Positions 1 to 64,000 of a DNA stretch of 64,000 nucleotides are shown here, piece after piece. The stretch spans positions 14,021,478 to 14,085,477 of the forward strand of contig JAUZTB010000062.1 in assembly GCA_034780895.1 (NCBI GenBank), in the 5' to 3' direction. The notes under the pieces were generated by a model. That model did no database searches, was not told the DNA's origin, and worked only from the letters and a program-made list of their open reading frames with translations. The position numbers were made by a program, and so were the translations under genes. Source of the DNA: Rhynchobatus australiae. Lineage: Eukaryota. Position 1 is the first letter of the stretch. Each line of letters opens with the position of its first letter.

Positions 1-349
1 TTTGAAGAGGGCAATGGAGATAACCTTAGTTTTCCTGCTTCTGTTTTCTCATCGTGTCCAATGATTCTGACAGCATTAGATTTAAAAAAATCTTCCGTTT
101 GAAAGAGTTAAACAATATTAAATAAATAAAAGTTTAATGTTCCCATGGGCAGGAATTTAAACCTGCTGGCTTTTGGAGGGGCATGTGCACGCATCCTTGA
201 ACTGATGAGGCAAATGTGAGCATAACTTCAAGCCTTTTTGAATAACTTGAGAGAGGACTGTGCCACTGCAGCCCTGCTTAACACTCTCCTTTAGCAATCA
301 GTTACTTAATTCACCATCTACAGCAAGGAAAGTTTAATAAATACTGTAC

Positions 350-508
350 CTGTAATTATCCCACAGATTTTGTTAATCATATTTATGAGAGTCCCAATGG
401 CCTTTTGCTCTTTCTGAAAGGCTTTAAGTTCTTCTTCTCGAGCTGACAACAAAGGTTCAACAGGAACCCGAAAGAAATTCTTATTCTGATGCACTGGATT
501 TTTTTGTT
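350..508 (-). CDS. RNF213: RNF213-like exon (QKNPVHQ...[17 protein letters not shown]...GIIT)
   Basis: 159 nt, phase 1-1, REEEL motif as in RNF213. Confidence 0.85.
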
Positions 509-3500
509 CTGTGAATCAAGCAGAGACTATCAGTTTGTCATTGCTGTACAATTCAGGCTCCTTCTACAGGAGCTATTGGAAAAGGACAAGAAGAAAACAG
601 TACAGTCAGCAACTATACCGCTGCATTGACAAACATACGCACTGGTTCTGAAGACTGTAATAAATTTCAGGGTGCAGCAACCTCAGAACAGAGTACAGGC
701 CACTATTCACTGATTCAAGATTCCTACTTCCCAACTTTCCACTGCAACTTGGAAAGAACAAGTTGAAGCTACATCTCTTAGTTTTAATGACACACAATGA
801 GAAGGATCTCAGTTCCTGCCATCCAGCAACTACTGGATGAAATGCAAGTTATCATCTGGTAGCTCTTCTCTTTCTATTTTGATATTGACCAGTAACAATA
901 TTAGTACCAGCCTTTGTGATGTCTACCTGAGTTAGCTAGATAATATGTGGGTGTGAGGGGCTTATCCCTCCAATAAGACCCTGAGGCATTTCTAGCGATC
1001 TATCAGCCAAGATTACTGCAATAGTGATTCTAACAAGTGATGCCTGCCCAATAACCAAGTGGTAGGTAAATAAATTGTGGAGCCTGGATGAAGAAAGCTG
1101 CTCTGCCACTTTTTCTGCATGTGATCCCACCATCACATTCTGTACACGAGACAGGCAAATATACAGTTAGAAAGCTGTACAGCACAATAACTGCTTATAG
1201 TAAGGACTAATTTCTGGGATTTGTGTCTTAACATGGTATTAGCTTCTGGCCTTCTTGCTTACTCTCATCTGATTACTTACAATGTTTCCAGAAAAAGAAA
1301 CTGAGAGTCTCTTCACAAGCACTGATTATGATGAACTTTATGGCAGATGAGGCATTGTATGGCTCCCATTGGTTGGAGCCCCCAGATTGGCTGCAAGGCA
1401 TTAATTGAATAGATTTTTTCTGAGAGGGAAGTGAGGTGGGTCTTTGAGTGCAGATGCAGTAATAACAAAGAACATTGCTGACTGGCAATTAAGGTCAACA
1501 AGGAGACCTGTTGCATGGATACTTTCCTTATCTCCTGAACTCAGTAAGGGCAGACACCACCTCCAATGCACCTGCAGAAATGAGTAATTGAAGTAAAAGG
1601 TCTGAAACCAGGCACATAATTCATAGTCTACCAAATGATTCCTGGCCTCCTGCATGTACTGAAGACAAGATCAACCAACAGTAGGTATCCCAAAGCACCA
1701 ATGTTGCTTCCACAAAGTAATTCCACTGGCAGCATAGAAAGCCAATACCAGCATCCCCTCTCAGTGGCCTCAGTACTGTTGCTCTGATCATGTTCAGCCG
1801 GTCTTAATGGGCCAGATCATCTGCATGTCTGACACCAGACCTACAATGTTAACACTCTATACTGAGCTTCATCACAGTAAGCAACTCCCAGAAGAAGAGC
1901 AGCAAACAATTCAAGGATGTCCTCAATGCTTCCTTGTGAAAATGAAACCTCCTGAACAACTGATGGAATCCCTGGCTCAAGATTAGCAGAGAAACATCCA
2001 GGAAGGTAACGAGCACTTCAACTCTCTCTGGCAGGAGCATGTGAAGGCCATAGCCAATCAAGCCATCTATCCATCCAGTCAAGCTCCACCTGACACTCCT
2101 GTGGCAGAGCTAGTGGATCAGACAAGGGGCTCATTAGTCAGCTCAGGACCCACAGAACTGTGGCATAAACAAGTCATTTTCAACCCCAAAGGACTGCATT
2201 ATAGTGATAATAAAAAAGGAAAGATAAGGTAAAGAAAGGAAGAATAAAAACTTCTTTCTTACTCACGTGCTTGAAATAAATCAATGAATTCCTTTCTTCT
2301 ACATAAAATCACCTGCAGATCAGCAAACTTCACAGAGCCATTGTACAAGCATTCAGCCAACGTGCAAAATCTCTCCTCAGCATCTTTTATGAAACTCCTT
2401 ACTTTTTCTGAGACATTGAGTTTACTGCAGTCACCTGGAGATCACCAAATTATCAGATTTAATCTGTATTAATGCAGCCACTATAATAAATCTATTTCTC
2501 AATACACAGCAGGGATTCCTTTGTACCATCCATCTCTCTTGGAATCCGGCACAGGAAACGATTGAACCAGATGGGTTCTTACTCTTACCAGGTAGTTTCT
2601 TGGTTACCATTACTAAGAAAGGCAAGTTTCTTTTTAAACATCCCAGATTTGTTCAGTTACTTGAATTTAAATTCCAAAGCTGTCACAATGGGATTTGAAT
2701 TTATGTTTCTAGGTCAATGATCTACAACATCAAATGATCAATGCTCATTCAATAATCTAATCCCCAGTCCTCNNNNNNNNNNNNNNNNNNNNNNNNNNNN
2801 NNNNNNNNNNNNNNNNNNNNNNNNNNNNNNNNNNNNNNNNNNNNNNNNNNNNNNNNNNNNNNNNNNNNNNNNNNNNNNNNNNNNNNNNNNNNNNNNNNNN
2901 NNNNNNNNNNNNNNNNNNNNNNNNNNNNNNNNNNNNNNNNNNNNNNNNNNNNNNNNNNNNNNNNNNNNNNNNNNNNNNNNNNNNNNNNNNNNNNNNNNNN
3001 NNNNNNNNNNNNNNNNNNNNNNNNNNNNNNNNNNNNNNNNNNNNNNNNNNNNNNNNNNNNNNNNNNNNNNNNNNNNNNNNNNNNNNNNNNNNNNNNNNNN
3101 NNNNNNNNNNNNNNNNNNNNNNNNNNNNNNNNNNNNNNNNNNNNNNNNNNNNNNNNNNNNNNNNNNNNNNNNNNNNNNNNNNNNNCATTGGGATAGGTTA
3201 TTTTCCAGCAAAGAGATGCTTGGTAAGTGGGAAGCCTTCAAAAGTGAAATATTGAGAGTACAGAATCGGTATGTTCCTGTTAGGATAAAAAGCCAAGGCT
3301 AACAGGTTTAGAGAACCTTGGTTATCAAGGGATATTGAAGTCCTGGTAAAGAAAAAGAGGTGCATGTCAGGTACAGGCAGTTAGGATCAAATGAGGCACT
3401 TGAGGAGTACAAGAAATGCATGAGAACACAAGAGAGAAATCAGGAGGGCTAAAAGATGACATGAAGTTGCTCTGGCAGACAAGGTGAAAGAGAATCCCAA

Positions 3501-6500
3501 GGGTTTCTATAGCTATATTAAAAGCTAAAAGATAGCAAGGGACAAAATTGGTCCTCTTGAAGATCATCATGGTTATCTATGCATGGAGCTGAAAGAGATG
3601 GGGAAGGTCTTAAGTGAATTTTTCCCATCTCATGGAATTTATGTGTAAAAGCAACATAAATAAACACAAATTTTTTCCCCTTAATGCGTGTGTAGCTGTT
3701 GTGGCTTCACATTACAGAAAAATAAAATCGAATTATAGGTGGTTTTCTAGGATAGCAACCCCACCACCACAATGCAGACATCGCCTGTAATGGGATAAGA
3801 AAGGAACTGAGAGATATCGACCTAATGTGGACAAATGGGATTAGGATAAGTAGGCATCATCTTTGCAAGGATGAAGTGGGATGCCAGAACCCATTTTCTC
3901 TGTTGTACATTGCTATAATTCCAAAAGGTAGTCAGTAGTCATGACCTATTTAAATGGTGCAGCACCTTGAGGACATATGGCATGTTTGCCTTATTAATTG
4001 AGGCATTGAGTTCAAGAATCAGGCTTCAGCTTTATAAAACTCTGGTTAGGCTGCACCTGAGTGTATTGCATTCAGTTCTGGTTGCCCCATTATAGGAAGG
4101 ATGTGGAGGCTTTGGAGAGGGTGCAGAAGAGGTTTACCAGGATGCTTCCTGGATTAGAGGGCATATACTTTTTTTTTTACACACAGTGGTGGGTGCCTGG
4201 AATGCACTACCTGGGGTGGTGGTGGAGTCAAATATGACAGGAGCATTCAAGAGGCTCTTAGAAAGGCATATGAATACGCGAGAAACGCAAGGATATGGAT
4301 ATTGAGGCAGAAGGGATTAGTTTAGTCGGCCATTTGATTACAAATTTAATTAGATAGGCACAAAATTATGAGCCGAAGGGTCTGTTCCTATGCTGTACTG
4401 TTCTATGTTCAAAGGCCCATTCTGGTTACTGTTTCTTCTGTTTATTCAAAAAAAATCAACTGGAGGCAGAGTGGTAATATGTTTCAGCATGAAGACTATG
4501 AAGACTGGCTCAATTGCCAAATTTAAGCAATCTATGAAATTAAGACCAGCTAATGAAGTCTTATCACATAAATAAATCTTGTTTTCACAACAGTTCAATG
4601 TTAAATAAATTTCTATTGATCAATTACCTTGCAGAAGACAATAGTGTACGGCACCATCAGAACTTAGCACAACATTAACATCATCAGTTTTGTGGCCAAG
4701 GTTTCTTTTCCAGGATTCTTCAATGAGTTTTGATAAAATCTCAGGAGACTTTTGGCTTTGCCATGCATTTAACTTTGTAAGCAGTTCAGCTTCCTTTTTA
4801 TTCTAAGATTTTTCAGAAAATAAGATCCATTTTCATCATAATTGTGAACACAAAAATGCTGTTATTTTACAAGCATAATTTCCAACCAAATATAACATTT
4901 TCTATTTTCAGATTGTGTGCACAAGATTATGACTCCTTCCAATAAATTCAAGACCATCAATGCATCCACTTGCATCTTCATTATACCTTACTTCATTCTT
5001 TCACTTATAACTGCTGTATTTTTGCATTTGAGAGCAATCTCTACAATCTCACACTTTCCAGTGAGGAGCAGTGTCCATGGGGGTGATGATGCTGGTGGGG
5101 GTGAGTTAGGGTATAACATCGGCTCCATGAGTGATATTTCCTCACTGAGTGCACAGGATTGTACAGAATTAACCCTGTAAAGAGCCATGATCATCCTCAA
5201 TATACACACCATGACTGCTAAATTAACCTTTTAACTTGTCCATAAATGTCTTCGTGCCACCCAAATTATAACAGCATAGTGTACTCAATAATATTGCCAT
5301 ACAAAAGTTCATTTATAACACACACACACACCCCGCTGCAAAATCTCATCTGGATTTCTTTACTAACAAGCATCTTGTATTGTGAGATATTATCAGTGTG
5401 GAGCAAATTGATAAAAGGGGCATTTTCTATCTGATGCGATAGTTCAAATGGGATGTTCCATTTGAAATATAACGTAGTTTTTATTGAAATACAACTTGGT
5501 TTATTGTCTCACTCACATACACAATCACCACAGTTTCAGATTCCGGGCTTTACCTTTTATTTCCATATCAGATAAAAAGGAAGATGGATTTACACAATGT
5601 TTGACATCTCTTTGGGACATTCAAACGTACTTTAAAGTAATTGCTTTTGAAGTATAGCCAGTACTGTTATGTCAGGAATATGGCACTCAATTTGTGTACA
5701 GCAATCTCCCAGAAACCACAAAGTGAAAATGACCAATCTGCTTTGGCAATATTTACTGAAAGATAAATGCAGGAGGAAGAGGATAACTTCCACATTCTTC
5801 TATGAAATAGTTACGTGCAAAGATTTACATCCAAGTGAGATAGTGCTTCGGTTTAATCCTTTATCCAAAGTGCAGCACTGTAGCATTCCCTCAGTACTGC
5901 ACTGAGGTACAAATCTAGATTTTTGGAACACAGCTTGCACCACAATGTTTTAACTGAAAGGCAGGAGTGCTACAAACTCAGCCATATCTGGCAGGCATGG
6001 TGGCTACTGATAAGCTGAAAATTAATGTTTGCTGATGACAGTATTGAATGGGAAATTTTCAGACCCATGGTTAAACAGAGTACAAAGTAATTTTAATAAC
6101 TGAGTAATAAAACTATTTGTGCTTTTTTTCTCTTACCTGGCAAATTGCATCCACAGCATTAAGTGCACAGGTCTCAAAACAGTTCAAAACAATGGGATTC
6201 AAGGTGGTCAAAGTTTCTTTCTCATTCCAGTATATCAATATCTGGTCAGAAGGGTTCTCCTATTAATGAAGTACAATGTTAAAAATGAAATACACACATT
6301 TATAAAATACTGGTACCATAATTCTTAGGCTGTATTCTCTATTTGAGATGTGACTAAGTTACTCAGGAGGGGACTTTATTATATGCGTGCCTGCATCTTT
6401 AAGAAAGTTCATGATAATAATGTGCTTATGTAACTAAAAGTATACATTTTATCTAACACGTGGATATGCTATATTCCATGATGAGCACTTACCTGACTGT

Positions 6501-9500
6501 AAATTGTTTTAAGTAACAACTTCCAACAATGTACAATCTGTGCAATAAAGAATTGTTCAGTTCCACATAAAATAGTCCTAGTATACCAAGGTGAGCAAGA
6601 AGATTGCAACACGGAATATGATGCATATATCATGGTCTATTTCTTTTGTTATATAATGCCCTTTAAATAACAGATTTTAAAATCAGGGTTGTGCCTGATT
6701 TTTTCAGAGATAGATTTCATTAGCATAAGCTGCTAATTTCTAATACAAATCAGAAAATGCTGGAAGTATCCAGCTGGTTAGGCAACACCAGTATAGCTTT
6801 AATGTTTCAGATCAGTGATCCTTTATCAGAACTGCTAACTTCTAGGTCTGTTGGCTACATTAGCAGTTCTTAACATTTGTAAATTTACAACAGGCTGTCC
6901 CAAATACCCAGAAGGGATGGGTTTGTAATAACATACCTCCTGTATTCTTTTCACAAGGTCTGTTCGTGTCACATCCCTCCACACCCTTGCCCAGTCATCA
7001 ACTTCATATTCCAGAGAGAAGTGGCATTTCCACATCTGTAAAGTAAGTGGTATATTTACGAATTGTTTATGAACATCAAACAATATTCTTTAAAAGACTT
7101 TTATGCACAAGACTTTTTAAAGGAAAAATTCTATATTTATCTTCATAACCCATTGCATACTGTCAGGTTGTCACCATGTTCAGGGGTTCCCAGCATTGGT
7201 CAGGAGGTCATAGGCCAAGAATCAAGAGAGCTCACAGCCTATGCAAATGGATGGAGCTACAAGTGACTCTATGGCTTTACCTCTGCCCATGGACTCAACA
7301 ATGAGCAAACACTGGCCTCACTCTATGAACATGACAACTATCATGTAGGACTTGCTACTCACACTCTGAATTCACAATGAGATGACAGTGGCGAGTTATC
7401 ACTGTACTGCTCCCCCTCTCCTTGCCTCAGAATCCAGATTTGTGAAGAAATAAACTCGGAGTTATTTATCCCCGTTCCCTCCATCACATAGCTGGTTAGG
7501 AGTCGATACGTGCCGATTAAACTATAATGGCCTGATCAGGATCTGAAGAGAAAAAGCCAAGGTCTGAGTGGGGAGACCCTTCCAGAGAATCCTATTCTTT
7601 CTTCAGCTAGTAATGTGACGCAGGATTAAATTGGGTCACACATTGCCAACATCCAGGAGGTCAACAACGACCAGAAGGGTGACAAATCTCTGGAACTCTC
7701 TACACTGGAAGTTTGTGGAGGCTAGATAATTTGGAGTATTTAAAGAGGAAGGAGATGAATTTTTTCAAAGATCAGGGGATTATAGGCGATGGGGAACTGG
7801 CACAGAAGAGAAGCCAATGCTGGGGCAGATCACCCAGGATCTGGAGCACAGGAGGCCAAGGGGTAGCCTTGTAGATGTAATTTTTTTTTAATTATGAGGA
7901 GCTTAGATGGGTAGATAGTCACAGTCGTTTTCCCAGGGTTTGATAGTCTAAAACTAAAGGATATTGGTATTGGTTTATTATTGTCACTTATTTATTGTTG
8001 ACATAGGTTTAAGATGAGAGGAGAAATATTTAAAAGAGACATGAGGGGCAAATTTTTGTTTTCCACTGAGGGTAGTGGATATATGGAACAAGCTGCTGGA
8101 GAAGGTGATGGAGGCAAGTACAATTACAACTTTTGAAAAGCATTTGGGCAGGTATGTAGATAGGAAAGGAATAGAAGGATATGGGGCAAATGCAGGAAAA
8201 TGAGATAAGCAAAGAGTGGCTTCACGGTCGGCATGGACAAATCAGGCCAAAGAACCCATTTCCATGCTGTAGAAGATTTCTTTATTAGTCACATGTACAT
8301 CGAAACACACAGAGAAATGCACCTTTGTGTAGAGTGTTCTGGGGGCAGCCCGCAAGTGTCGCCACACTCTGGCGCTAACATTACACGCCCACAACTTCCT
8401 ACAGTATGACTCTACAATTCTATGATCATGTTGATTGTGGAACAGTCTCCTGAGGACAAGTGGCCCACTCCAACTTCTATCATCCCACGTTCTTGAGTTA
8501 AATTCATCCGCAGTGGTCACTTAAATACTGTGGCTGATCAAAGGCTGGGTATCCTATGGTGAGTGCCTCATCTTCTGATTCTCCAAAGTTTTTCCACTGT
8601 CTACAAGTCAGGAGAGCGATGGAGTACTTGACATTTACCAGAGAGGGTGCAGCACCAACACTTAAGAAACTGAACACCGTCCAAGACAAAGCTACCAGCT
8701 TGACTGGTACCCTGGCCATCATCTTTAAGCATACATTTTCTCCACCATGGTGGTAGCAGTATGTATAATCCACAAAATGCAATGCAGTTACAGCTAATCC
8801 AATGGCATCTCCCAAACCCGCAATCTCGACCATTAAGGACAAGGGTACAGACACATGGCAACACCACTTTCAGGTTCCTTTCAAGATCAGACACCATCTT
8901 GCCTTGGAATATATCACTATCATTCCATGGTTGTCATGTAGTTTACATCCTGGAGCTCACGATCAAAGAACACTGACAGAATCATCACCAGGAGGACAGC
9001 GGTTTAGGAGTGAGGCTCACCACCTCTTCTCAAGGGTGATTAGTGATGAGAAGTGCTGACCTTGTCAGTGACACCCTTGTCTCAGAAAATTAATATACGT
9101 AAAAGTAACATTTTTGTCCAGCAAGTGGATCCCTGGAATTCTCTGCCCCCGAGGGTGGTGGAGGCCAGATTGTTAGATACATTTAAAGGTGGAGATGGAT
9201 GACCATTCTAAAGATTGAGAAGTTGAGGGTTACGAGGAACTGGCACAGAGGAGGAGTTGAGGCCAGCATAGATCAGCCATGATTCATATTGAATGGTGGG
9301 GCAGGCTCGAGGGGCCTGGTGACCTACTCCTGCTCCTGTTTCCTTGTGTTCTTTTGTAAGATTTCAAACTGAACCTTTGCATTGTAAATACTTACCCTGC
9401 TCATAGCCATTCATTTACGCTCATCAACATAAATGCTGGAAGCACTGCCTTTTTGATTTATGAAAAAAATAAACAAGAATTATTTATATTCTTGTTTAAT

Positions 9501-12500
9501 TGATTTAAAGTCATGCTTGGAGCTATAAAACGCAAAGAGCAAAAAAAAATATTTTAAATGTTATGCTTCCATCAGGGAGCCTCATCTGCTGGTTGCCTGA
9601 TTTGTAAATTCTCCACATTACTTCCAGCTGTTTAAAAATCAGTGGTCAGAACATCCTCTGTTCTGTTGAGTCCAGATGAAGGGTCTCGACCTGAAAAGTC
9701 GACTGTTTATTTTTCTTCATAGATGCTGCCTGACCTGTTGAGTTCCTCCAGTGTTTTGTATGTGCTACTCCAGATTCCAGCATCTGCAGAATCTCTTGCC
9801 TCTCCATGTGTGTCAGAAGAGCATACTCCATTTTCCTTAATACACTCCCAAAACAAACTAATTAATACATTTGGGGAAAGTACCACAGCACTGGATCTCA
9901 TTTCAGATGTGGCCTAAAGTCGTTTTTGTCTGGGAATATAGCAAGTAGTAACCATTCAGGTCGATAATTATTTCACTCAGTATTAATCCCTCATTCATTA
10001 AACAGGGGCAAGAAACTTATCTTTGGAGATGAGCACTAAATGCAATGAGAGGAAGAGCCACGGGTTCCACTCACCTTCCACATTTGGCTCCATTGACTTA
10101 AATGGTAGCCAATACTCTCCACGCATTTCACATACCTGAACAAACATGCACTCCTTGCACTACCCACACCATTTGAACACCCCCTCCAAGAAATTTCCTA
10201 TTCAACAAACTTCCTGGTAATAGAGAGGATTATCATTCTTTTGTTGATTTTAAAAAGATAATGCAATCTTATTCACAAGAACATTCAAATCTTTCACTGC
10301 ACTCCACTGGTTAATCTAAAATACAGCTAATTTTTATTTGTTGTAAGATCCAGCGGTATCTATCCTTTATTATTGAAAAAGGAAATGCTTTTGAGGCTAA
10401 AATCATTGCATCTTAATATTGGATTAATATCTGGATTTAAAGGGGGGGATGGGTGAAAGAGAATGCATGAAAGCAGTAGGATTTGTTTCTGAATGTTCTT
10501 GTTAAGTGCTGGTCTAGGCTGATTGGCTTCCTGCTTTATTATAATGGAAAGAGACAAATATACCTCCAGTTCTTTCTTGTCAATGGATTTTGTTGTGGAA
10601 ACCAAAGTTTTATTCACAGCTCGTGTTCGCCAAGAACGGAGGCAACTTTGAGCACTCTCAATTAAATCAACACACAGTTTGTTTTCTTCAGGAGGTGACT
10701 CATTCTGTGATTCCTGGAAAGGAAAGAGAGGAAGTTCGGCGTAAGTCATGGCAAACACCAAGAATGAAAAATATACAAGATTAAAACTGCGTGATCATAC
10801 AACTATCAGACAGCAGAGCCACTTAACAGCAATGGTTAAAGTAAATAAAATAATTGGTGATAGTTTTAATGCTTAACGATTATATAAAATGGATAACATT
10901 AAACTGGCCACCTACTGTAATTGACAATGAAGACATTCCATTGACTTCAATAGAAAATAATTTTGGCAATGGGATATTATGACTGGCCAATTGAATAGTC
11001 TTCATTTTGCACCTCCACTTAAATTGACCCCAGCATAACAAATTTCTGGCAATATAATTCATGGGTTCTTGCTGTGTATTGCCCTCATCAAATTCAAAAG
11101 GAGGCCCCAAAATTCCTCAGGTGATCCACTGGTTATTTGTTTCAACTTTAGCAGAAGAGTGGGAGAACACCCCCAGAACAGATGGGAACATGGTTGTATT
11201 TTGTGTTTTCACTGATTTCCCTTTCTCTAATTAAGAGATGGAATTTCTCTCCTGCTTGGATGATGCATTAGACAGTCAGAAGGTGATCCAGGCTGCACCA
11301 GCTAAGGCTGCAGAATGAGGCCTGATATTATGAGAAGCAGTATGCCCAGTAAGTAAGGGTAAAGTGGCCTGAACAAGGAAGAATGTGGAGCTCACTAATG
11401 TGATTTTCTGTTCCTTCATTTTGTGGGTTTGGACTTTTCCATCAACAGATGAAAAAGATCCAAACCCACAAAATGAAGGAACAAAAAATTCAATAAATGT
11501 AGCTTGCTCCTCTGCACATAAAGGTGATAGTTATGTTTGTGGATACTAAAAAGTTTCCATACACAAGTACAAGAATATGTCCAAAGTACTCTGGGCTTCA
11601 CTTTGTTCACTCAGAAAGATCTAAATCCAAATATTAAACCGAAAGCAACTCATTCAGTTACCAGCTTTACTCCTTTGTCTCAAAAATTACATGACAGATC
11701 AAGTCCCATTCCAAGTCTTCTCCACACAAATTGAAGTGGATTTCAGTGCAGTATTGCAGTAGTGCTAAACTATTGAATGCACCATGATTCCAATGAGAGT
11801 TAAGCTGAGATCTGCCTTTTCGGGGATATGACTTAATGTAATTTGCTGACTGACATTGACAAGAGCCTACATCAATCTCATTTTGCTCTCGCAGCCAGCA
11901 ACAAAGTACGTTCAAGTTACATTTCACTTTAGGATTAATTTCAGACTTACTTCTGCTAACAGCATTTTTATTTTCTCAGCAACTTTCAATACAAGTTGAA
12001 ACGAAACAGCTGGAACTTCATACAATGCCGTGCGCTTTGTCAGTTGGCAGATTATGGAATGCATCTCATTACTCCACTTCAAGTCATTTTCCTTCAAATC
12101 GGAGACACTTCTGCAAAAAATACATAATTAGATTTAATTCTAACCTTAGATACACCATTCAGATCAATATAAATGACTGGATTTTTCAGTTATTGCCTGC
12201 AAATGATCAAGCTTTGGTGGCTAGTTGTGTGTAAATGGTCACTTTGGATGTATATTTATTCACACTATTAATTATTTAACTACACTCGCCACAGACTTGT
12301 GAAGACCTCATTTAAGGCTCAAACTATTGGTTTACATTCCTCCACCCAATGTGGTGAGTCACTATCTACTTGCTCTCCTCATAAGTATCTTTAACAGGCA
12401 CAGGGCCGACTATAACACAGGCCCAAGGACATCCAAGTTCTTCTCGTAAATCACAACGTCCTCCATTCTGTTGGATTGCCTGCTGGACACCTAGGCTTAG

Positions 12501-14852
12501 ATGAGCCACAACTTCCTTCACCTGAATAACGAAAACATTCGATTTCAGCATTGCTCATTATCAACTCTGCTGTTGAGACTGTAACTCCATCCACTCACTG
12601 AAACAGACCATGCAAAAGTATTTGTCTCTTTCAACAAAAAACTAATATTAAAGTGTACCTTTGTGTTTCCTGGGTTATCATTTCTTTGATAAAACTCATG
12701 CTTTTCCCAAATGCCTGCAGAATAAAATAATCCTTAATGTTTCAATATTCAATAATAAATAAATAAATGTCTATTTAATTAACCTCATTCTTCATTTGAC
12801 TTAACAAGTTTTAACACATTTAAACATTTTATAATCATGTTAACTGATTTGTCAGCATCAATTGCAACAATCCATTTGAATACGTTCTGCACTGTGGAGT
12901 GTCCTTTGATATCCAGCAAAAACTACTCAGGAAGAACTTGGTCAATGATTGTACTTCCACACAATGATTCAAGATATCATCAAATTAAGTTCTTAATGAC
13001 TACAATGAGCTATTACAAAACCATGGAGAAAAGATAAATTTAACAGATCCAGGAGTATGGTGTAGTCACCCAATTAGGAAAGGAGTCACTAGATAGCCTT
13101 TCNNNNNNNNNNAAGTGATGCATTTCAATGCAAACAAAGAAAATTAATAAGACATTGGCTTTATAATTATCATTATCCTGTGCATCTTACGGATGAGCTT
13201 ATAATTCATAAAATACTACAATTAATGACACAAAATATTAAAACAAACCTCAATGTCTTCTCGATCAGCATTTCTCTGTTTCAAAGAACAGCCTTTTAAT
13301 CTGTTCATTAGTTCTTCTGCAACACAATTCAGAGTCATTTCCATTTCTTTTGAGTACTCTGGAATATCCCCAGTTGCAATTAGTAAAAACCAACTCTGGA
13401 TCAGTGTAGAGTCTGTCTTCGTCAGACATTTGTTTTGAAACACGAGTTGCAGCAGTTTTCTAAATTAACAAGCAAAAGTATTCATATACCGCGTTGTTAC
13501 TTTGCTAAAAGGCTGGTGTGAAATCACAGCTTCATCATAAACGAGTACATTTTCTTCACCAACCTCAATGGACTGGAGCTCACAGACCTGGCCACCCACC
13601 ACAGAACAGTTGCCTTTCCACACACACCACACACACCAGGTGCAGATGGGTCAATCCTCCCCCCGATCCCCAGCATCTTGGACATTGATGCCATCATCTC
13701 AGCGGCAGCAGGACCCCGGTGGGAATCTCTGCCCCCCCCACAATACCTCTGCAGGATGGATGGCCAGCAAAGGCTCACCTCCCCAACCGCACCATGCAAG
13801 GGCTTTTTAACAGTTTTTACAAGTCTCTGACAGTCAGAGGTACTTAAAGCTACCAGCAAAATTGAAATAAATGATTTTTAAAAATTAATAGAAAGTCTTA
13901 AAATCCTCATCGAAATATAACCCAGCGGAGGATCTGGAAGGTGATTTCATAGTGTAACGTTGGGAAATTCTGCAAAGATGAGTTCTGCCATCTGCCAGCC
14001 ACTGAGTGAACACACAGACATGGCATCCCAAAATGTTGTCTGTCTCTGCAGCTGCATCAGCTTTCAGAATCTGTCTGCAATTCCAGGACTACTGCATTTG
14101 ACAGCACATGTGCTTTATACTGGGACCTACTGCACTTTCAATGTCTATAACCAACTCCACCCCCCACCTTCAAACTCCGGCCTCCCATGGACCACTGATT
14201 TTCATTGTCGCACCACCACTGAAAGCTGTGCCTTCAGCAGACCAGGTGCAAAAGGATGGAATTCCCTCCTTAATCCTCTGTACCTCTCTAGCTCTTATCT
14301 CCTATAAGATGCTGCCACTGTTTTGAACAAGCATTTGGTCATCTGCCCTCAAAACTTTGTGATGTGGTACAGTACTGTGTTAAAAGGTGCTACACAAACA
14401 GCATCTTTGGTGTTGGAAATATATTATGTTCATCACTGTTAAAACAGATGAAATGTACAAAACTACTGGTTTCAGCAACAGCATAGTTTCTTTCTACAAT
14501 ACATTGGAAAATGCCTTAATCTTGCTGTCACTGGGTATGTTCCGCCAATATCTTTCCACTTTTACAACAATTGTGTTTGAGAAATCCAACTACATTTTTG
14601 TTTCATCAATTATTGTCCTACTGCAATAATTTTATGGATGGATCTTATCATGCTTTCAAGCATTCACAAATTGCTACTGAATTATTAAAATATAGTTACA
14701 AAATCCTGTACTTACTTAGTACAATTTCAACTCTTTTCTTAACTCCAATGATGATTTACAACTAAATTCCATTCTTACTCCTGATGTAATTTTGTTTTAA
14801 ATGACTGTTTCAAATGTTACGGACTAGGTTACAATTAGTGAGGTTCCTTTAA

Positions 14853-14883
<31 letters not shown>

Positions 14884-17800
14884 GCGTGCTTATGTCAACA
14901 GAAGATAAAGAACGTCATGACAGTGTTGTTGAAACAATCAGTCAGAGTCAGTCTGAAGGAGAGAGAGACACACACAAGAACAAGAGAGAAAGGGAGAGAG
15001 ACACCAGCCTGCTTGTTTTCTCTGTCGATGGATGAGAAACAATAACTGTGACTGTCACTGCAATCCANNNNNNNNNNNNNNNNNNNNNNNNNNNNNNNNN
15101 NNNNNNNNNNNNNNNNNNNNNNNNNNNNNNNNNNNNNNNNNNNNNNNNNNNNNNNNNNNNNNNNNNNNNNNNNNNNNNNNNNNNNNNNNNNNNNNNNNNN
15201 NNNNNNNNNNNNNNNNNNNNNNNNNNNNNNNNNNNNNNNNNNNNNNNNNNNNNNNNNNNNNNNNNNNNNNNNNNNNNNNNNNNNNNNNNNNNNNNNNNNN
15301 NNNNNNNNNNNNNNNNNNNNNNNNNNNNNNNNNNNNNNNNNNNNNNNNNNNNNNNNNNNNNNNNNNNNNNNNNNNNNNNNNNNNNNNNNNNNNNNNNNNN
15401 NNNNNNNNNNNNNNNNNNNNNNNNNNNNNNNNNNNNNNNNNNNNNNNNNNNNNNNNNNNNNNNNNNNNNNNNNNNNNNNNNNNNNNNNNNNNNNNNNNNN
15501 NNNNNNNNNNNNNNNNNNNNNNNNNNNNNNNNNNNNNNNNNNNNNNNNNNNNNNNNNNNNNNNNNNNNNNNNNNNNNNNNNNNNNNNNNNNNNNNNNNNN
15601 NNNNNNNNNNNNNNNNNNNNNNNNNNNNNNNNNNNNNNNNNNNNNNNNNNNNNNNNNNNNNNNNNNNNNNNNNNNNNNNNNNNNNNNNNNNNNNNNNNNN
15701 NNNNNNNNNNNNNNNNNNNNNNNNNNNNNNNNNNNNNNNNNNNNNNNNNNNNNNNNNNNNNNNNNNNNNNNNNNNNNNNNNNNNNNNNNNNNNNNNNNNN
15801 NNNNNNNNNNNNNNNNNNNNNNNNNNNNNNNNGTGACACTGTTTCAGTCATTTAGCGCATCAGTGAGACCACACCAGGAGTACTGTGCATACTATTGGTT
15901 GCCTTACTTAAGGAAGGATATAAATGTATTGGTAGTAGTTCAGAGGTTTACAAGAATGGGAAGGTTATCTTTGCAGAAAGCTTGAACAGGCTAGGATTGC
16001 ATTCACTGGAATTTAGAAGAATGAGAGGGGACTTGATTAGGGCATGCAAGATCCTGAGAATAGACATGGAGAATATGATGCCTCAGGTGGGAGAATCTAG
16101 AACTCAGGGTCACTTGGATAAGAAGATGAGGCTTACGAAGGGCTCATCTCAAAAGGGCAGTGGAAGCCACCCTTACGTGTTCAAAGAGATCTGGACATCC
16201 TTGTGCCTGAATCACTAACAGTTAATGTGTATGTATGTCAAGCAATTAGTAAGACAAATAGTCAGCCTTATTGCAAGAGGTTTTGAGTACAAGAGTAGGG
16301 ATATTTTGCTCCAGATTTGCATGGCACAGGAGAGATGGAATTTGGAATATAGGAGTATAGTTCCAGTCCCCCCTCCTGAGGAAGGATATACTTGCGAGAA
16401 GTGGAAGTGCAGCCAAGACTCAGCAAATTGAAAGTGGGTTTGTCATAAAAGGGTGAGATTAAATAGACTGAACCTATAGTGTCTTGAGTTTAGGAGAATG
16501 AAAGGTGATCTCACTGAAATTCTTATGGACCTTGATACGGCAGATCCAACTTTAATGATTTGCCTGGATGGAATGTCTAAAAACAGGTCTAAGAACAGTG
16601 GTTTGGCCATTCAGGAAGGAGATGAGGAAACAAATTCTAACCGAGAGTAGCAAATGTTTTGAACTCATCACTAAACAGTTGTGGAGATTGCTAAGATTTT
16701 AGATTTTAAGGGAATCACTGGAAATGGGGTAACTCCAGAAAAGTGATACTAAGGACAGCCACGATCTTATTGAATGGCAGAGCAGGCACGAGGAAACAAC
16801 TGGCTCACTCCTGCTTCCAGTTCTTATGTGCTTTCTGGAATGTAGACACTTCTATAACTTAGGAAATGCAGAAGTCAATTTATACACAAGGTTCAATCGC
16901 TGGCCCTACACAACCATAGAAATAGAAAAAAAAGAGTAAAAATAAAAGTGCAAGGCAATCCACAAAAGTAGAAAATGCACTGAACCTACTGTTGAAATTC
17001 TGGGAAAATGGCTGCAATTTCTCTCAGGTCTTGGTGAACTTGATCAGTAATTTTCTGAGGCAGTTGTAACATTTGGCAGATAGTAATTAAGTCATCTATA
17101 CTGCAAATTAAAGAGCAAAGGTTCTGAATGACAAAGACCAACAATCCAGCCATAAATGGATTTTTCACAACTCCTTTAGACTGTTTTCCTTTTTTAGGAT
17201 CTTTCTGTGTGTTAGGGTCCAGAAGTTTCTTTAATTGATCATTTATCAATTTATCAACCTGCAGTTTGAAAGAAAAAGAAACAATTGTTGAAATTTAAAT
17301 AAAAACAAACAATATATATTCAGAATGAACTCTCACTATAAAAGGTGTCACTTGTAAATTAAGCATTTGAATCTGCATTGAGAAACTTGGCTTCAAATTA
17401 TATTGTCAATCTCTGACTTTATTTCTAGCTTTATATTTGAAGATGGTCCCTGGATCACAATATCATAACAAAAAAAAAGCATTCATCAAGAAATTGTTAT
17501 ATGGAAGGTCCATTAATTCTAGTCCTTCTATTGAGTATACCTAAACTAGTTCTTCGTTAAGACATCNNNNNNNNNNNNNNNNNNNNNNNNNNNNNNNNNN
17601 TCAAGTGGCAAGTTAAGTCAAAGCTCTCTATCTCTAACAATGAGGCAACCTCAGCAGCATGCTAGAGACAAGCTGTGGGCACTAAGTAAGCAGGTAGGAA
17701 ATTGGCTCTGCAGGGTGGTTTGTGAATATGGAGTGGAGGGAAATTGTTGTCTCAACATTCTGAAAATCATGCAAATAGTCAGGTTCAGACTCAAACAAGG

Positions 17801-20800
17801 AGGAGATTAGAGTTGACTGCTTAAGGTCAGAACAGCAGATATAGATGCAATCAAATTCATGTTCACCCCATACAGGACTTGGTCAAACAACAAATCAAAG
17901 GCAGTGGAGGAGACAAGAGAAAAAAATGAAGCAAATATTTGGAGACCAAATCTGTGTGATCAGATGATGCAATCAAGGGAAGAATGGAGATGAGAAAGAG
18001 GAGGGGAGTCAAGACTGGGTCATTTAGACATTCGAGGAATGGGAAGAGAAGGAAATGCAGGTAAATCTCTAGCTGAGACTGGACAGGTATGAATCCAGGT
18101 AAATGCAGTCCTATCCACTCGGGTAATGGAAGAGAGGCGCCAAAGGAAGATGACGTTGCCAACCACTTCAACATCAGAGTCAAAGGATTTGGCAGAGTTT
18201 TGCCATCCTGCTACTTCTGGACACAAATGATGTTAGACAATTAACCAATTGGCAGCAAATGAATACTGCACAAATGTTCCCAATCTGTGTGATGCTGGGG
18301 CCCCTACATGCAAGTACAAAGGATAAGGCAGCAGCATTTGCAATCACCCTTAACTAAAAGCCATCTTTGGAGGGCAGGCATGGTAGTGTAGCGGTTAACA
18401 TAACGCTATTACAGCGTCAGCGACCCGGGTTCAATTCCCGCCGCTATCTGTAAGGAGTTTGTACGTTCTCCCCATGTCTGCGTGGGTTTCCTCGGGGTGC
18501 TCCGGTTTCCTCCCACATTCCAAAGACGTACCGTTTAGGGAGCTGTGGGCATGTTACATTGGTGCTGGAAGCGTGGCGACACTTGGGGCTGCCCCCAGAA
18601 CACTCTACGCAAAAAAAAAGATGCATTTCACTGTGTTTTTCGATGTACATGTGACTAATAAAGATGTCTTATCCCTCCTGGGTGGTCCACTATCAGAGTT
18701 GCTAAGTCTTCTGCCAATACTATTCACTTCACATGATTATGGTTAAGTCTGCTGGAAACATGCCAAGGTTCCAATAACATCCCAGGCATGGTATTGAATA
18801 TCCATGTCCTAGAATTAGCTGACCCTCTGATCAAACCGAAAATGCTGAGCTATAATACCTCTTAAAAATGTGGAAAGTTTCCCCAGGTATTTGCTGTCCC
18901 CAAGTAATCGTAGAAATCTAACCTGGCCAACCAAGTTATCAGCAAACCCATTAGCAAAGGTGCTATTTACAATAATGTCAAGTGATGTACTTCCCAACAG
19001 CCTGCCAACTGATACTGACCTTGAATCACAGAAGAACTATTTGGCTCCAGACTTTATTACACCATTGGTCCAAACAACAAATTACATTTCAGACAATGAC
19101 TAATTGTGACTCATTTGACTAAGTGAGGCACCAAATAACCCTGGAAATAGGAACCAGAAGGAAAATTCCCCTATCCATGGGTAATATCCAACACAAAATA
19201 AGATGCTTTAGAAATTTATAGACCAATTACCTCAGGGAAAGACATTGATTTTGGCACTTACTTCTTCAAAAGGTCTCCATCAATCTGTCATACAGGGACC
19301 GATTGCTGATGATTGCATATTGGCAGACATTAGCCATCTCCAACAAGAGAGTCTACCCGTTTTGACATCATCCTTTGATATTCAATGGCAATACCATTGT
19401 CAAATATTAACAATGTTGATATCCTAGGGACCACTACTTCCTAGAAATACAATTGCCTAGAGATGTGGCTTGTGTATGACTAATTGACTGAGATAGTTTC
19501 CTCATGAAGCAATGCCAATATGAATGTATTTATATAATTTTATTCACTGCATTTAGTTGGTTATTAATATTTTTTTTAAAAAAGGAGTCCTAAGTTGTGC
19601 TGCCCTGTGAGCCTCAACTTACTTTCTCCACCCAAGTAGCTTCAGGCTAATGTCGGAGAAACTACCTCCATGGTTAGTCATACACAAGCTGAATTAATTT
19701 GTTTTCTGGAATGATTCAATATATGAGACTTACAATTTTAAAAACTTATCTTCTTTAACTGCTCATGCCACTTAACTCAACCCAACAGCACTACTTCATT
19801 TTTGATACATGGTATGAACATTTACCTGTTCATCTTTAAAATTTACCAGGAACATCGGTACAAATTCAAGTGCTCTGCTGCAGAGTTTAAAATGATGTAT
19901 TTGCAACTTAAACTGTTCAAACTTTTCCCTATCCAGGGAACCCAGAAGTTCAAAAATTTCTTCCAGCATTATTTTCTGTCCATTCTGCATGGAGGAAAAA
20001 ATCCTTTCTTCAGGAGATGGTCCAAATGGCAACATATTTCTAATTGTTCTAAATAATGATGTCTGGTGAAAGTTCAGGATGCCATCATACTGGTGCCATT
20101 CTTAAAATAAAAAAAAATCAATTACCTTGAGAAACAAAATAATTGAGAATACAGTTTCAAAGCATGCTGCTGCTATGGGACATCAATTATTTTACCTATT
20201 ACAGATCTGTAAAGATGTTAAATGTAAAATGCATTAATTGGTAGTTAATTTTCACAAAACAATCCTCAAGGACAGCAGAGGAACAAGCCCTTCAGTCCAC
20301 AATACTAAATTAAACTAATCCCACCTGCCTACACATAGTCCATTTCCCTCTATTCCCTGCCAGTTCATGTGTCTCTATAAATGCCAAATGTGGCTCAAAT
20401 AAAAGCCAGACCTTACTGACTTCAAGTTGCAGAATATAAAATGAAGAGGATTGTGCAGAACATAGAACGCTTGACAGTTTCCCATGAGCAGCAATCCAAT
20501 TGCATTCTCCAATTCAAGATCCCACAAGCAACAATCAGCTCAAATGCCCATGCAACATCAGGTTGTGAAAAGTAGTGGAGATTAAATTAACTGATGGGGG
20601 GGTGGGTGGGTTTATGAGCACCCCATCCTCACAGTATACAGCTCAGCACATGAATTCAAAAGTGCTTTTATTCAAGAAAGGCTGCAGGGACAACCCAGGA
20701 AACTACAGGCTGGTGAGCCTAACATCAATGGTAGGTAAGCTACTGGTGCGGATTCTGAAAGACAGGATTTACCTGTATAGGAAAGGAAAGGACAGATTAG

Positions 20801-23800
20801 GGATAGTCAGGATGGCTTTGTGCATGGGAAATTGTGACTCATGAATTTGATTGAGTTTTTTTTTTGAAGAGGTGACCAAGAGGATTGATGAGGGCAGGGC
20901 AGTGGACAGCCTTTAACAAGGTCCTGCACGGTAGGCTGCTCCAGAAGGTTAGATCACGTGGGATCCAGGGTGACCGAGCCAACTGGTTTCAAAATTGGCT
21001 TGGTGGTAAGAGCCAGAGAGCTGTAGGTGAGTGTTGTTTTCATATTGGAGGCCTGTGACCAGTGGTGTGACACAGGGATCAGTGCTAGGTCCACTAGATC
21101 ATCAATATTAACAATTTGGATGAGAATGTAGTTGGCATGGTTAACAAGTGAATGATACCAAAATTGGTGGTATAGTGGACAGTGAAGAAGATTATCTAAG
21201 ATTACAACAGGATCTAGGTCAACTAGGAAAGTGGACCTAGCTGATCCATCAGAAGGCCAATAAAAAGGATAGTAGATGATTACTGGGAAGTGTTCATTTC
21301 CATTTGCATCTCGAGATAACGAAGCAAACTATGCCTGTTTCCAAAATAATTAAATATACTCAAATATACACTGATAAACAGCAGGTAATGTTTATGTCTG
21401 ACAAGTACCAAGCAATGATCATCTCCATCAAGAGAGAGACAAACCATCCAGTTTAGAAATTCAATAACACTCTGATGGGAGAGGGGAGACGAGAGAATGT
21501 TCCAGGTGGGTGGGGTCTTTGACTCAGTAAAGCAGCTAGCATAATCAATGAGAAATATAGATTGAGTCTATGGTTTCCAGGATGTGCTGAGCTGTGTCCA
21601 CAACTCTGCAGTTTCTTGTGGTCACGGGCAGAGTAGTTGCCATACCAAGCCATGATGCATCTGGATAGGATGCTTTCTATGGTCAATCAATAAAAATTGG
21701 TAAGGGTCAACAGGGACATGCGAAATTTCTTTAGCCTCCTGAGGAAGTAGTGGCACTGGTGAGCTTTCTTGGCTGTGGCATCTATATGGTTGGACCAGGA
21801 CAAGCAACTGATAATGTTCACTCCTTGGAACTTGAAGCTCTCAACCCTCCTGACCTCAGCACCATTGATGTAGACAGGAGCATGTGCACCACCCCACTTC
21901 CTTAAGTCACTGACCAGCTCTTTCGTTGTGCTGTCATTGAGGGAGACGTTGTTGTTGTGACACCATGTTACTAAGCTATCTCCTTCCTGTACTCCAACTT
22001 ATCGTTATTTGAGGTATGGCCCACTACAGTGGTATTATCTGCCAATTTGTAGCTGGAGTTAGAGCAGATTCTAGCCACACAGTCATGCGTGTATAAAGAG
22101 TAGAGTAGGACACAGCCTTGTGGAGCACCCATGTCAAGAATAATTGTGGTGGAGGTGCTGTTGCCTATCCTTACTGATTGCGGTCTGCTGGTCAGGAAGT
22201 CAAGGATCCAGTTGCAGGTGGATATGCTGAGTCCCAGACTTAGGAGTTTGGTGATGAGTTTGCTTGGAATTCTAGTTTTGGCATTAGGCAAATTGCAGGG
22301 GATCAAGGTTTTCTGGGAGGCCAGAGTTAATGCATACCATGACCAGCCTGTCAAAGCAGTTCTCCACTAAGATGCACATCATTTGGATTTAGGAATATAT
22401 CATAGTTCCTTCATTATTAAAGACCATGAGTTCACTACCGCAGAGTAAAATGGAACTAATATCTTCTCCTTGGTATCATATTGTCATAGAATCATACAGT
22501 ACAGAAACAGGCCCTTCAGCCCGCTGTGTCTATGCCCAGCATCAAGCAGCTATCTATAACAACACCATTTACAGCACTTGGTCTGCAGCCTTCTATGCCT
22601 TGACAATTCAACTACATACTTCCTAAATGTATTGAGAGTACCTGACTTCACCATCCACTTTGATAATGTATTCCATATTCCAGCCATCCTCTCAGTGAAC
22701 AAATTCTCTCTCAGATCCCCTCTCAACCCTCTATCCCTTCCCCTAAACTTATACCCTTTAGTTGTAGACATTTCTGCCATGGGGTAAAGGTTCCTACCAA
22801 CTACCCAATCAATGCCTCTCAGTTTTTTTTATAGCTCTGTCAGGTTCCCCCTTTGCCTCCTCTGCTCTAAGAAAGACAAACCCAGCCCCAGTCTTTGGCA
22901 GTCCTTTGGTACAGAGGATCACTTGTTTCCATTCCAGTTTTGTGGTTGCTGATGTGACTGAAGAGGAGAATATTTGGCCCAAAGACTGTCACAGTTGGGC
23001 AGGAGTGCACGGTTGGACAGGTGGTTGAGTAGTTTGAAATGTGGTGCTCTCCTTCTGTCAATTATTCGGATTTCAGTGGGGTCCCAATGCATTCCTCAAG
23101 GTTCTCAATACCATCCTGAATGCTCCTACTTACTTTGAGAGTCATGGGCCAGGACTTCCAGGAGTCAGTGGGGACGTTGCATCTTTTTCCCCCCCAAGTA
23201 GGCTTTGGGAACATTCTTGAATCCCTTCCTGTCACAAAGCTCACGAACTTAGCAGTTTGTGTGTAACAGCACAGGCAACTTTCACACCATAGAATGAGGT
23301 TCAGTTGTACCATTACCAGAGCCACTGCAGCCCCTCAATGCCATCCATTCAGCCCCTCAATGCCACCCATTCATTCCTTAAAAGGCAAATCGCAGTCTAA
23401 TTATAGTGCACGCATTTCTTTTCACATTGGGTTTCAGACACAGTAATGGCATCACAGATAACTTGTTGTTTCTTACCATTTTCAGGTAGATCAGAAGGTA
23501 TCCATAACGTCCGTTGAGCAATTTCTTCAAAACTTCTATGCCCTTTAGCTACACAATACCAATATTTAATAGGTTTTCCCTTGTAAATAGGTTCCACAAA
23601 TAAGTAGCTGTGCACAAGATAACCACTTTTGTTGAGATCCCTAAAGGATAAAGAGGAAATTATATAAATTGAAAACACCATGAACTAGAAATTGACCAGG
23701 GGACAGATGTCGGTTTTGTTTGAGGATGCTGTGGCTGACAGGTCTGGGTGGGGAGGTGATAAAGCATTTTGTATAAAACCTGTAGCCTTGGCTCTTACAT

Positions 23801-26800
23801 CACAGGGAAAGCGTACTGTTGGGATTCCCTCCCTGACAACGACGGAGAAGAAGATTGGTGATTGGTGAAGTGCAGGGCTGGGTGGGCAAAGAGGCAGTTG
23901 AGGGTAAATAAATGAAGGTGGCAAAGAATTGGTGTAGGCGGGATCAGGGGTGGATTGATGAGAGGTAAATTGCAGGATGTGGAAATTGCAGGGCAGAAGA
24001 TCAGAGGGGTAGGGAGAAGGTCATGAAGAGGTAGAGGTGATACTTGAGAAGAAAAGTTCAGGAAGAAAGGGCCAAGGTTGGGGTTAGGATGCAGAGACGA
24101 AGAGAGAATTGGCAGTAGAAAAAAAAGGATTTGGGAGAAGATAGCAGTGGAGGGAAGAAAATGGGCTTGGGAGTAGAGTGAGCGACTGGGACGAGGAACG
24201 GAGGTGGTGAAATGACCAGGGAATAGGAAAGATATAAGAGGGCATGCAGAGGAGAAGTCTGAGGGGGGGAGGGAGGAGGACAGAGGTTAGTTAGGAGATT
24301 ATCATGGGGACGGACCAGCGAGGAGAGAGTCATTGGAACTGAAGCAGACAGCAGAATGGTTGAAGTTTGCAAGGAGAGGTGTGAGGGGTCATGGAGGTGG
24401 AAGGGAGTAGACTGTAGTCATGGGGCAGTGTGCATTGTCAGGAAGTAAGATGCTGGTGATCACCAAGGTGGTTAACAGCACAACTTGGAAGAAAACGAAA
24501 TTACCCTATTGAAGAACAACCCATCCTGCTGAAATCTTCACTGCCAAGCTTCACCCCAGGACCCTGGTGAGTCTGAGCACTCCAAGCAACAAAGGATCAG
24601 GCTTTAACGCTCTGGGTAAGTGCTGCCCTTGCTGATCACCTTCCTACCTAGGATCTTCTCTCCAGTCTTTCCCTCCCCACTACTAAAATGCAACCCTGTT
24701 GCCCATAATTGGTAGTCCACATCCCCACCCCACTCCCCATGTTCATGCACAATGCCTGTTCAATAAATTTTCAAGTACTGAAAAATTTTTAGGTCCCTAC
24801 CTTTTATTCAAAGTCTACTGCAATTTACAAATGCGATCTATCATTGTTGGCAGTGAATTACCACTACGCTGTTCAATAAATGCCCATCAACTAAAATTAA
24901 GACAACAGATAAGGAGTAATAAATTTTACATGGGCAAGTAAATGGGCCCCATAGAATTTTTAACCANNNNNNNNNNNNNNNNNNNNNNNNNNNNNNNNNN
25001 NNNNNNNNNNNNNNNNNNNNNNNNNNNNNNNNNNNNNNNNNNNNNNNNNNNNNNNNNNNNNNNNNNNNNNNNNNNNNNNNNNNNNNNNNNNNNNNNNNNN
25101 NNNNNNNNNNNNNNNNNNNNNNNNNNNNNNNNNNNNNNNNNNNNNNNNNNNNNNNNNNNNNNNNNNNNNNNNNNNNNNNNNNNNNNNNNNNNNNNNNNNN
25201 NNNNNNNNNNNNNNNNNNNNNNNNNNNNNNNNNNNNNNNNNNNNNNNNNNNNNNNNNNNNNNNNNGGCCGAACTGTTGATTGGCTACAAGAAAGAAACAA
25301 AAAAACAAAGTCAGTCCATTAACATGGACTTATCTTAAGCATTTGAGAGCTCTTTCTCACCAAGATTTTATTACATCATCAGGGATAATGTGACAATGCA
25401 TTGGTATAATGTCATTATCAAAAATTCTGACAAATTGCTGGCCACTATTAATATGACGATTTTACGTAGCACTAATAAATGAGCAAGAAGCTCTCCCAAT
25501 TAGTCACCCTTCTTAATTGAAACAAAACTCAACCAAAAATAGATTGACATTATGTAATTTTAATTACATTTAAATGCCAATTTTTAAAATTAGTTTATTA
25601 CATGTCTTTCAGTAATACATATTGTTTAGATAATTCCTGATTTCAGGAATAATATCCTAATTATTTATGAAATTATCATTTGAATCCTTTGTGATTGTAT
25701 TTGAGTCAAATTGCTTGTAATGATCTCCAAAAAAATTTGTCAGATTAACAGCAACTCCTCTTTCTGTTATTTATGCAAAACTAAGACCAAATAAATATTT
25801 GCTTCTTTTCCCCCACAGTGGGAATCCCTTCTTACTTCATTTTGAAGTTTGAAACAAAAAAAAATCAAACAAAACAAAATGTTGATTTGTGAGAAAAAGA
25901 AATAAAAAGACTTGCATTTTAATGGCATCTTTCATATGCCTTTCAGGACATCTCAAAATGCTTTGCAAGTAAAGAAATACTTTAAAACTGTAACCACTAT
26001 TCTAATGTAAGAAATGTAGTAGTTAAGCAACACTCACTGATTGCAATCCAAAAATGACAATGTGGTCCAATTTTATAATATTGGTTGAAAGNNNNNNNNN
26101 NNNNNNNNNNNNNCAGGACCCAAGGTAATTTTCATGCTCTTCCTGAATACTATGATGGGATTCTTCACAACAGCACATTCAAGGAGAGATCAATCAAGAA
26201 GAACCGGGAAGTGGGATGGGAGAAGAGAGCATATTATGACTGACAATGAAAGGCAAAGGTAAAACTGGAAGGGATGAATAGCTGGGACATGGACAGGAGC
26301 ACAAGCACTGGACATGGAGCACAGACAGGGCCTCAGTTTAATGTTCCATCTGAAATATTTTTGGCAAAAGTGCAAGCTCTAAAAGAAGTTCAATTCTCTA
26401 AAGAGTTAAATCTATGTTGCATTATTTCTATCAGCTTCAAATCTCCAGTGAGTTCATCCAAGAAGAGTTTGAGTACTATTTGTCAGGAAAAGAGCCTTTT
26501 TGAGCCCCCAGCAAGTCAATAGAAAGGTGAAAAGGCATGGAGCAAGGGTCTGGGATGATCAGCAGGAGGTGAGAATGGTCAACTCGAGCAACCTTGAGAC
26601 AACTAGCAGGCAATAGTGCAGGAATCACAACAGCACATTCAAGGAGAGATCAATCAAGAAGAACCGAGAAGTGGGATGGGAGAAGAGAGCATATTATGAC
26701 TGACAATGAGAGGCAAAGGTAAAACAGGAAGGAATGAATAGCTGGGACATGGAGAGCAGCACAAGAACTGGACATGGAGCACAGTAGGCTCAGAAAGCTC

Positions 26801-29800
26801 AGGAAAGGGACCACATGGGCTCGACAAAAGGAGTGATCATTATTGAAATATATAGGGAGAAATAAAGGAAATTTCTGAAATCTTCCTGAGAACACATTTT
26901 TTTCCTGCTTACTTCATATTCTTCGGGAGGAGAGACCAAGTGGAGACAGCAAATGAGTCAGTTGTTCTCATTTTTAAATCCCAAATTAGAATTTCTTCTT
27001 TTGTTACAATCATAACTTGACATTCTTTGCAAGTAACTGCATTTTATTTCCTACAGCAAAATATCTCTCACTGAAGATTAACACAATAGTAATGTTATTT
27101 ATTCTAGCTTAAAAAGATGCCTCAGGAAAACACTGGACTTACTTCTGTTTATCAGATTGTGGCATGTCTTGGTCTTCTGGGTTTGATTCCGAAATGTTCG
27201 TATTTTTATCATTTGATTTTCTTTCACCCTATGAAAATCATTTCCAAAATCATTTCTCTGGTTCACATTTCCATTCAGAAATAAATTGCATTAATAACAA
27301 AATGAACAAACTATTGCATCATTTGTACTTCACAAATGTGTGATTATACCAGTTTACTATATTATTATAAAAGGATGAAATAGATTTACATTAAGAATCC
27401 CTGATTTCAAGGTGAATTAATTGACACCGTGGAGTTTTTCCTGGCAAACTCCTCATTATGGATATAACGCATGTTTATCANNNNNNNNNNNNNNNNNNNN
27501 NNNNNNNNNNNNNNNNNNNNNNNNNNNNNNNNNNNNNNNNNNNNNNNNNNNNNNNNNNNNNNNNNNNNNNNNNNNNNNNNNNNNNNNNNNNNNNNNNNNN
27601 NNNNNNNNNNNNNNNNNNNNNNNNNNNNNNNNNNNNNNNNNNNNNNNNNNNNNNNNNNNNNNNNNNNNNNNNNNNNNNNNNNNNNNNNNNNNNNNNNNNN
27701 NNNNNGCATATTTCACATTAGAGACAGAGAGAGGATAAAACAACAATGCTACAAGGGGACCTACAGACATTAATCTTGTGCAAGAATACAAATTTATTTA
27801 ATATGTTAAAGGCGACAATTGAGTAAATTGTAAAACTTAAGATAGATAACTCACAAAGTAGTAATGCCTTTCTCCCTAGAGTGTTAACAAAAGGTGAGAA
27901 AATTACTGTTGGTTTTCATAATCTTTTTGACCGCTCTAGATTCAGGAACCATCCGTTCTCCAGCACCTCACTTCCATTTCCATCTCAAGGGGACTGCTTC
28001 CAATTGGTCTGCTCATACCTATCCAATTGGAGCCAATTTCAAATAAAGACCCCTTTTACTTCAAGTACACTGCCACCATAATGGCCCTCTTCTTTCTGAT
28101 TAAAATGTTGTTCCTTGACAGCATAATCAGCAGATATGGGGTCAGCTTCAATGTGCTCACTGATAAGGCTGGGCCTAATTCTACATCGCCTCTCTACTGT
28201 ACCATGCGACTGATTCCACTCCTGAGTGAGTCACAACTTCCTTCAGCCAAACATTGGTAATACTAAAGAAATTGTCTTCAGATCTTGAAATAAACCATCT
28301 CCATTGCCCATCCAGGCCGGTAACTTAGGCCAGACCAGACTATCCATTGTCTAGGTATTCTATTTGGTCAGAGGCCAAGCTTCCAACCCCAAATCATTTC
28401 CAAAATATCTCTCAACTCAATCCATTTTCTGTTGACTCCCAGATTCAACTATTTCAATGCTCTTCTACCGATTCTCCCCTCTGCATAAACTTTATTTTAT
28501 CCAGAAGTCTGCAGCTAAAGTTTGTGCTCAGTGACCCACATTGACTCAGGTTGCATCAATTTTAAACNNNNNNNNNNNNNNNNNNNNNNNNNNNNNNNNN
28601 NNNNNNNNNNNNNNNNNNNNNNNNNNNNNNNNNNNNNNNNNNNNNNNNNNNNNNNNNNNNNNNNNNNAAGAAATGGCCGACCCCTCATTCTGAGTCGGTG
28701 CCCCCAGGTTCCAGAGTCCTCAGCCGGAGGAAACATTCTCCCCGTTTCCAGCCCTATCAAGCTCTGCAAAAATTTGCAAGTTTCAGTGGGATCGCCTCCA
28801 GAGAATACTAGTCTAAACACAAACTTTCCTCAGAACCTCTGGGCCAGGACCCTTCACTGCACCCTGCTCCCCCAACCCTGCAATCTTTGGAACTTCCCAC
28901 CTCCTTCACCTCACCACTCGTGGTCAATTTCAGCTGCACCCAACCCCCACCATCTTGCTCTATTACTTTCTCACAGCCCTCTGTCTCCCCAGCTCTCTCA
29001 TCCTTTCAGATCATCATTATAAACACCCCTTTATCTCAGAGTTTAGTTGCTCTTTCTAATTGTTCCTTCTTTGGCCAGGCATCCATTTTTCCTTCACGTT
29101 AGTGAAGTATACTGTGCTAAAAATGCATTTCTTATGTAAATTATTGATGTTTATACAAAATAATCAGCTGGGAATGGGAGAAAAATGTAACATCTGGAAA
29201 ATTAAACAAAAAAATCAAATTTTTCCTGAATTTTATCATGACTTAATACTTTGGTGAAGATGTGCATTTCCTTGTACAGTATTTACCTTATGTAACAGCT
29301 GGTAAATAATAAAGGATCTATAATTTTTCAGGTATCAAGATTCTTCATTAAAAACATAGTTCCCGAGGGTCTGACCAAAGTAGAGTAACTCGAGGCAGTC
29401 ATCTTTTCTGCCACTTTTAAACTTGTTTTTCTTTTTTAATCTTTCCATTGACACTCAAACTGCATCTTTCTTTGTTGCCTTATGACCCTTCCCCAAATAA
29501 AAGAGGCTGCATTGTTTAAACATCAGAGCCATGGTTTCTCGGGGCAGATTGAGGAAATTCAACCAAAGATGATGGCAGTGTTTGAAACTGTCTTCCACAA
29601 ACTGCCACAATGCTGGGTCAATTGTCACTTCTGGACAATGGATTTTTGTTAACTGGATGAATGGTGCACAGAAAAGACAGGTAAATATTTTGCTCTTATT
29701 TTTGCGCTACTTTATTCCAATCTTCAGTTATCCATGATCTGTAGAACCATACCAACCTTTTTTGTTGGTCAATGAGTTTGCTTATTTTCATTTATTTTCC

Positions 29801-32800
29801 TCTATAAGCCAACTTAGCAAAGAAATAAACCCAAGCATGAATTAATGAATCAAGCAATACAGGAGCATCTGCTCTGTTACCTTTCTTTGGACGGCTTTGA
29901 GATTTTCTCTTGCTGTATCACTTCTGGCTGTTTTGTAACTGGCAGATTGACCTTTAGTGGGTGTCTGTTTGGCTGAGTCTTCACTCTTGCCCTTACTGCT
30001 CTTTGAAACACCAGTAGCTCTGGCCTTTAGGTCCATTTTTGGCTGATGTTTTATTTTTTTCTCTTCCCTTGCATTGTCAGAATCCACATTACTGTGCTGA
30101 GACGTTGATGCCACATTCAGCTCTAGCATCCTGTCTGGGACCACAGGCTTTGACACACCCTCCACATCAGCAATGGGTAGCATTTTACATTTTTTTGGAG
30201 AAATTATTTGTTCATTTTGACTCTTCTTTCTTTTTCTTTTCTTTTTTTAAAATTTAAGAGCAAGAAGAATGATTTATTCCAATATCAAAAGAATTTTGGA
30301 AAAATTAAGGCTCATTTATAAAGTATTATTTCAAATACCAATGTTTTCTTATTTGTTCTTTTGTATTTTACTGGAGCCAAAAGGTTTAATAACTATTGTT
30401 TTGTAAACTGAAATTCGCATAAACTCATCTCCATACTCTGCAACTGGATCCTCAACTTCCTGACCAACAGACTGCAATTGGTGAGGACAAGTTGCAACAA
30501 CTCTTCCACGGTTATCCTCAACACCGTGTCTTCAGCCCCTTACTTTACTCCCATCCAGGACTTTTTTTTCATTGAGCAGTGAATTTACAGCTGGAGACCA
30601 AGTAAGAAAGCACATGTTACTGATTCAGATATGAAGGTAATGGTGACTCAAATGATTGTGCTGTTGTTTGGAAGCACATTACTGCCTCTTGTAATACATC
30701 ACAAGACCAGGTAGACTTGGAGCCCAGTGCTGTTGGGACCTGAAAGGAGGTTGAGGAACAGTTTGGTATTTGAAAAGTTTTTAAAAAAAGCCTACTATAC
30801 TTCTACACAACTATACCTCTGATGAACTTTTGATGTCTGTGCTATCTTCTGTGGAACTATCCAAGGAAGAAGTCGCTGCTTTGGAATCATCTTGTAGACC
30901 TGCTCGATTCTGATTTTTATCAGGTGCTGCCTGTTTTTCTTCCACGGGGAGGTCTGGTTCAGCAGCATTTTCTGCTGTTTTGTTACTATCTGTGGTGAAC
31001 AAACATCATACTGTAAGCATGGGACATAACATTTGAAGACTAATTTAAAAGCAAGACTCCTTTAGATAAAACACCAGTACCTAATGACTTAAAGGGCATT
31101 TGAACAAGTTTTTTCCTCCCCCAAAAACAATGGGTGGCGGGGATATGGAATGAGCTGCCAGAGGAAATGGTAGAGGCAGATACAATAAGAAAATTTAAAA
31201 GACATTTGGACAGGTACATGAATAGGACAGGTTCAGAGGGATATGGGCCAAATGCAGACGAATGGAATAGTGTACATAGGCATCTTAAAGTCGGCATGAA
31301 TGAGTTGGGCCAAGGGCTCATTTCCATGCTGCATGAATCATGAATCTAAAAATGCGACCTGTTTTTCATGCAACAATTGCACTTTGAAAGAATTTTGCCC
31401 TGTTTTGATGTGTGTTCATTCTCTGCGGAAGTTCCTCACATTGAGAATTTGGACTGAGCACTTCATATTGCCATTCAACCTAACAGTAGTTTCATTTTCC
31501 TGTCATATTTCCTGCCAATGATGACATCATTAATATACTGGATTTATTTTAAAGAAACTGGATGATAGTTTTAAGAAATGGGATGAAAAGATCCTTACTT
31601 CAGAAATAACTCAAAAGAGTGATTAAAAACACTACAAATGCTGGTAATTTTAGGTGAAAAGAAAATATTCAGTGGGTCCAGCAGCAACTATGGATACAAA
31701 ACAGAATTAATATTTCAGCTCAATAATCTATTAGAACTCAGAAAACAAGCATGTTTAAACTTCCAGAGAAGGGGGAGGGATGGGGAGATGGAGGAAACAA
31801 AGGGAACATTGATAGAGTGGAGAACAAGAGAAAGTAAATGATACAAATTTGCAGTTGATGAGGAGAGGGTGTTGAAAACTTGCTAATGCCAGCTAAACTG
31901 TCTGGAGGAGGTGTGTATAGAATGACAGAAGTGTGAAAAATTCTGCTTGATTTGTAAGATACAGAACACAGCAGTTGCTGGAAATCTGAAATGGAGAATG
32001 CTGAGAAAGCCCAGCAGGTCAGGCAGCAACTGTGGAGAGAGAGAAAAAACAAGGAATTACATCAGAACTAGCCGGGACAGAAAAGCTTTTTGAGCATCTT
32101 CCTTCATTTCAGACTTTGGTGATGGTAGCCCAATGTGATGATGNNNNNNNNNNNNNNNNNNNNNNNNNNNNNNNNNNNNNNNNNNNNNNNNNNNNNNNNN
32201 NNNNNNNNNNNNNNNNNNNNNNNNNNNNNNNNNNNNNNNNNNNNNNNNNNNNNNNNNNNNNNNNNNNNNNNNNNNNNNNNNNNNNNNNNNNNNNNNNNNN
32301 NNNNNNNNNNNNNNNNNNNNNNNNNNNNNNNNNNNNNNNNNNNNNNNNNNNNNNNNNNNNNNNNNNNNNNNNNNNNNNNNNNNNNNNNNNNNNNNNNNNN
32401 NNNNNNNNNNNNNNNNNNNNNNNNNNNNNNNNNNNNNNNNNNNNNNNNNNNNNNNNNNNNNNNNNNNNNNNNNNNNNNNNNNNNNNNNNNNNNNNNNNNN
32501 NNNNNNNNNNNNNNNNNNNNNNNNNNNNNNNNNNNNNNNNNNNNNNNNNNNNNNNNNNNNNNNNNNNNNNNNNNNNNNNNNNNNNNNNNNNNNNNNNNNN
32601 NNCACAGACAATCCCACCACTTATAATTGCCCCCTGCTATTTCAGAAGGCAGTTAATATGCCACTTCTAGTAAGAAGGGCAAATTTCCTTTCCTGCCAGA
32701 TGCTTGTGAAGAAGATAGCTCTTTCTGTTTCAGCATCGTGGCATTTCATGGTTAATGTTACTGTTGCTAGATTTCTAATTCAGATTTGCTTCATTACATG

Positions 32801-35800
32801 AATTTAAGTTCCCCAGCTGTCCTGGCGGAATTTGAACCAATCTCTTGGTTAAATGGTCCATCCCTCTGCATATTCATCATTAACCACCACTCCACCCTGT
32901 CAGCTTGGCCCAGGTGTGACACAAAAGCTATCTTTTAATCCACAATGTATCCCACTACTAAAAAAGTTCTTTACCTCATGGTAATGTATTCTCATCTGCA
33001 AACAGACGAATGTAGTGGCTGCACATCAGACTGTTTCTGCTCAACCAGAAGCAGAATACAACACCTCAGCTCTACTGTATTGTCAATTTGACATAAGAGA
33101 CTCAAGTTCAGCTTCAAGTCCATGGTATGCCCTTGTGATATCAAAAACCTATTTTGCCCTGACCTTTCATCATGAATCCTTTCAATATGTTGCTCAAATA
33201 AAGCTTATCCTTTAACTTAAAATCAGTATGTGAATCAGGTTTTAAGATATCTGAATGTCACCTTCAGCAGAATTGTCAAGTTGATTGGAAGCATGGGGCT
33301 CCGTTGAATCTTCAGCCAGTAATTCCATCTTCCGAACAGCATCTTTAGGCCGAGGAACTGAGTTTTTTTTCTTGTTTCTGTTTTTCTTTCCGTGTTTATT
33401 CTGCCAAATAACCCATTGAAGACAAATGAACAACCCAGCTCAGATAAGCAACTATTAGATGACATATACTTAAGTAGATTCCATTTTTGAAAGACAAGAA
33501 ATATTATAGTACACTGTTCCTGATTAGAAGTACAAAATATGGGAAATAACAGGGTGTAAACAAATTGAACAACTTAAAACAAAGACCTCAAACCATTTTT
33601 AATGTAGAAGTCAACTTGCTGGGGCAAAATACACAGGCAATGTTACAACTAAAATATGTTTGTGGTTTAGTTTTGTTAAAGCCTTTTGTTTCACATCAAA
33701 GCAGCAATTGCCATGTAAATTCAAACTGAATCCATTGACACGGTTTTCACCTTGCATGCAACAGAACAAGGTGCTGTCTCCAGGCATGAGCAAACACACA
33801 GCACTTCACTTTTGGCCATCTGATCTACATACTTCAGATGTAATTGGCAAGAGTAAAAATGCCAACATTTCTTTAACCTGCCTTTATGCCTGCAGTGTAG
33901 TCTAATGCTACGTGAAAGTTGGTTTCCATTTTCAGCAGAGATTTCCAGAAAAAGGAACAGGATCGATTCTATTCAATTTCAATCTTCCTTCAAAGGATCG
34001 TCAAGAACATTTTGCAACAATTTCCTCAAGATATATAAACATCTGAAAAGTTAAAAGTTGGTTGTGATGCTAGATTTCAAATCATTCTGTGGGATACTAA
34101 CATAAATTCTTAATGTAAATGATTTTTTTCTTGATTCTCTTAGTAGCAACATTAATCATTTAAAGTAATACTTTTGCTCTGATGGAAATGCAGTCCAATT
34201 ATGCTCTTATATCAGATCCTTGATCCTAAATAACATCTTAATACTGCTCTTCCATACATACCTTCCTTCTTTTTCCACCCACAAAATTAGTGCCGTTGGC
34301 TGTCTCCCTTTGGGAAGATGTGCTTTGTGCTTTGCCACCCAATCCATTAACTCCCTTCTCACTGCTCTGGCTTGTAGGTTCAGCACTGGATCTTCTGCGT
34401 GTTTTCTGGATGTCAGATACATTCTGCTCCACTGGATGAGCTTGAACGTCCATTACATCTAAGAACAGAAAATCTAATTGAAGAATCGCTATTCACTCCA
34501 TCAAGATTGCTCCATTCCATGTTAACAGGGGACCTAAAGTCTATGTGCTTGTATTTGCTGTCCTTGGACAACAGGATAAACTTATTGTTGCATTGAATGT
34601 ACCAGAGAACATATTGGATGCCCACCACTGCACTTTTTGTTCAAGTGACTGATCCAAGCCATTTATATAAATTATTTTAACACGGTTCATTTTAAGACAA
34701 TGCTATTTTTATCATCAGACCCGACCTGGAATATTAAGCATAGCCAATTTCTTTCACTGTAAATGTCTCAATACCCAGCATTTCTTAAAAATAACTTTAA
34801 TATCCACCTTCTGTGGTTTGTCCAGGATTATTGACCTCATTTTGGTGATTTACAGCCTCATCATTAGTGGAATCCACAGAGGATGTTTTCTCAGGCAAAC
34901 AAGGTGATTTCGCCAACACAACAGAAGGTTCATCATTTCCATTTTTCTTTCTATTCTTCTTCTTGCATTTCTGCATCACAAAAAAAAACCCTCTCATCAG
35001 CCCTGAAGCTTCATTGTTCTGTAACAGATTTGGTTTTTGTGAGCACAACATCAAAGTGTCACACAGTGTCAAACCAGTACTATACACTAGTGTTATAAGG
35101 GTCAAAGCTGTGCTTACCAGTATATCATATTTTCACACATTTCCAGGGCTATGTCCATGAGTACTACACCCCAGTATTACAAAATAATAGACCCTAGCCC
35201 ACCAGCTCTCTACCCACTCTATATGGAATCTACAGGCTTGCCAGACCTGATGCTTGACAGAGCAGGTTGGCATGTATTTAGGAATGCTACACTTCCTTCT
35301 GATGTTTGAGCATGGTCTCAATGCTCTTGGTCCTAGAGATTTTCAGCCAAAACCATCTGTATATTGCACAAGGTATCAGACTCCTCACTTTAGATAATTT
35401 CCAACAACCCTATCCTTGTACTGATCACTTTACACTTGTGACTTGACAACTTTGGGCTTGAAGCCACAGACTGAGCTCATATGGACCTCGAGCCACTGCT
35501 TCAGGACTTGATGCCAGAGAGCAACTCGACCAGAGTTGCATCGCATAAAGAGTCATGGGCTTGATGCAGGGGAATTACTCACGTAGCATCATTCAACATG
35601 AGCATCTCTAAATGGCACCCTAGACCTGTTCACTCATTCTCAACGGTTGAGCTCAAAAGGAGTTTATTTTTATGAGATTACAAACAGATCAGATGTCACT
35701 TCCAAAATCACATTACCTTCCTCATTGTGACACTAATTACTTTTTTCTCTTCAAAATTCTATCCCATTCCTTTTAAATACAACTCATCCCCGTGTCAATA

Positions 35801-38800
35801 ACTGCCTTTATTGAAGTACCCAAAACCTTCGTTCAAAAATCCTTCTCCCTTCCCTTTTCTTTCTTCCACGGAGGATCCTTGCCCTCCATCACCATTGGCC
35901 CACTAAAGGAAACAATCTGTCATTACTTATTCAGAGCAATAAGAAACAGAATGCAAGGAACAGGAGTAGGCCAATCAGCCACTCAAGCCCACTCCACTAA
36001 TCAATAAGATTAACATAGATCAAATCCCAAGCCATTTCCTGCTCTCTTCCTATTCCTCGATTCCCTTGTAGTTCAAATGCCTGTCAATCTCTGCCTTACA
36101 GGCAAACAATGACATCACTCACACACCTGTCTGAGGTACAAACTTGCAAAGTGTTACAATATTGGTGAAAAGAAATTTCTGCTTATTTCCATCTGCGTTT
36201 TCTGAAATTATGCCCCTGGGAAGCAGCCTTTCAGCAATCCATTTGTCAATTACCTTCAGAATCTTAACGTCCTCAACATTCACATCACACCTTTCCGGAC
36301 ATTGCTCCAGGTCTGTGGGAAGTGCTGAGCCCATAATGACTCCATTTTCCTCCTTGAGTACTCCAAGTATCCCTCTTGATCTGTCTTCCTCCTTCAAAAC
36401 AGAAGCACTCTCTTCCTCTCAGGAGTCTCATTCTCAACTCTTACTACCTGTGCAGTCTACTCCAAACCAGCATTGCACCTCTTGCCAAACTCCTCTCATT
36501 CAGTCTCTGGCTCCATCACCAGGGTCCCTCTGCTGCCTTTTGCCAACATTAACAGCTTAAAATAACACCTTTGCTATCATGGCGATGTGAGAATATTTAG
36601 ATCAACGTAATCATCTATGCCATCCTGTCCAGCCTTTGATTCCCGAATAACTCATCTTAGCACTGTTGCTCCATACATACCCCCTTTGATTGCTTTCCCG
36701 CCACAAAGTTAGTATTGTTGGCTGTCTCCTTTTGGGAAGATGAGTACTTGTTAGCAGCAGGTGCAGCTTCTGTTTTGCCATCCAATCCTTCAACACCCTT
36801 TTCCCCATCCTGGCTTGAGCGATTAGCATTGGATCCTNNNNNNNNNNNNNNNNNNNNNNNNNNNNNNNNNNNNNNNNNNNNNNNNNNNNNNNNNNNNNNN
36901 NNNNNNNNNNNNNNNNNNNNNNNNNNNNNNNNNNNNNGGCTTGAGCGATTAGCATTGGATCCTCTGCATGTTTTCTGGATGTACGGTACATTCTGCTCCA
37001 CTGGATGAGCGTGAATATTCATCACTTCTGATAACAGAAAATCACGTTGTAGAAACTCTGTTCACTCCACCAAGATTGCTCCGTTCTGTGTAACATAGGA
37101 CCTAATATCTACGTGCTTGTATTTGCTATCCTTGGACAACAGGATAAAAATATCAATTGAAATTATTGTTGCATTGAACTTATTAGAGAATATATCGGAC
37201 ATCCATCACAGCACTTCAAGTGACTAATCCTAGGCATTTATATACATTTGAAGCAGTGTATTCACCTATATTTCCAGTATTTTTAACATTGTTCATTTTG
37301 AGATGACCCTGTCTTATCATCAGACCTAATCTGGATATTAAGCACAGCCAAATTTTTTCACTGTAAATTTCTCAATATCTTGCATTTCTTAAAAAATGAT
37401 TTCAGTATCTACCTTCTGTGGTTTGTCCAGGATTATTGACCTCATCTTGGTGATTGACAGCCTCATGATTGGTGGAATCCACAGAGGATGTTTTCTCACG
37501 CAAACAAGGTGATTTCGCCAACACAACAGGAGGTTCATCATTTCCATTTTTCTTTCTATTCTTCTTCTTGCGTTTCTGCATCACACAAAAAAACCTCATC
37601 AGCCCTGAAGCCTCCTTGTTCTGGAACAGATTTGGTTTTGTGGATAGAATATGAACCAGTACCAGCACCATAGCAGTGTCACACAGTTATGGACCTGTGC
37701 ACACCAGTATTATAAGGGACAGAGCAATATTTACCTGTATTATAATCATAATTTCACACAGTGACAGACCTGTGCCCATGAGTACTGCACCCCAGTGTTA
37801 TATAATGATAGACTTTGGCCCACCGTCTCTTTACCAACTCTTGCAAATGGGACGACCAAGATGGATATTTTGGTTGGTGTGGACAAATTGGGCAGATGGG
37901 CCTGTTTCCATGCTGTGTTGCTCTATGACTCCCATGACTCTAGCCACTCTTGGTGGGATCCAGTCTTGCCACATATGATGCTTGACAGGACAGGTTGGGA
38001 CATACTTTGGAATGTTATACCTCCTTCTGATGTTTGAGTATGGCTTCAATACTCTAGTCCAAGAGATTTTCAGCCAGAGTCCTCTGTAGATTCGGCAAGG
38101 TGTCAGACTCCTCAGTTTAAAGAACTTCCAACAAGCCCTAACCCTTTCTTGATGTCCTTACACTTGTGACTTGACAACTCTGAATTTGGAACCATAGTCT
38201 CAGCTGACATCGAGTCACTGCTTCAAGACTTGATGCCACAGACCAACTTGACCAGACTGAGAAATCACATAAAGTGGCTTGGTGCAGGGGAATTTCTCAC
38301 GTCATCCTAAACTGCTACACTAACACCCTTAAACCACACTCTAGACCTATGTTTTCTGAAAGTATGTCCTGGGAAAAAGCATCTCAGCAAGCAACCTGTT
38401 AATTACCCACAGAATCTTAATGTCCTCAACCTTCACACATGTACTGCTCCTCTCTGGACATTGTTCCAAGTCTGTGGGAAGTTCTGAGCCCACAATGACC
38501 CCATTCTCCTCCTTGACCTCTCCAAGTATTCCTCTTGATCTGTCTTCCTCCTTCAAACCAGAAGTGCTCTTTTCCACTCGGGAGTCTCAATTCCACCAAC
38601 TCTTACTACCTGTTTATTCTACTCCAAACCAGCATTGCACCTCTTGCCAAACTCCCCTCATTCAGTCTCCATCTCCATCACCAGGGTCCCAAGTAAATTT
38701 GAAAAGTGGAAAGTTTATTATTCTGCTCGTCAGAGTTTTGGACTTTAAATTCTGTGGTATACTGACATACATCCTGAATAAAAAATAATTTTTTTCCTCT

Positions 38801-41800
38801 GCTGTCTTTTTAGCAACATTAACAGCTTAAAATAACACCTTTGCTATGATAGCAATGTGAGAACATTTAGATCAACATAATCATCTCTGCCATTCTGTCC
38901 AGCCTTTGATTCCTGAATGTCTCATCTTAGCACTGTTGTTCCATACATACCCCGTTTGATCGCTTTCCCGCCACAAAGTTAGTATTGTTGGCTGTCTCTC
39001 TTTGGGAAGACGAATACTTGTCATCAGCAAGTGCGGCTTCCGTTTTGCCATCCAATCCATCAACTCGCTTCTCCCCACCCTGACTTGTGGGATCAGCACT
39101 GGATTCTTCACATGCTTTCTGCTTAATTGGATGAGCCTCAACATTCTTCACATCTGATAACAGAAAATCAAATTGTGGAATCTCTATCCACTCCATTAAG
39201 TTTGCTCCATTCCATGTTAACATCGGACCCAAAGTCTATGTACTTGTACCTGCTGTCCTTGTACAGTAAAGGTCCAATTCACCAATTACACTCTACATTT
39301 TTCACTGAGTGTACAAGGGAATACGTTGGATGTTCACCGTGGCTCCATGTTCCTCCAAATGACCAATCCAGGCTATGTACATAAATCTGAAATAATGTAC
39401 CCCCAAAATTTCCAGTATTTTTAAATAAAGTTTGGGTTAAGTCTGTTCCACCATCAGACATAATCTGGACATTATACAAAACCGAGTTCTTTCATTGTAA
39501 ATTTCTCAGCATCTTACACTTCCTTAAATTAATTTTAATATCTACCTTCCGTGGCTCCTCGAAGAATGTCGGTCTCGTTTTGGTGACTTACAGCCTCATC
39601 TTTTGAGGAATCCACAGAGGAGGTTTCCTCAGGTAAACACGATGGTTTCTCCAACACAACAGAGGGTTCATCATTTCCANNNNNNNNNNNNNNNNNNNNN
39701 NNNNNNNNNNNNNNNNNNNNNNNNNNNNNNNNNNNNNNNNNNNNNNNNNNNNNNNNNNNNNNNNNNNNNNNNNNNNNNNCTGCTTCCTGTGTTTCTGAAT
39801 CACAAAGAAAATTCATCAGTCCCAAAGCCTCAATTCTGTAACGGATCTGGTTTTGTGGGTTGAATATGAAATGTCTGCCTTTTCTAATATAGACAGACAT
39901 ATTCAATGAAAACATCTATGTCTTGTTCAATAATGATTTTAAAAAGAGTGAATTGATATGTTAGCCTTCTTAGGTATAAAGCCAATGAAAACATTTGTGA
40001 GTTGTTCAGAAAAGAGATATTTTTCAAAAAGTGTATGATGTATTTAAACCTATTTAACTGTGTAGCGAGTGAGAATACAAGTGAATACAAGAGTGAAGCA
40101 AGACCAGGAATGTCTATTGATCCAATCCCCAGTGTATCTGCTATCCAGCTTCCACCTTTTGACTGATCTACCTTCCTCCTTTTGTTTCATACTAGATGGT
40201 AGCTTGCAAATCGGTCAAGTTTCAGGAGTTTTAATACACCAGGGAGCTTTACACCTTTGGAAATGTTACTTCGTAGTTGGAAGGTTAAAGCAAGGCACCC
40301 TTAGGTACATAGCTATCAAAGGCTCGATGGCAAAATTGCAAAGGACAGCATGCTGCTTTCGGTGTACTGATTAAATATTTATTTATCAACCAATATCACT
40401 AAAACAAATTGTCCAGTCAGTATCACACTGCAATAAGCGGGACTGTGCAATGCACAAACTGGCTGCTGTTTCATAACTACAACAGTGACTACGCTTGAAG
40501 TGTGCTTTGTTGGTTTGAAAGAGCCTTGGGATGTTCTGGGATTGTGAGAGGCATGACAGAAGTACCAAATTTACATTTTGAGCACTTGCCTTGATGCTGC
40601 AAGCTGCTCGGATTCAGTATGAATCATGGTCATCCATGCCCTGCAAGTGACATCAGATCACAATCCAACAACATTTATCAGCACTAAAAAAAAATGTCAT
40701 TAACCTGAAAATTAACTCTGTTCCTTTCTCCACAGATGCTGCTTGACTTGCTGAGTATGTCTAGCAATTTTTTGATTTCTTGCACCTATAATATTTTGAT
40801 TTTCTACATTTCAAATCACTTCATTCCCCTTCTGATCGGAAAGGAAAAAGAACTTTTGTTTGAGCAACTCAATTACAGGTTAATGGTCACCAGGACTCTT
40901 TTGGGCTACTGAAGCAGTGGTATACCCCTTGGCCAGAGGCGAACTTTTAAGACAATACTGCAATGGCATTCAGGAAAAAAAAACAACAAAATTCAAGGGT
41001 CCCTTTTTTCTAAAGGGCTTCTCCTTCTCAGAGGACAAATACTTCCCACTCCCCTAAATCACAAAGCTAGATGTACATCCTCCCTGAAAACAGGTGCCTG
41101 TCTTTGACAAGACTGAACTGTGTGTAGGTGGCTGAGGAAGAGATAGTAATTCAAAACATCCTACAGCCCATTGTGCCTGTAACAAGTGTCTCAACCTGCC
41201 CTTAAGAGGCAATGAGAGACCAGCATCCAACAGTAGAGTAGCCTAGTGCTATACAGTGATAAACCAGTGCCCAAGTGTTGTACCTCAGTGTTAAATGGTA
41301 ACAGACCTGTAACATCCAATACTGTAATAGCATTACATAATAGCATATCTTTGCTCACCCCTTGTTGTTCAGTGATGGAACTGTGTCTACCTGTACTATC
41401 AGCCTGCATTATAGAATGACAGGCCCAGGCCAACCAGTACTGTACCCCAATGTATCAACACCCTGTGCCTAGTCTGTCTGCAGCATAGGCTACATAGAAT
41501 GGGAGGGAAGGGAGCAGAGAGGGGTCGGTGACTGAAGGGGTGGGAGGACATTGAAGGAGGAAACTGAGAAGGATTGTGGACTGAAGGAAGAAGTTAGTGG
41601 ACAGGGGATGAAGTGATTATGGTAGGGGGGAGCAAGGAAGATGATGTGGACAAGTGTGTGCGTGTGTGTGTGTGTATGTGTGCGCGTGCGCACGCACACA
41701 CATATGCAAGTCCATGTGCATGTGTGTGGCAAATTTGTTTAGAACATCCCGGTCTTCAGTTGTCTAGGACCTCCTTGCCATTGCACCAAGACTTCATTAA

Positions 41801-44800
41801 TTGACAGACAATTTCCATTCCTTAGAAATGAACTGGAAGCAAGTTATCCTTGACCTTAAAAAGTTTGATTAAGAAGAGAAGATCCACTGTTTAAACAGTG
41901 AAATGTCTGTGCCCATCAATAGAACTTGGCTTCCGCAGCACTGCTCCCAGTCTCCACACTTCTTCCTGATATTTTCATAGGTTTCTCCATTCAAAGAGTG
42001 GGGGTTCCCAGGAACTGCTCACAAGCTGGCATGACAAGAGACCAGACCAAAGNNNNNNNNNNNNNNNNNNNNNNNNNNNNNNNNNNACAAAGTCCTTAAG
42101 CAGCCACATGCAGCCCTGGAGCAGCAGGTTGGCAATCACACACTTAGAAGACAACACTTTCTGAACTCCAGAGCTCTGACTTGTTCATCACAGGCAACTG
42201 GACTTCATTCTGAACCACAGCAAAGGGGAAAATGCTTCCAATTTGAATAAACCAAAACAAGCATTAAAAACTCAAACATGGAAGCTTCCCAATTACTATA
42301 TTTCCCTCAGAGCGTTGTGATCTTTTGCCTTGGCCTCCCAAGTTGTTAAAAACGATGGCATTTCCTCTTCCAGTTATTTTCCACGTGCCCCTTTGTGAAA
42401 TGCCATTTTCCAATAAATATACACACAAAATATCCAAATAACGACAAAAATACAAAACAAGAAAATAACATACCCCGCTACACTTTTCTGTAGATTCTAG
42501 CAGATGAGTTTGTGCTTCCTTCAAGCTCTGCGGAAGGGCAGGAGAAGATATTTTTCCCAAAGTTGACACCATGACAACGACCGGCTGTGGTTTAGATGGA
42601 GCATCATTTGCACCCACATCTGGAATTTCAATTATTTTGTTTGTCGGCTCCAGGGAGATTGGATCCTGATTAGAGAAACAGTGACTTCCTGATGTAGCTG
42701 AATCTGTTGGAGATGTTCCCTGGGATTCCAGTGGCACTTCAGACTGCACATTGCCTTCTTCATTGGTCAAAGGTCCCTGTCGGAAATCCAATAAAGAGAA
42801 TAAACCTCTGTAATGGTACACTACTAAAAACAGACGTAGGGCATTTGGATGTAGTTTTCATTCCACCCAGTGAAAGAAAACATTAAACTTCTCCCTCATA
42901 TTCCAGAGTGGATCTCCCTTTTCCACCTTCACGCTGTATTTTCTCTGCTCCTCCCTTGCTGAAATACATGGTAACTGTTCAAACATCTCACTGAATGTGC
43001 TATTCTGCAGACACCATTTAAATGACTGTCCAGATCCCAGTGCTGAGCAAAGCCATTTTATTCAACTTACTTACTATGACAAAGAAGGAAACCCATTGCG
43101 TCCATGACAACTCTTGGCAGAGCAATCCATTCTTATTATTATCCTGTAGCTATACAGTTCATTCTCTCTCACATGCCCATCAACTTCCCTTTGGGTCCTT
43201 TCACCTTTTATCGTCACCAGGGATACAGTGGCCAATTAATCTAACAGGACACCTTTGGGATGGTGGAGGAGAGAATCAAAGCACCAAAGAGAAACCTGTG
43301 CAGACACAGGAAGAACATACAAACTCCACACAAACAGCATCTTGGGGGTGTCAGTGCTTCCTAGCAAAGAACCATCAAAGCCGATTGTAGCACTCCCATT
43401 TCTGCCTGACTCAAAGCAGTTCCTTAGCTTCAACTGAAGTGGAAATTCAGGATCTTCCATGACCGTAAACCTCAAGCAACCACCAGTTTAACTGCTCCAT
43501 TAGGAAAGCCAGGAATTGTCTTTCAGAATTGCAGAAAGCACAAGTATAAACAATGCATTGTCAGTTGGTGCTACCAAGGTTTTATGCATCATGCACAAGT
43601 TGTGGAAAATGTTGATCACATATCTATCTACAAGGTTTGAGACAGGAACAATAGCTTGCATCCTTCAAAACGCATATTGTTACAAGCCCAGTTTGCTATT
43701 TAATGAGTGTNNNNNNNNNNNNNNNNNNNNNNNNNNNNNNNNNNNNNNNNNNNNNNNNNNNNNNNNNNNNNNNNNNNNNNNNNNNNNNNNNNNNNNNNNN
43801 NNNNNNNNNNNNNNNNNNNNNNNNNNNNNNNNNNNNNNNNNNNNNNNNNNNNNNNNNNNNNNNNNNNNNNNNNNNNNNNNNNNNNNNNNNNNNNNNNNNN
43901 NNNNNNNNNNNNNNNNNNNNNNNNNNNNNNNNNNNNNNNNNNNNNNNNNNNNNNNNNNNNNNNNNNNNNNNNNNNNNNNNNNNNNNNNNNNNNNNNNNNN
44001 NNNNNNNNNNNNNNNNNNNNNNNNNNNNNNNNNNNNNNNNNNNNNNNNNNNNNNNNNNNNNNNNNNNNNNNNNNNNNNNNNNNNNNNNNNNNNNNNNNNN
44101 NNNNNNNNNNNNNNNNNNNNNNNNNNNNNNNNNNNNNNNNNNNNNNNNNNNNNNNNNNNNNNNNNNNNNNNNNNNNNNNNNNNNNNNNNNNNNNNNNNNN
44201 NNNNNNNNNNNNNNNNNNNNNNNNNNNNNNNNNNNNNNNNNNNNNNNNNNNNNNNNNNNNNGTCAATGTCTGATATCTAACATTTTTATTTCTCTTATTA
44301 TTACAAGTAGTTATTAATAAATAGATTCTAACATTTAAACATGACTCATTGTGTTTCTATTATTGCTGGTACATAACAACATCAAGTCTTTAGAAGTCCT
44401 ACAGGGGAAATTCCCTCATGCTTCCAGACTTCCATGTAACTATAATTGAATCATCTCTCTCTGCAACTGGCCCTTCCCCATGCTAAGTCACACCTAATCT
44501 CCAATTAAATCCATGTCTTGATCGATTTATTGCAAGAGGATTTGAGTACAACAATAATGATGTCTTACTGGATTATACAGGCCCTTAGTGGAGTCATGTA
44601 CAATTTTGATTTCCTTACCTCGGCAAGGATAGGCTTGCCTTTAGAGTACAGTGAAGGTTCACCAGACCGGTTCATGTTACAGCAGTTTGTCATATTTGGG
44701 GAGATTGAGCAGGCTAGACCTTTATTCTCTTTAGAAGAACAAGTGGTGATCTCACTAAAGTGTACAAAATTTGGAGAAGACTTTAACAGGGTAAATGAGA

Positions 44801-45933
44801 GGGGATGTTTCCTTGACTAAGTTGTCCAGAACCAGTAGTCACACTATCTAAATGAGAGGTATGCCATTTAACACTTAAATTAGGCAAAATTTCTTCATTT
44901 GGTGGGCAGTAAATCTTTGGACTTCTCTACCCCACTGGAATGTAGAGGCTCAGTCACTGTATTCAAGACAGAGATGGGTTGTCATTTGCCCACAGCTCAA
45001 GCTTCTTTTGCATTCCATGTCTCCCCACTGCTAACAGCTTTTTGAAGGTCACAAAGTGGAATTGCCTTCCTATATCCCACCTTGTCCTACTCTCACTTTC
45101 AAACAAAGCCTTTGGACTTGCAGTATTCCCTCAACATCCATGTTCATTTGATTGCACCTTTGTGAAGTGCCCAGAGACTTTTCCTGAAATAAAAGCAGAA
45201 AATCTAGATAATCAGCAGGGCAGGGAGCAGTTGTGACAGAGAAACAGAGTTAACATTCTAGGTTGTAGAACTTCCATCAGAATGGTAAAAGTTGCTTTTC
45301 AGATAACTATTTTATCATGGGATTAAATTTAATGTTGTTGCATGCACTAGCACTGCCCAAAGTCCAATGAGTCTAGTGTATCATCGGAATTTCCTGTTAC
45401 ACAATTCTCAGCCTATACGATATTCTGCCACTGTTCTGGCCAACCAAAATTAATGCCACGTCAGATTTTTAAAATAAAAACACAACAAGCTGCCGTGACT
45501 CTTATTTGCCGTGAAAGCATGGCTTAAATGAACTAGCTGAATCACAAACTTTACTACATTCATAAATATGTGACATTCAATATCAATTTCACCTTGCTCT
45601 ATGCCATACATTTTGTTACAACAACATGTCTGTGCCAGTGATTAGCCTGGATATTGGTGGATTCTGGCGGGCAGGTGCTTTCTCTGTAAAACTTTCAGCA
45701 AAAGACACAATCTGTTTCTCCACAAGCTAATGGCCTGCCGCTGAGATAATCACAGGTTCACTTACTGTTTCAGAGGCAATAACATAATCAGAGTCTCCAA
45801 TTTCCACTGTAACTGAAGCAGGCTCCAAAGTGTTTGATGCTGAAAGAGGAGAGTGATCAGCAAGTGATAACGATGAATCCAGTAGAGATGATTTCTGGAG
45901 TTCCTGGGCCACATCAGGAATGTCTTCTTCCAT
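350..45933 (-). CDS. RNF213: RNF213-like (mysterin; probably rnf213-beta type) gene, 5' part: disordered N-arm, CBM20-like domain and start of the helical stalk; spliced, continues beyond window start
   Basis: Chain of GT-AG exons with consistent phases. Peptides [69 protein letters not shown] and [15 protein letters not shown] recall vertebrate RNF213 in the same order. Confidence 0.85.
2267..2434 (-). CDS. RNF213: RNF213-like exon (GDCSKLNV...DLFQA)
   Basis: 168 nt, phase 1-1, |gtgagt donor, resembles the RNF213 L.SG.I..GQL..I..F.DIW segment. Confidence 0.85.
3186..3630 (+). mobile_element. CR1 LINE ORF2 fragment
   Basis: Homologous to 63200-63670 ([17 protein letters not shown]). Confidence 0.85.
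3975..4410 (+). mobile_element. CR1 LINE 3' end
   Basis: [31 protein letters not shown] peptide and ctgtactgttctatgttc tail. Confidence 0.85.
4628..4802 (-). CDS. RNF213: RNF213-like exon (NKKEAELL...YCLLQ)
   Basis: 175 nt, phase 0-1, open. Confidence 0.85.
5580..5985 (-). mobile_element. Old SINE with a Deu-like core (SacSINE1-like); related relics near 25905-26160, 40380-40560, 47190-47350 and 62330-62700
   Basis: gcagcac..ccctcagtactgcactg core and caaagcactttg/actacacttcaaaag-type tail shared among the copies. Confidence 0.55.
6137..6259 (-). CDS. RNF213: RNF213-like exon ([10 protein letters not shown]...DAICQ)
   Basis: 123 nt, phase 0-0, resembles RNF213 FEKC.IEAV..ACQ. Confidence 0.85.
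6937..7035 (-). CDS. RNF213: RNF213-like exon ([10 protein letters not shown]...KRIQE)
   Basis: 99 nt, phase 0-0, canonical splice sites. Confidence 0.85.
7660..8272 (+). mobile_element. Degenerate CR1 3' fragments
   Basis: WN.LP..V motifs and a 3' UTR similar to other copies in the window. Confidence 0.7.
8277..8402 (-). mobile_element. 5'-truncated SINE, same family as 18375-18673
   Basis: Reverse complement of 18537-18665. Confidence 0.85.
8440..9095 (+). mobile_element. Degenerate LINE (L2/CR1 clade) 3' region
   Basis: [22 protein letters not shown] peptide; related copy on minus at 58680-59150. Confidence 0.7.
9115..9355 (+). mobile_element. CR1 3' end
   Basis: WNSLP.RVVEA followed by gatcagccatgat..ctactcctgctcct 3' UTR. 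Confidence 0.75.
10564..10713 (-). CDS. RNF213: RNF213-like exon (ESQNESPP...KKELE)
   Basis: 150 nt, phase 0-0, strong acceptor. Confidence 0.85.
11951..12110 (-). CDS. RNF213: RNF213-like exon (SVSDLKEN...MLLAE)
   Basis: 160 nt, phase 2-0, ttttttgcag| acceptor, |gtaagt donor. Confidence 0.85.
12659..12714 (-). CDS. RNF213: RNF213-like short exon ([19 protein letters not shown])
   Basis: 56 nt, phase 0-2, ttattctgcag| acceptor, ag|gtacac donor. Confidence 0.75.
13249..13459 (-). CDS. RNF213: RNF213-like exon (KLLQLVFQ...REDIE)
   Basis: 211 nt, phase 2-0, 'D..LIQSWFLL' resembles RNF213 'DEPLFRSWFSLL'. Confidence 0.85.
14856..14883 (+). repeat. (TG)n microsatellite
   Basis: Direct reading. 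Confidence 0.95.
15840..16830 (+). mobile_element. Two degenerate CR1 3' fragments
   Basis: [15 protein letters not shown] and [16 protein letters not shown] peptides. Confidence 0.8.
16990..17258 (-). CDS. RNF213: RNF213-like exon ([11 protein letters not shown]...FPEFQ)
   Basis: 269 nt, phase 0-2, canonical splice sites. Confidence 0.85.
18375..18673 (+). mobile_element. Full-length tRNA-derived SINE with V-SINE-type core
   Basis: A box tggtagtgtagcgg, B box ggttcaattcc, core gagtttgtacgttctcccc..gtgggtttcctc..tgctccggtttcctcccaca. Confidence 0.88.
19826..20100 (-). CDS. RNF213: RNF213-like exon (EWHQYDGIL...FKDEQ)
   Basis: 275 nt, phase 1-0, WHQY motif of RNF213. Confidence 0.88.
20660..21240 (+). 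mobile_element. CR1 reverse-transcriptase fragment
   Basis: [20 protein letters not shown] and GV.QGSVLGP motifs, frameshifted. Confidence 0.88.
21470..22290 (-). mobile_element. Rex1/Babar-like non-LTR RT fragment
   Basis: [42 protein letters not shown] and IESILS.CI.AWYG peptides. Confidence 0.8.
22485..22880 (-). mobile_element. CR1 3' end
   Basis: [20 protein letters not shown] peptide; ctgtatgattctatga tail on minus. Confidence 0.8.
23477..23640 (-). CDS. RNF213: RNF213-like exon, CBM20-like domain second half ([12 protein letters not shown]...PSDLPEN)
   Basis: 164 nt, phase 2-1, resembles RNF213 RDLG..LVEG..IPYKY. Confidence 0.85.
25266..25283 (-). CDS. RNF213: Start of an RNF213-like exon (NQSTVRP...) running into gap 24967-25265; expected to encode the first half of the CBM20-like domain
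   Basis: Strong polypyrimidine acceptor ttttttgtttctttcttgtag|, phase 2 matches the previous exon. Confidence 0.6.
26165..26784 (+). repeat. Direct repeat of about 160 bp (26165-26324 and 26625-26784)
   Basis: Near-identical purine-rich copies offset by 460 bp. Confidence 0.9.
27143..27228 (-). CDS. RNF213: RNF213-like exon (GERKSNDK...SDKQ)
   Basis: 86 nt, phase 0-2, ttttcatag| acceptor, |gtaagt donor. Confidence 0.75.
29881..30240 (-). CDS. RNF213: RNF213-like disordered exon ([10 protein letters not shown]...AVQRK)
   Basis: 360 nt open, phase 0-0, aag|gtaaca donor. The acceptor position is less certain (A-rich). Confidence 0.7.
30817..30989 (-). CDS. RNF213: RNF213-like disordered exon ([11 protein letters not shown]...KSSSE)
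   Basis: 173 nt, phase 1-0, cacag| acceptor, gag|gtatag donor. Confidence 0.7.
31100..31348 (+). mobile_element. CR1 3' end
   Basis: [23 protein letters not shown] peptide. Confidence 0.85.
33262..33400 (-). CDS. RNF213: RNF213-like diverged A-type exon ([12 protein letters not shown]...DNSAE)
   Basis: 139 nt, phase 0-1, basic start like the A exons, g|gtgaca donor. Confidence 0.65.
34262..34458 (-). CDS. RNF213: RNF213-like repeat exon B3 (DVMDVQAHP...GGKRRK)
   Basis: 197 nt, phase 1-0, ttctgttcttag| acceptor, aag|gtatgt donor. Confidence 0.7.
34808..34970 (-). CDS. RNF213: RNF213-like repeat exon A3 ([16 protein letters not shown]...GQTTEG)
   Basis: 163 nt, phase 0-1, 7 nt differences from A2, g|gtggat donor. 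Confidence 0.7.
36681..37027 (-). CDS. RNF213: RNF213-like repeat exon B2 (EVMNIHAHP...GKQSKG); contains a probably spurious gap
   Basis: Phase 1-0. Collapsing the 26-nt overlap flanking the 100-N gap gives 221 nt in frame. |gtatgt donor. Confidence 0.7.
37413..37575 (-). CDS. RNF213: RNF213-like repeat exon A2 ([16 protein letters not shown]...GQTTEG)
   Basis: 163 nt, phase 0-1, T-rich ..gatgcag| acceptor, g|gtagat donor. Confidence 0.7.
38951..39153 (-). CDS. RNF213: RNF213-like repeat exon B1 (DVKNVEAHP...GKRSNG)
   Basis: 203 nt, phase 1-0, ttatcag| acceptor, |gtatgt donor, open frame. Confidence 0.7.
39546..39794 (-). CDS. RNF213: RNF213-like repeat exon A1 ([16 protein letters not shown]...GATEG), interrupted by an assembly gap
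   Basis: Homologous to A2/A3. tgattcag| acceptor, g|gtagat donor. The 100-N gap would replace only about 14 nt if the length equals A2/A3. Confidence 0.65.
41654..41703 (+). repeat. Compound (TG)/(CG)/(CA) alternating purine-pyrimidine tract
   Basis: Direct reading. Confidence 0.85.
42474..42776 (-). CDS. RNF213: RNF213-like N-terminal disordered exon (GPLTNEEG...EKCSG)
   Basis: 303 nt open, cag| acceptor, |gtatgt donor, phase 0-0, S/P/E-rich. Confidence 0.75.
44510..44980 (+). mobile_element. Degenerate CR1 3' fragment
   Basis: Nucleotide similarity to the other CR1 copies. Confidence 0.6.
45766..45933 (-). CDS. RNF213: RNF213-like putative first coding exon ([10 protein letters not shown]...IASET); exon acceptor boundary at 45946
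   Basis: gagATGg Kozak context, tttag acceptor, aca|gtaagt donor, phase 0 into the next exon. Confidence 0.6.
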
Positions 45934-46226
45934 CTCAATGCAACACCTAAAGAGGTTTTAAAAAGTTTTTTATACTGAAATAATACCTGCATCGTTATTA
46001 TTAAATGTAAAAGTTATTAAAATATGAAAAATATATCATACTGTTATTTATCACCATCCTGCCACATTAACATTTATATTATTAACGTGAATTTACATGA
46101 CACTTCACATTAAAACATCCCACTGACTTTTACAAAGTCTGATACTGACTTGTTAAGAGAGCAGAGGCATTTGCAGATAACAATGCTGTCTGCAAGATCC
46201 AGGCCAATGTCACTTGTTTGTTATGT

Positions 46227-46272
46227 GAAAATGAAAGTGAAACTAAAATAGTTGCTTCCCTTATTCCTTGAA
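46227..46272. promoter_or_regulatory. ISRE/IRF element GAAAATGAAAGTGAAACT (46227-46244) plus GAS TTCCTTGAA (46264-46272)
   Basis: Consensus matches (GAAANNGAAANNGAAACT; TTCN3GAA) about 280 bp upstream of the first coding exon of a gene family known to be interferon-inducible. Confidence 0.65.
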
Positions 46273-47691
46273 TTTCAATAATGTTAGCTTTCTATATGGA
46301 TTTATCAGCAATTTACCCTACTGCACTCAATTAAAATTTAACTTTCTGATTACAAGGCTGTTTCAGCAACCAAGTGGAAGACGTCCTGCTTAATGCCACA
46401 AAACATGTTGATGTTTCACGAAGACAGTCTTGAGATCTGAATCAAAGTATCTGCACTCTACATTTTCTCCCTTTACAACTGAATTTTGTACTGTATACCA
46501 TGCTGCTGGCAACCAGAATAACAAACAACTTTCTTCCATGCATATNNNNNNNNNNNNNNNNNNNNNNNNNNNNNNNNNNNNNNNNNNNNNNNNNNNNNNN
46601 NNNNNNNNNNNNNNNNNNNNNNNNNNNNNNNNNNNNNNNNNNNNNATATATTCATGCCACTAAGAGTTGCATCTGGAATCAGTATGAAAATCTAGCGACC
46701 ATTCTATTTTTTCCCTTTGTCTTTCTGTCCTTCCTTCATCCCAGACTAAACTAAGTAATTAGCACCCAAGTTTCTGGGTTTGGAAAATCACTTGGAAAAT
46801 ATGTTAACATTTTGCAGGAACATTCCATTGGCAGATTACAGAGCAACTCCACATGAGCACTCATACTTGTTTACTTGATGCCACTTCAAGAATTATTTGG
46901 TGCGTGAATGAAGCATATCTAAATTCACCAGTTTCCTTTATAAACTAGATAAATGCATTAACCTTGTTCAAATGTCTCCTGCACAAGTTTTTATTTTAAA
47001 CTGTTCCCTAACATTCTTCATCTATTGTATTTGGATGCATCCCACACATTGTCCTACCTCACGCTTTTCCCAACAGGACTGCAGCTAAATACTAGCAGGT
47101 AAATGGGACTAGCAGAATAATGTTTCGGCACAGACTAGAAGGGCCGAAAGGCCTGTTTTCTGTGCTGTAGTTTTCTATGGACCCTGAAAGAAATAAAAGA
47201 CTTGCATTTTCATCCACTAACCCCAGGTGCCAAGAGTACTTTATAACTAATGGAGGAGTATGAAGCGTAGTTACTGTTTTCATGCAAAAAAAATCAAATT
47301 ACACAGCAAGCTCCCATAAACAGCAATGTGAAAATAACCAGATAACCTGTGAAGACATCAATATTTGCATTAAACTGAATTAATCTCACTTTCAAGGTCG
47401 CATTGCCAATAGAGCAACATCCTCTAAGTGCACTATTGCTAAGTAGCATCAGTTTTGAATGGAACAAACCCATTTATTTCCGAATCAGAATCAAGAGTAC
47501 CACAACTGACTTAACAAGGTGGTTCGGTAAATATGTTTTATATAAATCTCACCAAGTGGAAATTATTACTTCCTGTGAATTTTTTTTAACCAAAATAAAC
47601 TTTATTCACAATAAAAGACAAACTATATACAATAATAAAACAGCACAAGCCTTCTATAATTAGTGTTGCCTTAGGCATGTTACACACTTAC

Positions 47692-47790
47692 CTACCACTA
47701 AAAAGAGGATTCAGTTGTCGCCTGGAGTCTGCCCCCTCTGAAAACAAGCTTCAGCCCCCACAACATCTTCCCGGTCTCTCTGATTCCGAT
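47692..47790 (-). other. Candidate non-coding first exon of the RNF213-like gene (5' end approximate)
   Basis: Consensus donor ag|gtaagt at 47691; an in-frame stop makes it non-coding; CCAAT and AP-1 motifs lie just upstream. Confidence 0.4.
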
Positions 47791-47860
47791 TGGCTTGCTT
47801 GACTTGACTCATGCTCACCTCAGCCAAGCAAAACACCCCTGCAGGCCCATGCACCAATCA
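47788..47860 (-). promoter_or_regulatory. Candidate proximal promoter motifs: CCAAT boxes (47789-47793 on minus, 47854-47858 on plus) and AP-1 TGACTCA (47805-47811)
   Basis: Direct motif matches next to the candidate first exon; relatively CpG-richer sequence lies beyond the gap (48290-49500). Confidence 0.35.
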
Positions 47861-49231
47861 TTCCTTGCACAGGTGTTGTCACTCTTAGGANNNNNNNNNN
47901 NNNNNNNNNNNNNNNNNNNNNNNNNNNNNNNNNNNNNNNNNNNNNNNNNNNNNNNNNNNNNNNNNNNNNNNNNNNNNNNNNNNNNNNNNNNNNNNNNNNN
48001 NNNNNNNNNNNNNNNNNNNNNNNNNNNNNNNNNNNNNNNNNNNNNNNNNNNNNNNNNNNNNNNNNNNNNNNNNNNNNNNNNNNNNNNNNNNNNNNNNNNN
48101 NNNNNNNNNNNNNNNNNNNNNNNNNNNNNNNNNNNNNNNNNNNNNNNNNNNNNNNNNNNNNNNNNNNNNNNNNNNNNNNNNNNNNNNNNNNNNNNNNNNN
48201 NNNNNNNNNNNNNNNNNNNNNNNNNNNNNNNNNNNNNNNNNNNNNNNNNNNNNNNNNNNNNNNNNNNNNNNNNNNNNNNNNNNNNNNNNCTGCGTGTTCG
48301 AACCCAGTCCCTTTACTTGGGAATTTCGGAAGGTTCTAACGGGCGTACATTGGAAACATACCAGTGCAGATGCTAAATAAGATTTATTTTAATCAGATTT
48401 AAAAGAAGAACGCGTAATAATAATTAAATTAATGCGCCTCAAATTATTTCAATTGACATACTGTACAGGCTCTCTTATACTTAAAAGACGTGAGATCAGA
48501 TGGTGGTAGCCTTTCAATCACATAGTCATAACATGTAATTAACATTGCCTGCCGTCCAAAATGGACTTGGGATTTCGTAGTATTAGCAACCAAAGGACCA
48601 GGATTCGCTGTCTTTATTCCCTGAAACTGATAGCAACTTCGAGATTTTCACGTTTGTATGATTTAAAAAGGATATCCCAAATTTGGAGTCAGTGATTCGT
48701 TATGTTTTCATAATCTACTCTATTGAAATCACTTAAACCAGCGGGAAATTAGTCCCGGTAAAAAGTAACTTTAAACTGTTCAACCGCGTTTGGTGAGGTT
48801 TGAGTTTTTAAATGGTGGACTCGGCCAATAAAAGCTGCTCAACAAACTATCAGTTCCTCTCTGTGTTTAATATCCTTGAATGGATTCATAAAGTAAAAAA
48901 GAACGAGGGAGATTTCTTTGTCACATTTTGCTTCCACTTTAAGGGAAGGTTTTAGCACACTCCATAATGTTTAAATCAACTTGTTTCCTGGTGTTCGGTC
49001 TGTGAGAATTTTTTCATGTGAATAGCTACCTGGTCAGTTTAATGGCATTGTGACTCGCGGAGGGAAATGTCCTGCTAAACCTGACGCCGGGCAGCGAAAA
49101 AGAGGCCGTTCTCTCCACTGGATCCTTGCAGGGATTATTTTATGTTGAGTTTGGTGGGAAGTGCCGTGATTTCGCCACTAGCCACAAATTATGTTTCCTG
49201 ACTTGGGTATCTAGTCACCCTAAATGAAGAC

Positions 49232-49345
49232 AAGAAGATGCTGGAAATCTGAAATAAAAACAGCAAGTGCTGGAAATTCTTAGCAGGTCAGATAGCGTCT
49301 GTGGAAAGGGAAACAGAGTTAACGTCTGAGGTCGGGCACCCTTCG
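49232..49345 (+). mobile_element. Short dispersed repeat (gatgctggaaatctgaa..cagcaggtcag..gcatctgtggag), Penelope-terminus-like; other copies near 6740, 9670, 31960, 40700, 45190, 51170, 51480, 54030 and 62090
   Basis: At least nine recognisable copies in both orientations. Confidence 0.6.
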
Positions 49346-49865
49346 CCATCTAAACTGTCTGAAGGGGAGCTGCACCGCAGCTAGAGCAGGTGTCAGGGAT
49401 CATTCTGCAGGGAATCCGACGTGGCAGCCCGAGAAATCACTCAGATTGGAAGAAAGCCATCCCAAGGTTCTCAGACACAGGAGGAGGTTGAAAGGAGAAG
49501 CGTTGAGCTGTTACACCAGCGGCCAGAATCTACACACTAGAACACGGAAGCAACACTTAAAATGATATGGTGTTTTAATACTATATAAGAGCACTGTAAA
49601 AGGCATTACTGTGGACGACATCAACAGCACAAGTTTTCTTTCCACCTCTGTATTATCTCTGAAGTTCCCCAAGGATCTAAGATAGGCAGAGAGGTGACAG
49701 ATGGAATTTAATCTCGAAAATTGTGAGGCCAGGCACTTGGAGGGTCTAATAAGGCTTGGATACACACAAAGAATGATAGGACCCTAGGAAGTACTGACAG
49801 AGGGACCTTGGTGTATATGTCCAAGGATCCCTGAAGGCAGCAGCGTAGATAGATAAGGTGATAAA

Positions 49866-50165
49866 GATAAGATCTATATTAGTCACACGTACATCCAAAC
49901 ACACAGTGAAATGCATCTTTTGTGTAGAGTGTTCTGGGGGCAGCTCGCAAGCGTTGCAACGCTTCTGGCGGCAACATAGCATGCCCACAACTTCCTAACC
50001 TGTACATCTTTGGAATGTGGGAGGAAACTGGAGCACCCAGAGGAAACCGGAGCACCCAGAGGAAACCCACACAGACACGGGGGGAACGTACAGATAGTGG
50101 TGGAAATTGAACCCACGTCGCTGGTGCTGGAATACATTACACTAACCACTACACTACCGTGCCTG
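49866..50165 (-). mobile_element. Full-length V-SINE-type element with an internal 19-bp duplication
   Basis: Reverse complement of 18375-18673; aggaaac(t/c)ggagcacccag occurs twice (50022-50059). Confidence 0.88.
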
Positions 50166-50344
50166 TGGTTAAGAAGGCACGAAGGATACTTTCTTCATTA
50201 GTCTGGGCAAAGAATGCAAGAGCAGGGAGCTTATGGTACAACTTTATAAAGCATTGATTGGCCATAGCTGGCGTACCATGCACCATCCCATGCCATACTA
50301 CTGGAAGGATGTGATTGCACTGGATAGCGTGCAGTGGAGATTCA

Positions 50345-50985
50345 TCAGGCTGTTGCCTGCGTTGGAAGAAGAGATGTGGTGGCTTTGCTCTTTTTGGAGA
50401 CACATGAGACTGCAGATGCTGGAATCTGGAGCAACGCATGAGATGCTGAAGGAACTCAGTGGTCAAGCAGTTCTAAAAAAGGATGTCCTGCAGTGGAAGG
50501 CCTCATCATGCGAACAGATACGACGAAGATGAAGGAACTGAGGAAAGGGAGTGGCGTCCTTGGGGTAACAGGGTGGGAGGAGGTGTAGTTGAGCTGTCAG
50601 TGGGTTCATAATGGATTCTGAAAAAGGATATCCTGGCTTCCCTGCCTGATCCATTGAGTTCCTGCAACATCTTGTGTGTTTTTCTCTTGAGGACCTCACT
50701 GAGATATACAATATTATGAGTAGATAGGAAGAAACATTTTCCTTAGCAGTAGTGTCTGTAACTATAGGTTTAGATAAGGGGTAGGAGACTTAGAGGGAAT
50801 TTGAGGAAGATGAGGCCTTCCACAGCAGGACTTCCTTTTCGAGAACTGCTTGACCGCTGAGTTCCTTCAGCACCTCATGTGTTGCTCCAGATTCCAGCAT
50901 CTGCAGTCTCTTGTGTCTCCAAAGAGAACAAACCCACCACATCTCTCCTTGCAGTGGAAGGGCTCCAATGCAGGCAACAGCCTGG
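50345..50985. repeat. Imperfect inverted repeat of about 165 bp (50345-50507 vs 50810-50985)
   Basis: Arms are readable as reverse complements, and two minus-strand ORFs share the peptide [14 protein letters not shown] with their opposite-strand counterparts. Confidence 0.85.
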
Positions 50986-51804
50986 AGATGGCTGCAATGT
51001 GGAACTCATTGTCTGAGGGGTGGTAAGCCCAGATACTCTCAGAACATTTGAAAAGTATTTCAGTCATATTGCATGGCCTGTCAGTCAATATTTGTGAAAT
51101 TGCTGAGTGATCGTGAGCAGTCTTCACAGTCCTGTGACGAATTTAGTCAAAAGGCAGTCAATGACAATGTGAACAACAAAAACAAACTATTGGAGGAACT
51201 CAGCAGATCAAGCAGCATCTGTGGAGGCAAAGGGATGGTTGACATTTTGGGTTGAGAACCTACATTAAGTCTGAGAGTATAAAGAGGAGATAGCCAGGAT
51301 AAAGTATTAAAGTCTCTAAAGTTATCTGCCTCTGATATGGGGAAAAGTTTCCTTCAGTCTATACCTCTCATATTTTTATAGATTTCAGTTATGCCCCCTC
51401 TTAACCTCCTCTGCTCCAAGGAGAAAAGACCTAATTTCTCCAGTTTCTCTTCATTTATCCATTTGAAATTGAAAAAGTAAAATACTGCAGCTGATGGAAA
51501 TCAGACCAGGTTTGGTACTTGGATTAATACAGAAAATGCTTCAAATGCTCAGCAGGTATAGCTGCATCTGTAGAGAGGGAGGGAAAAAGAACTAATTTTT
51601 CGGGTCCATGATCGTTCATCAGCCAACACTTCAATATTTATCACACAATAGTCATCCAAAACAATTAACTGGGTGTACCTTTCCAATTATTTTGGAGAAA
51701 TGTGTGACAAGCCACTCCATTAGTTAATACTATATTTGTGGTAGTTGTGACCCTTCATGTGAGATGGTAAACCAGGTTAGCCTCTTCACTCACATTTTGC
51801 TTGG

Positions 51805-52070
51805 GGTAAGGTTAAGGAGATGTACAGGGTAAGTTTTTTTTTTATACAGAGAACGGTAGGTGCCTGGAACTTGCTGCCAGCAGTGGTGGTGGAAGCAGAC
51901 ACTAGCATTAAAGAGGCATATAGGCAGGCTGGGAATGGAGGGATATGGATCAGGTACAGGCAGATAGGTTTAGTTTAATTTGGCATCATGGTCAGCACAG
52001 ATATTGTGGGTTGAAGGGCCTATTCCTGTGCTGTACATATTCTATGTACATTCTATGTGTATATTCCATG
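51805..52070 (+). mobile_element. CR1 3' end
   Basis: GAWNLLPAVVVEA peptide and tattctatg tail repeats. Confidence 0.75.
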
Positions 52071-53789
52071 TTAACCACATTGACTACTGGTCCCACTCTG
52101 ACAGAGCTTCATACACCATCCAACTCATTTGCCTGCATTAACTACTCAGGCTTCTAGGTCAATACATCTTTCTGCACTAATCACGCCTTCCTCTGGTCAA
52201 TGACACAAGCTGTATTATTATTTCAGTCAGGTTGTTCTCCATCTAACCACTTAGAGGTCCCTTATTATTTTCTTTTTCTATCCATGGGACTTTCATCCTC
52301 TCCCATTCTTTTTCACACTGGTTATTATAACAGGCTGTAATGTTTTCCATTTTAATGGTAACTTAACCAAAATGTTCACTTGCCCCACTGTGCAGGTACT
52401 GTGCCTGACTTAATGAGTGGTTCCAGAATTATCTGTTTCTATAAAATAAAATTAGATCAATTAGTTATTTACTTAAATGCCTTTTGGGGTCATGACTACA
52501 GTGACTACAATTCAGAAGTAATCCATTAACTGTACAGCAGCTTGGGGGAATCCATGGACATTCCAGACCTCTTATAATGAGATACCTTCATATTATTACT
52601 TAAGGATTTCAAATCTTTATTTCTTAAGGAACAAATCTTAGAAAATCCAGTCAGAAAGCATTATTATAAATTGCATTTTATTTCAAGNNNNNNNNNNNNN
52701 NNNNNNNNNNNNNNNNNNNNNNNNNNNNNNNNNNNNNNNNNNNNNNNNNNNNNNNNNNNNNNNNNNNNNNNNNNNNNNNNNNNNNNNNNNNNNNNNNNNN
52801 NNNNNNNNNNNNNNNNNNNNNNNNNNNNNNNNNNNNNNNNNNNNNNNNNNNNNNNNNNNNNNNNNNNNNNNNNNNNNNNNNNNNNNNNNNNNNNNNNNNN
52901 NNNNNNNNNNNNNNNNNNNNNNNNNNNNNNNNNNNNNNNNNNNNNNNNNNNNNNNNNNNNNNNNNNNNNNNNNNNNNNNNNNNTTATATAAAAATGAAAT
53001 ATTTATTTTGCATATGGAAATTCATACTCCACTTACCTATAGGTCTAAACAAAAGCAAATCTACACAGGAAAATCTGATAAAGAAACAGAAGTGGAAATG
53101 GGGGATGTTGTTTTAACACAGTATGTGGTTGAGGTCTGGGGAAGAGAAGGAACACAATACGGCAGCAGATCCCCAACTACTCAATTTCAATTGAAAGAAG
53201 CTAAGCAAGATCAATCTCCCCAACTAAAGGCATAGAAGGATACGGTCCTAATGCCGGCAAATGTGATTAGTGTAGATGGGTAATGGTCATCATGGATGTG
53301 GTAGGCCAAAGGGCCCATTTCAGTGCTGTGCAACTCTGTAACTCTATGACTCTAAAACCTAGTGTGGATAGACTAATCCTACCTCACTTCATTGCAGATC
53401 TCTTTGTTTTGTTCTTTGAGTGAGTTTCATATGCCAAAACAAGGGTTCAGAAACACTTTTCATGAAATTGTGTTGTCATACATACCTTTTCTGGATTTCT
53501 TTTTAAAATTCTGATTCTCCCCTTTTTGAAGCCATTGCATTTTGTTGCTGTTCAACTTTTTTTTACAAAATATCACATAAAGTAGGTAGCCAAGAATAAC
53601 AAAGGATATATATTCTACATAACGATATGAAGAATATGCAGGGCTAACTTGTCAGCAAACATAGAAGATGTGTATCAGATGAACATCATTGATTCTTTAA
53701 GTAATAAAGAATAAGCAGGACCTCAGCAATATTTTCTCTTCTCTCATTTTTGCTCACCACAGACTATTCCATTGTGGTAAGGTTCAAGT

Positions 53790-53903
53790 CTAGTTGTTGA
53801 TATCTTGAGTGCTGTTGGAAGAACTGTCTTGAAAATGAAAATTCCTTTGATGCTGAGAACGTGTAGATAGTTTTTTCACCAAGTACTGCTTATCCTTTCC
53901 TGC
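53790..53903 (-). CDS. TMC8: TMC8-like terminal coding exon ([12 protein letters not shown]...DINN*)
   Basis: cactag| acceptor, G.DK..L...L motif of TMC C-termini, TAG at 53792-53790. Confidence 0.82.
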   Translation of the reverse strand, partial: AGKDKQYLVKKLSTRSQHQRNFHFQDSSSNSTQDINN

Positions 53904-56900
53904 CTAGTGAAATGAGTGGTTCACAATTAATGAATATTTGAATTAATGAATATTTGAATTAACATTGAAAGTTTTGTCTCCTCCACTGTGTTCAAGCAAC
54001 TATTTTTTGCTCAGCAGGCCAGTTTTGCTGCCAGGCCTGCTGAGTTCCTCCAGTATCAGAGTGTTTTTCATCCAGATTCCAGCATCTGCAGTCCTTTGCT
54101 TTTTGCCAAAGACGTTCATAGTAAAATAAAACAAGATCACTTAATGCAGCAAGGCTGGCATTTAAGAGGCATCTCTGAACTGCTTCCAATACATTGACGG
54201 TCCTTTCTTAAATAAAGAGAGCAATACTATACACCGCACTCCAGATATGGTCTCAATAATGCATCATATGACAGGGGCACAACTTTTGCACTTACCAGCG
54301 CTAAATGCCATTTCAGCCGGGTAATAGTCCTTCTGTTAGCTCGAACCAAAGCAACACATGTTGTCAGCACTATACTGTTAACAAGAAAGAAATGGAGAAA
54401 TATGATTTTGTTGTTTGTGCATAATAAATATTATTATTATTCACACGTAATGTCCAAGAAAATTATTAGTTCTCAACAGATTTTTTGTATATTTGAGCAA
54501 AGGTTTTGAAGATTGGCATTTCAATATATTATTCAAATAATATCCATGAAGAAGAGGGCATTTGAGAGCATACAATCAATTCACTTCATGCTCATGGGAA
54601 ACATGAGAAGTATATTGCAATAGAGATATTCTTATCAGTTTCTATTTATATATATTTTTAAAAAGTAATAATTAGTTACATTTGTATTTTAAAGGATCCA
54701 TAATCTCATGAATAAATGGTTGTAGTAGACAATATTCACTAATTGATTTTAATTGCAGCCAACTTTATTTCAGAAAGATTGCACTAGCAATTCTCTATGA
54801 TAAGCAAATTACTGTACAATATACAGTGACACTGTTATCTGACCCAACAGGGATAGAAATAATTAGAATAAAAGAAAAACTAAATGGGGTTTGGTCATTC
54901 TTCATTTTACAATTGTTATGTTGCACGTACATCTGTTAATCTATACCTGGCTTATCCATGAGCAAAGCTACTAACAGTTACACCTAACTGAAAAAAGAAC
55001 ACTGCAACCAAAACTTAATTCTTAGTCATTGATTCATACAAGCACTACTCTGTAAGTTCATTGTTTCTTTGTGTCCAAACATTCACAACTAATATTGTGC
55101 AGTTTTCTTTTGCTAGCAATCTATAGGCCAATATAAATCATCTGGAGATATGAGTTTAAAGCCACTAAGGTGGCTGGGAAATCCAAATTCAATTACTGGA
55201 ATAAGTTAGGTAAACCCACAAACAGATCACCATAAAAACCTAATGTGCTTTAGGGAAGGGAATCTGTCATCCTTCCAGGTCTGTCCTATAGGTAATTTTA
55301 GATTCACAGGAATGGCTGAGATGGCACGGCAAAACGTTCAATTCAAAACCAGTTCAGGATGGCAATAACTGCAGCAAACACATATGCTAGGCAAGTAAAA
55401 CTAAAGTAAACAAGANNNNNNNNNNNNNNNNNNNNNNNNNNNNNNNNNNNNNNNNNNNNNNNNNNNNNNNNNNNNNNNNNNNNNNNNNNNNNNNNNNNNN
55501 NNNNNNNNNNNNNNNNNAATAAAGATTATTAAAGAATGCTTTGATTTTTCAGATTTTGAAACCAATTTATAGGAGAGAGAAAATTTTTATTCTCTACTGG
55601 TGGGAGAGTGTAAGTTATTCAAGAGGGAATTACAAAGCACACTTCAAAGCTAAGAACAGTATGAATCCAAAAGTAGATGCAAACTCAATTAATCATTTTA
55701 ATTCTGGGATCAGTAGCTACCTATTGCCCTAGGGTATTAAGAAAAAAGTCGGCAAAAGAAAATAATCCCCACAGTCAGTGTACAAGGTCTGAGATATTGA
55801 GAGATTGTCGAACAATGCATACCTTCCACTTGATTTTATATATCTGCAATTGGACTGATATCACAGAACTAAGATAGAACTTAATGTAGAGAAAGCAATA
55901 ATACCAACAAATTTAATTAAAGGATCTTATAAAATGGCTTGTAAGAGTTGCAAATTGCTTTGCTTGTTTAGCTTTAGAGAAATGGTTAAGTATTAAACTA
56001 CCACTTTTTTGTTTGATATATTCATCTCTGTTTGAATATATATTTAACCATAATTATTAATTCACTATTTAAGCTGGGATATCATTATTTAGTGTGATAA
56101 TTTTCTTAATTTTTAGAGGAATCAAGATTGTACAGTGGATGTCCTGTGTATATTTCTAGTATGCTTTTGGAAAAAAAATTACTCAGCAACCCAGCAGGCT
56201 GGCCCATTCAATCTGCATGTAAATTTTTGTAGATTATCCTTACATTTCCAGGCTGGGATCTGTTAGCTGTTTATCTAACTGAAGCAGTTACAAGCTGTTT
56301 TCCTATATAAACACAGCATATGTAAGACAATTTTTATGTAAATGCTGTAGAGATTGCATTCCAGTGATTAAATAGTACCTTATTATAATTGCACTGTACC
56401 ATCTGAAAGTAGGACAGTTACAAATCTCTCTTAGACCACTCATTATTCCATTTGACATTTAAAATGCCACACTATTAGCCTTGCTACCTTCTCCCAAGAC
56501 GGTGCCAGAGCATGGTGACTTGTTGCAACTTGCTCTCTATTCATAACTTCTATTATAATTGTTCTACTCTGTTAAATCTATATTCTATGTCTCTCAAAAT
56601 TACTAATCTCCCTGCATTGCACTTTGTCTGTAACTGTAACGCTTTATTCTGCATTTTATTATTGTCTACCTCATTGTACTACCTCAATGCACTGTGTAAT
56701 GATTGAATTGTATGAATGGCATGCAAGACAAGTTTTCACTGTAACTTGGTACATGTGACAATAATAAATAAATCAACCAATTTTTATGATAATCTCTTGC
56801 CACTCTTACCATAAAACAGTGATCAATATCAACAGAAAGGCTTCAGATTTAATGTAGATAAGAAATTTCTGTGCCTGTTGTGGAAGTCTTGTAACAACTT

Positions 56901-59900
56901 CTGGAATAATTCCCCAAGCTGATTCATAATATCGAAATGGACCACATGCCTTGGATGGATGAAGCCTAAGAAGAGAACATTTGGCATTCTCACTTGCATA
57001 ATCCTGCTCCAAGATTTGAACTAACATTATCAGTACAGATAATCCATGTGAAAACAGATGAAAATAGCATTAAACTCAATTAACCTTTCAACAGGCACAA
57101 TTAACCTTAAAAGGATGTGCAGAAAGGATAATNNNNNNNNNNNNNNNNNNNNNNNNNNNNNNNNNNNNNNNNNNNNNNNNNNNNNNNNNNNNNNNNNNNN
57201 NNNTACTGAGGCATTCTAGGAAGTGTCAGTTCGAATGTTCAATTCAATGACAAACCGTGAGTAGAAAACAAAATGCAAAGGGGGAGAGAACTTGAGATGT
57301 ATGAAATGTTCCTGCAGCATAAGAGGGGGCCGGATAGGATCCAAATAACTTATATTGAAAGTTGATGAACAAGATGATGATGCTCGGTCACATGTAAATG
57401 TTGGAGTTAACAGGAAAGATTATGTTAATGGTCCCATCATAAAGAAGAGTTTTACATTACTGCACAAATGATTTATCTTCTTATTCCACAATGAAGATAT
57501 GAAGGGGACATAAGGAGCATACAAAGGGGTACAGAGAGGTTAACTAAGTGGGAAAAGATCTGGTAAATGGCATATATTGTGGAAAATGTAAAACTATCCA
57601 TTTTGACAGGAACAATGCAAAAAGAGCCCATTATCTAAATGGTGAGAGAATGTAGAAACAAAGGGTTCCAGATGGCTTACAAAAGGCTACCATGAAAGTA
57701 CTCAAGTGATTAGGAAAGCTAGTTTATTGCTAGGAGAACTGAATACAAAATTGGGGAAGTTATGCTTCAGCTATTTACAGTAGGGCACTGGTGAAACCCG
57801 ATATGGAGTACTGTATGCAGTACTGATCTCCTTATCTCAGAAAAGTTGTTAAGATGTTGTAAGAAGGTTTACGAACTATTACATGGAAAAGGTGGATTGT
57901 CCCGTAAGAAAACGTTGGATAGCCCAGGCTTGTATCCACTGGATTTCAGAAGAGCTGAGAGGAGACAAGATTAAAACACACAATGTCCTGAGGGGACTTC
58001 ACAAGATGGATATGGAAATGAAAGTTCCTCTTGATGGAGAATCTAGAACTGTTTAAAAGAAAGCCTCATCTGTGTCTTATAAATTTTTTCTTTTCTTTCA
58101 GAGAGTCAGCAGTCTTTGGAATTCACTTGCTCAAAGGGCATCGGAAGCAGAGTTTTGAATATTTTTAAGGNNNNNNNNNNNNNNNNNNNNNNNNNNNNNN
58201 NNNNNNNNNNNNNNNNNNNNNNNNNNNNNNNNNNNNNNNNNNNNNNNNNNNNNNNNNNNNNNNNNNNNNNTTTTTAAGGCAGAGGTAGATAGATTCTAGA
58301 TAGGCAAGGGGCTTGAAAGGTCATAGTGGCCAGATGAGAATGTGGAGTTGAGGTTACAATCAGATCAGCTATCAGCTTATTCAATAGTGAGAAGCCAATG
58401 ATCTACTCCTGCTCCTAATGCATACATCTTTACATTTACATGTAAACTCCAGCATAGGATTCCATCCTTACCCTCCCTCCCTCATAGCCTTCTCCCTCAA
58501 ACAAAAACCAGAATTTTGTAGTCAGCAGCAGACGAACAGTACCTGCTATGGTAATGTTTGAATCAAATCATTTGGTAGTAAATTATATTTACTATCAAAA
58601 AATTCAATTATTCTTGATTGAACCATTCATTTTGTTCTGACTTGTTTAATGGTTAACCAGTGGGTTGGGTTGGTTTTGTTTCATTCATTTTTGGGAGATG
58701 GGCATCAATGGCCCATCCCTGATTTCCTTCGAGAAGGCACTGTTGAGCTACAGAGTTGCAGGGGATGAAATTCTAGGATTCAGACCCAGGAATGATGAAG
58801 GATGGTGTGCGACTTGAAGGGGAACCTACAAGTGATGTCCCATGCAGCTACTGCTTTTGTTAGTTTTGTTACCACTTCCCAAGGCAAGTAACTGCAGTGC
58901 ATTTTGTAAATGGCACATACTGTAGCCACTATCCACCACTGGTGGAAAGAGTGAATGTTTAGGATGGTTGATGGATTGCCAACCAACTAGGCTGCTTTGT
59001 CCTGGATGGTGTTGAGAATTGTTGATGCTGCGCTCATCTAGGCAAGTGGAGAGTGTTCTACCGAGCTCCTGATTTCAGCCTTGAAGATGTTGGAATGGTG
59101 TTGTAGTGTTAGGAGGTGAGTCAGTTCTCACAGGATACCCAACCTCTCAACTTAATGATGTTACAATGCCAAACCCGTTGGTGTGGACCCTACACCCTAG
59201 TCCATGGAGGTGTAGGGATCTCTAAATGCAATGTTGGTATTTTCAGGTTTAACCGTACACACATTAACTATGGAAATCGCTGACCAAGTCATCACAAAAT
59301 AATGTATCTCAGTATCAGAATCAGGTTTATTATTATTGACATATTTCATAAAATTTGTTGTTTTGTGGCATCTACCTCCTGATTACTATTAATACAAAAT
59401 CTAGTTGAGTAAAGGTGAACATGAGTTATCCTGCTGAGATTTATACTTACGTAAGTATATTACCAACAACTGGGACCAATGCTAAAGTCAATCCAAACAA
59501 CAGCGTCAACTGAAAGAAAATCTTAGAGCTGGATGCTCGAAACAACCTTCTCGTGGGACGACAGTAATAATACAGACTGTGCTGCAGATAAGATCATAGA
59601 AAAGAGAACATATTAAATTCAGGCAAGGGTTGTCACTTTACTGGATACGGTGAATTTGCTAAACCACACCAAGTGGATCTGTGTTTCTCCGTATTGAATA
59701 AACAGCTATTCTCAATTATTCAGCCCTCCGAAGATTGTCTGGTCATTATCACACTTCTTTTTCTACTGTGCTACAGTGATTAGATAATTAATTCGATATG
59801 GAGCTCTCCAGAGCATTGAAAAATTGGATGACTGCCATTTTACCACTGGTGCCTGGAAATAAATGATCTCAATGAGGAGCAGGCATGCTGCAAATAATAC

Positions 59901-62900
59901 CTGGGCAACGACTTTGAAAGTACAGAGATGGTGGGTCTTTGGGTGTAGCACAGTGAGGCTTTGAAACAATTATGTTTACATAATCATATCAACATTTTCC
60001 TGCCCATGACAAATGTAAACACTGAGATTATGAAGACAGTAAGTTGTGCTGTTTACTGAATTAAAAAGATGTAATTATTTATTCTGTCATTTGTAACCAA
60101 AGCATCAATGCTGTATTACCCCAAGTCCCAGTGGCTTTGGATAAAAAGTGTATGGGTCCAAAATGATATTCAGTTTTTCCGTTGAGTAGTGAGCCAAAGA
60201 AACACACTGCAGTAGTTATTGCTTGGTTTTCTCCTGCTATCATTTTCCTGAGATCTCCATATGAGTGGCCCAAGCACACCATTCCCATTTTTGTTTGGGT
60301 CCCAGATTAGAATCTGTTTCTTAGGGTCCTGATATGATTTTGAAATTGGACTTGAACTACCGATAGGGCTGAAAAGTAAAAACCATCTTACAGTTATGCA
60401 CAGCTTTTCTGCTAGATATTTGTTGGAAACAAGAAAGTTTTCATTCATTAGAACTACAAGAACATTAATTTCACATACAGAAGATTGCTTTGAGCTCCAA
60501 TGTATACAACTACTGGTGATTATCTTTAATTTAAAACCAACTTTTAGCTGTAGTGACGATGTTCTTTCATCTACCTTTTTCATGTAGAAAGTGACTATGC
60601 ATTTGATGGCATTGAGAAGCGGTAGCAATGGAGAATAAAACATTCCAATCCAGACGATAGTTTGTCCATTAACAATATTCAAAACATTTTCTGGAATGAT
60701 GAAGTGCGGCTTTTGCAATATCTTCGGTAACTCAAAGGTAACATGATCTGCCAGGAATCTAAACATTGAAAAAACACAGTGTAACTATATTCTCTTGCAG
60801 AAACACAATCCATTCATTTCTTGTCTGGGTAGGCAGGTAAAGGAATTCACATGCAAGATATTTAATGAAATGTAACTTACAAGGATATCTATTTGAACTG
60901 AATAGATTGTTAAACTGAATATGTTAAATTGTGGATAGGATGAGTTTTGAATACACCCAAAGCTATATCAGAAATTACTTTTAAAAGATGGATTCACCTA
61001 TCATTTCAAATTAGCATATCTTCCACAGGTGTTGCTTATCTCCTCTGTACTTAAACAAAATAACTCAGCATCAACCTGGTATTTATTATCACTTTATATC
61101 ATTTTGTGTTCATGGCCTTACATCTCAAACTTATAGATTGGTTATGTTGGTTGGGTTGTCACCCTTCTAAGGATTCATCCCAACCTTACAGTCTGCTTGT
61201 GTGTTAAACTGCTTTATACATTATGTACAATCGTTGAATGTTATAGCTTCTACAAACTTCTATAAATACAAATACTTTAACAAGATAATAGATTATTTCT
61301 GGTGAAATAATCTAGAAACTAAACACTAAACTAGTGACCTAGAAACTAAACACTAGAAATAATCTATTATCTTGTTAAAGTCCTCTTTTAATTCTAAAAC
61401 ATCTATCAAATCTCCCAATCTCAGTTTGACAGCATACGGTATTTTTTTTTCAAGATTGCTTACTTTCTTGGAAGTTCCACACAATACGTAACACCGATGG
61501 CAGCTAGAAAATCAAACAAGAACAGCTTGTACATTTCTTGCCCAATCTTCGTCTCCCAACACTGGAGGATCAAGCATAAATTATCTCAGTAAACCTGTAA
61601 AGAGCACTGCGAGATGAATGTCAGCTTGATGTTGAGAAATTGAACAGAAAGGATATCCTATCCTTAATTCATACCAATCATTCAAAAGCAAAGTATTTTT
61701 AATCACTCAGCTTCTGAACACTTTCCCTGGTATTGTTTTCAAACAACGGATCCAACAAGAGTTGGAACATTGCCTGGCAATTAAGCACAGCTTTAAGCAA
61801 CCAAAGTTTGGCCGGAATACAGCACATGAAATACTCAAACTGAATTCACAATTTTGGCCCTATCTATTGGCTCATCAAGAATAAATTCATTTGTATACTG
61901 GCATCCCATAATTCAGATTACTCCTTTAGAGATGTATCTATTCACAGGGCAATGCACAGAAATCTAAATTTGGTGGGCTGCTTTGAACAGACACATAGAA
62001 CTTGCATGTGTGTGAATGTGTCTGTCCTCAATGCATTCAGTGATTATTGGAGGGACAGTGATACTGTGAACTGGAAATGCAGTCAAAATAGACCAACAAC
62101 AAAATTGATTTATTTTATATCCTGATGCAGGATTTCGACCCAAAGCATTGACAATTCCTTTCCTCCCACAGATGTTGCTCGACCTGCTGAGTTTGTCCAG
62201 TAGATTGTTTGTTGTTTCAGATTGCATTGTGGTGTAGTCTCTTCTGTTTCTATTTGATATCCTTTGTGGTCATCATTTGTCACCCTTCTACTGTCTCATC
62301 CCCAATTTACAGCTTGGTTAGGACGATAATGGTCACGTCTCTAATTAAGTTGACTGGCTCTAAGATTTTTTAGTGCACAATCCAGAATGGTGCATCAGTG
62401 CAGAATGAAAGGAGCAGAATTATTGGAGATCATGTCTTTCAGGCAGGCCCTCCCAGTTCAGTGGGAGTAAAGCATCCAAAGAGATTATTTACGGAAAAAC
62501 TGGGAATTATCACAGTGTAATAGCCAAAAGCCCCGCCTTAAGGAATGCCACCAGGAAACAGATTAACCATTATTCACCTCTGTTGCTCGTGAGATAATTG
62601 GTTTGCATAACAAAAGTAACTACATTTCCAAAATGCATCATTGCTTGCAAAGCACTTTGGCGCTTCTTGGGGATGCGACATGGTGATATGCCATTGCAAG
62701 TTATGCCTTATACTCTCAGATCAGCTGTTATGACCTTCTGGTTTCCACCAAGTTCACTAAGAGTGATCCAGAGAGAACGTCAGGGCTGAGATTCTACTTT
62801 CTGTCCGTAACCTCACTAATCAGATCATAAGAGTAAAGTGAACTTACTCTCTGAGTGCATGATCAGACCTGTAACCCACCAGTGAGGTCTCTAATAACTC

Positions 62901-63047
62901 ATTATTAGTGCCTTCTCATTCACCTGGTAATGTATGTTGTAACCACAGATTTCACAATCCTTTTTACTTTTCCCATCAGAGCAGGTGAACTGCTGCCACA
63001 GAGAGAAAACCAACATGCTCAGGTTGGTCAGCCTTAAAAAGGTACAC
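53790..63047 (-). CDS. TMC8: Transmembrane channel-like protein, TMC8 (EVER2)-like, 3' seven coding exons; 5' part outside the window
   Basis: TMC signature [39 protein letters not shown] and VLT.CV...RAN.R.I.RL fit TMC8 better than TMC4/TMC7. All phases are consistent. Confidence 0.85.
53925..53962 (+). repeat. 16-bp tandem repeat (aattaatgaatatttg) x2.4, just upstream of the TMC8 last-exon acceptor
   Basis: Direct reading. Confidence 0.85.
54296..54374 (-). CDS. TMC8: TMC8-like exon ([26 protein letters not shown])
   Basis: 79 nt, phase 2-0, strong splice sites. Confidence 0.88.
56810..56965 (-). CDS. TMC8: TMC8-like exon ([10 protein letters not shown]...ITVLC)
   Basis: 156 nt, phase 2-2, PS..CGPF motif. 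Confidence 0.9.
57420..58420 (+). mobile_element. Degenerate CR1 3' portion
   Basis: Collinear similarity to the other CR1 copies, ending ctactcctgctcctaat. Confidence 0.75.
58680..59150 (-). mobile_element. Degenerate LINE 3' region related to 8440-9095
   Basis: Reverse-complement similarity ([19 protein letters not shown]). Confidence 0.7.
59451..59581 (-). CDS. TMC8: TMC8-like exon ([15 protein letters not shown]...GNILT)
   Basis: 131 nt, phase 0-2. Confidence 0.9.
60575..60758 (-). CDS. TMC8: TMC8-like exon (FLADHV...[21 protein letters not shown]...YMKK)
   Basis: 184 nt, phase 2-0. Confidence 0.92.
61274..61381. repeat. 27-bp perfect inverted repeat enclosing a 17-bp direct repeat
   Basis: actttaacaagataatagattatttct (61274-61300) is the reverse complement of 61355-61381. 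Confidence 0.92.
61464..61561 (-). CDS. TMC8: TMC8-like exon ([13 protein letters not shown]...ELPRK)
   Basis: 98 nt, phase 0-2, start of the TMC domain. Confidence 0.92.
62924..63047 (-). CDS. TMC8: TMC8-like exon (CTFLRLTNL...CGYNIHYQ)
   Basis: 124 nt, phase 2-0. Confidence 0.88.
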
Positions 63048-63129
63048 CTAAATGGAAAAAGAATGAGAAACTTAAACATGTCAGAAGTCATCAATCGCTT
63101 TATGGATGGCCATTTATTTGTTTCTCTTT

Positions 63130-64000
63130 TCAAGGAGAGGAGCCGACATTATGGGAAAGTATTTAATTGGGGGAGGGCAAATTACAATGGTGTTAGGCAG
63201 GAACTTGGGACCATTAGTTGGGAACAGATATTCTCTGGTAAATGCACCACAGAAATGTGGAGAATGTTTAGGGACCACTTATATGGGATGCTAGATTGGC
63301 TTGTGCTGCTGAGACAAGGAAAGGATGGTAGAGTGAAGGAACCGTGGTTAACAAGAGACACAGAAGGTTTAGTCAAGAGGAAGATGGAAACATTTTAAGG
63401 TTTAGAAAGCAAAAATCAGACAGGGCCCTTGAGAGTTATAAGGTAGCCAAGAAAGAGCTTAAGGAGGGGCTTAGGAGAGCTAGAAAAGGACATGGGAAGG
63501 CCTTGGCAAGTAGGGTTAAGGAAAACCCTAAGGCGTTTTACACGTATGTGAGGAAAAAGAGGATGACGAGGGTAAGGGTAGGACTGCTCAGGGATAAGGG
63601 GGGAAAAAATGTGTCTGGAGGCGAAGGAGGTAGGGGTGGCCCTGAATTAATATTTTTCTTCAGTGTTCACCAGGGAGAGAGATTTAGATGAACGTAAGGT
63701 TAGTGTAGAACAGGTAAATGTGTTGGGGCATGTCGAGGTTAAGAAAGAAGCAGTGTTGGAGCTACTAAAAGGCATTAGGATAGATAAATTCCTGGCATCG
63801 GATAGGATATCTCCCAAGTACAATGGGAAGCAAGGGAAAAGAATTGCCGGAGCGTTAACAATGAACTTTGAGTCTTCCCTGGCCACAGCAGTGGTACCAG
63901 AGGATGAGACGATGTCAAACGTTATTCCATTGTTCAAGAAAGGTAAAAGGGATCATCTTGGGAATTATAGACCAGTGAGTCTTAGGTCAGTGGTGGGCAA
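63130..64000 (+). mobile_element. CR1-type LINE ORF2 fragment (linker leading into RT), frameshifted, in a TMC8 intron
   Basis: FNWGRANY..EL..ISWE, EPWLTR, LASRVKENPKAFYTYV and GNYRPVSL motifs. Confidence 0.9.

What the first reader, a model, noticed from the sequence alone, without database searches (positions are those of the whole stretch)
33262..39794. Tandem expansion of a frame-preserving two-exon cassette in the RNF213 N-terminal arm
Seen: three copies of exon A (phase 0-1, 163 nt where complete) and exon B (phase 1-0, 197-221 nt) were duplicated together with their introns, in the order A1-B1-A2-B2-A3-B3. A diverged A-like exon (33262-33400) and a phase 1-0 exon (30817-30989) follow and may be an older copy. 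Every copy keeps AG/GT sites and an open frame. Summed exons give about 780 aa before the CBM20-like domain, roughly twice the mammalian disordered arm. Known: RNF213 is an interferon-induced antimicrobial E3 ligase with a fast-evolving N-arm. Inference: an accordion-like, splice-tunable module, since any AB or BA pair can be skipped in frame.
Basis: partly seen in the sequence, partly recalled or inferred. Interest (0 to 1): 0.75.

Follow-up and report, generated by a model that had tools for sequence, protein, structure and literature searches.

The report
Triplicated exon pair in ray RNF213-beta
A ray carries three intact copies of a two-exon unit in the floppy front end of RNF213-beta, a fish sister gene of the human immune enzyme RNF213; other rays have three or four copies and sharks one, and the extra copies likely serve as a longer tether with more positively charged patches, with splice-skipping of copies predicted in only one relative.

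Summary
Three A-B exon pairs with their introns lie in tandem (68-88% DNA identity), with AG/GT sites and frame kept. The 100-N gaps in A1 and B2 close in frame in DNA contigs of related organisms (A1 151 nt, B2 221 nt), so this is not a mis-assembly. The arm is about 790 aa.

Corrections:
1. The gene is rnf213-beta, an ancient paralog absent from the 7 tetrapods sampled, not the mammalian ortholog.
2. A4/B4 show no detectable homology to A/B.
3. The array is old and ray-wide: 3 copies in sawfish and skates, 4 in devil rays, 1 in sharks.

Copy 2 is a mosaic that breaks inside exon B2, the mark of unequal crossing-over. Copies are under weak purifying selection (dN/dS 0.48-0.66). One of 4 ray gene models with isoforms drops exactly one B+A pair, but this may be read mis-mapping, and no RNA run holds this stretch. 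Each extra copy adds a Lys/Arg patch. Sharks independently duplicated a different patch-headed cassette in rnf213-alpha. Tandem duplication of phase-symmetric exons in disordered regions is a known kind of event; the recurrence in RNF213 seems unreported.

The parts
45766..45946 (-). E1, first coding exon of rnf213-beta (ATG at 45933, 56 codons, ends phase 0); lacks the CxxC start seen in alpha-type RNF213
   Evidence: (91% to Pristis residues 1-55)
42474..42776 (-). E2, phase 0-0, 303 nt, single copy
   Evidence: 89% to Pristis 56-155
39546..39794 (-). Exon A1, phase 0-1; 100-N gap 39680-39779; 151 nt in relatives; basic patch mostly absent
38951..39153 (-). Exon B1, phase 1-0, 203 nt
   Evidence: 89% to Pristis B1
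37413..37575 (-). Exon A2, phase 0-1, 163 nt, begins with a Lys/Arg patch; 156 of 163 nt identical to A3 (likely gene conversion)
36681..37027 (-). Exon B2, phase 1-0; 100-N gap 36838-36937 with a 26-nt overlap on both sides; 221 nt when closed; mosaic: 5' part closer to B3, 3' part closer to B1
34808..34970 (-). Exon A3, phase 0-1, 163 nt, begins with a Lys/Arg patch
34262..34458 (-). Exon B3, phase 1-0, 197 nt
   Evidence: 85% to Pristis B3
34084..39870 (-). Whole duplicated block: three units of about 2.1-2.7 kb, exons with their introns
33262..33400 (-). Exon A4, phase 0-1, 139 nt, begins with a Lys/Arg patch; single copy here, old (present in sharks), duplicated with the next exon in Chiloscyllium; not detectably homologous to A
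30817..30989 (-). Exon 'B4', phase 1-0, 173 nt; not detectably homologous to B
29881..30240 (-). E3, phase 0-0, 360 nt, begins with a Lys/Arg patch; skipped in isoform models of 7 shark and skate genes
27143..27228 (-). E4, phase 0-2, 86 nt, last arm exon before the CBM20-like exons
23478..23642 (-). Exon of the CBM20-like domain (the exon before it appears to run into the gap 24967-25265)
   Evidence: homology of the skate ortholog to human RNF213 across this domain

Best explanation
Three intact copies of a two-exon unit sit in the low-complexity front end of ray rnf213-beta; they likely arose by unequal crossing-over, are likely spliced in most of the time, and likely act as a longer flexible tether carrying extra Lys/Arg patches that would help the ligase gather on negatively charged surfaces such as pathogen vacuoles. 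Shown: copies, phases, frame, orthology, copy numbers, mosaic B2, a basic patch at the start of A2, A3, A4 and E3. Inferred: one ancestral A-B unit (as in sharks) doubled in the ray stem; a crossover inside exon B gave the third; devil rays added a fourth; conversion later made A2 and A3 alike. Untested: expression of each copy in this organism, disorder (inferred from composition and the mammalian structure), and any binding by the patches.
For: Copies. Gaps bridged in relatives' DNA. Same layout in the Pristis model, 80-93% per arm exon. Copy counts over 23 beta models: 6 of 7 ray models have 3-4 B copies, 11 of 12 shark models have one A, 3 bony fish have none. Mosaic: A, intron AB and the 5' part of B are closest between units 2 and 3 (95.5, 82, 84%), while the 3' part of B and the next intron are closest between units 1 and 2 (86, 91%). 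Trees: all ray A copies form one clade (99), all ray B copies one clade (95); skate B1+B2 100, Mobula B2+B3 97. Coding constraint: no stop and no net frameshift in 6 exons, against about 6-8 expected per pair from intron indel rates (P about 4e-4 to 3e-3; pairs not independent); dN/dS 0.66, 0.48, 0.59. Composition of the Pristis arm: 1.3% aromatic residues against 9.2% in the folded part. Basic patches: 4 in each of 4 full ray beta arms, 2-4 in shark beta arms, 1 in opossum and chicken RNF213. In Amblyraja and Leucoraja the middle unit shrank to 82 aa but kept its patch. Human residues 1-367 aid recruitment to Toxoplasma vacuoles (PMC11549300, passages). A polybasic patch anchors GBP1 to bacterial outer membrane (PMC12091997, passages; an analogy only). 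Salmon rnf213b is induced by virus and interferon (PMC12234341, passages).
Against: No binding data of any kind. dN/dS differs from neutral in only 1 of 3 pairs (P 0.014, 0.10, 0.24), and open frames are demanded of any constitutive exon in a 5,600-aa gene. A1 has largely lost its patch in this organism and in Pristis, skates and Mobula. A second Rhinoraja gene model lacks E2 through B3 altogether (483 aa). Of 7 independent long (80 aa or more) arm repeats, 4 clearly hold a patch by my reading, which is about what patch spacing alone would give. Repeats occur in 28 of 121 RNF213 arms examined (18 of 31 cartilaginous fish, 10 of 90 others, sorted by hand from names), many without patches, which fits a region that simply tolerates growth. 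The human deletion of residues 1-367 still coats Salmonella and Listeria efficiently (PMC11549300), and that result concerns the alpha paralog.
Confidence: 0.45

Rival explanations
1. Near-neutral growth: the disordered arm tolerates extra length, duplications of phase-symmetric units survive because they keep the frame, and nothing is selected beyond avoiding stops and frameshifts.
For: Repeats of many unrelated kinds in 28 of 121 RNF213 arms; dN/dS near 0.6 and significant in 1 of 3 pairs; a Rhinoraja model with no copies; truncated A2 in two skates; duplication of symmetric disordered exons is common genome-wide (PMC3632108, passages).
Against: Three or more copies are kept in three ray orders; the A core is still recognisable between sharks and rays; patches persist at each B-A junction, even in the truncated skate unit.
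Confidence: 0.33
2. Regulated splice dial: cells choose how many A-B units to include, for example after interferon, and so tune arm length and charge.
For: Every AB or BA pair is skippable in frame. M. birostris X4 drops one B+A pair, 128 aa. Shark alpha models drop whole cassettes: Heptranchias 426 aa = 2 x 213, S. torazame 342 aa, C. plagiosum 208 aa; the last removes a copy only 40% like its neighbour. Human exon 4 (147 bp) is skipped in frame (PMC3140517, passages).
Against: Only 1 of 4 cassette-bearing ray genes with several models shows the skip. Three of the four cassette-skip models join near-identical starts (15-16 of 17 aa), where short reads can be mis-placed. No regulation is shown anywhere.
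Confidence: 0.15
3. The Lys/Arg runs are nuclear-import or nucleic-acid-binding signals, or a by-product of purine-rich splicing enhancers at exon starts, rather than membrane anchors.
For: The runs look like classical import signals (recalled) and lie at exon starts in purine-rich DNA.
Against: RNF213 is described as cytosolic and perinuclear (PMC10465799, search listing only); nothing was tested here.
Confidence: 0.06
4. Mis-assembly: haplotypes or collapsed repeats stitched across scaffold gaps.
For: Two 100-N gaps fall inside A1 and B2; none of the listed pieces from the best-holding run spans them.
Against: Copies differ by 12-32%; contigs of organism B bridge both gaps and one of organism D bridges the A1 gap; the Pristis model has the same order.
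Confidence: 0.01

Closest known systems
rnf213-beta (rnf213b) of ray-finned fishes, and its cartilaginous-fish orthologs (e.g. Pristis pectinata XP_051888724.1, Mobula birostris XP_072098537.1; mostly labelled 'rnf213-alpha-like' by RefSeq)
   Same: Same gene: 80-97% identity per exon to Pristis; clade support 0.998 with coelacanth and ray-finned beta. The RefSeq ray models already contain the repeats.
   Different: Sharks have one A-B unit and bony-fish beta none detectable; the repeats are unremarked in the papers I found.
Mammalian RNF213 / mysterin (human 8S24, 9G08; mouse 6TAX)
   Same: Same architecture: disordered front end, CBM20, stalk, AAA core, RING and RZ; an in-frame optional exon in the front end (human exon 4, PMC3140517); one basic patch in opossum.
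   Different: A paralog, split before sharks and bony fish parted; arm about 377 aa with no internal repeat in opossum; positive selection in primates centres on CBM20 and stalk (PMC11549300), not shown for these copies.
Tandem duplication of phase-symmetric exons in disordered regions (Schad et al. 2013, PMC3632108)
   Same: A phase 0-0 unit coding for a low-complexity stretch, repeated in tandem.
   Different: The unit is two asymmetric exons (0-1 plus 1-0); copies are included in series in the gene models, not mutually exclusively as in tandem-exon substitution events (PMC9741552, search listing only).
Shark rnf213-alpha 210-aa arm cassette (seen here)
   Same: Tandem cassette in the RNF213 front end, headed by a Lys/Arg patch, with models that drop whole copies.
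   Different: Unrelated sequence, other paralog, other lineage: 2-3 copies in 10 of 10 shark models, 1 in 8 of 8 ray models.

Membership tests
RNF213 family | Homology over CBM20 and stalk to solved RNF213 | tested here: met
   Window exons match Pristis residues 1-1574 in order; the skate ortholog aligns to human RNF213 from the CBM20 region on, E 3e-155.
RNF213 family | AAA core, RING and RZ finger in the same chain | not testable with these tools
   They lie beyond the window's end and no genome is held. The Pristis ortholog carries PF00004, PF00097 and PF20173.
rnf213-beta subfamily | Groups with ray-finned rnf213b and apart from rnf213a | tested here: met
   34-sequence tree on 1191 columns, with Pristis standing in for the window gene: beta clade 0.998, alpha clade 1.0.
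Ortholog of mammalian RNF213 (alpha) | Groups with tetrapod RNF213 | tested here: not met
   All 7 tetrapod sequences fall in the alpha clade with a second shark/ray gene.
Tandem duplicated symmetric exon unit | Copies in tandem with introns, unit phase 0-0, frame open | tested here: met
Tandem duplicated symmetric exon unit | Encoded region is disordered | tested here: inconclusive
   Composition only and no Pfam match for exon A2; no fold was run. The mouse front end is described as disordered (PMC7311170, passages).
Gene accordion (copy number rising and falling quickly under selection) | Near-identical copies with number varying within species | tested here: not met
   Units are 68-88% alike; the same layout stands in Pristis and organisms B and D. 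Variation within the species could not be examined.
Gene accordion (copy number rising and falling quickly under selection) | Origin by unequal crossing-over between copies | tested here: met
   Mosaic unit 2 with the switch inside B2; lineage-specific pairs in skates and Mobula. The step from pattern to mechanism is inference.
Alternatively spliced cassette array | Transcripts that skip copies | tested here: inconclusive
   1 of 4 ray genes with several models, possibly mis-mapped; no RNA could be laid for this organism.
A/B repeat (for exons A4 and B4) | Sequence homology to A and B beyond phase and basic start | tested here: not met
   Profile-profile probability 0.13% and 0.11%; profile scores within the range of 100 shuffles; no intron match. 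Very old homology cannot be excluded.

The most novel reading that the evidence does not exclude
Cartilaginous fishes built, twice and in mirror image (rays in rnf213-beta, sharks in rnf213-alpha), a valency dial in the RNF213 front end: repeated cassettes each carrying one polybasic patch, whose number is set by duplication and trimmed by splicing, and which controls how readily RNF213 nucleates its coat on pathogen surfaces. That would point to the single basic patch of mammalian RNF213 as the functional element in its unexplained first 367 residues.
Probability: 0.13. Interest if true: 0.65.

Novelty: new member of a known kind. Interest (0 to 1): 0.36.

Why it matters
How RNF213 first recognises very different pathogens is open, and its first 370 or so residues are unresolved in structures yet help targeting of Toxoplasma vacuoles. 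The ray and shark arms give a natural series (0, 1, 3, 4 units; with or without the patch) that suggests a concrete test: does patch number set recruitment? The work also shows that the ray and shark genes labelled 'alpha-like' here are rnf213-beta, an old paralog that the sampled tetrapods lack. If the arm merely tolerates growth, the finding is an ordinary exon duplication in a disordered region.

Tried and rejected
No whole genome is held for this window, so the 3' part of the gene and the alpha paralog of this organism were not examined.

Sequencing runs: no RNA holder listed, which says nothing on expression. Four DNA contig sets were laid; only 40 of 916 difference rows were shown, so no between-species dN/dS was attempted from them.

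First protein search with one exon found nothing because it covers only proteins up to 2000 aa. Self-BLASTP for arm repeats returned nothing for a technical reason and was replaced by a diagonal scan with local shuffles; that scan left out arms under 120 aa and proteins with no CBM20 hit.

Logan-derived skate proteins (P0044-46, P0049-50) cover residues beyond 1550, not the repeats. A4/B4 as older copies: rejected for lack of homology. Positive selection among copies: not seen in pairwise averages; site models were not run. A common origin of the alpha and beta cassettes: no cross-hits. Enrichment of basic patches among duplicated units: not shown. Whether the third copy arose once in the ray stem and was later converted, or separately in skates and other rays, is unresolved: the trees rest on 44-55 aa. 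No beta model from Hypanus, Hemitrygon or Narcine came up among the 120 of 771 hits listed; this is not evidence of loss. No structure prediction was run. Earlier scan findings held nothing on this gene; the 8 of 41 shown concern non-animal RNF213 relatives.
Full report
WHAT IS THERE. The minus strand carries the 5' part of an RNF213-family gene. Between E2 (42776-42474) and A4 (33400-33262) lie six exons in the order A1-B1-A2-B2-A3-B3, each with AG and GT ends, A in phase 0-1 and B in phase 1-0. Self-BLAST shows three units of about 2.1-2.7 kb, introns included, 68-88% identical. The assembly is gappy (19 N runs in the window) and two 100-N gaps fall inside A1 and B2.

THE GAPS. Laying four DNA contig sets resolves them in relatives. 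One contig of organism B runs 37440-36938 and continues at 36811, so the 26-nt overlap counts once and B2 is 221 nt. Contigs of organisms B and D cross the A1 gap with two letters, so A1 is 151 nt. Both keep the phase and both agree with the Pristis protein. Other contigs bridge A2 to A1 (organism B, 37653-40696) and A2 to the intron after B1 (organism D), so no hidden copies sit at these gaps in those organisms. The arm comes to 776 codons plus a short linker.

WHICH GENE. A whole-library HMMER search with a stalk exon gave 3 hits, of which one was a true relative, Chiloscyllium XP_043570814. Searches from it and from Mobula gave the shark and ray orthologs. The closest is Pristis pectinata, 80-97% per exon, so the source is likely a ray near the sawfishes. 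A tree of 34 sequences over the stalk end and AAA core puts these genes with coelacanth and ray-finned rnf213-beta (0.998); all 7 tetrapod RNF213 and a second shark/ray gene form the alpha clade (1.0). Both paralogs show the same longest-contig length in several species (e.g. Chiloscyllium, Heptranchias, Amia), which suggests they share a chromosome. Salmon rnf213b is induced about 6-fold by virus and by interferon-gamma (log2 2.7 and 2.6; PMC12234341, passages), so an immune role for beta is reasonable but untested in rays.

DISTRIBUTION. Over 23 beta models: Pristis 3 A + 3 B; both Mobula 4 + 4; Rhinoraja gene 1 3 + 3; Amblyraja and Leucoraja 3 B with a truncated A2; a second Rhinoraja model 0. 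Eleven of 12 shark models have one A (the Hemiscyllium model is 4443 aa and has none). Callorhinchus gives one weak hit each, and three bony fish none. Both Chiloscyllium species instead have A4-B4 twice. The array thus spans three ray orders. Rhinopristiformes alone is dated at 110-159 My (PMC10671267, passages), so at least the first duplication is older than that, by inference.

HOW IT AROSE. Similarity switches inside B2. Upstream of it, unit 2 is closest to unit 3 (A 95.5%, intron 82%, B 5' part 84%); downstream it is closest to unit 1 (B 3' part 86%, next intron 91%). That is what a crossover between B1 and B3 of a two-unit ancestor leaves. Protein trees of the copies (44-55 aa, so weak at depth) give one clade for all ray A copies (99) and all ray B copies (95), shared first and last copies among this organism, Pristis and Mobula (76, 82), and lineage-specific pairs in skates (B1+B2 100, A2+A3 95) and Mobula (B2+B3 97). 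A2 and A3 here share 156 of 163 nt, more than the adjoining intron (P 2e-5), and are closer to each other (40 of 44 aa) than A2 is to Pristis A2 (36 of 44). This suggests later gene conversion. So the array has moved, but over tens of millions of years.

SELECTION. No stop and no net frameshift in six exons, against about 6-8 per pair expected from intron indel rates, and intact orthologs in five other ray species. The copies are therefore very likely real coding exons. Amino-acid constraint is mild: dN/dS 0.66, 0.48 and 0.59, significant in one pair of three. Identity to Pristis in the copies (81-92%) overlaps that of unique arm exons (80-93%) and is a little below stalk exons (89-97%); the CBM20 exon is 84%. 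There is no sign of unusually fast change.

SPLICING. Any AB or BA pair can be skipped in frame. Among the 4 cassette-bearing ray genes with more than one model, one (M. birostris X4) drops a B+A pair of 128 aa. The starts of the two B exons involved match at 15 of 17 residues, so read mis-placement could produce this model. Better supported, because unique, are skips of E3 (7 gene models) and of the 5' part of B alone in three sharks (51-58 aa). All are automatic RefSeq models whose read support I could not see. Human RNF213 also has an optional in-frame exon 4 (PMC3140517, passages).

A WIDER PATTERN. A diagonal scan found internal repeats in 28 of 121 RNF213 arms (18 of 31 from cartilaginous fish, 10 of 90 others; species are not independent, and 4 of the 18 are one faint old repeat). 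Shark rnf213-alpha has an unrelated cassette of about 210 aa in 2-3 copies in 10 of 10 models, against one copy in 8 of 8 ray models: the mirror image of beta. Models drop whole cassettes in Heptranchias, S. torazame and C. plagiosum; the last removes a copy only 40% like its neighbour, so mis-mapping between copies is not the cause there. The ray beta, Chiloscyllium beta and shark alpha cassettes each carry a Lys/Arg run. These are only three or four events, and patches are frequent enough in the arms that this may be chance.

MECHANISM. I commit, at 0.45, to a tether with added basic patches, mostly spliced in. Support is indirect: patches are kept at each B-A junction, even in the shrunken skate unit; human residues 1-367 aid Toxoplasma vacuole targeting (PMC11549300, passages and Discussion); a polybasic patch anchors GBP1 to bacteria (PMC12091997, passages). 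Near-neutral growth is a close rival (0.33), since disordered symmetric exons duplicate readily (PMC3632108, passages), A1 lost its patch and one skate model has no copies. The regulated splice dial gets 0.15.

NOVELTY. The kind of event is known. The repeats are present in public RefSeq models. I found no paper remarking on them in searches for 'rnf213 + cartilaginous fish' (3 papers), 'rnf213a + rnf213b' (3), 'RNF213 + polybasic' (5), 'RNF213 + positive selection + N-terminal' (19, 16 listed), 'RNF213 + N-arm + cryo-EM' (4) and 'RNF213 + disordered + N-terminal + phase separation' (13, 11 listed). Most of these were judged from listings, subscription papers are not covered, and supplements were not read. 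Other papers seen as passages: PMC7311170 (there 'N-arm' means residues 1-1290, of which only the start is disordered), PMC9304896 and PMC4632019 (nothing bearing on this). Verdict: real, well supported as structure and history, ordinary in kind, with a modestly surprising recurrence in both RNF213 paralogs; interest 0.36.

Noticed in passing
Shark rnf213-alpha proteins P0180, P0199, P0186, P0086 and others: A different cassette of about 210 aa, headed by a Lys/Arg patch, in 2-3 copies in 10 of 10 shark models and 1 copy in 8 of 8 ray models; three models drop whole cassettes. Mirror image of the beta array.
   Followed up: partly
Chiloscyllium beta proteins P0003, P0007 (orthologs of window 33400-33262 and 30989-30817): The A4-B4 pair, single here, is duplicated in both bamboo sharks: a further independent duplication in the same arm.
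   Followed up: partly
window 29881-30240 (E3): Unique 120-codon exon headed by a Lys/Arg patch; skipped in isoform models of 7 shark and skate genes, and absent (as is E2) from the Mobula models read.
   Followed up: partly
window 45730-45765: The sequence just after the E1 donor resembles the longer first exon that is coding in sharks and ends in a stop after 12 codons; in sharks that extension and E2 look like a faint old duplication (period about 108 aa, 36-48% identity).
   Followed up: partly
Rhinoraja proteins P0038 and P0019: Two rnf213-beta gene models in one species, one with the full arm and one lacking E2 through B3 (483 aa); a real tandem gene with a contracted arm or an annotation gap.
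   Followed up: no
window 60572-60760, minus strand: Exon of a TMC-family channel gene (PF07810, E 2e-20) upstream of rnf213-beta on the same strand.
   Followed up: no
Scyliorhinus alpha proteins P0198, P0199: An 8-residue minisatellite has expanded inside the first alpha cassette; other vertebrates (a frog, a bird, a catfish, pike, chimaera) have unrelated short repeats in the same arm.
   Followed up: no
window 23478-23642: The CBM20-like exon is less conserved against Pristis (84%) than the four stalk exons checked (89-97%), echoing the fast evolution reported for primate CBM20; one pair only.
   Followed up: no
window 26200-26340 and 26620-26790: A direct repeat of about 150 nt inside the intron before the CBM20-like exons, seen by eye.
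   Followed up: no
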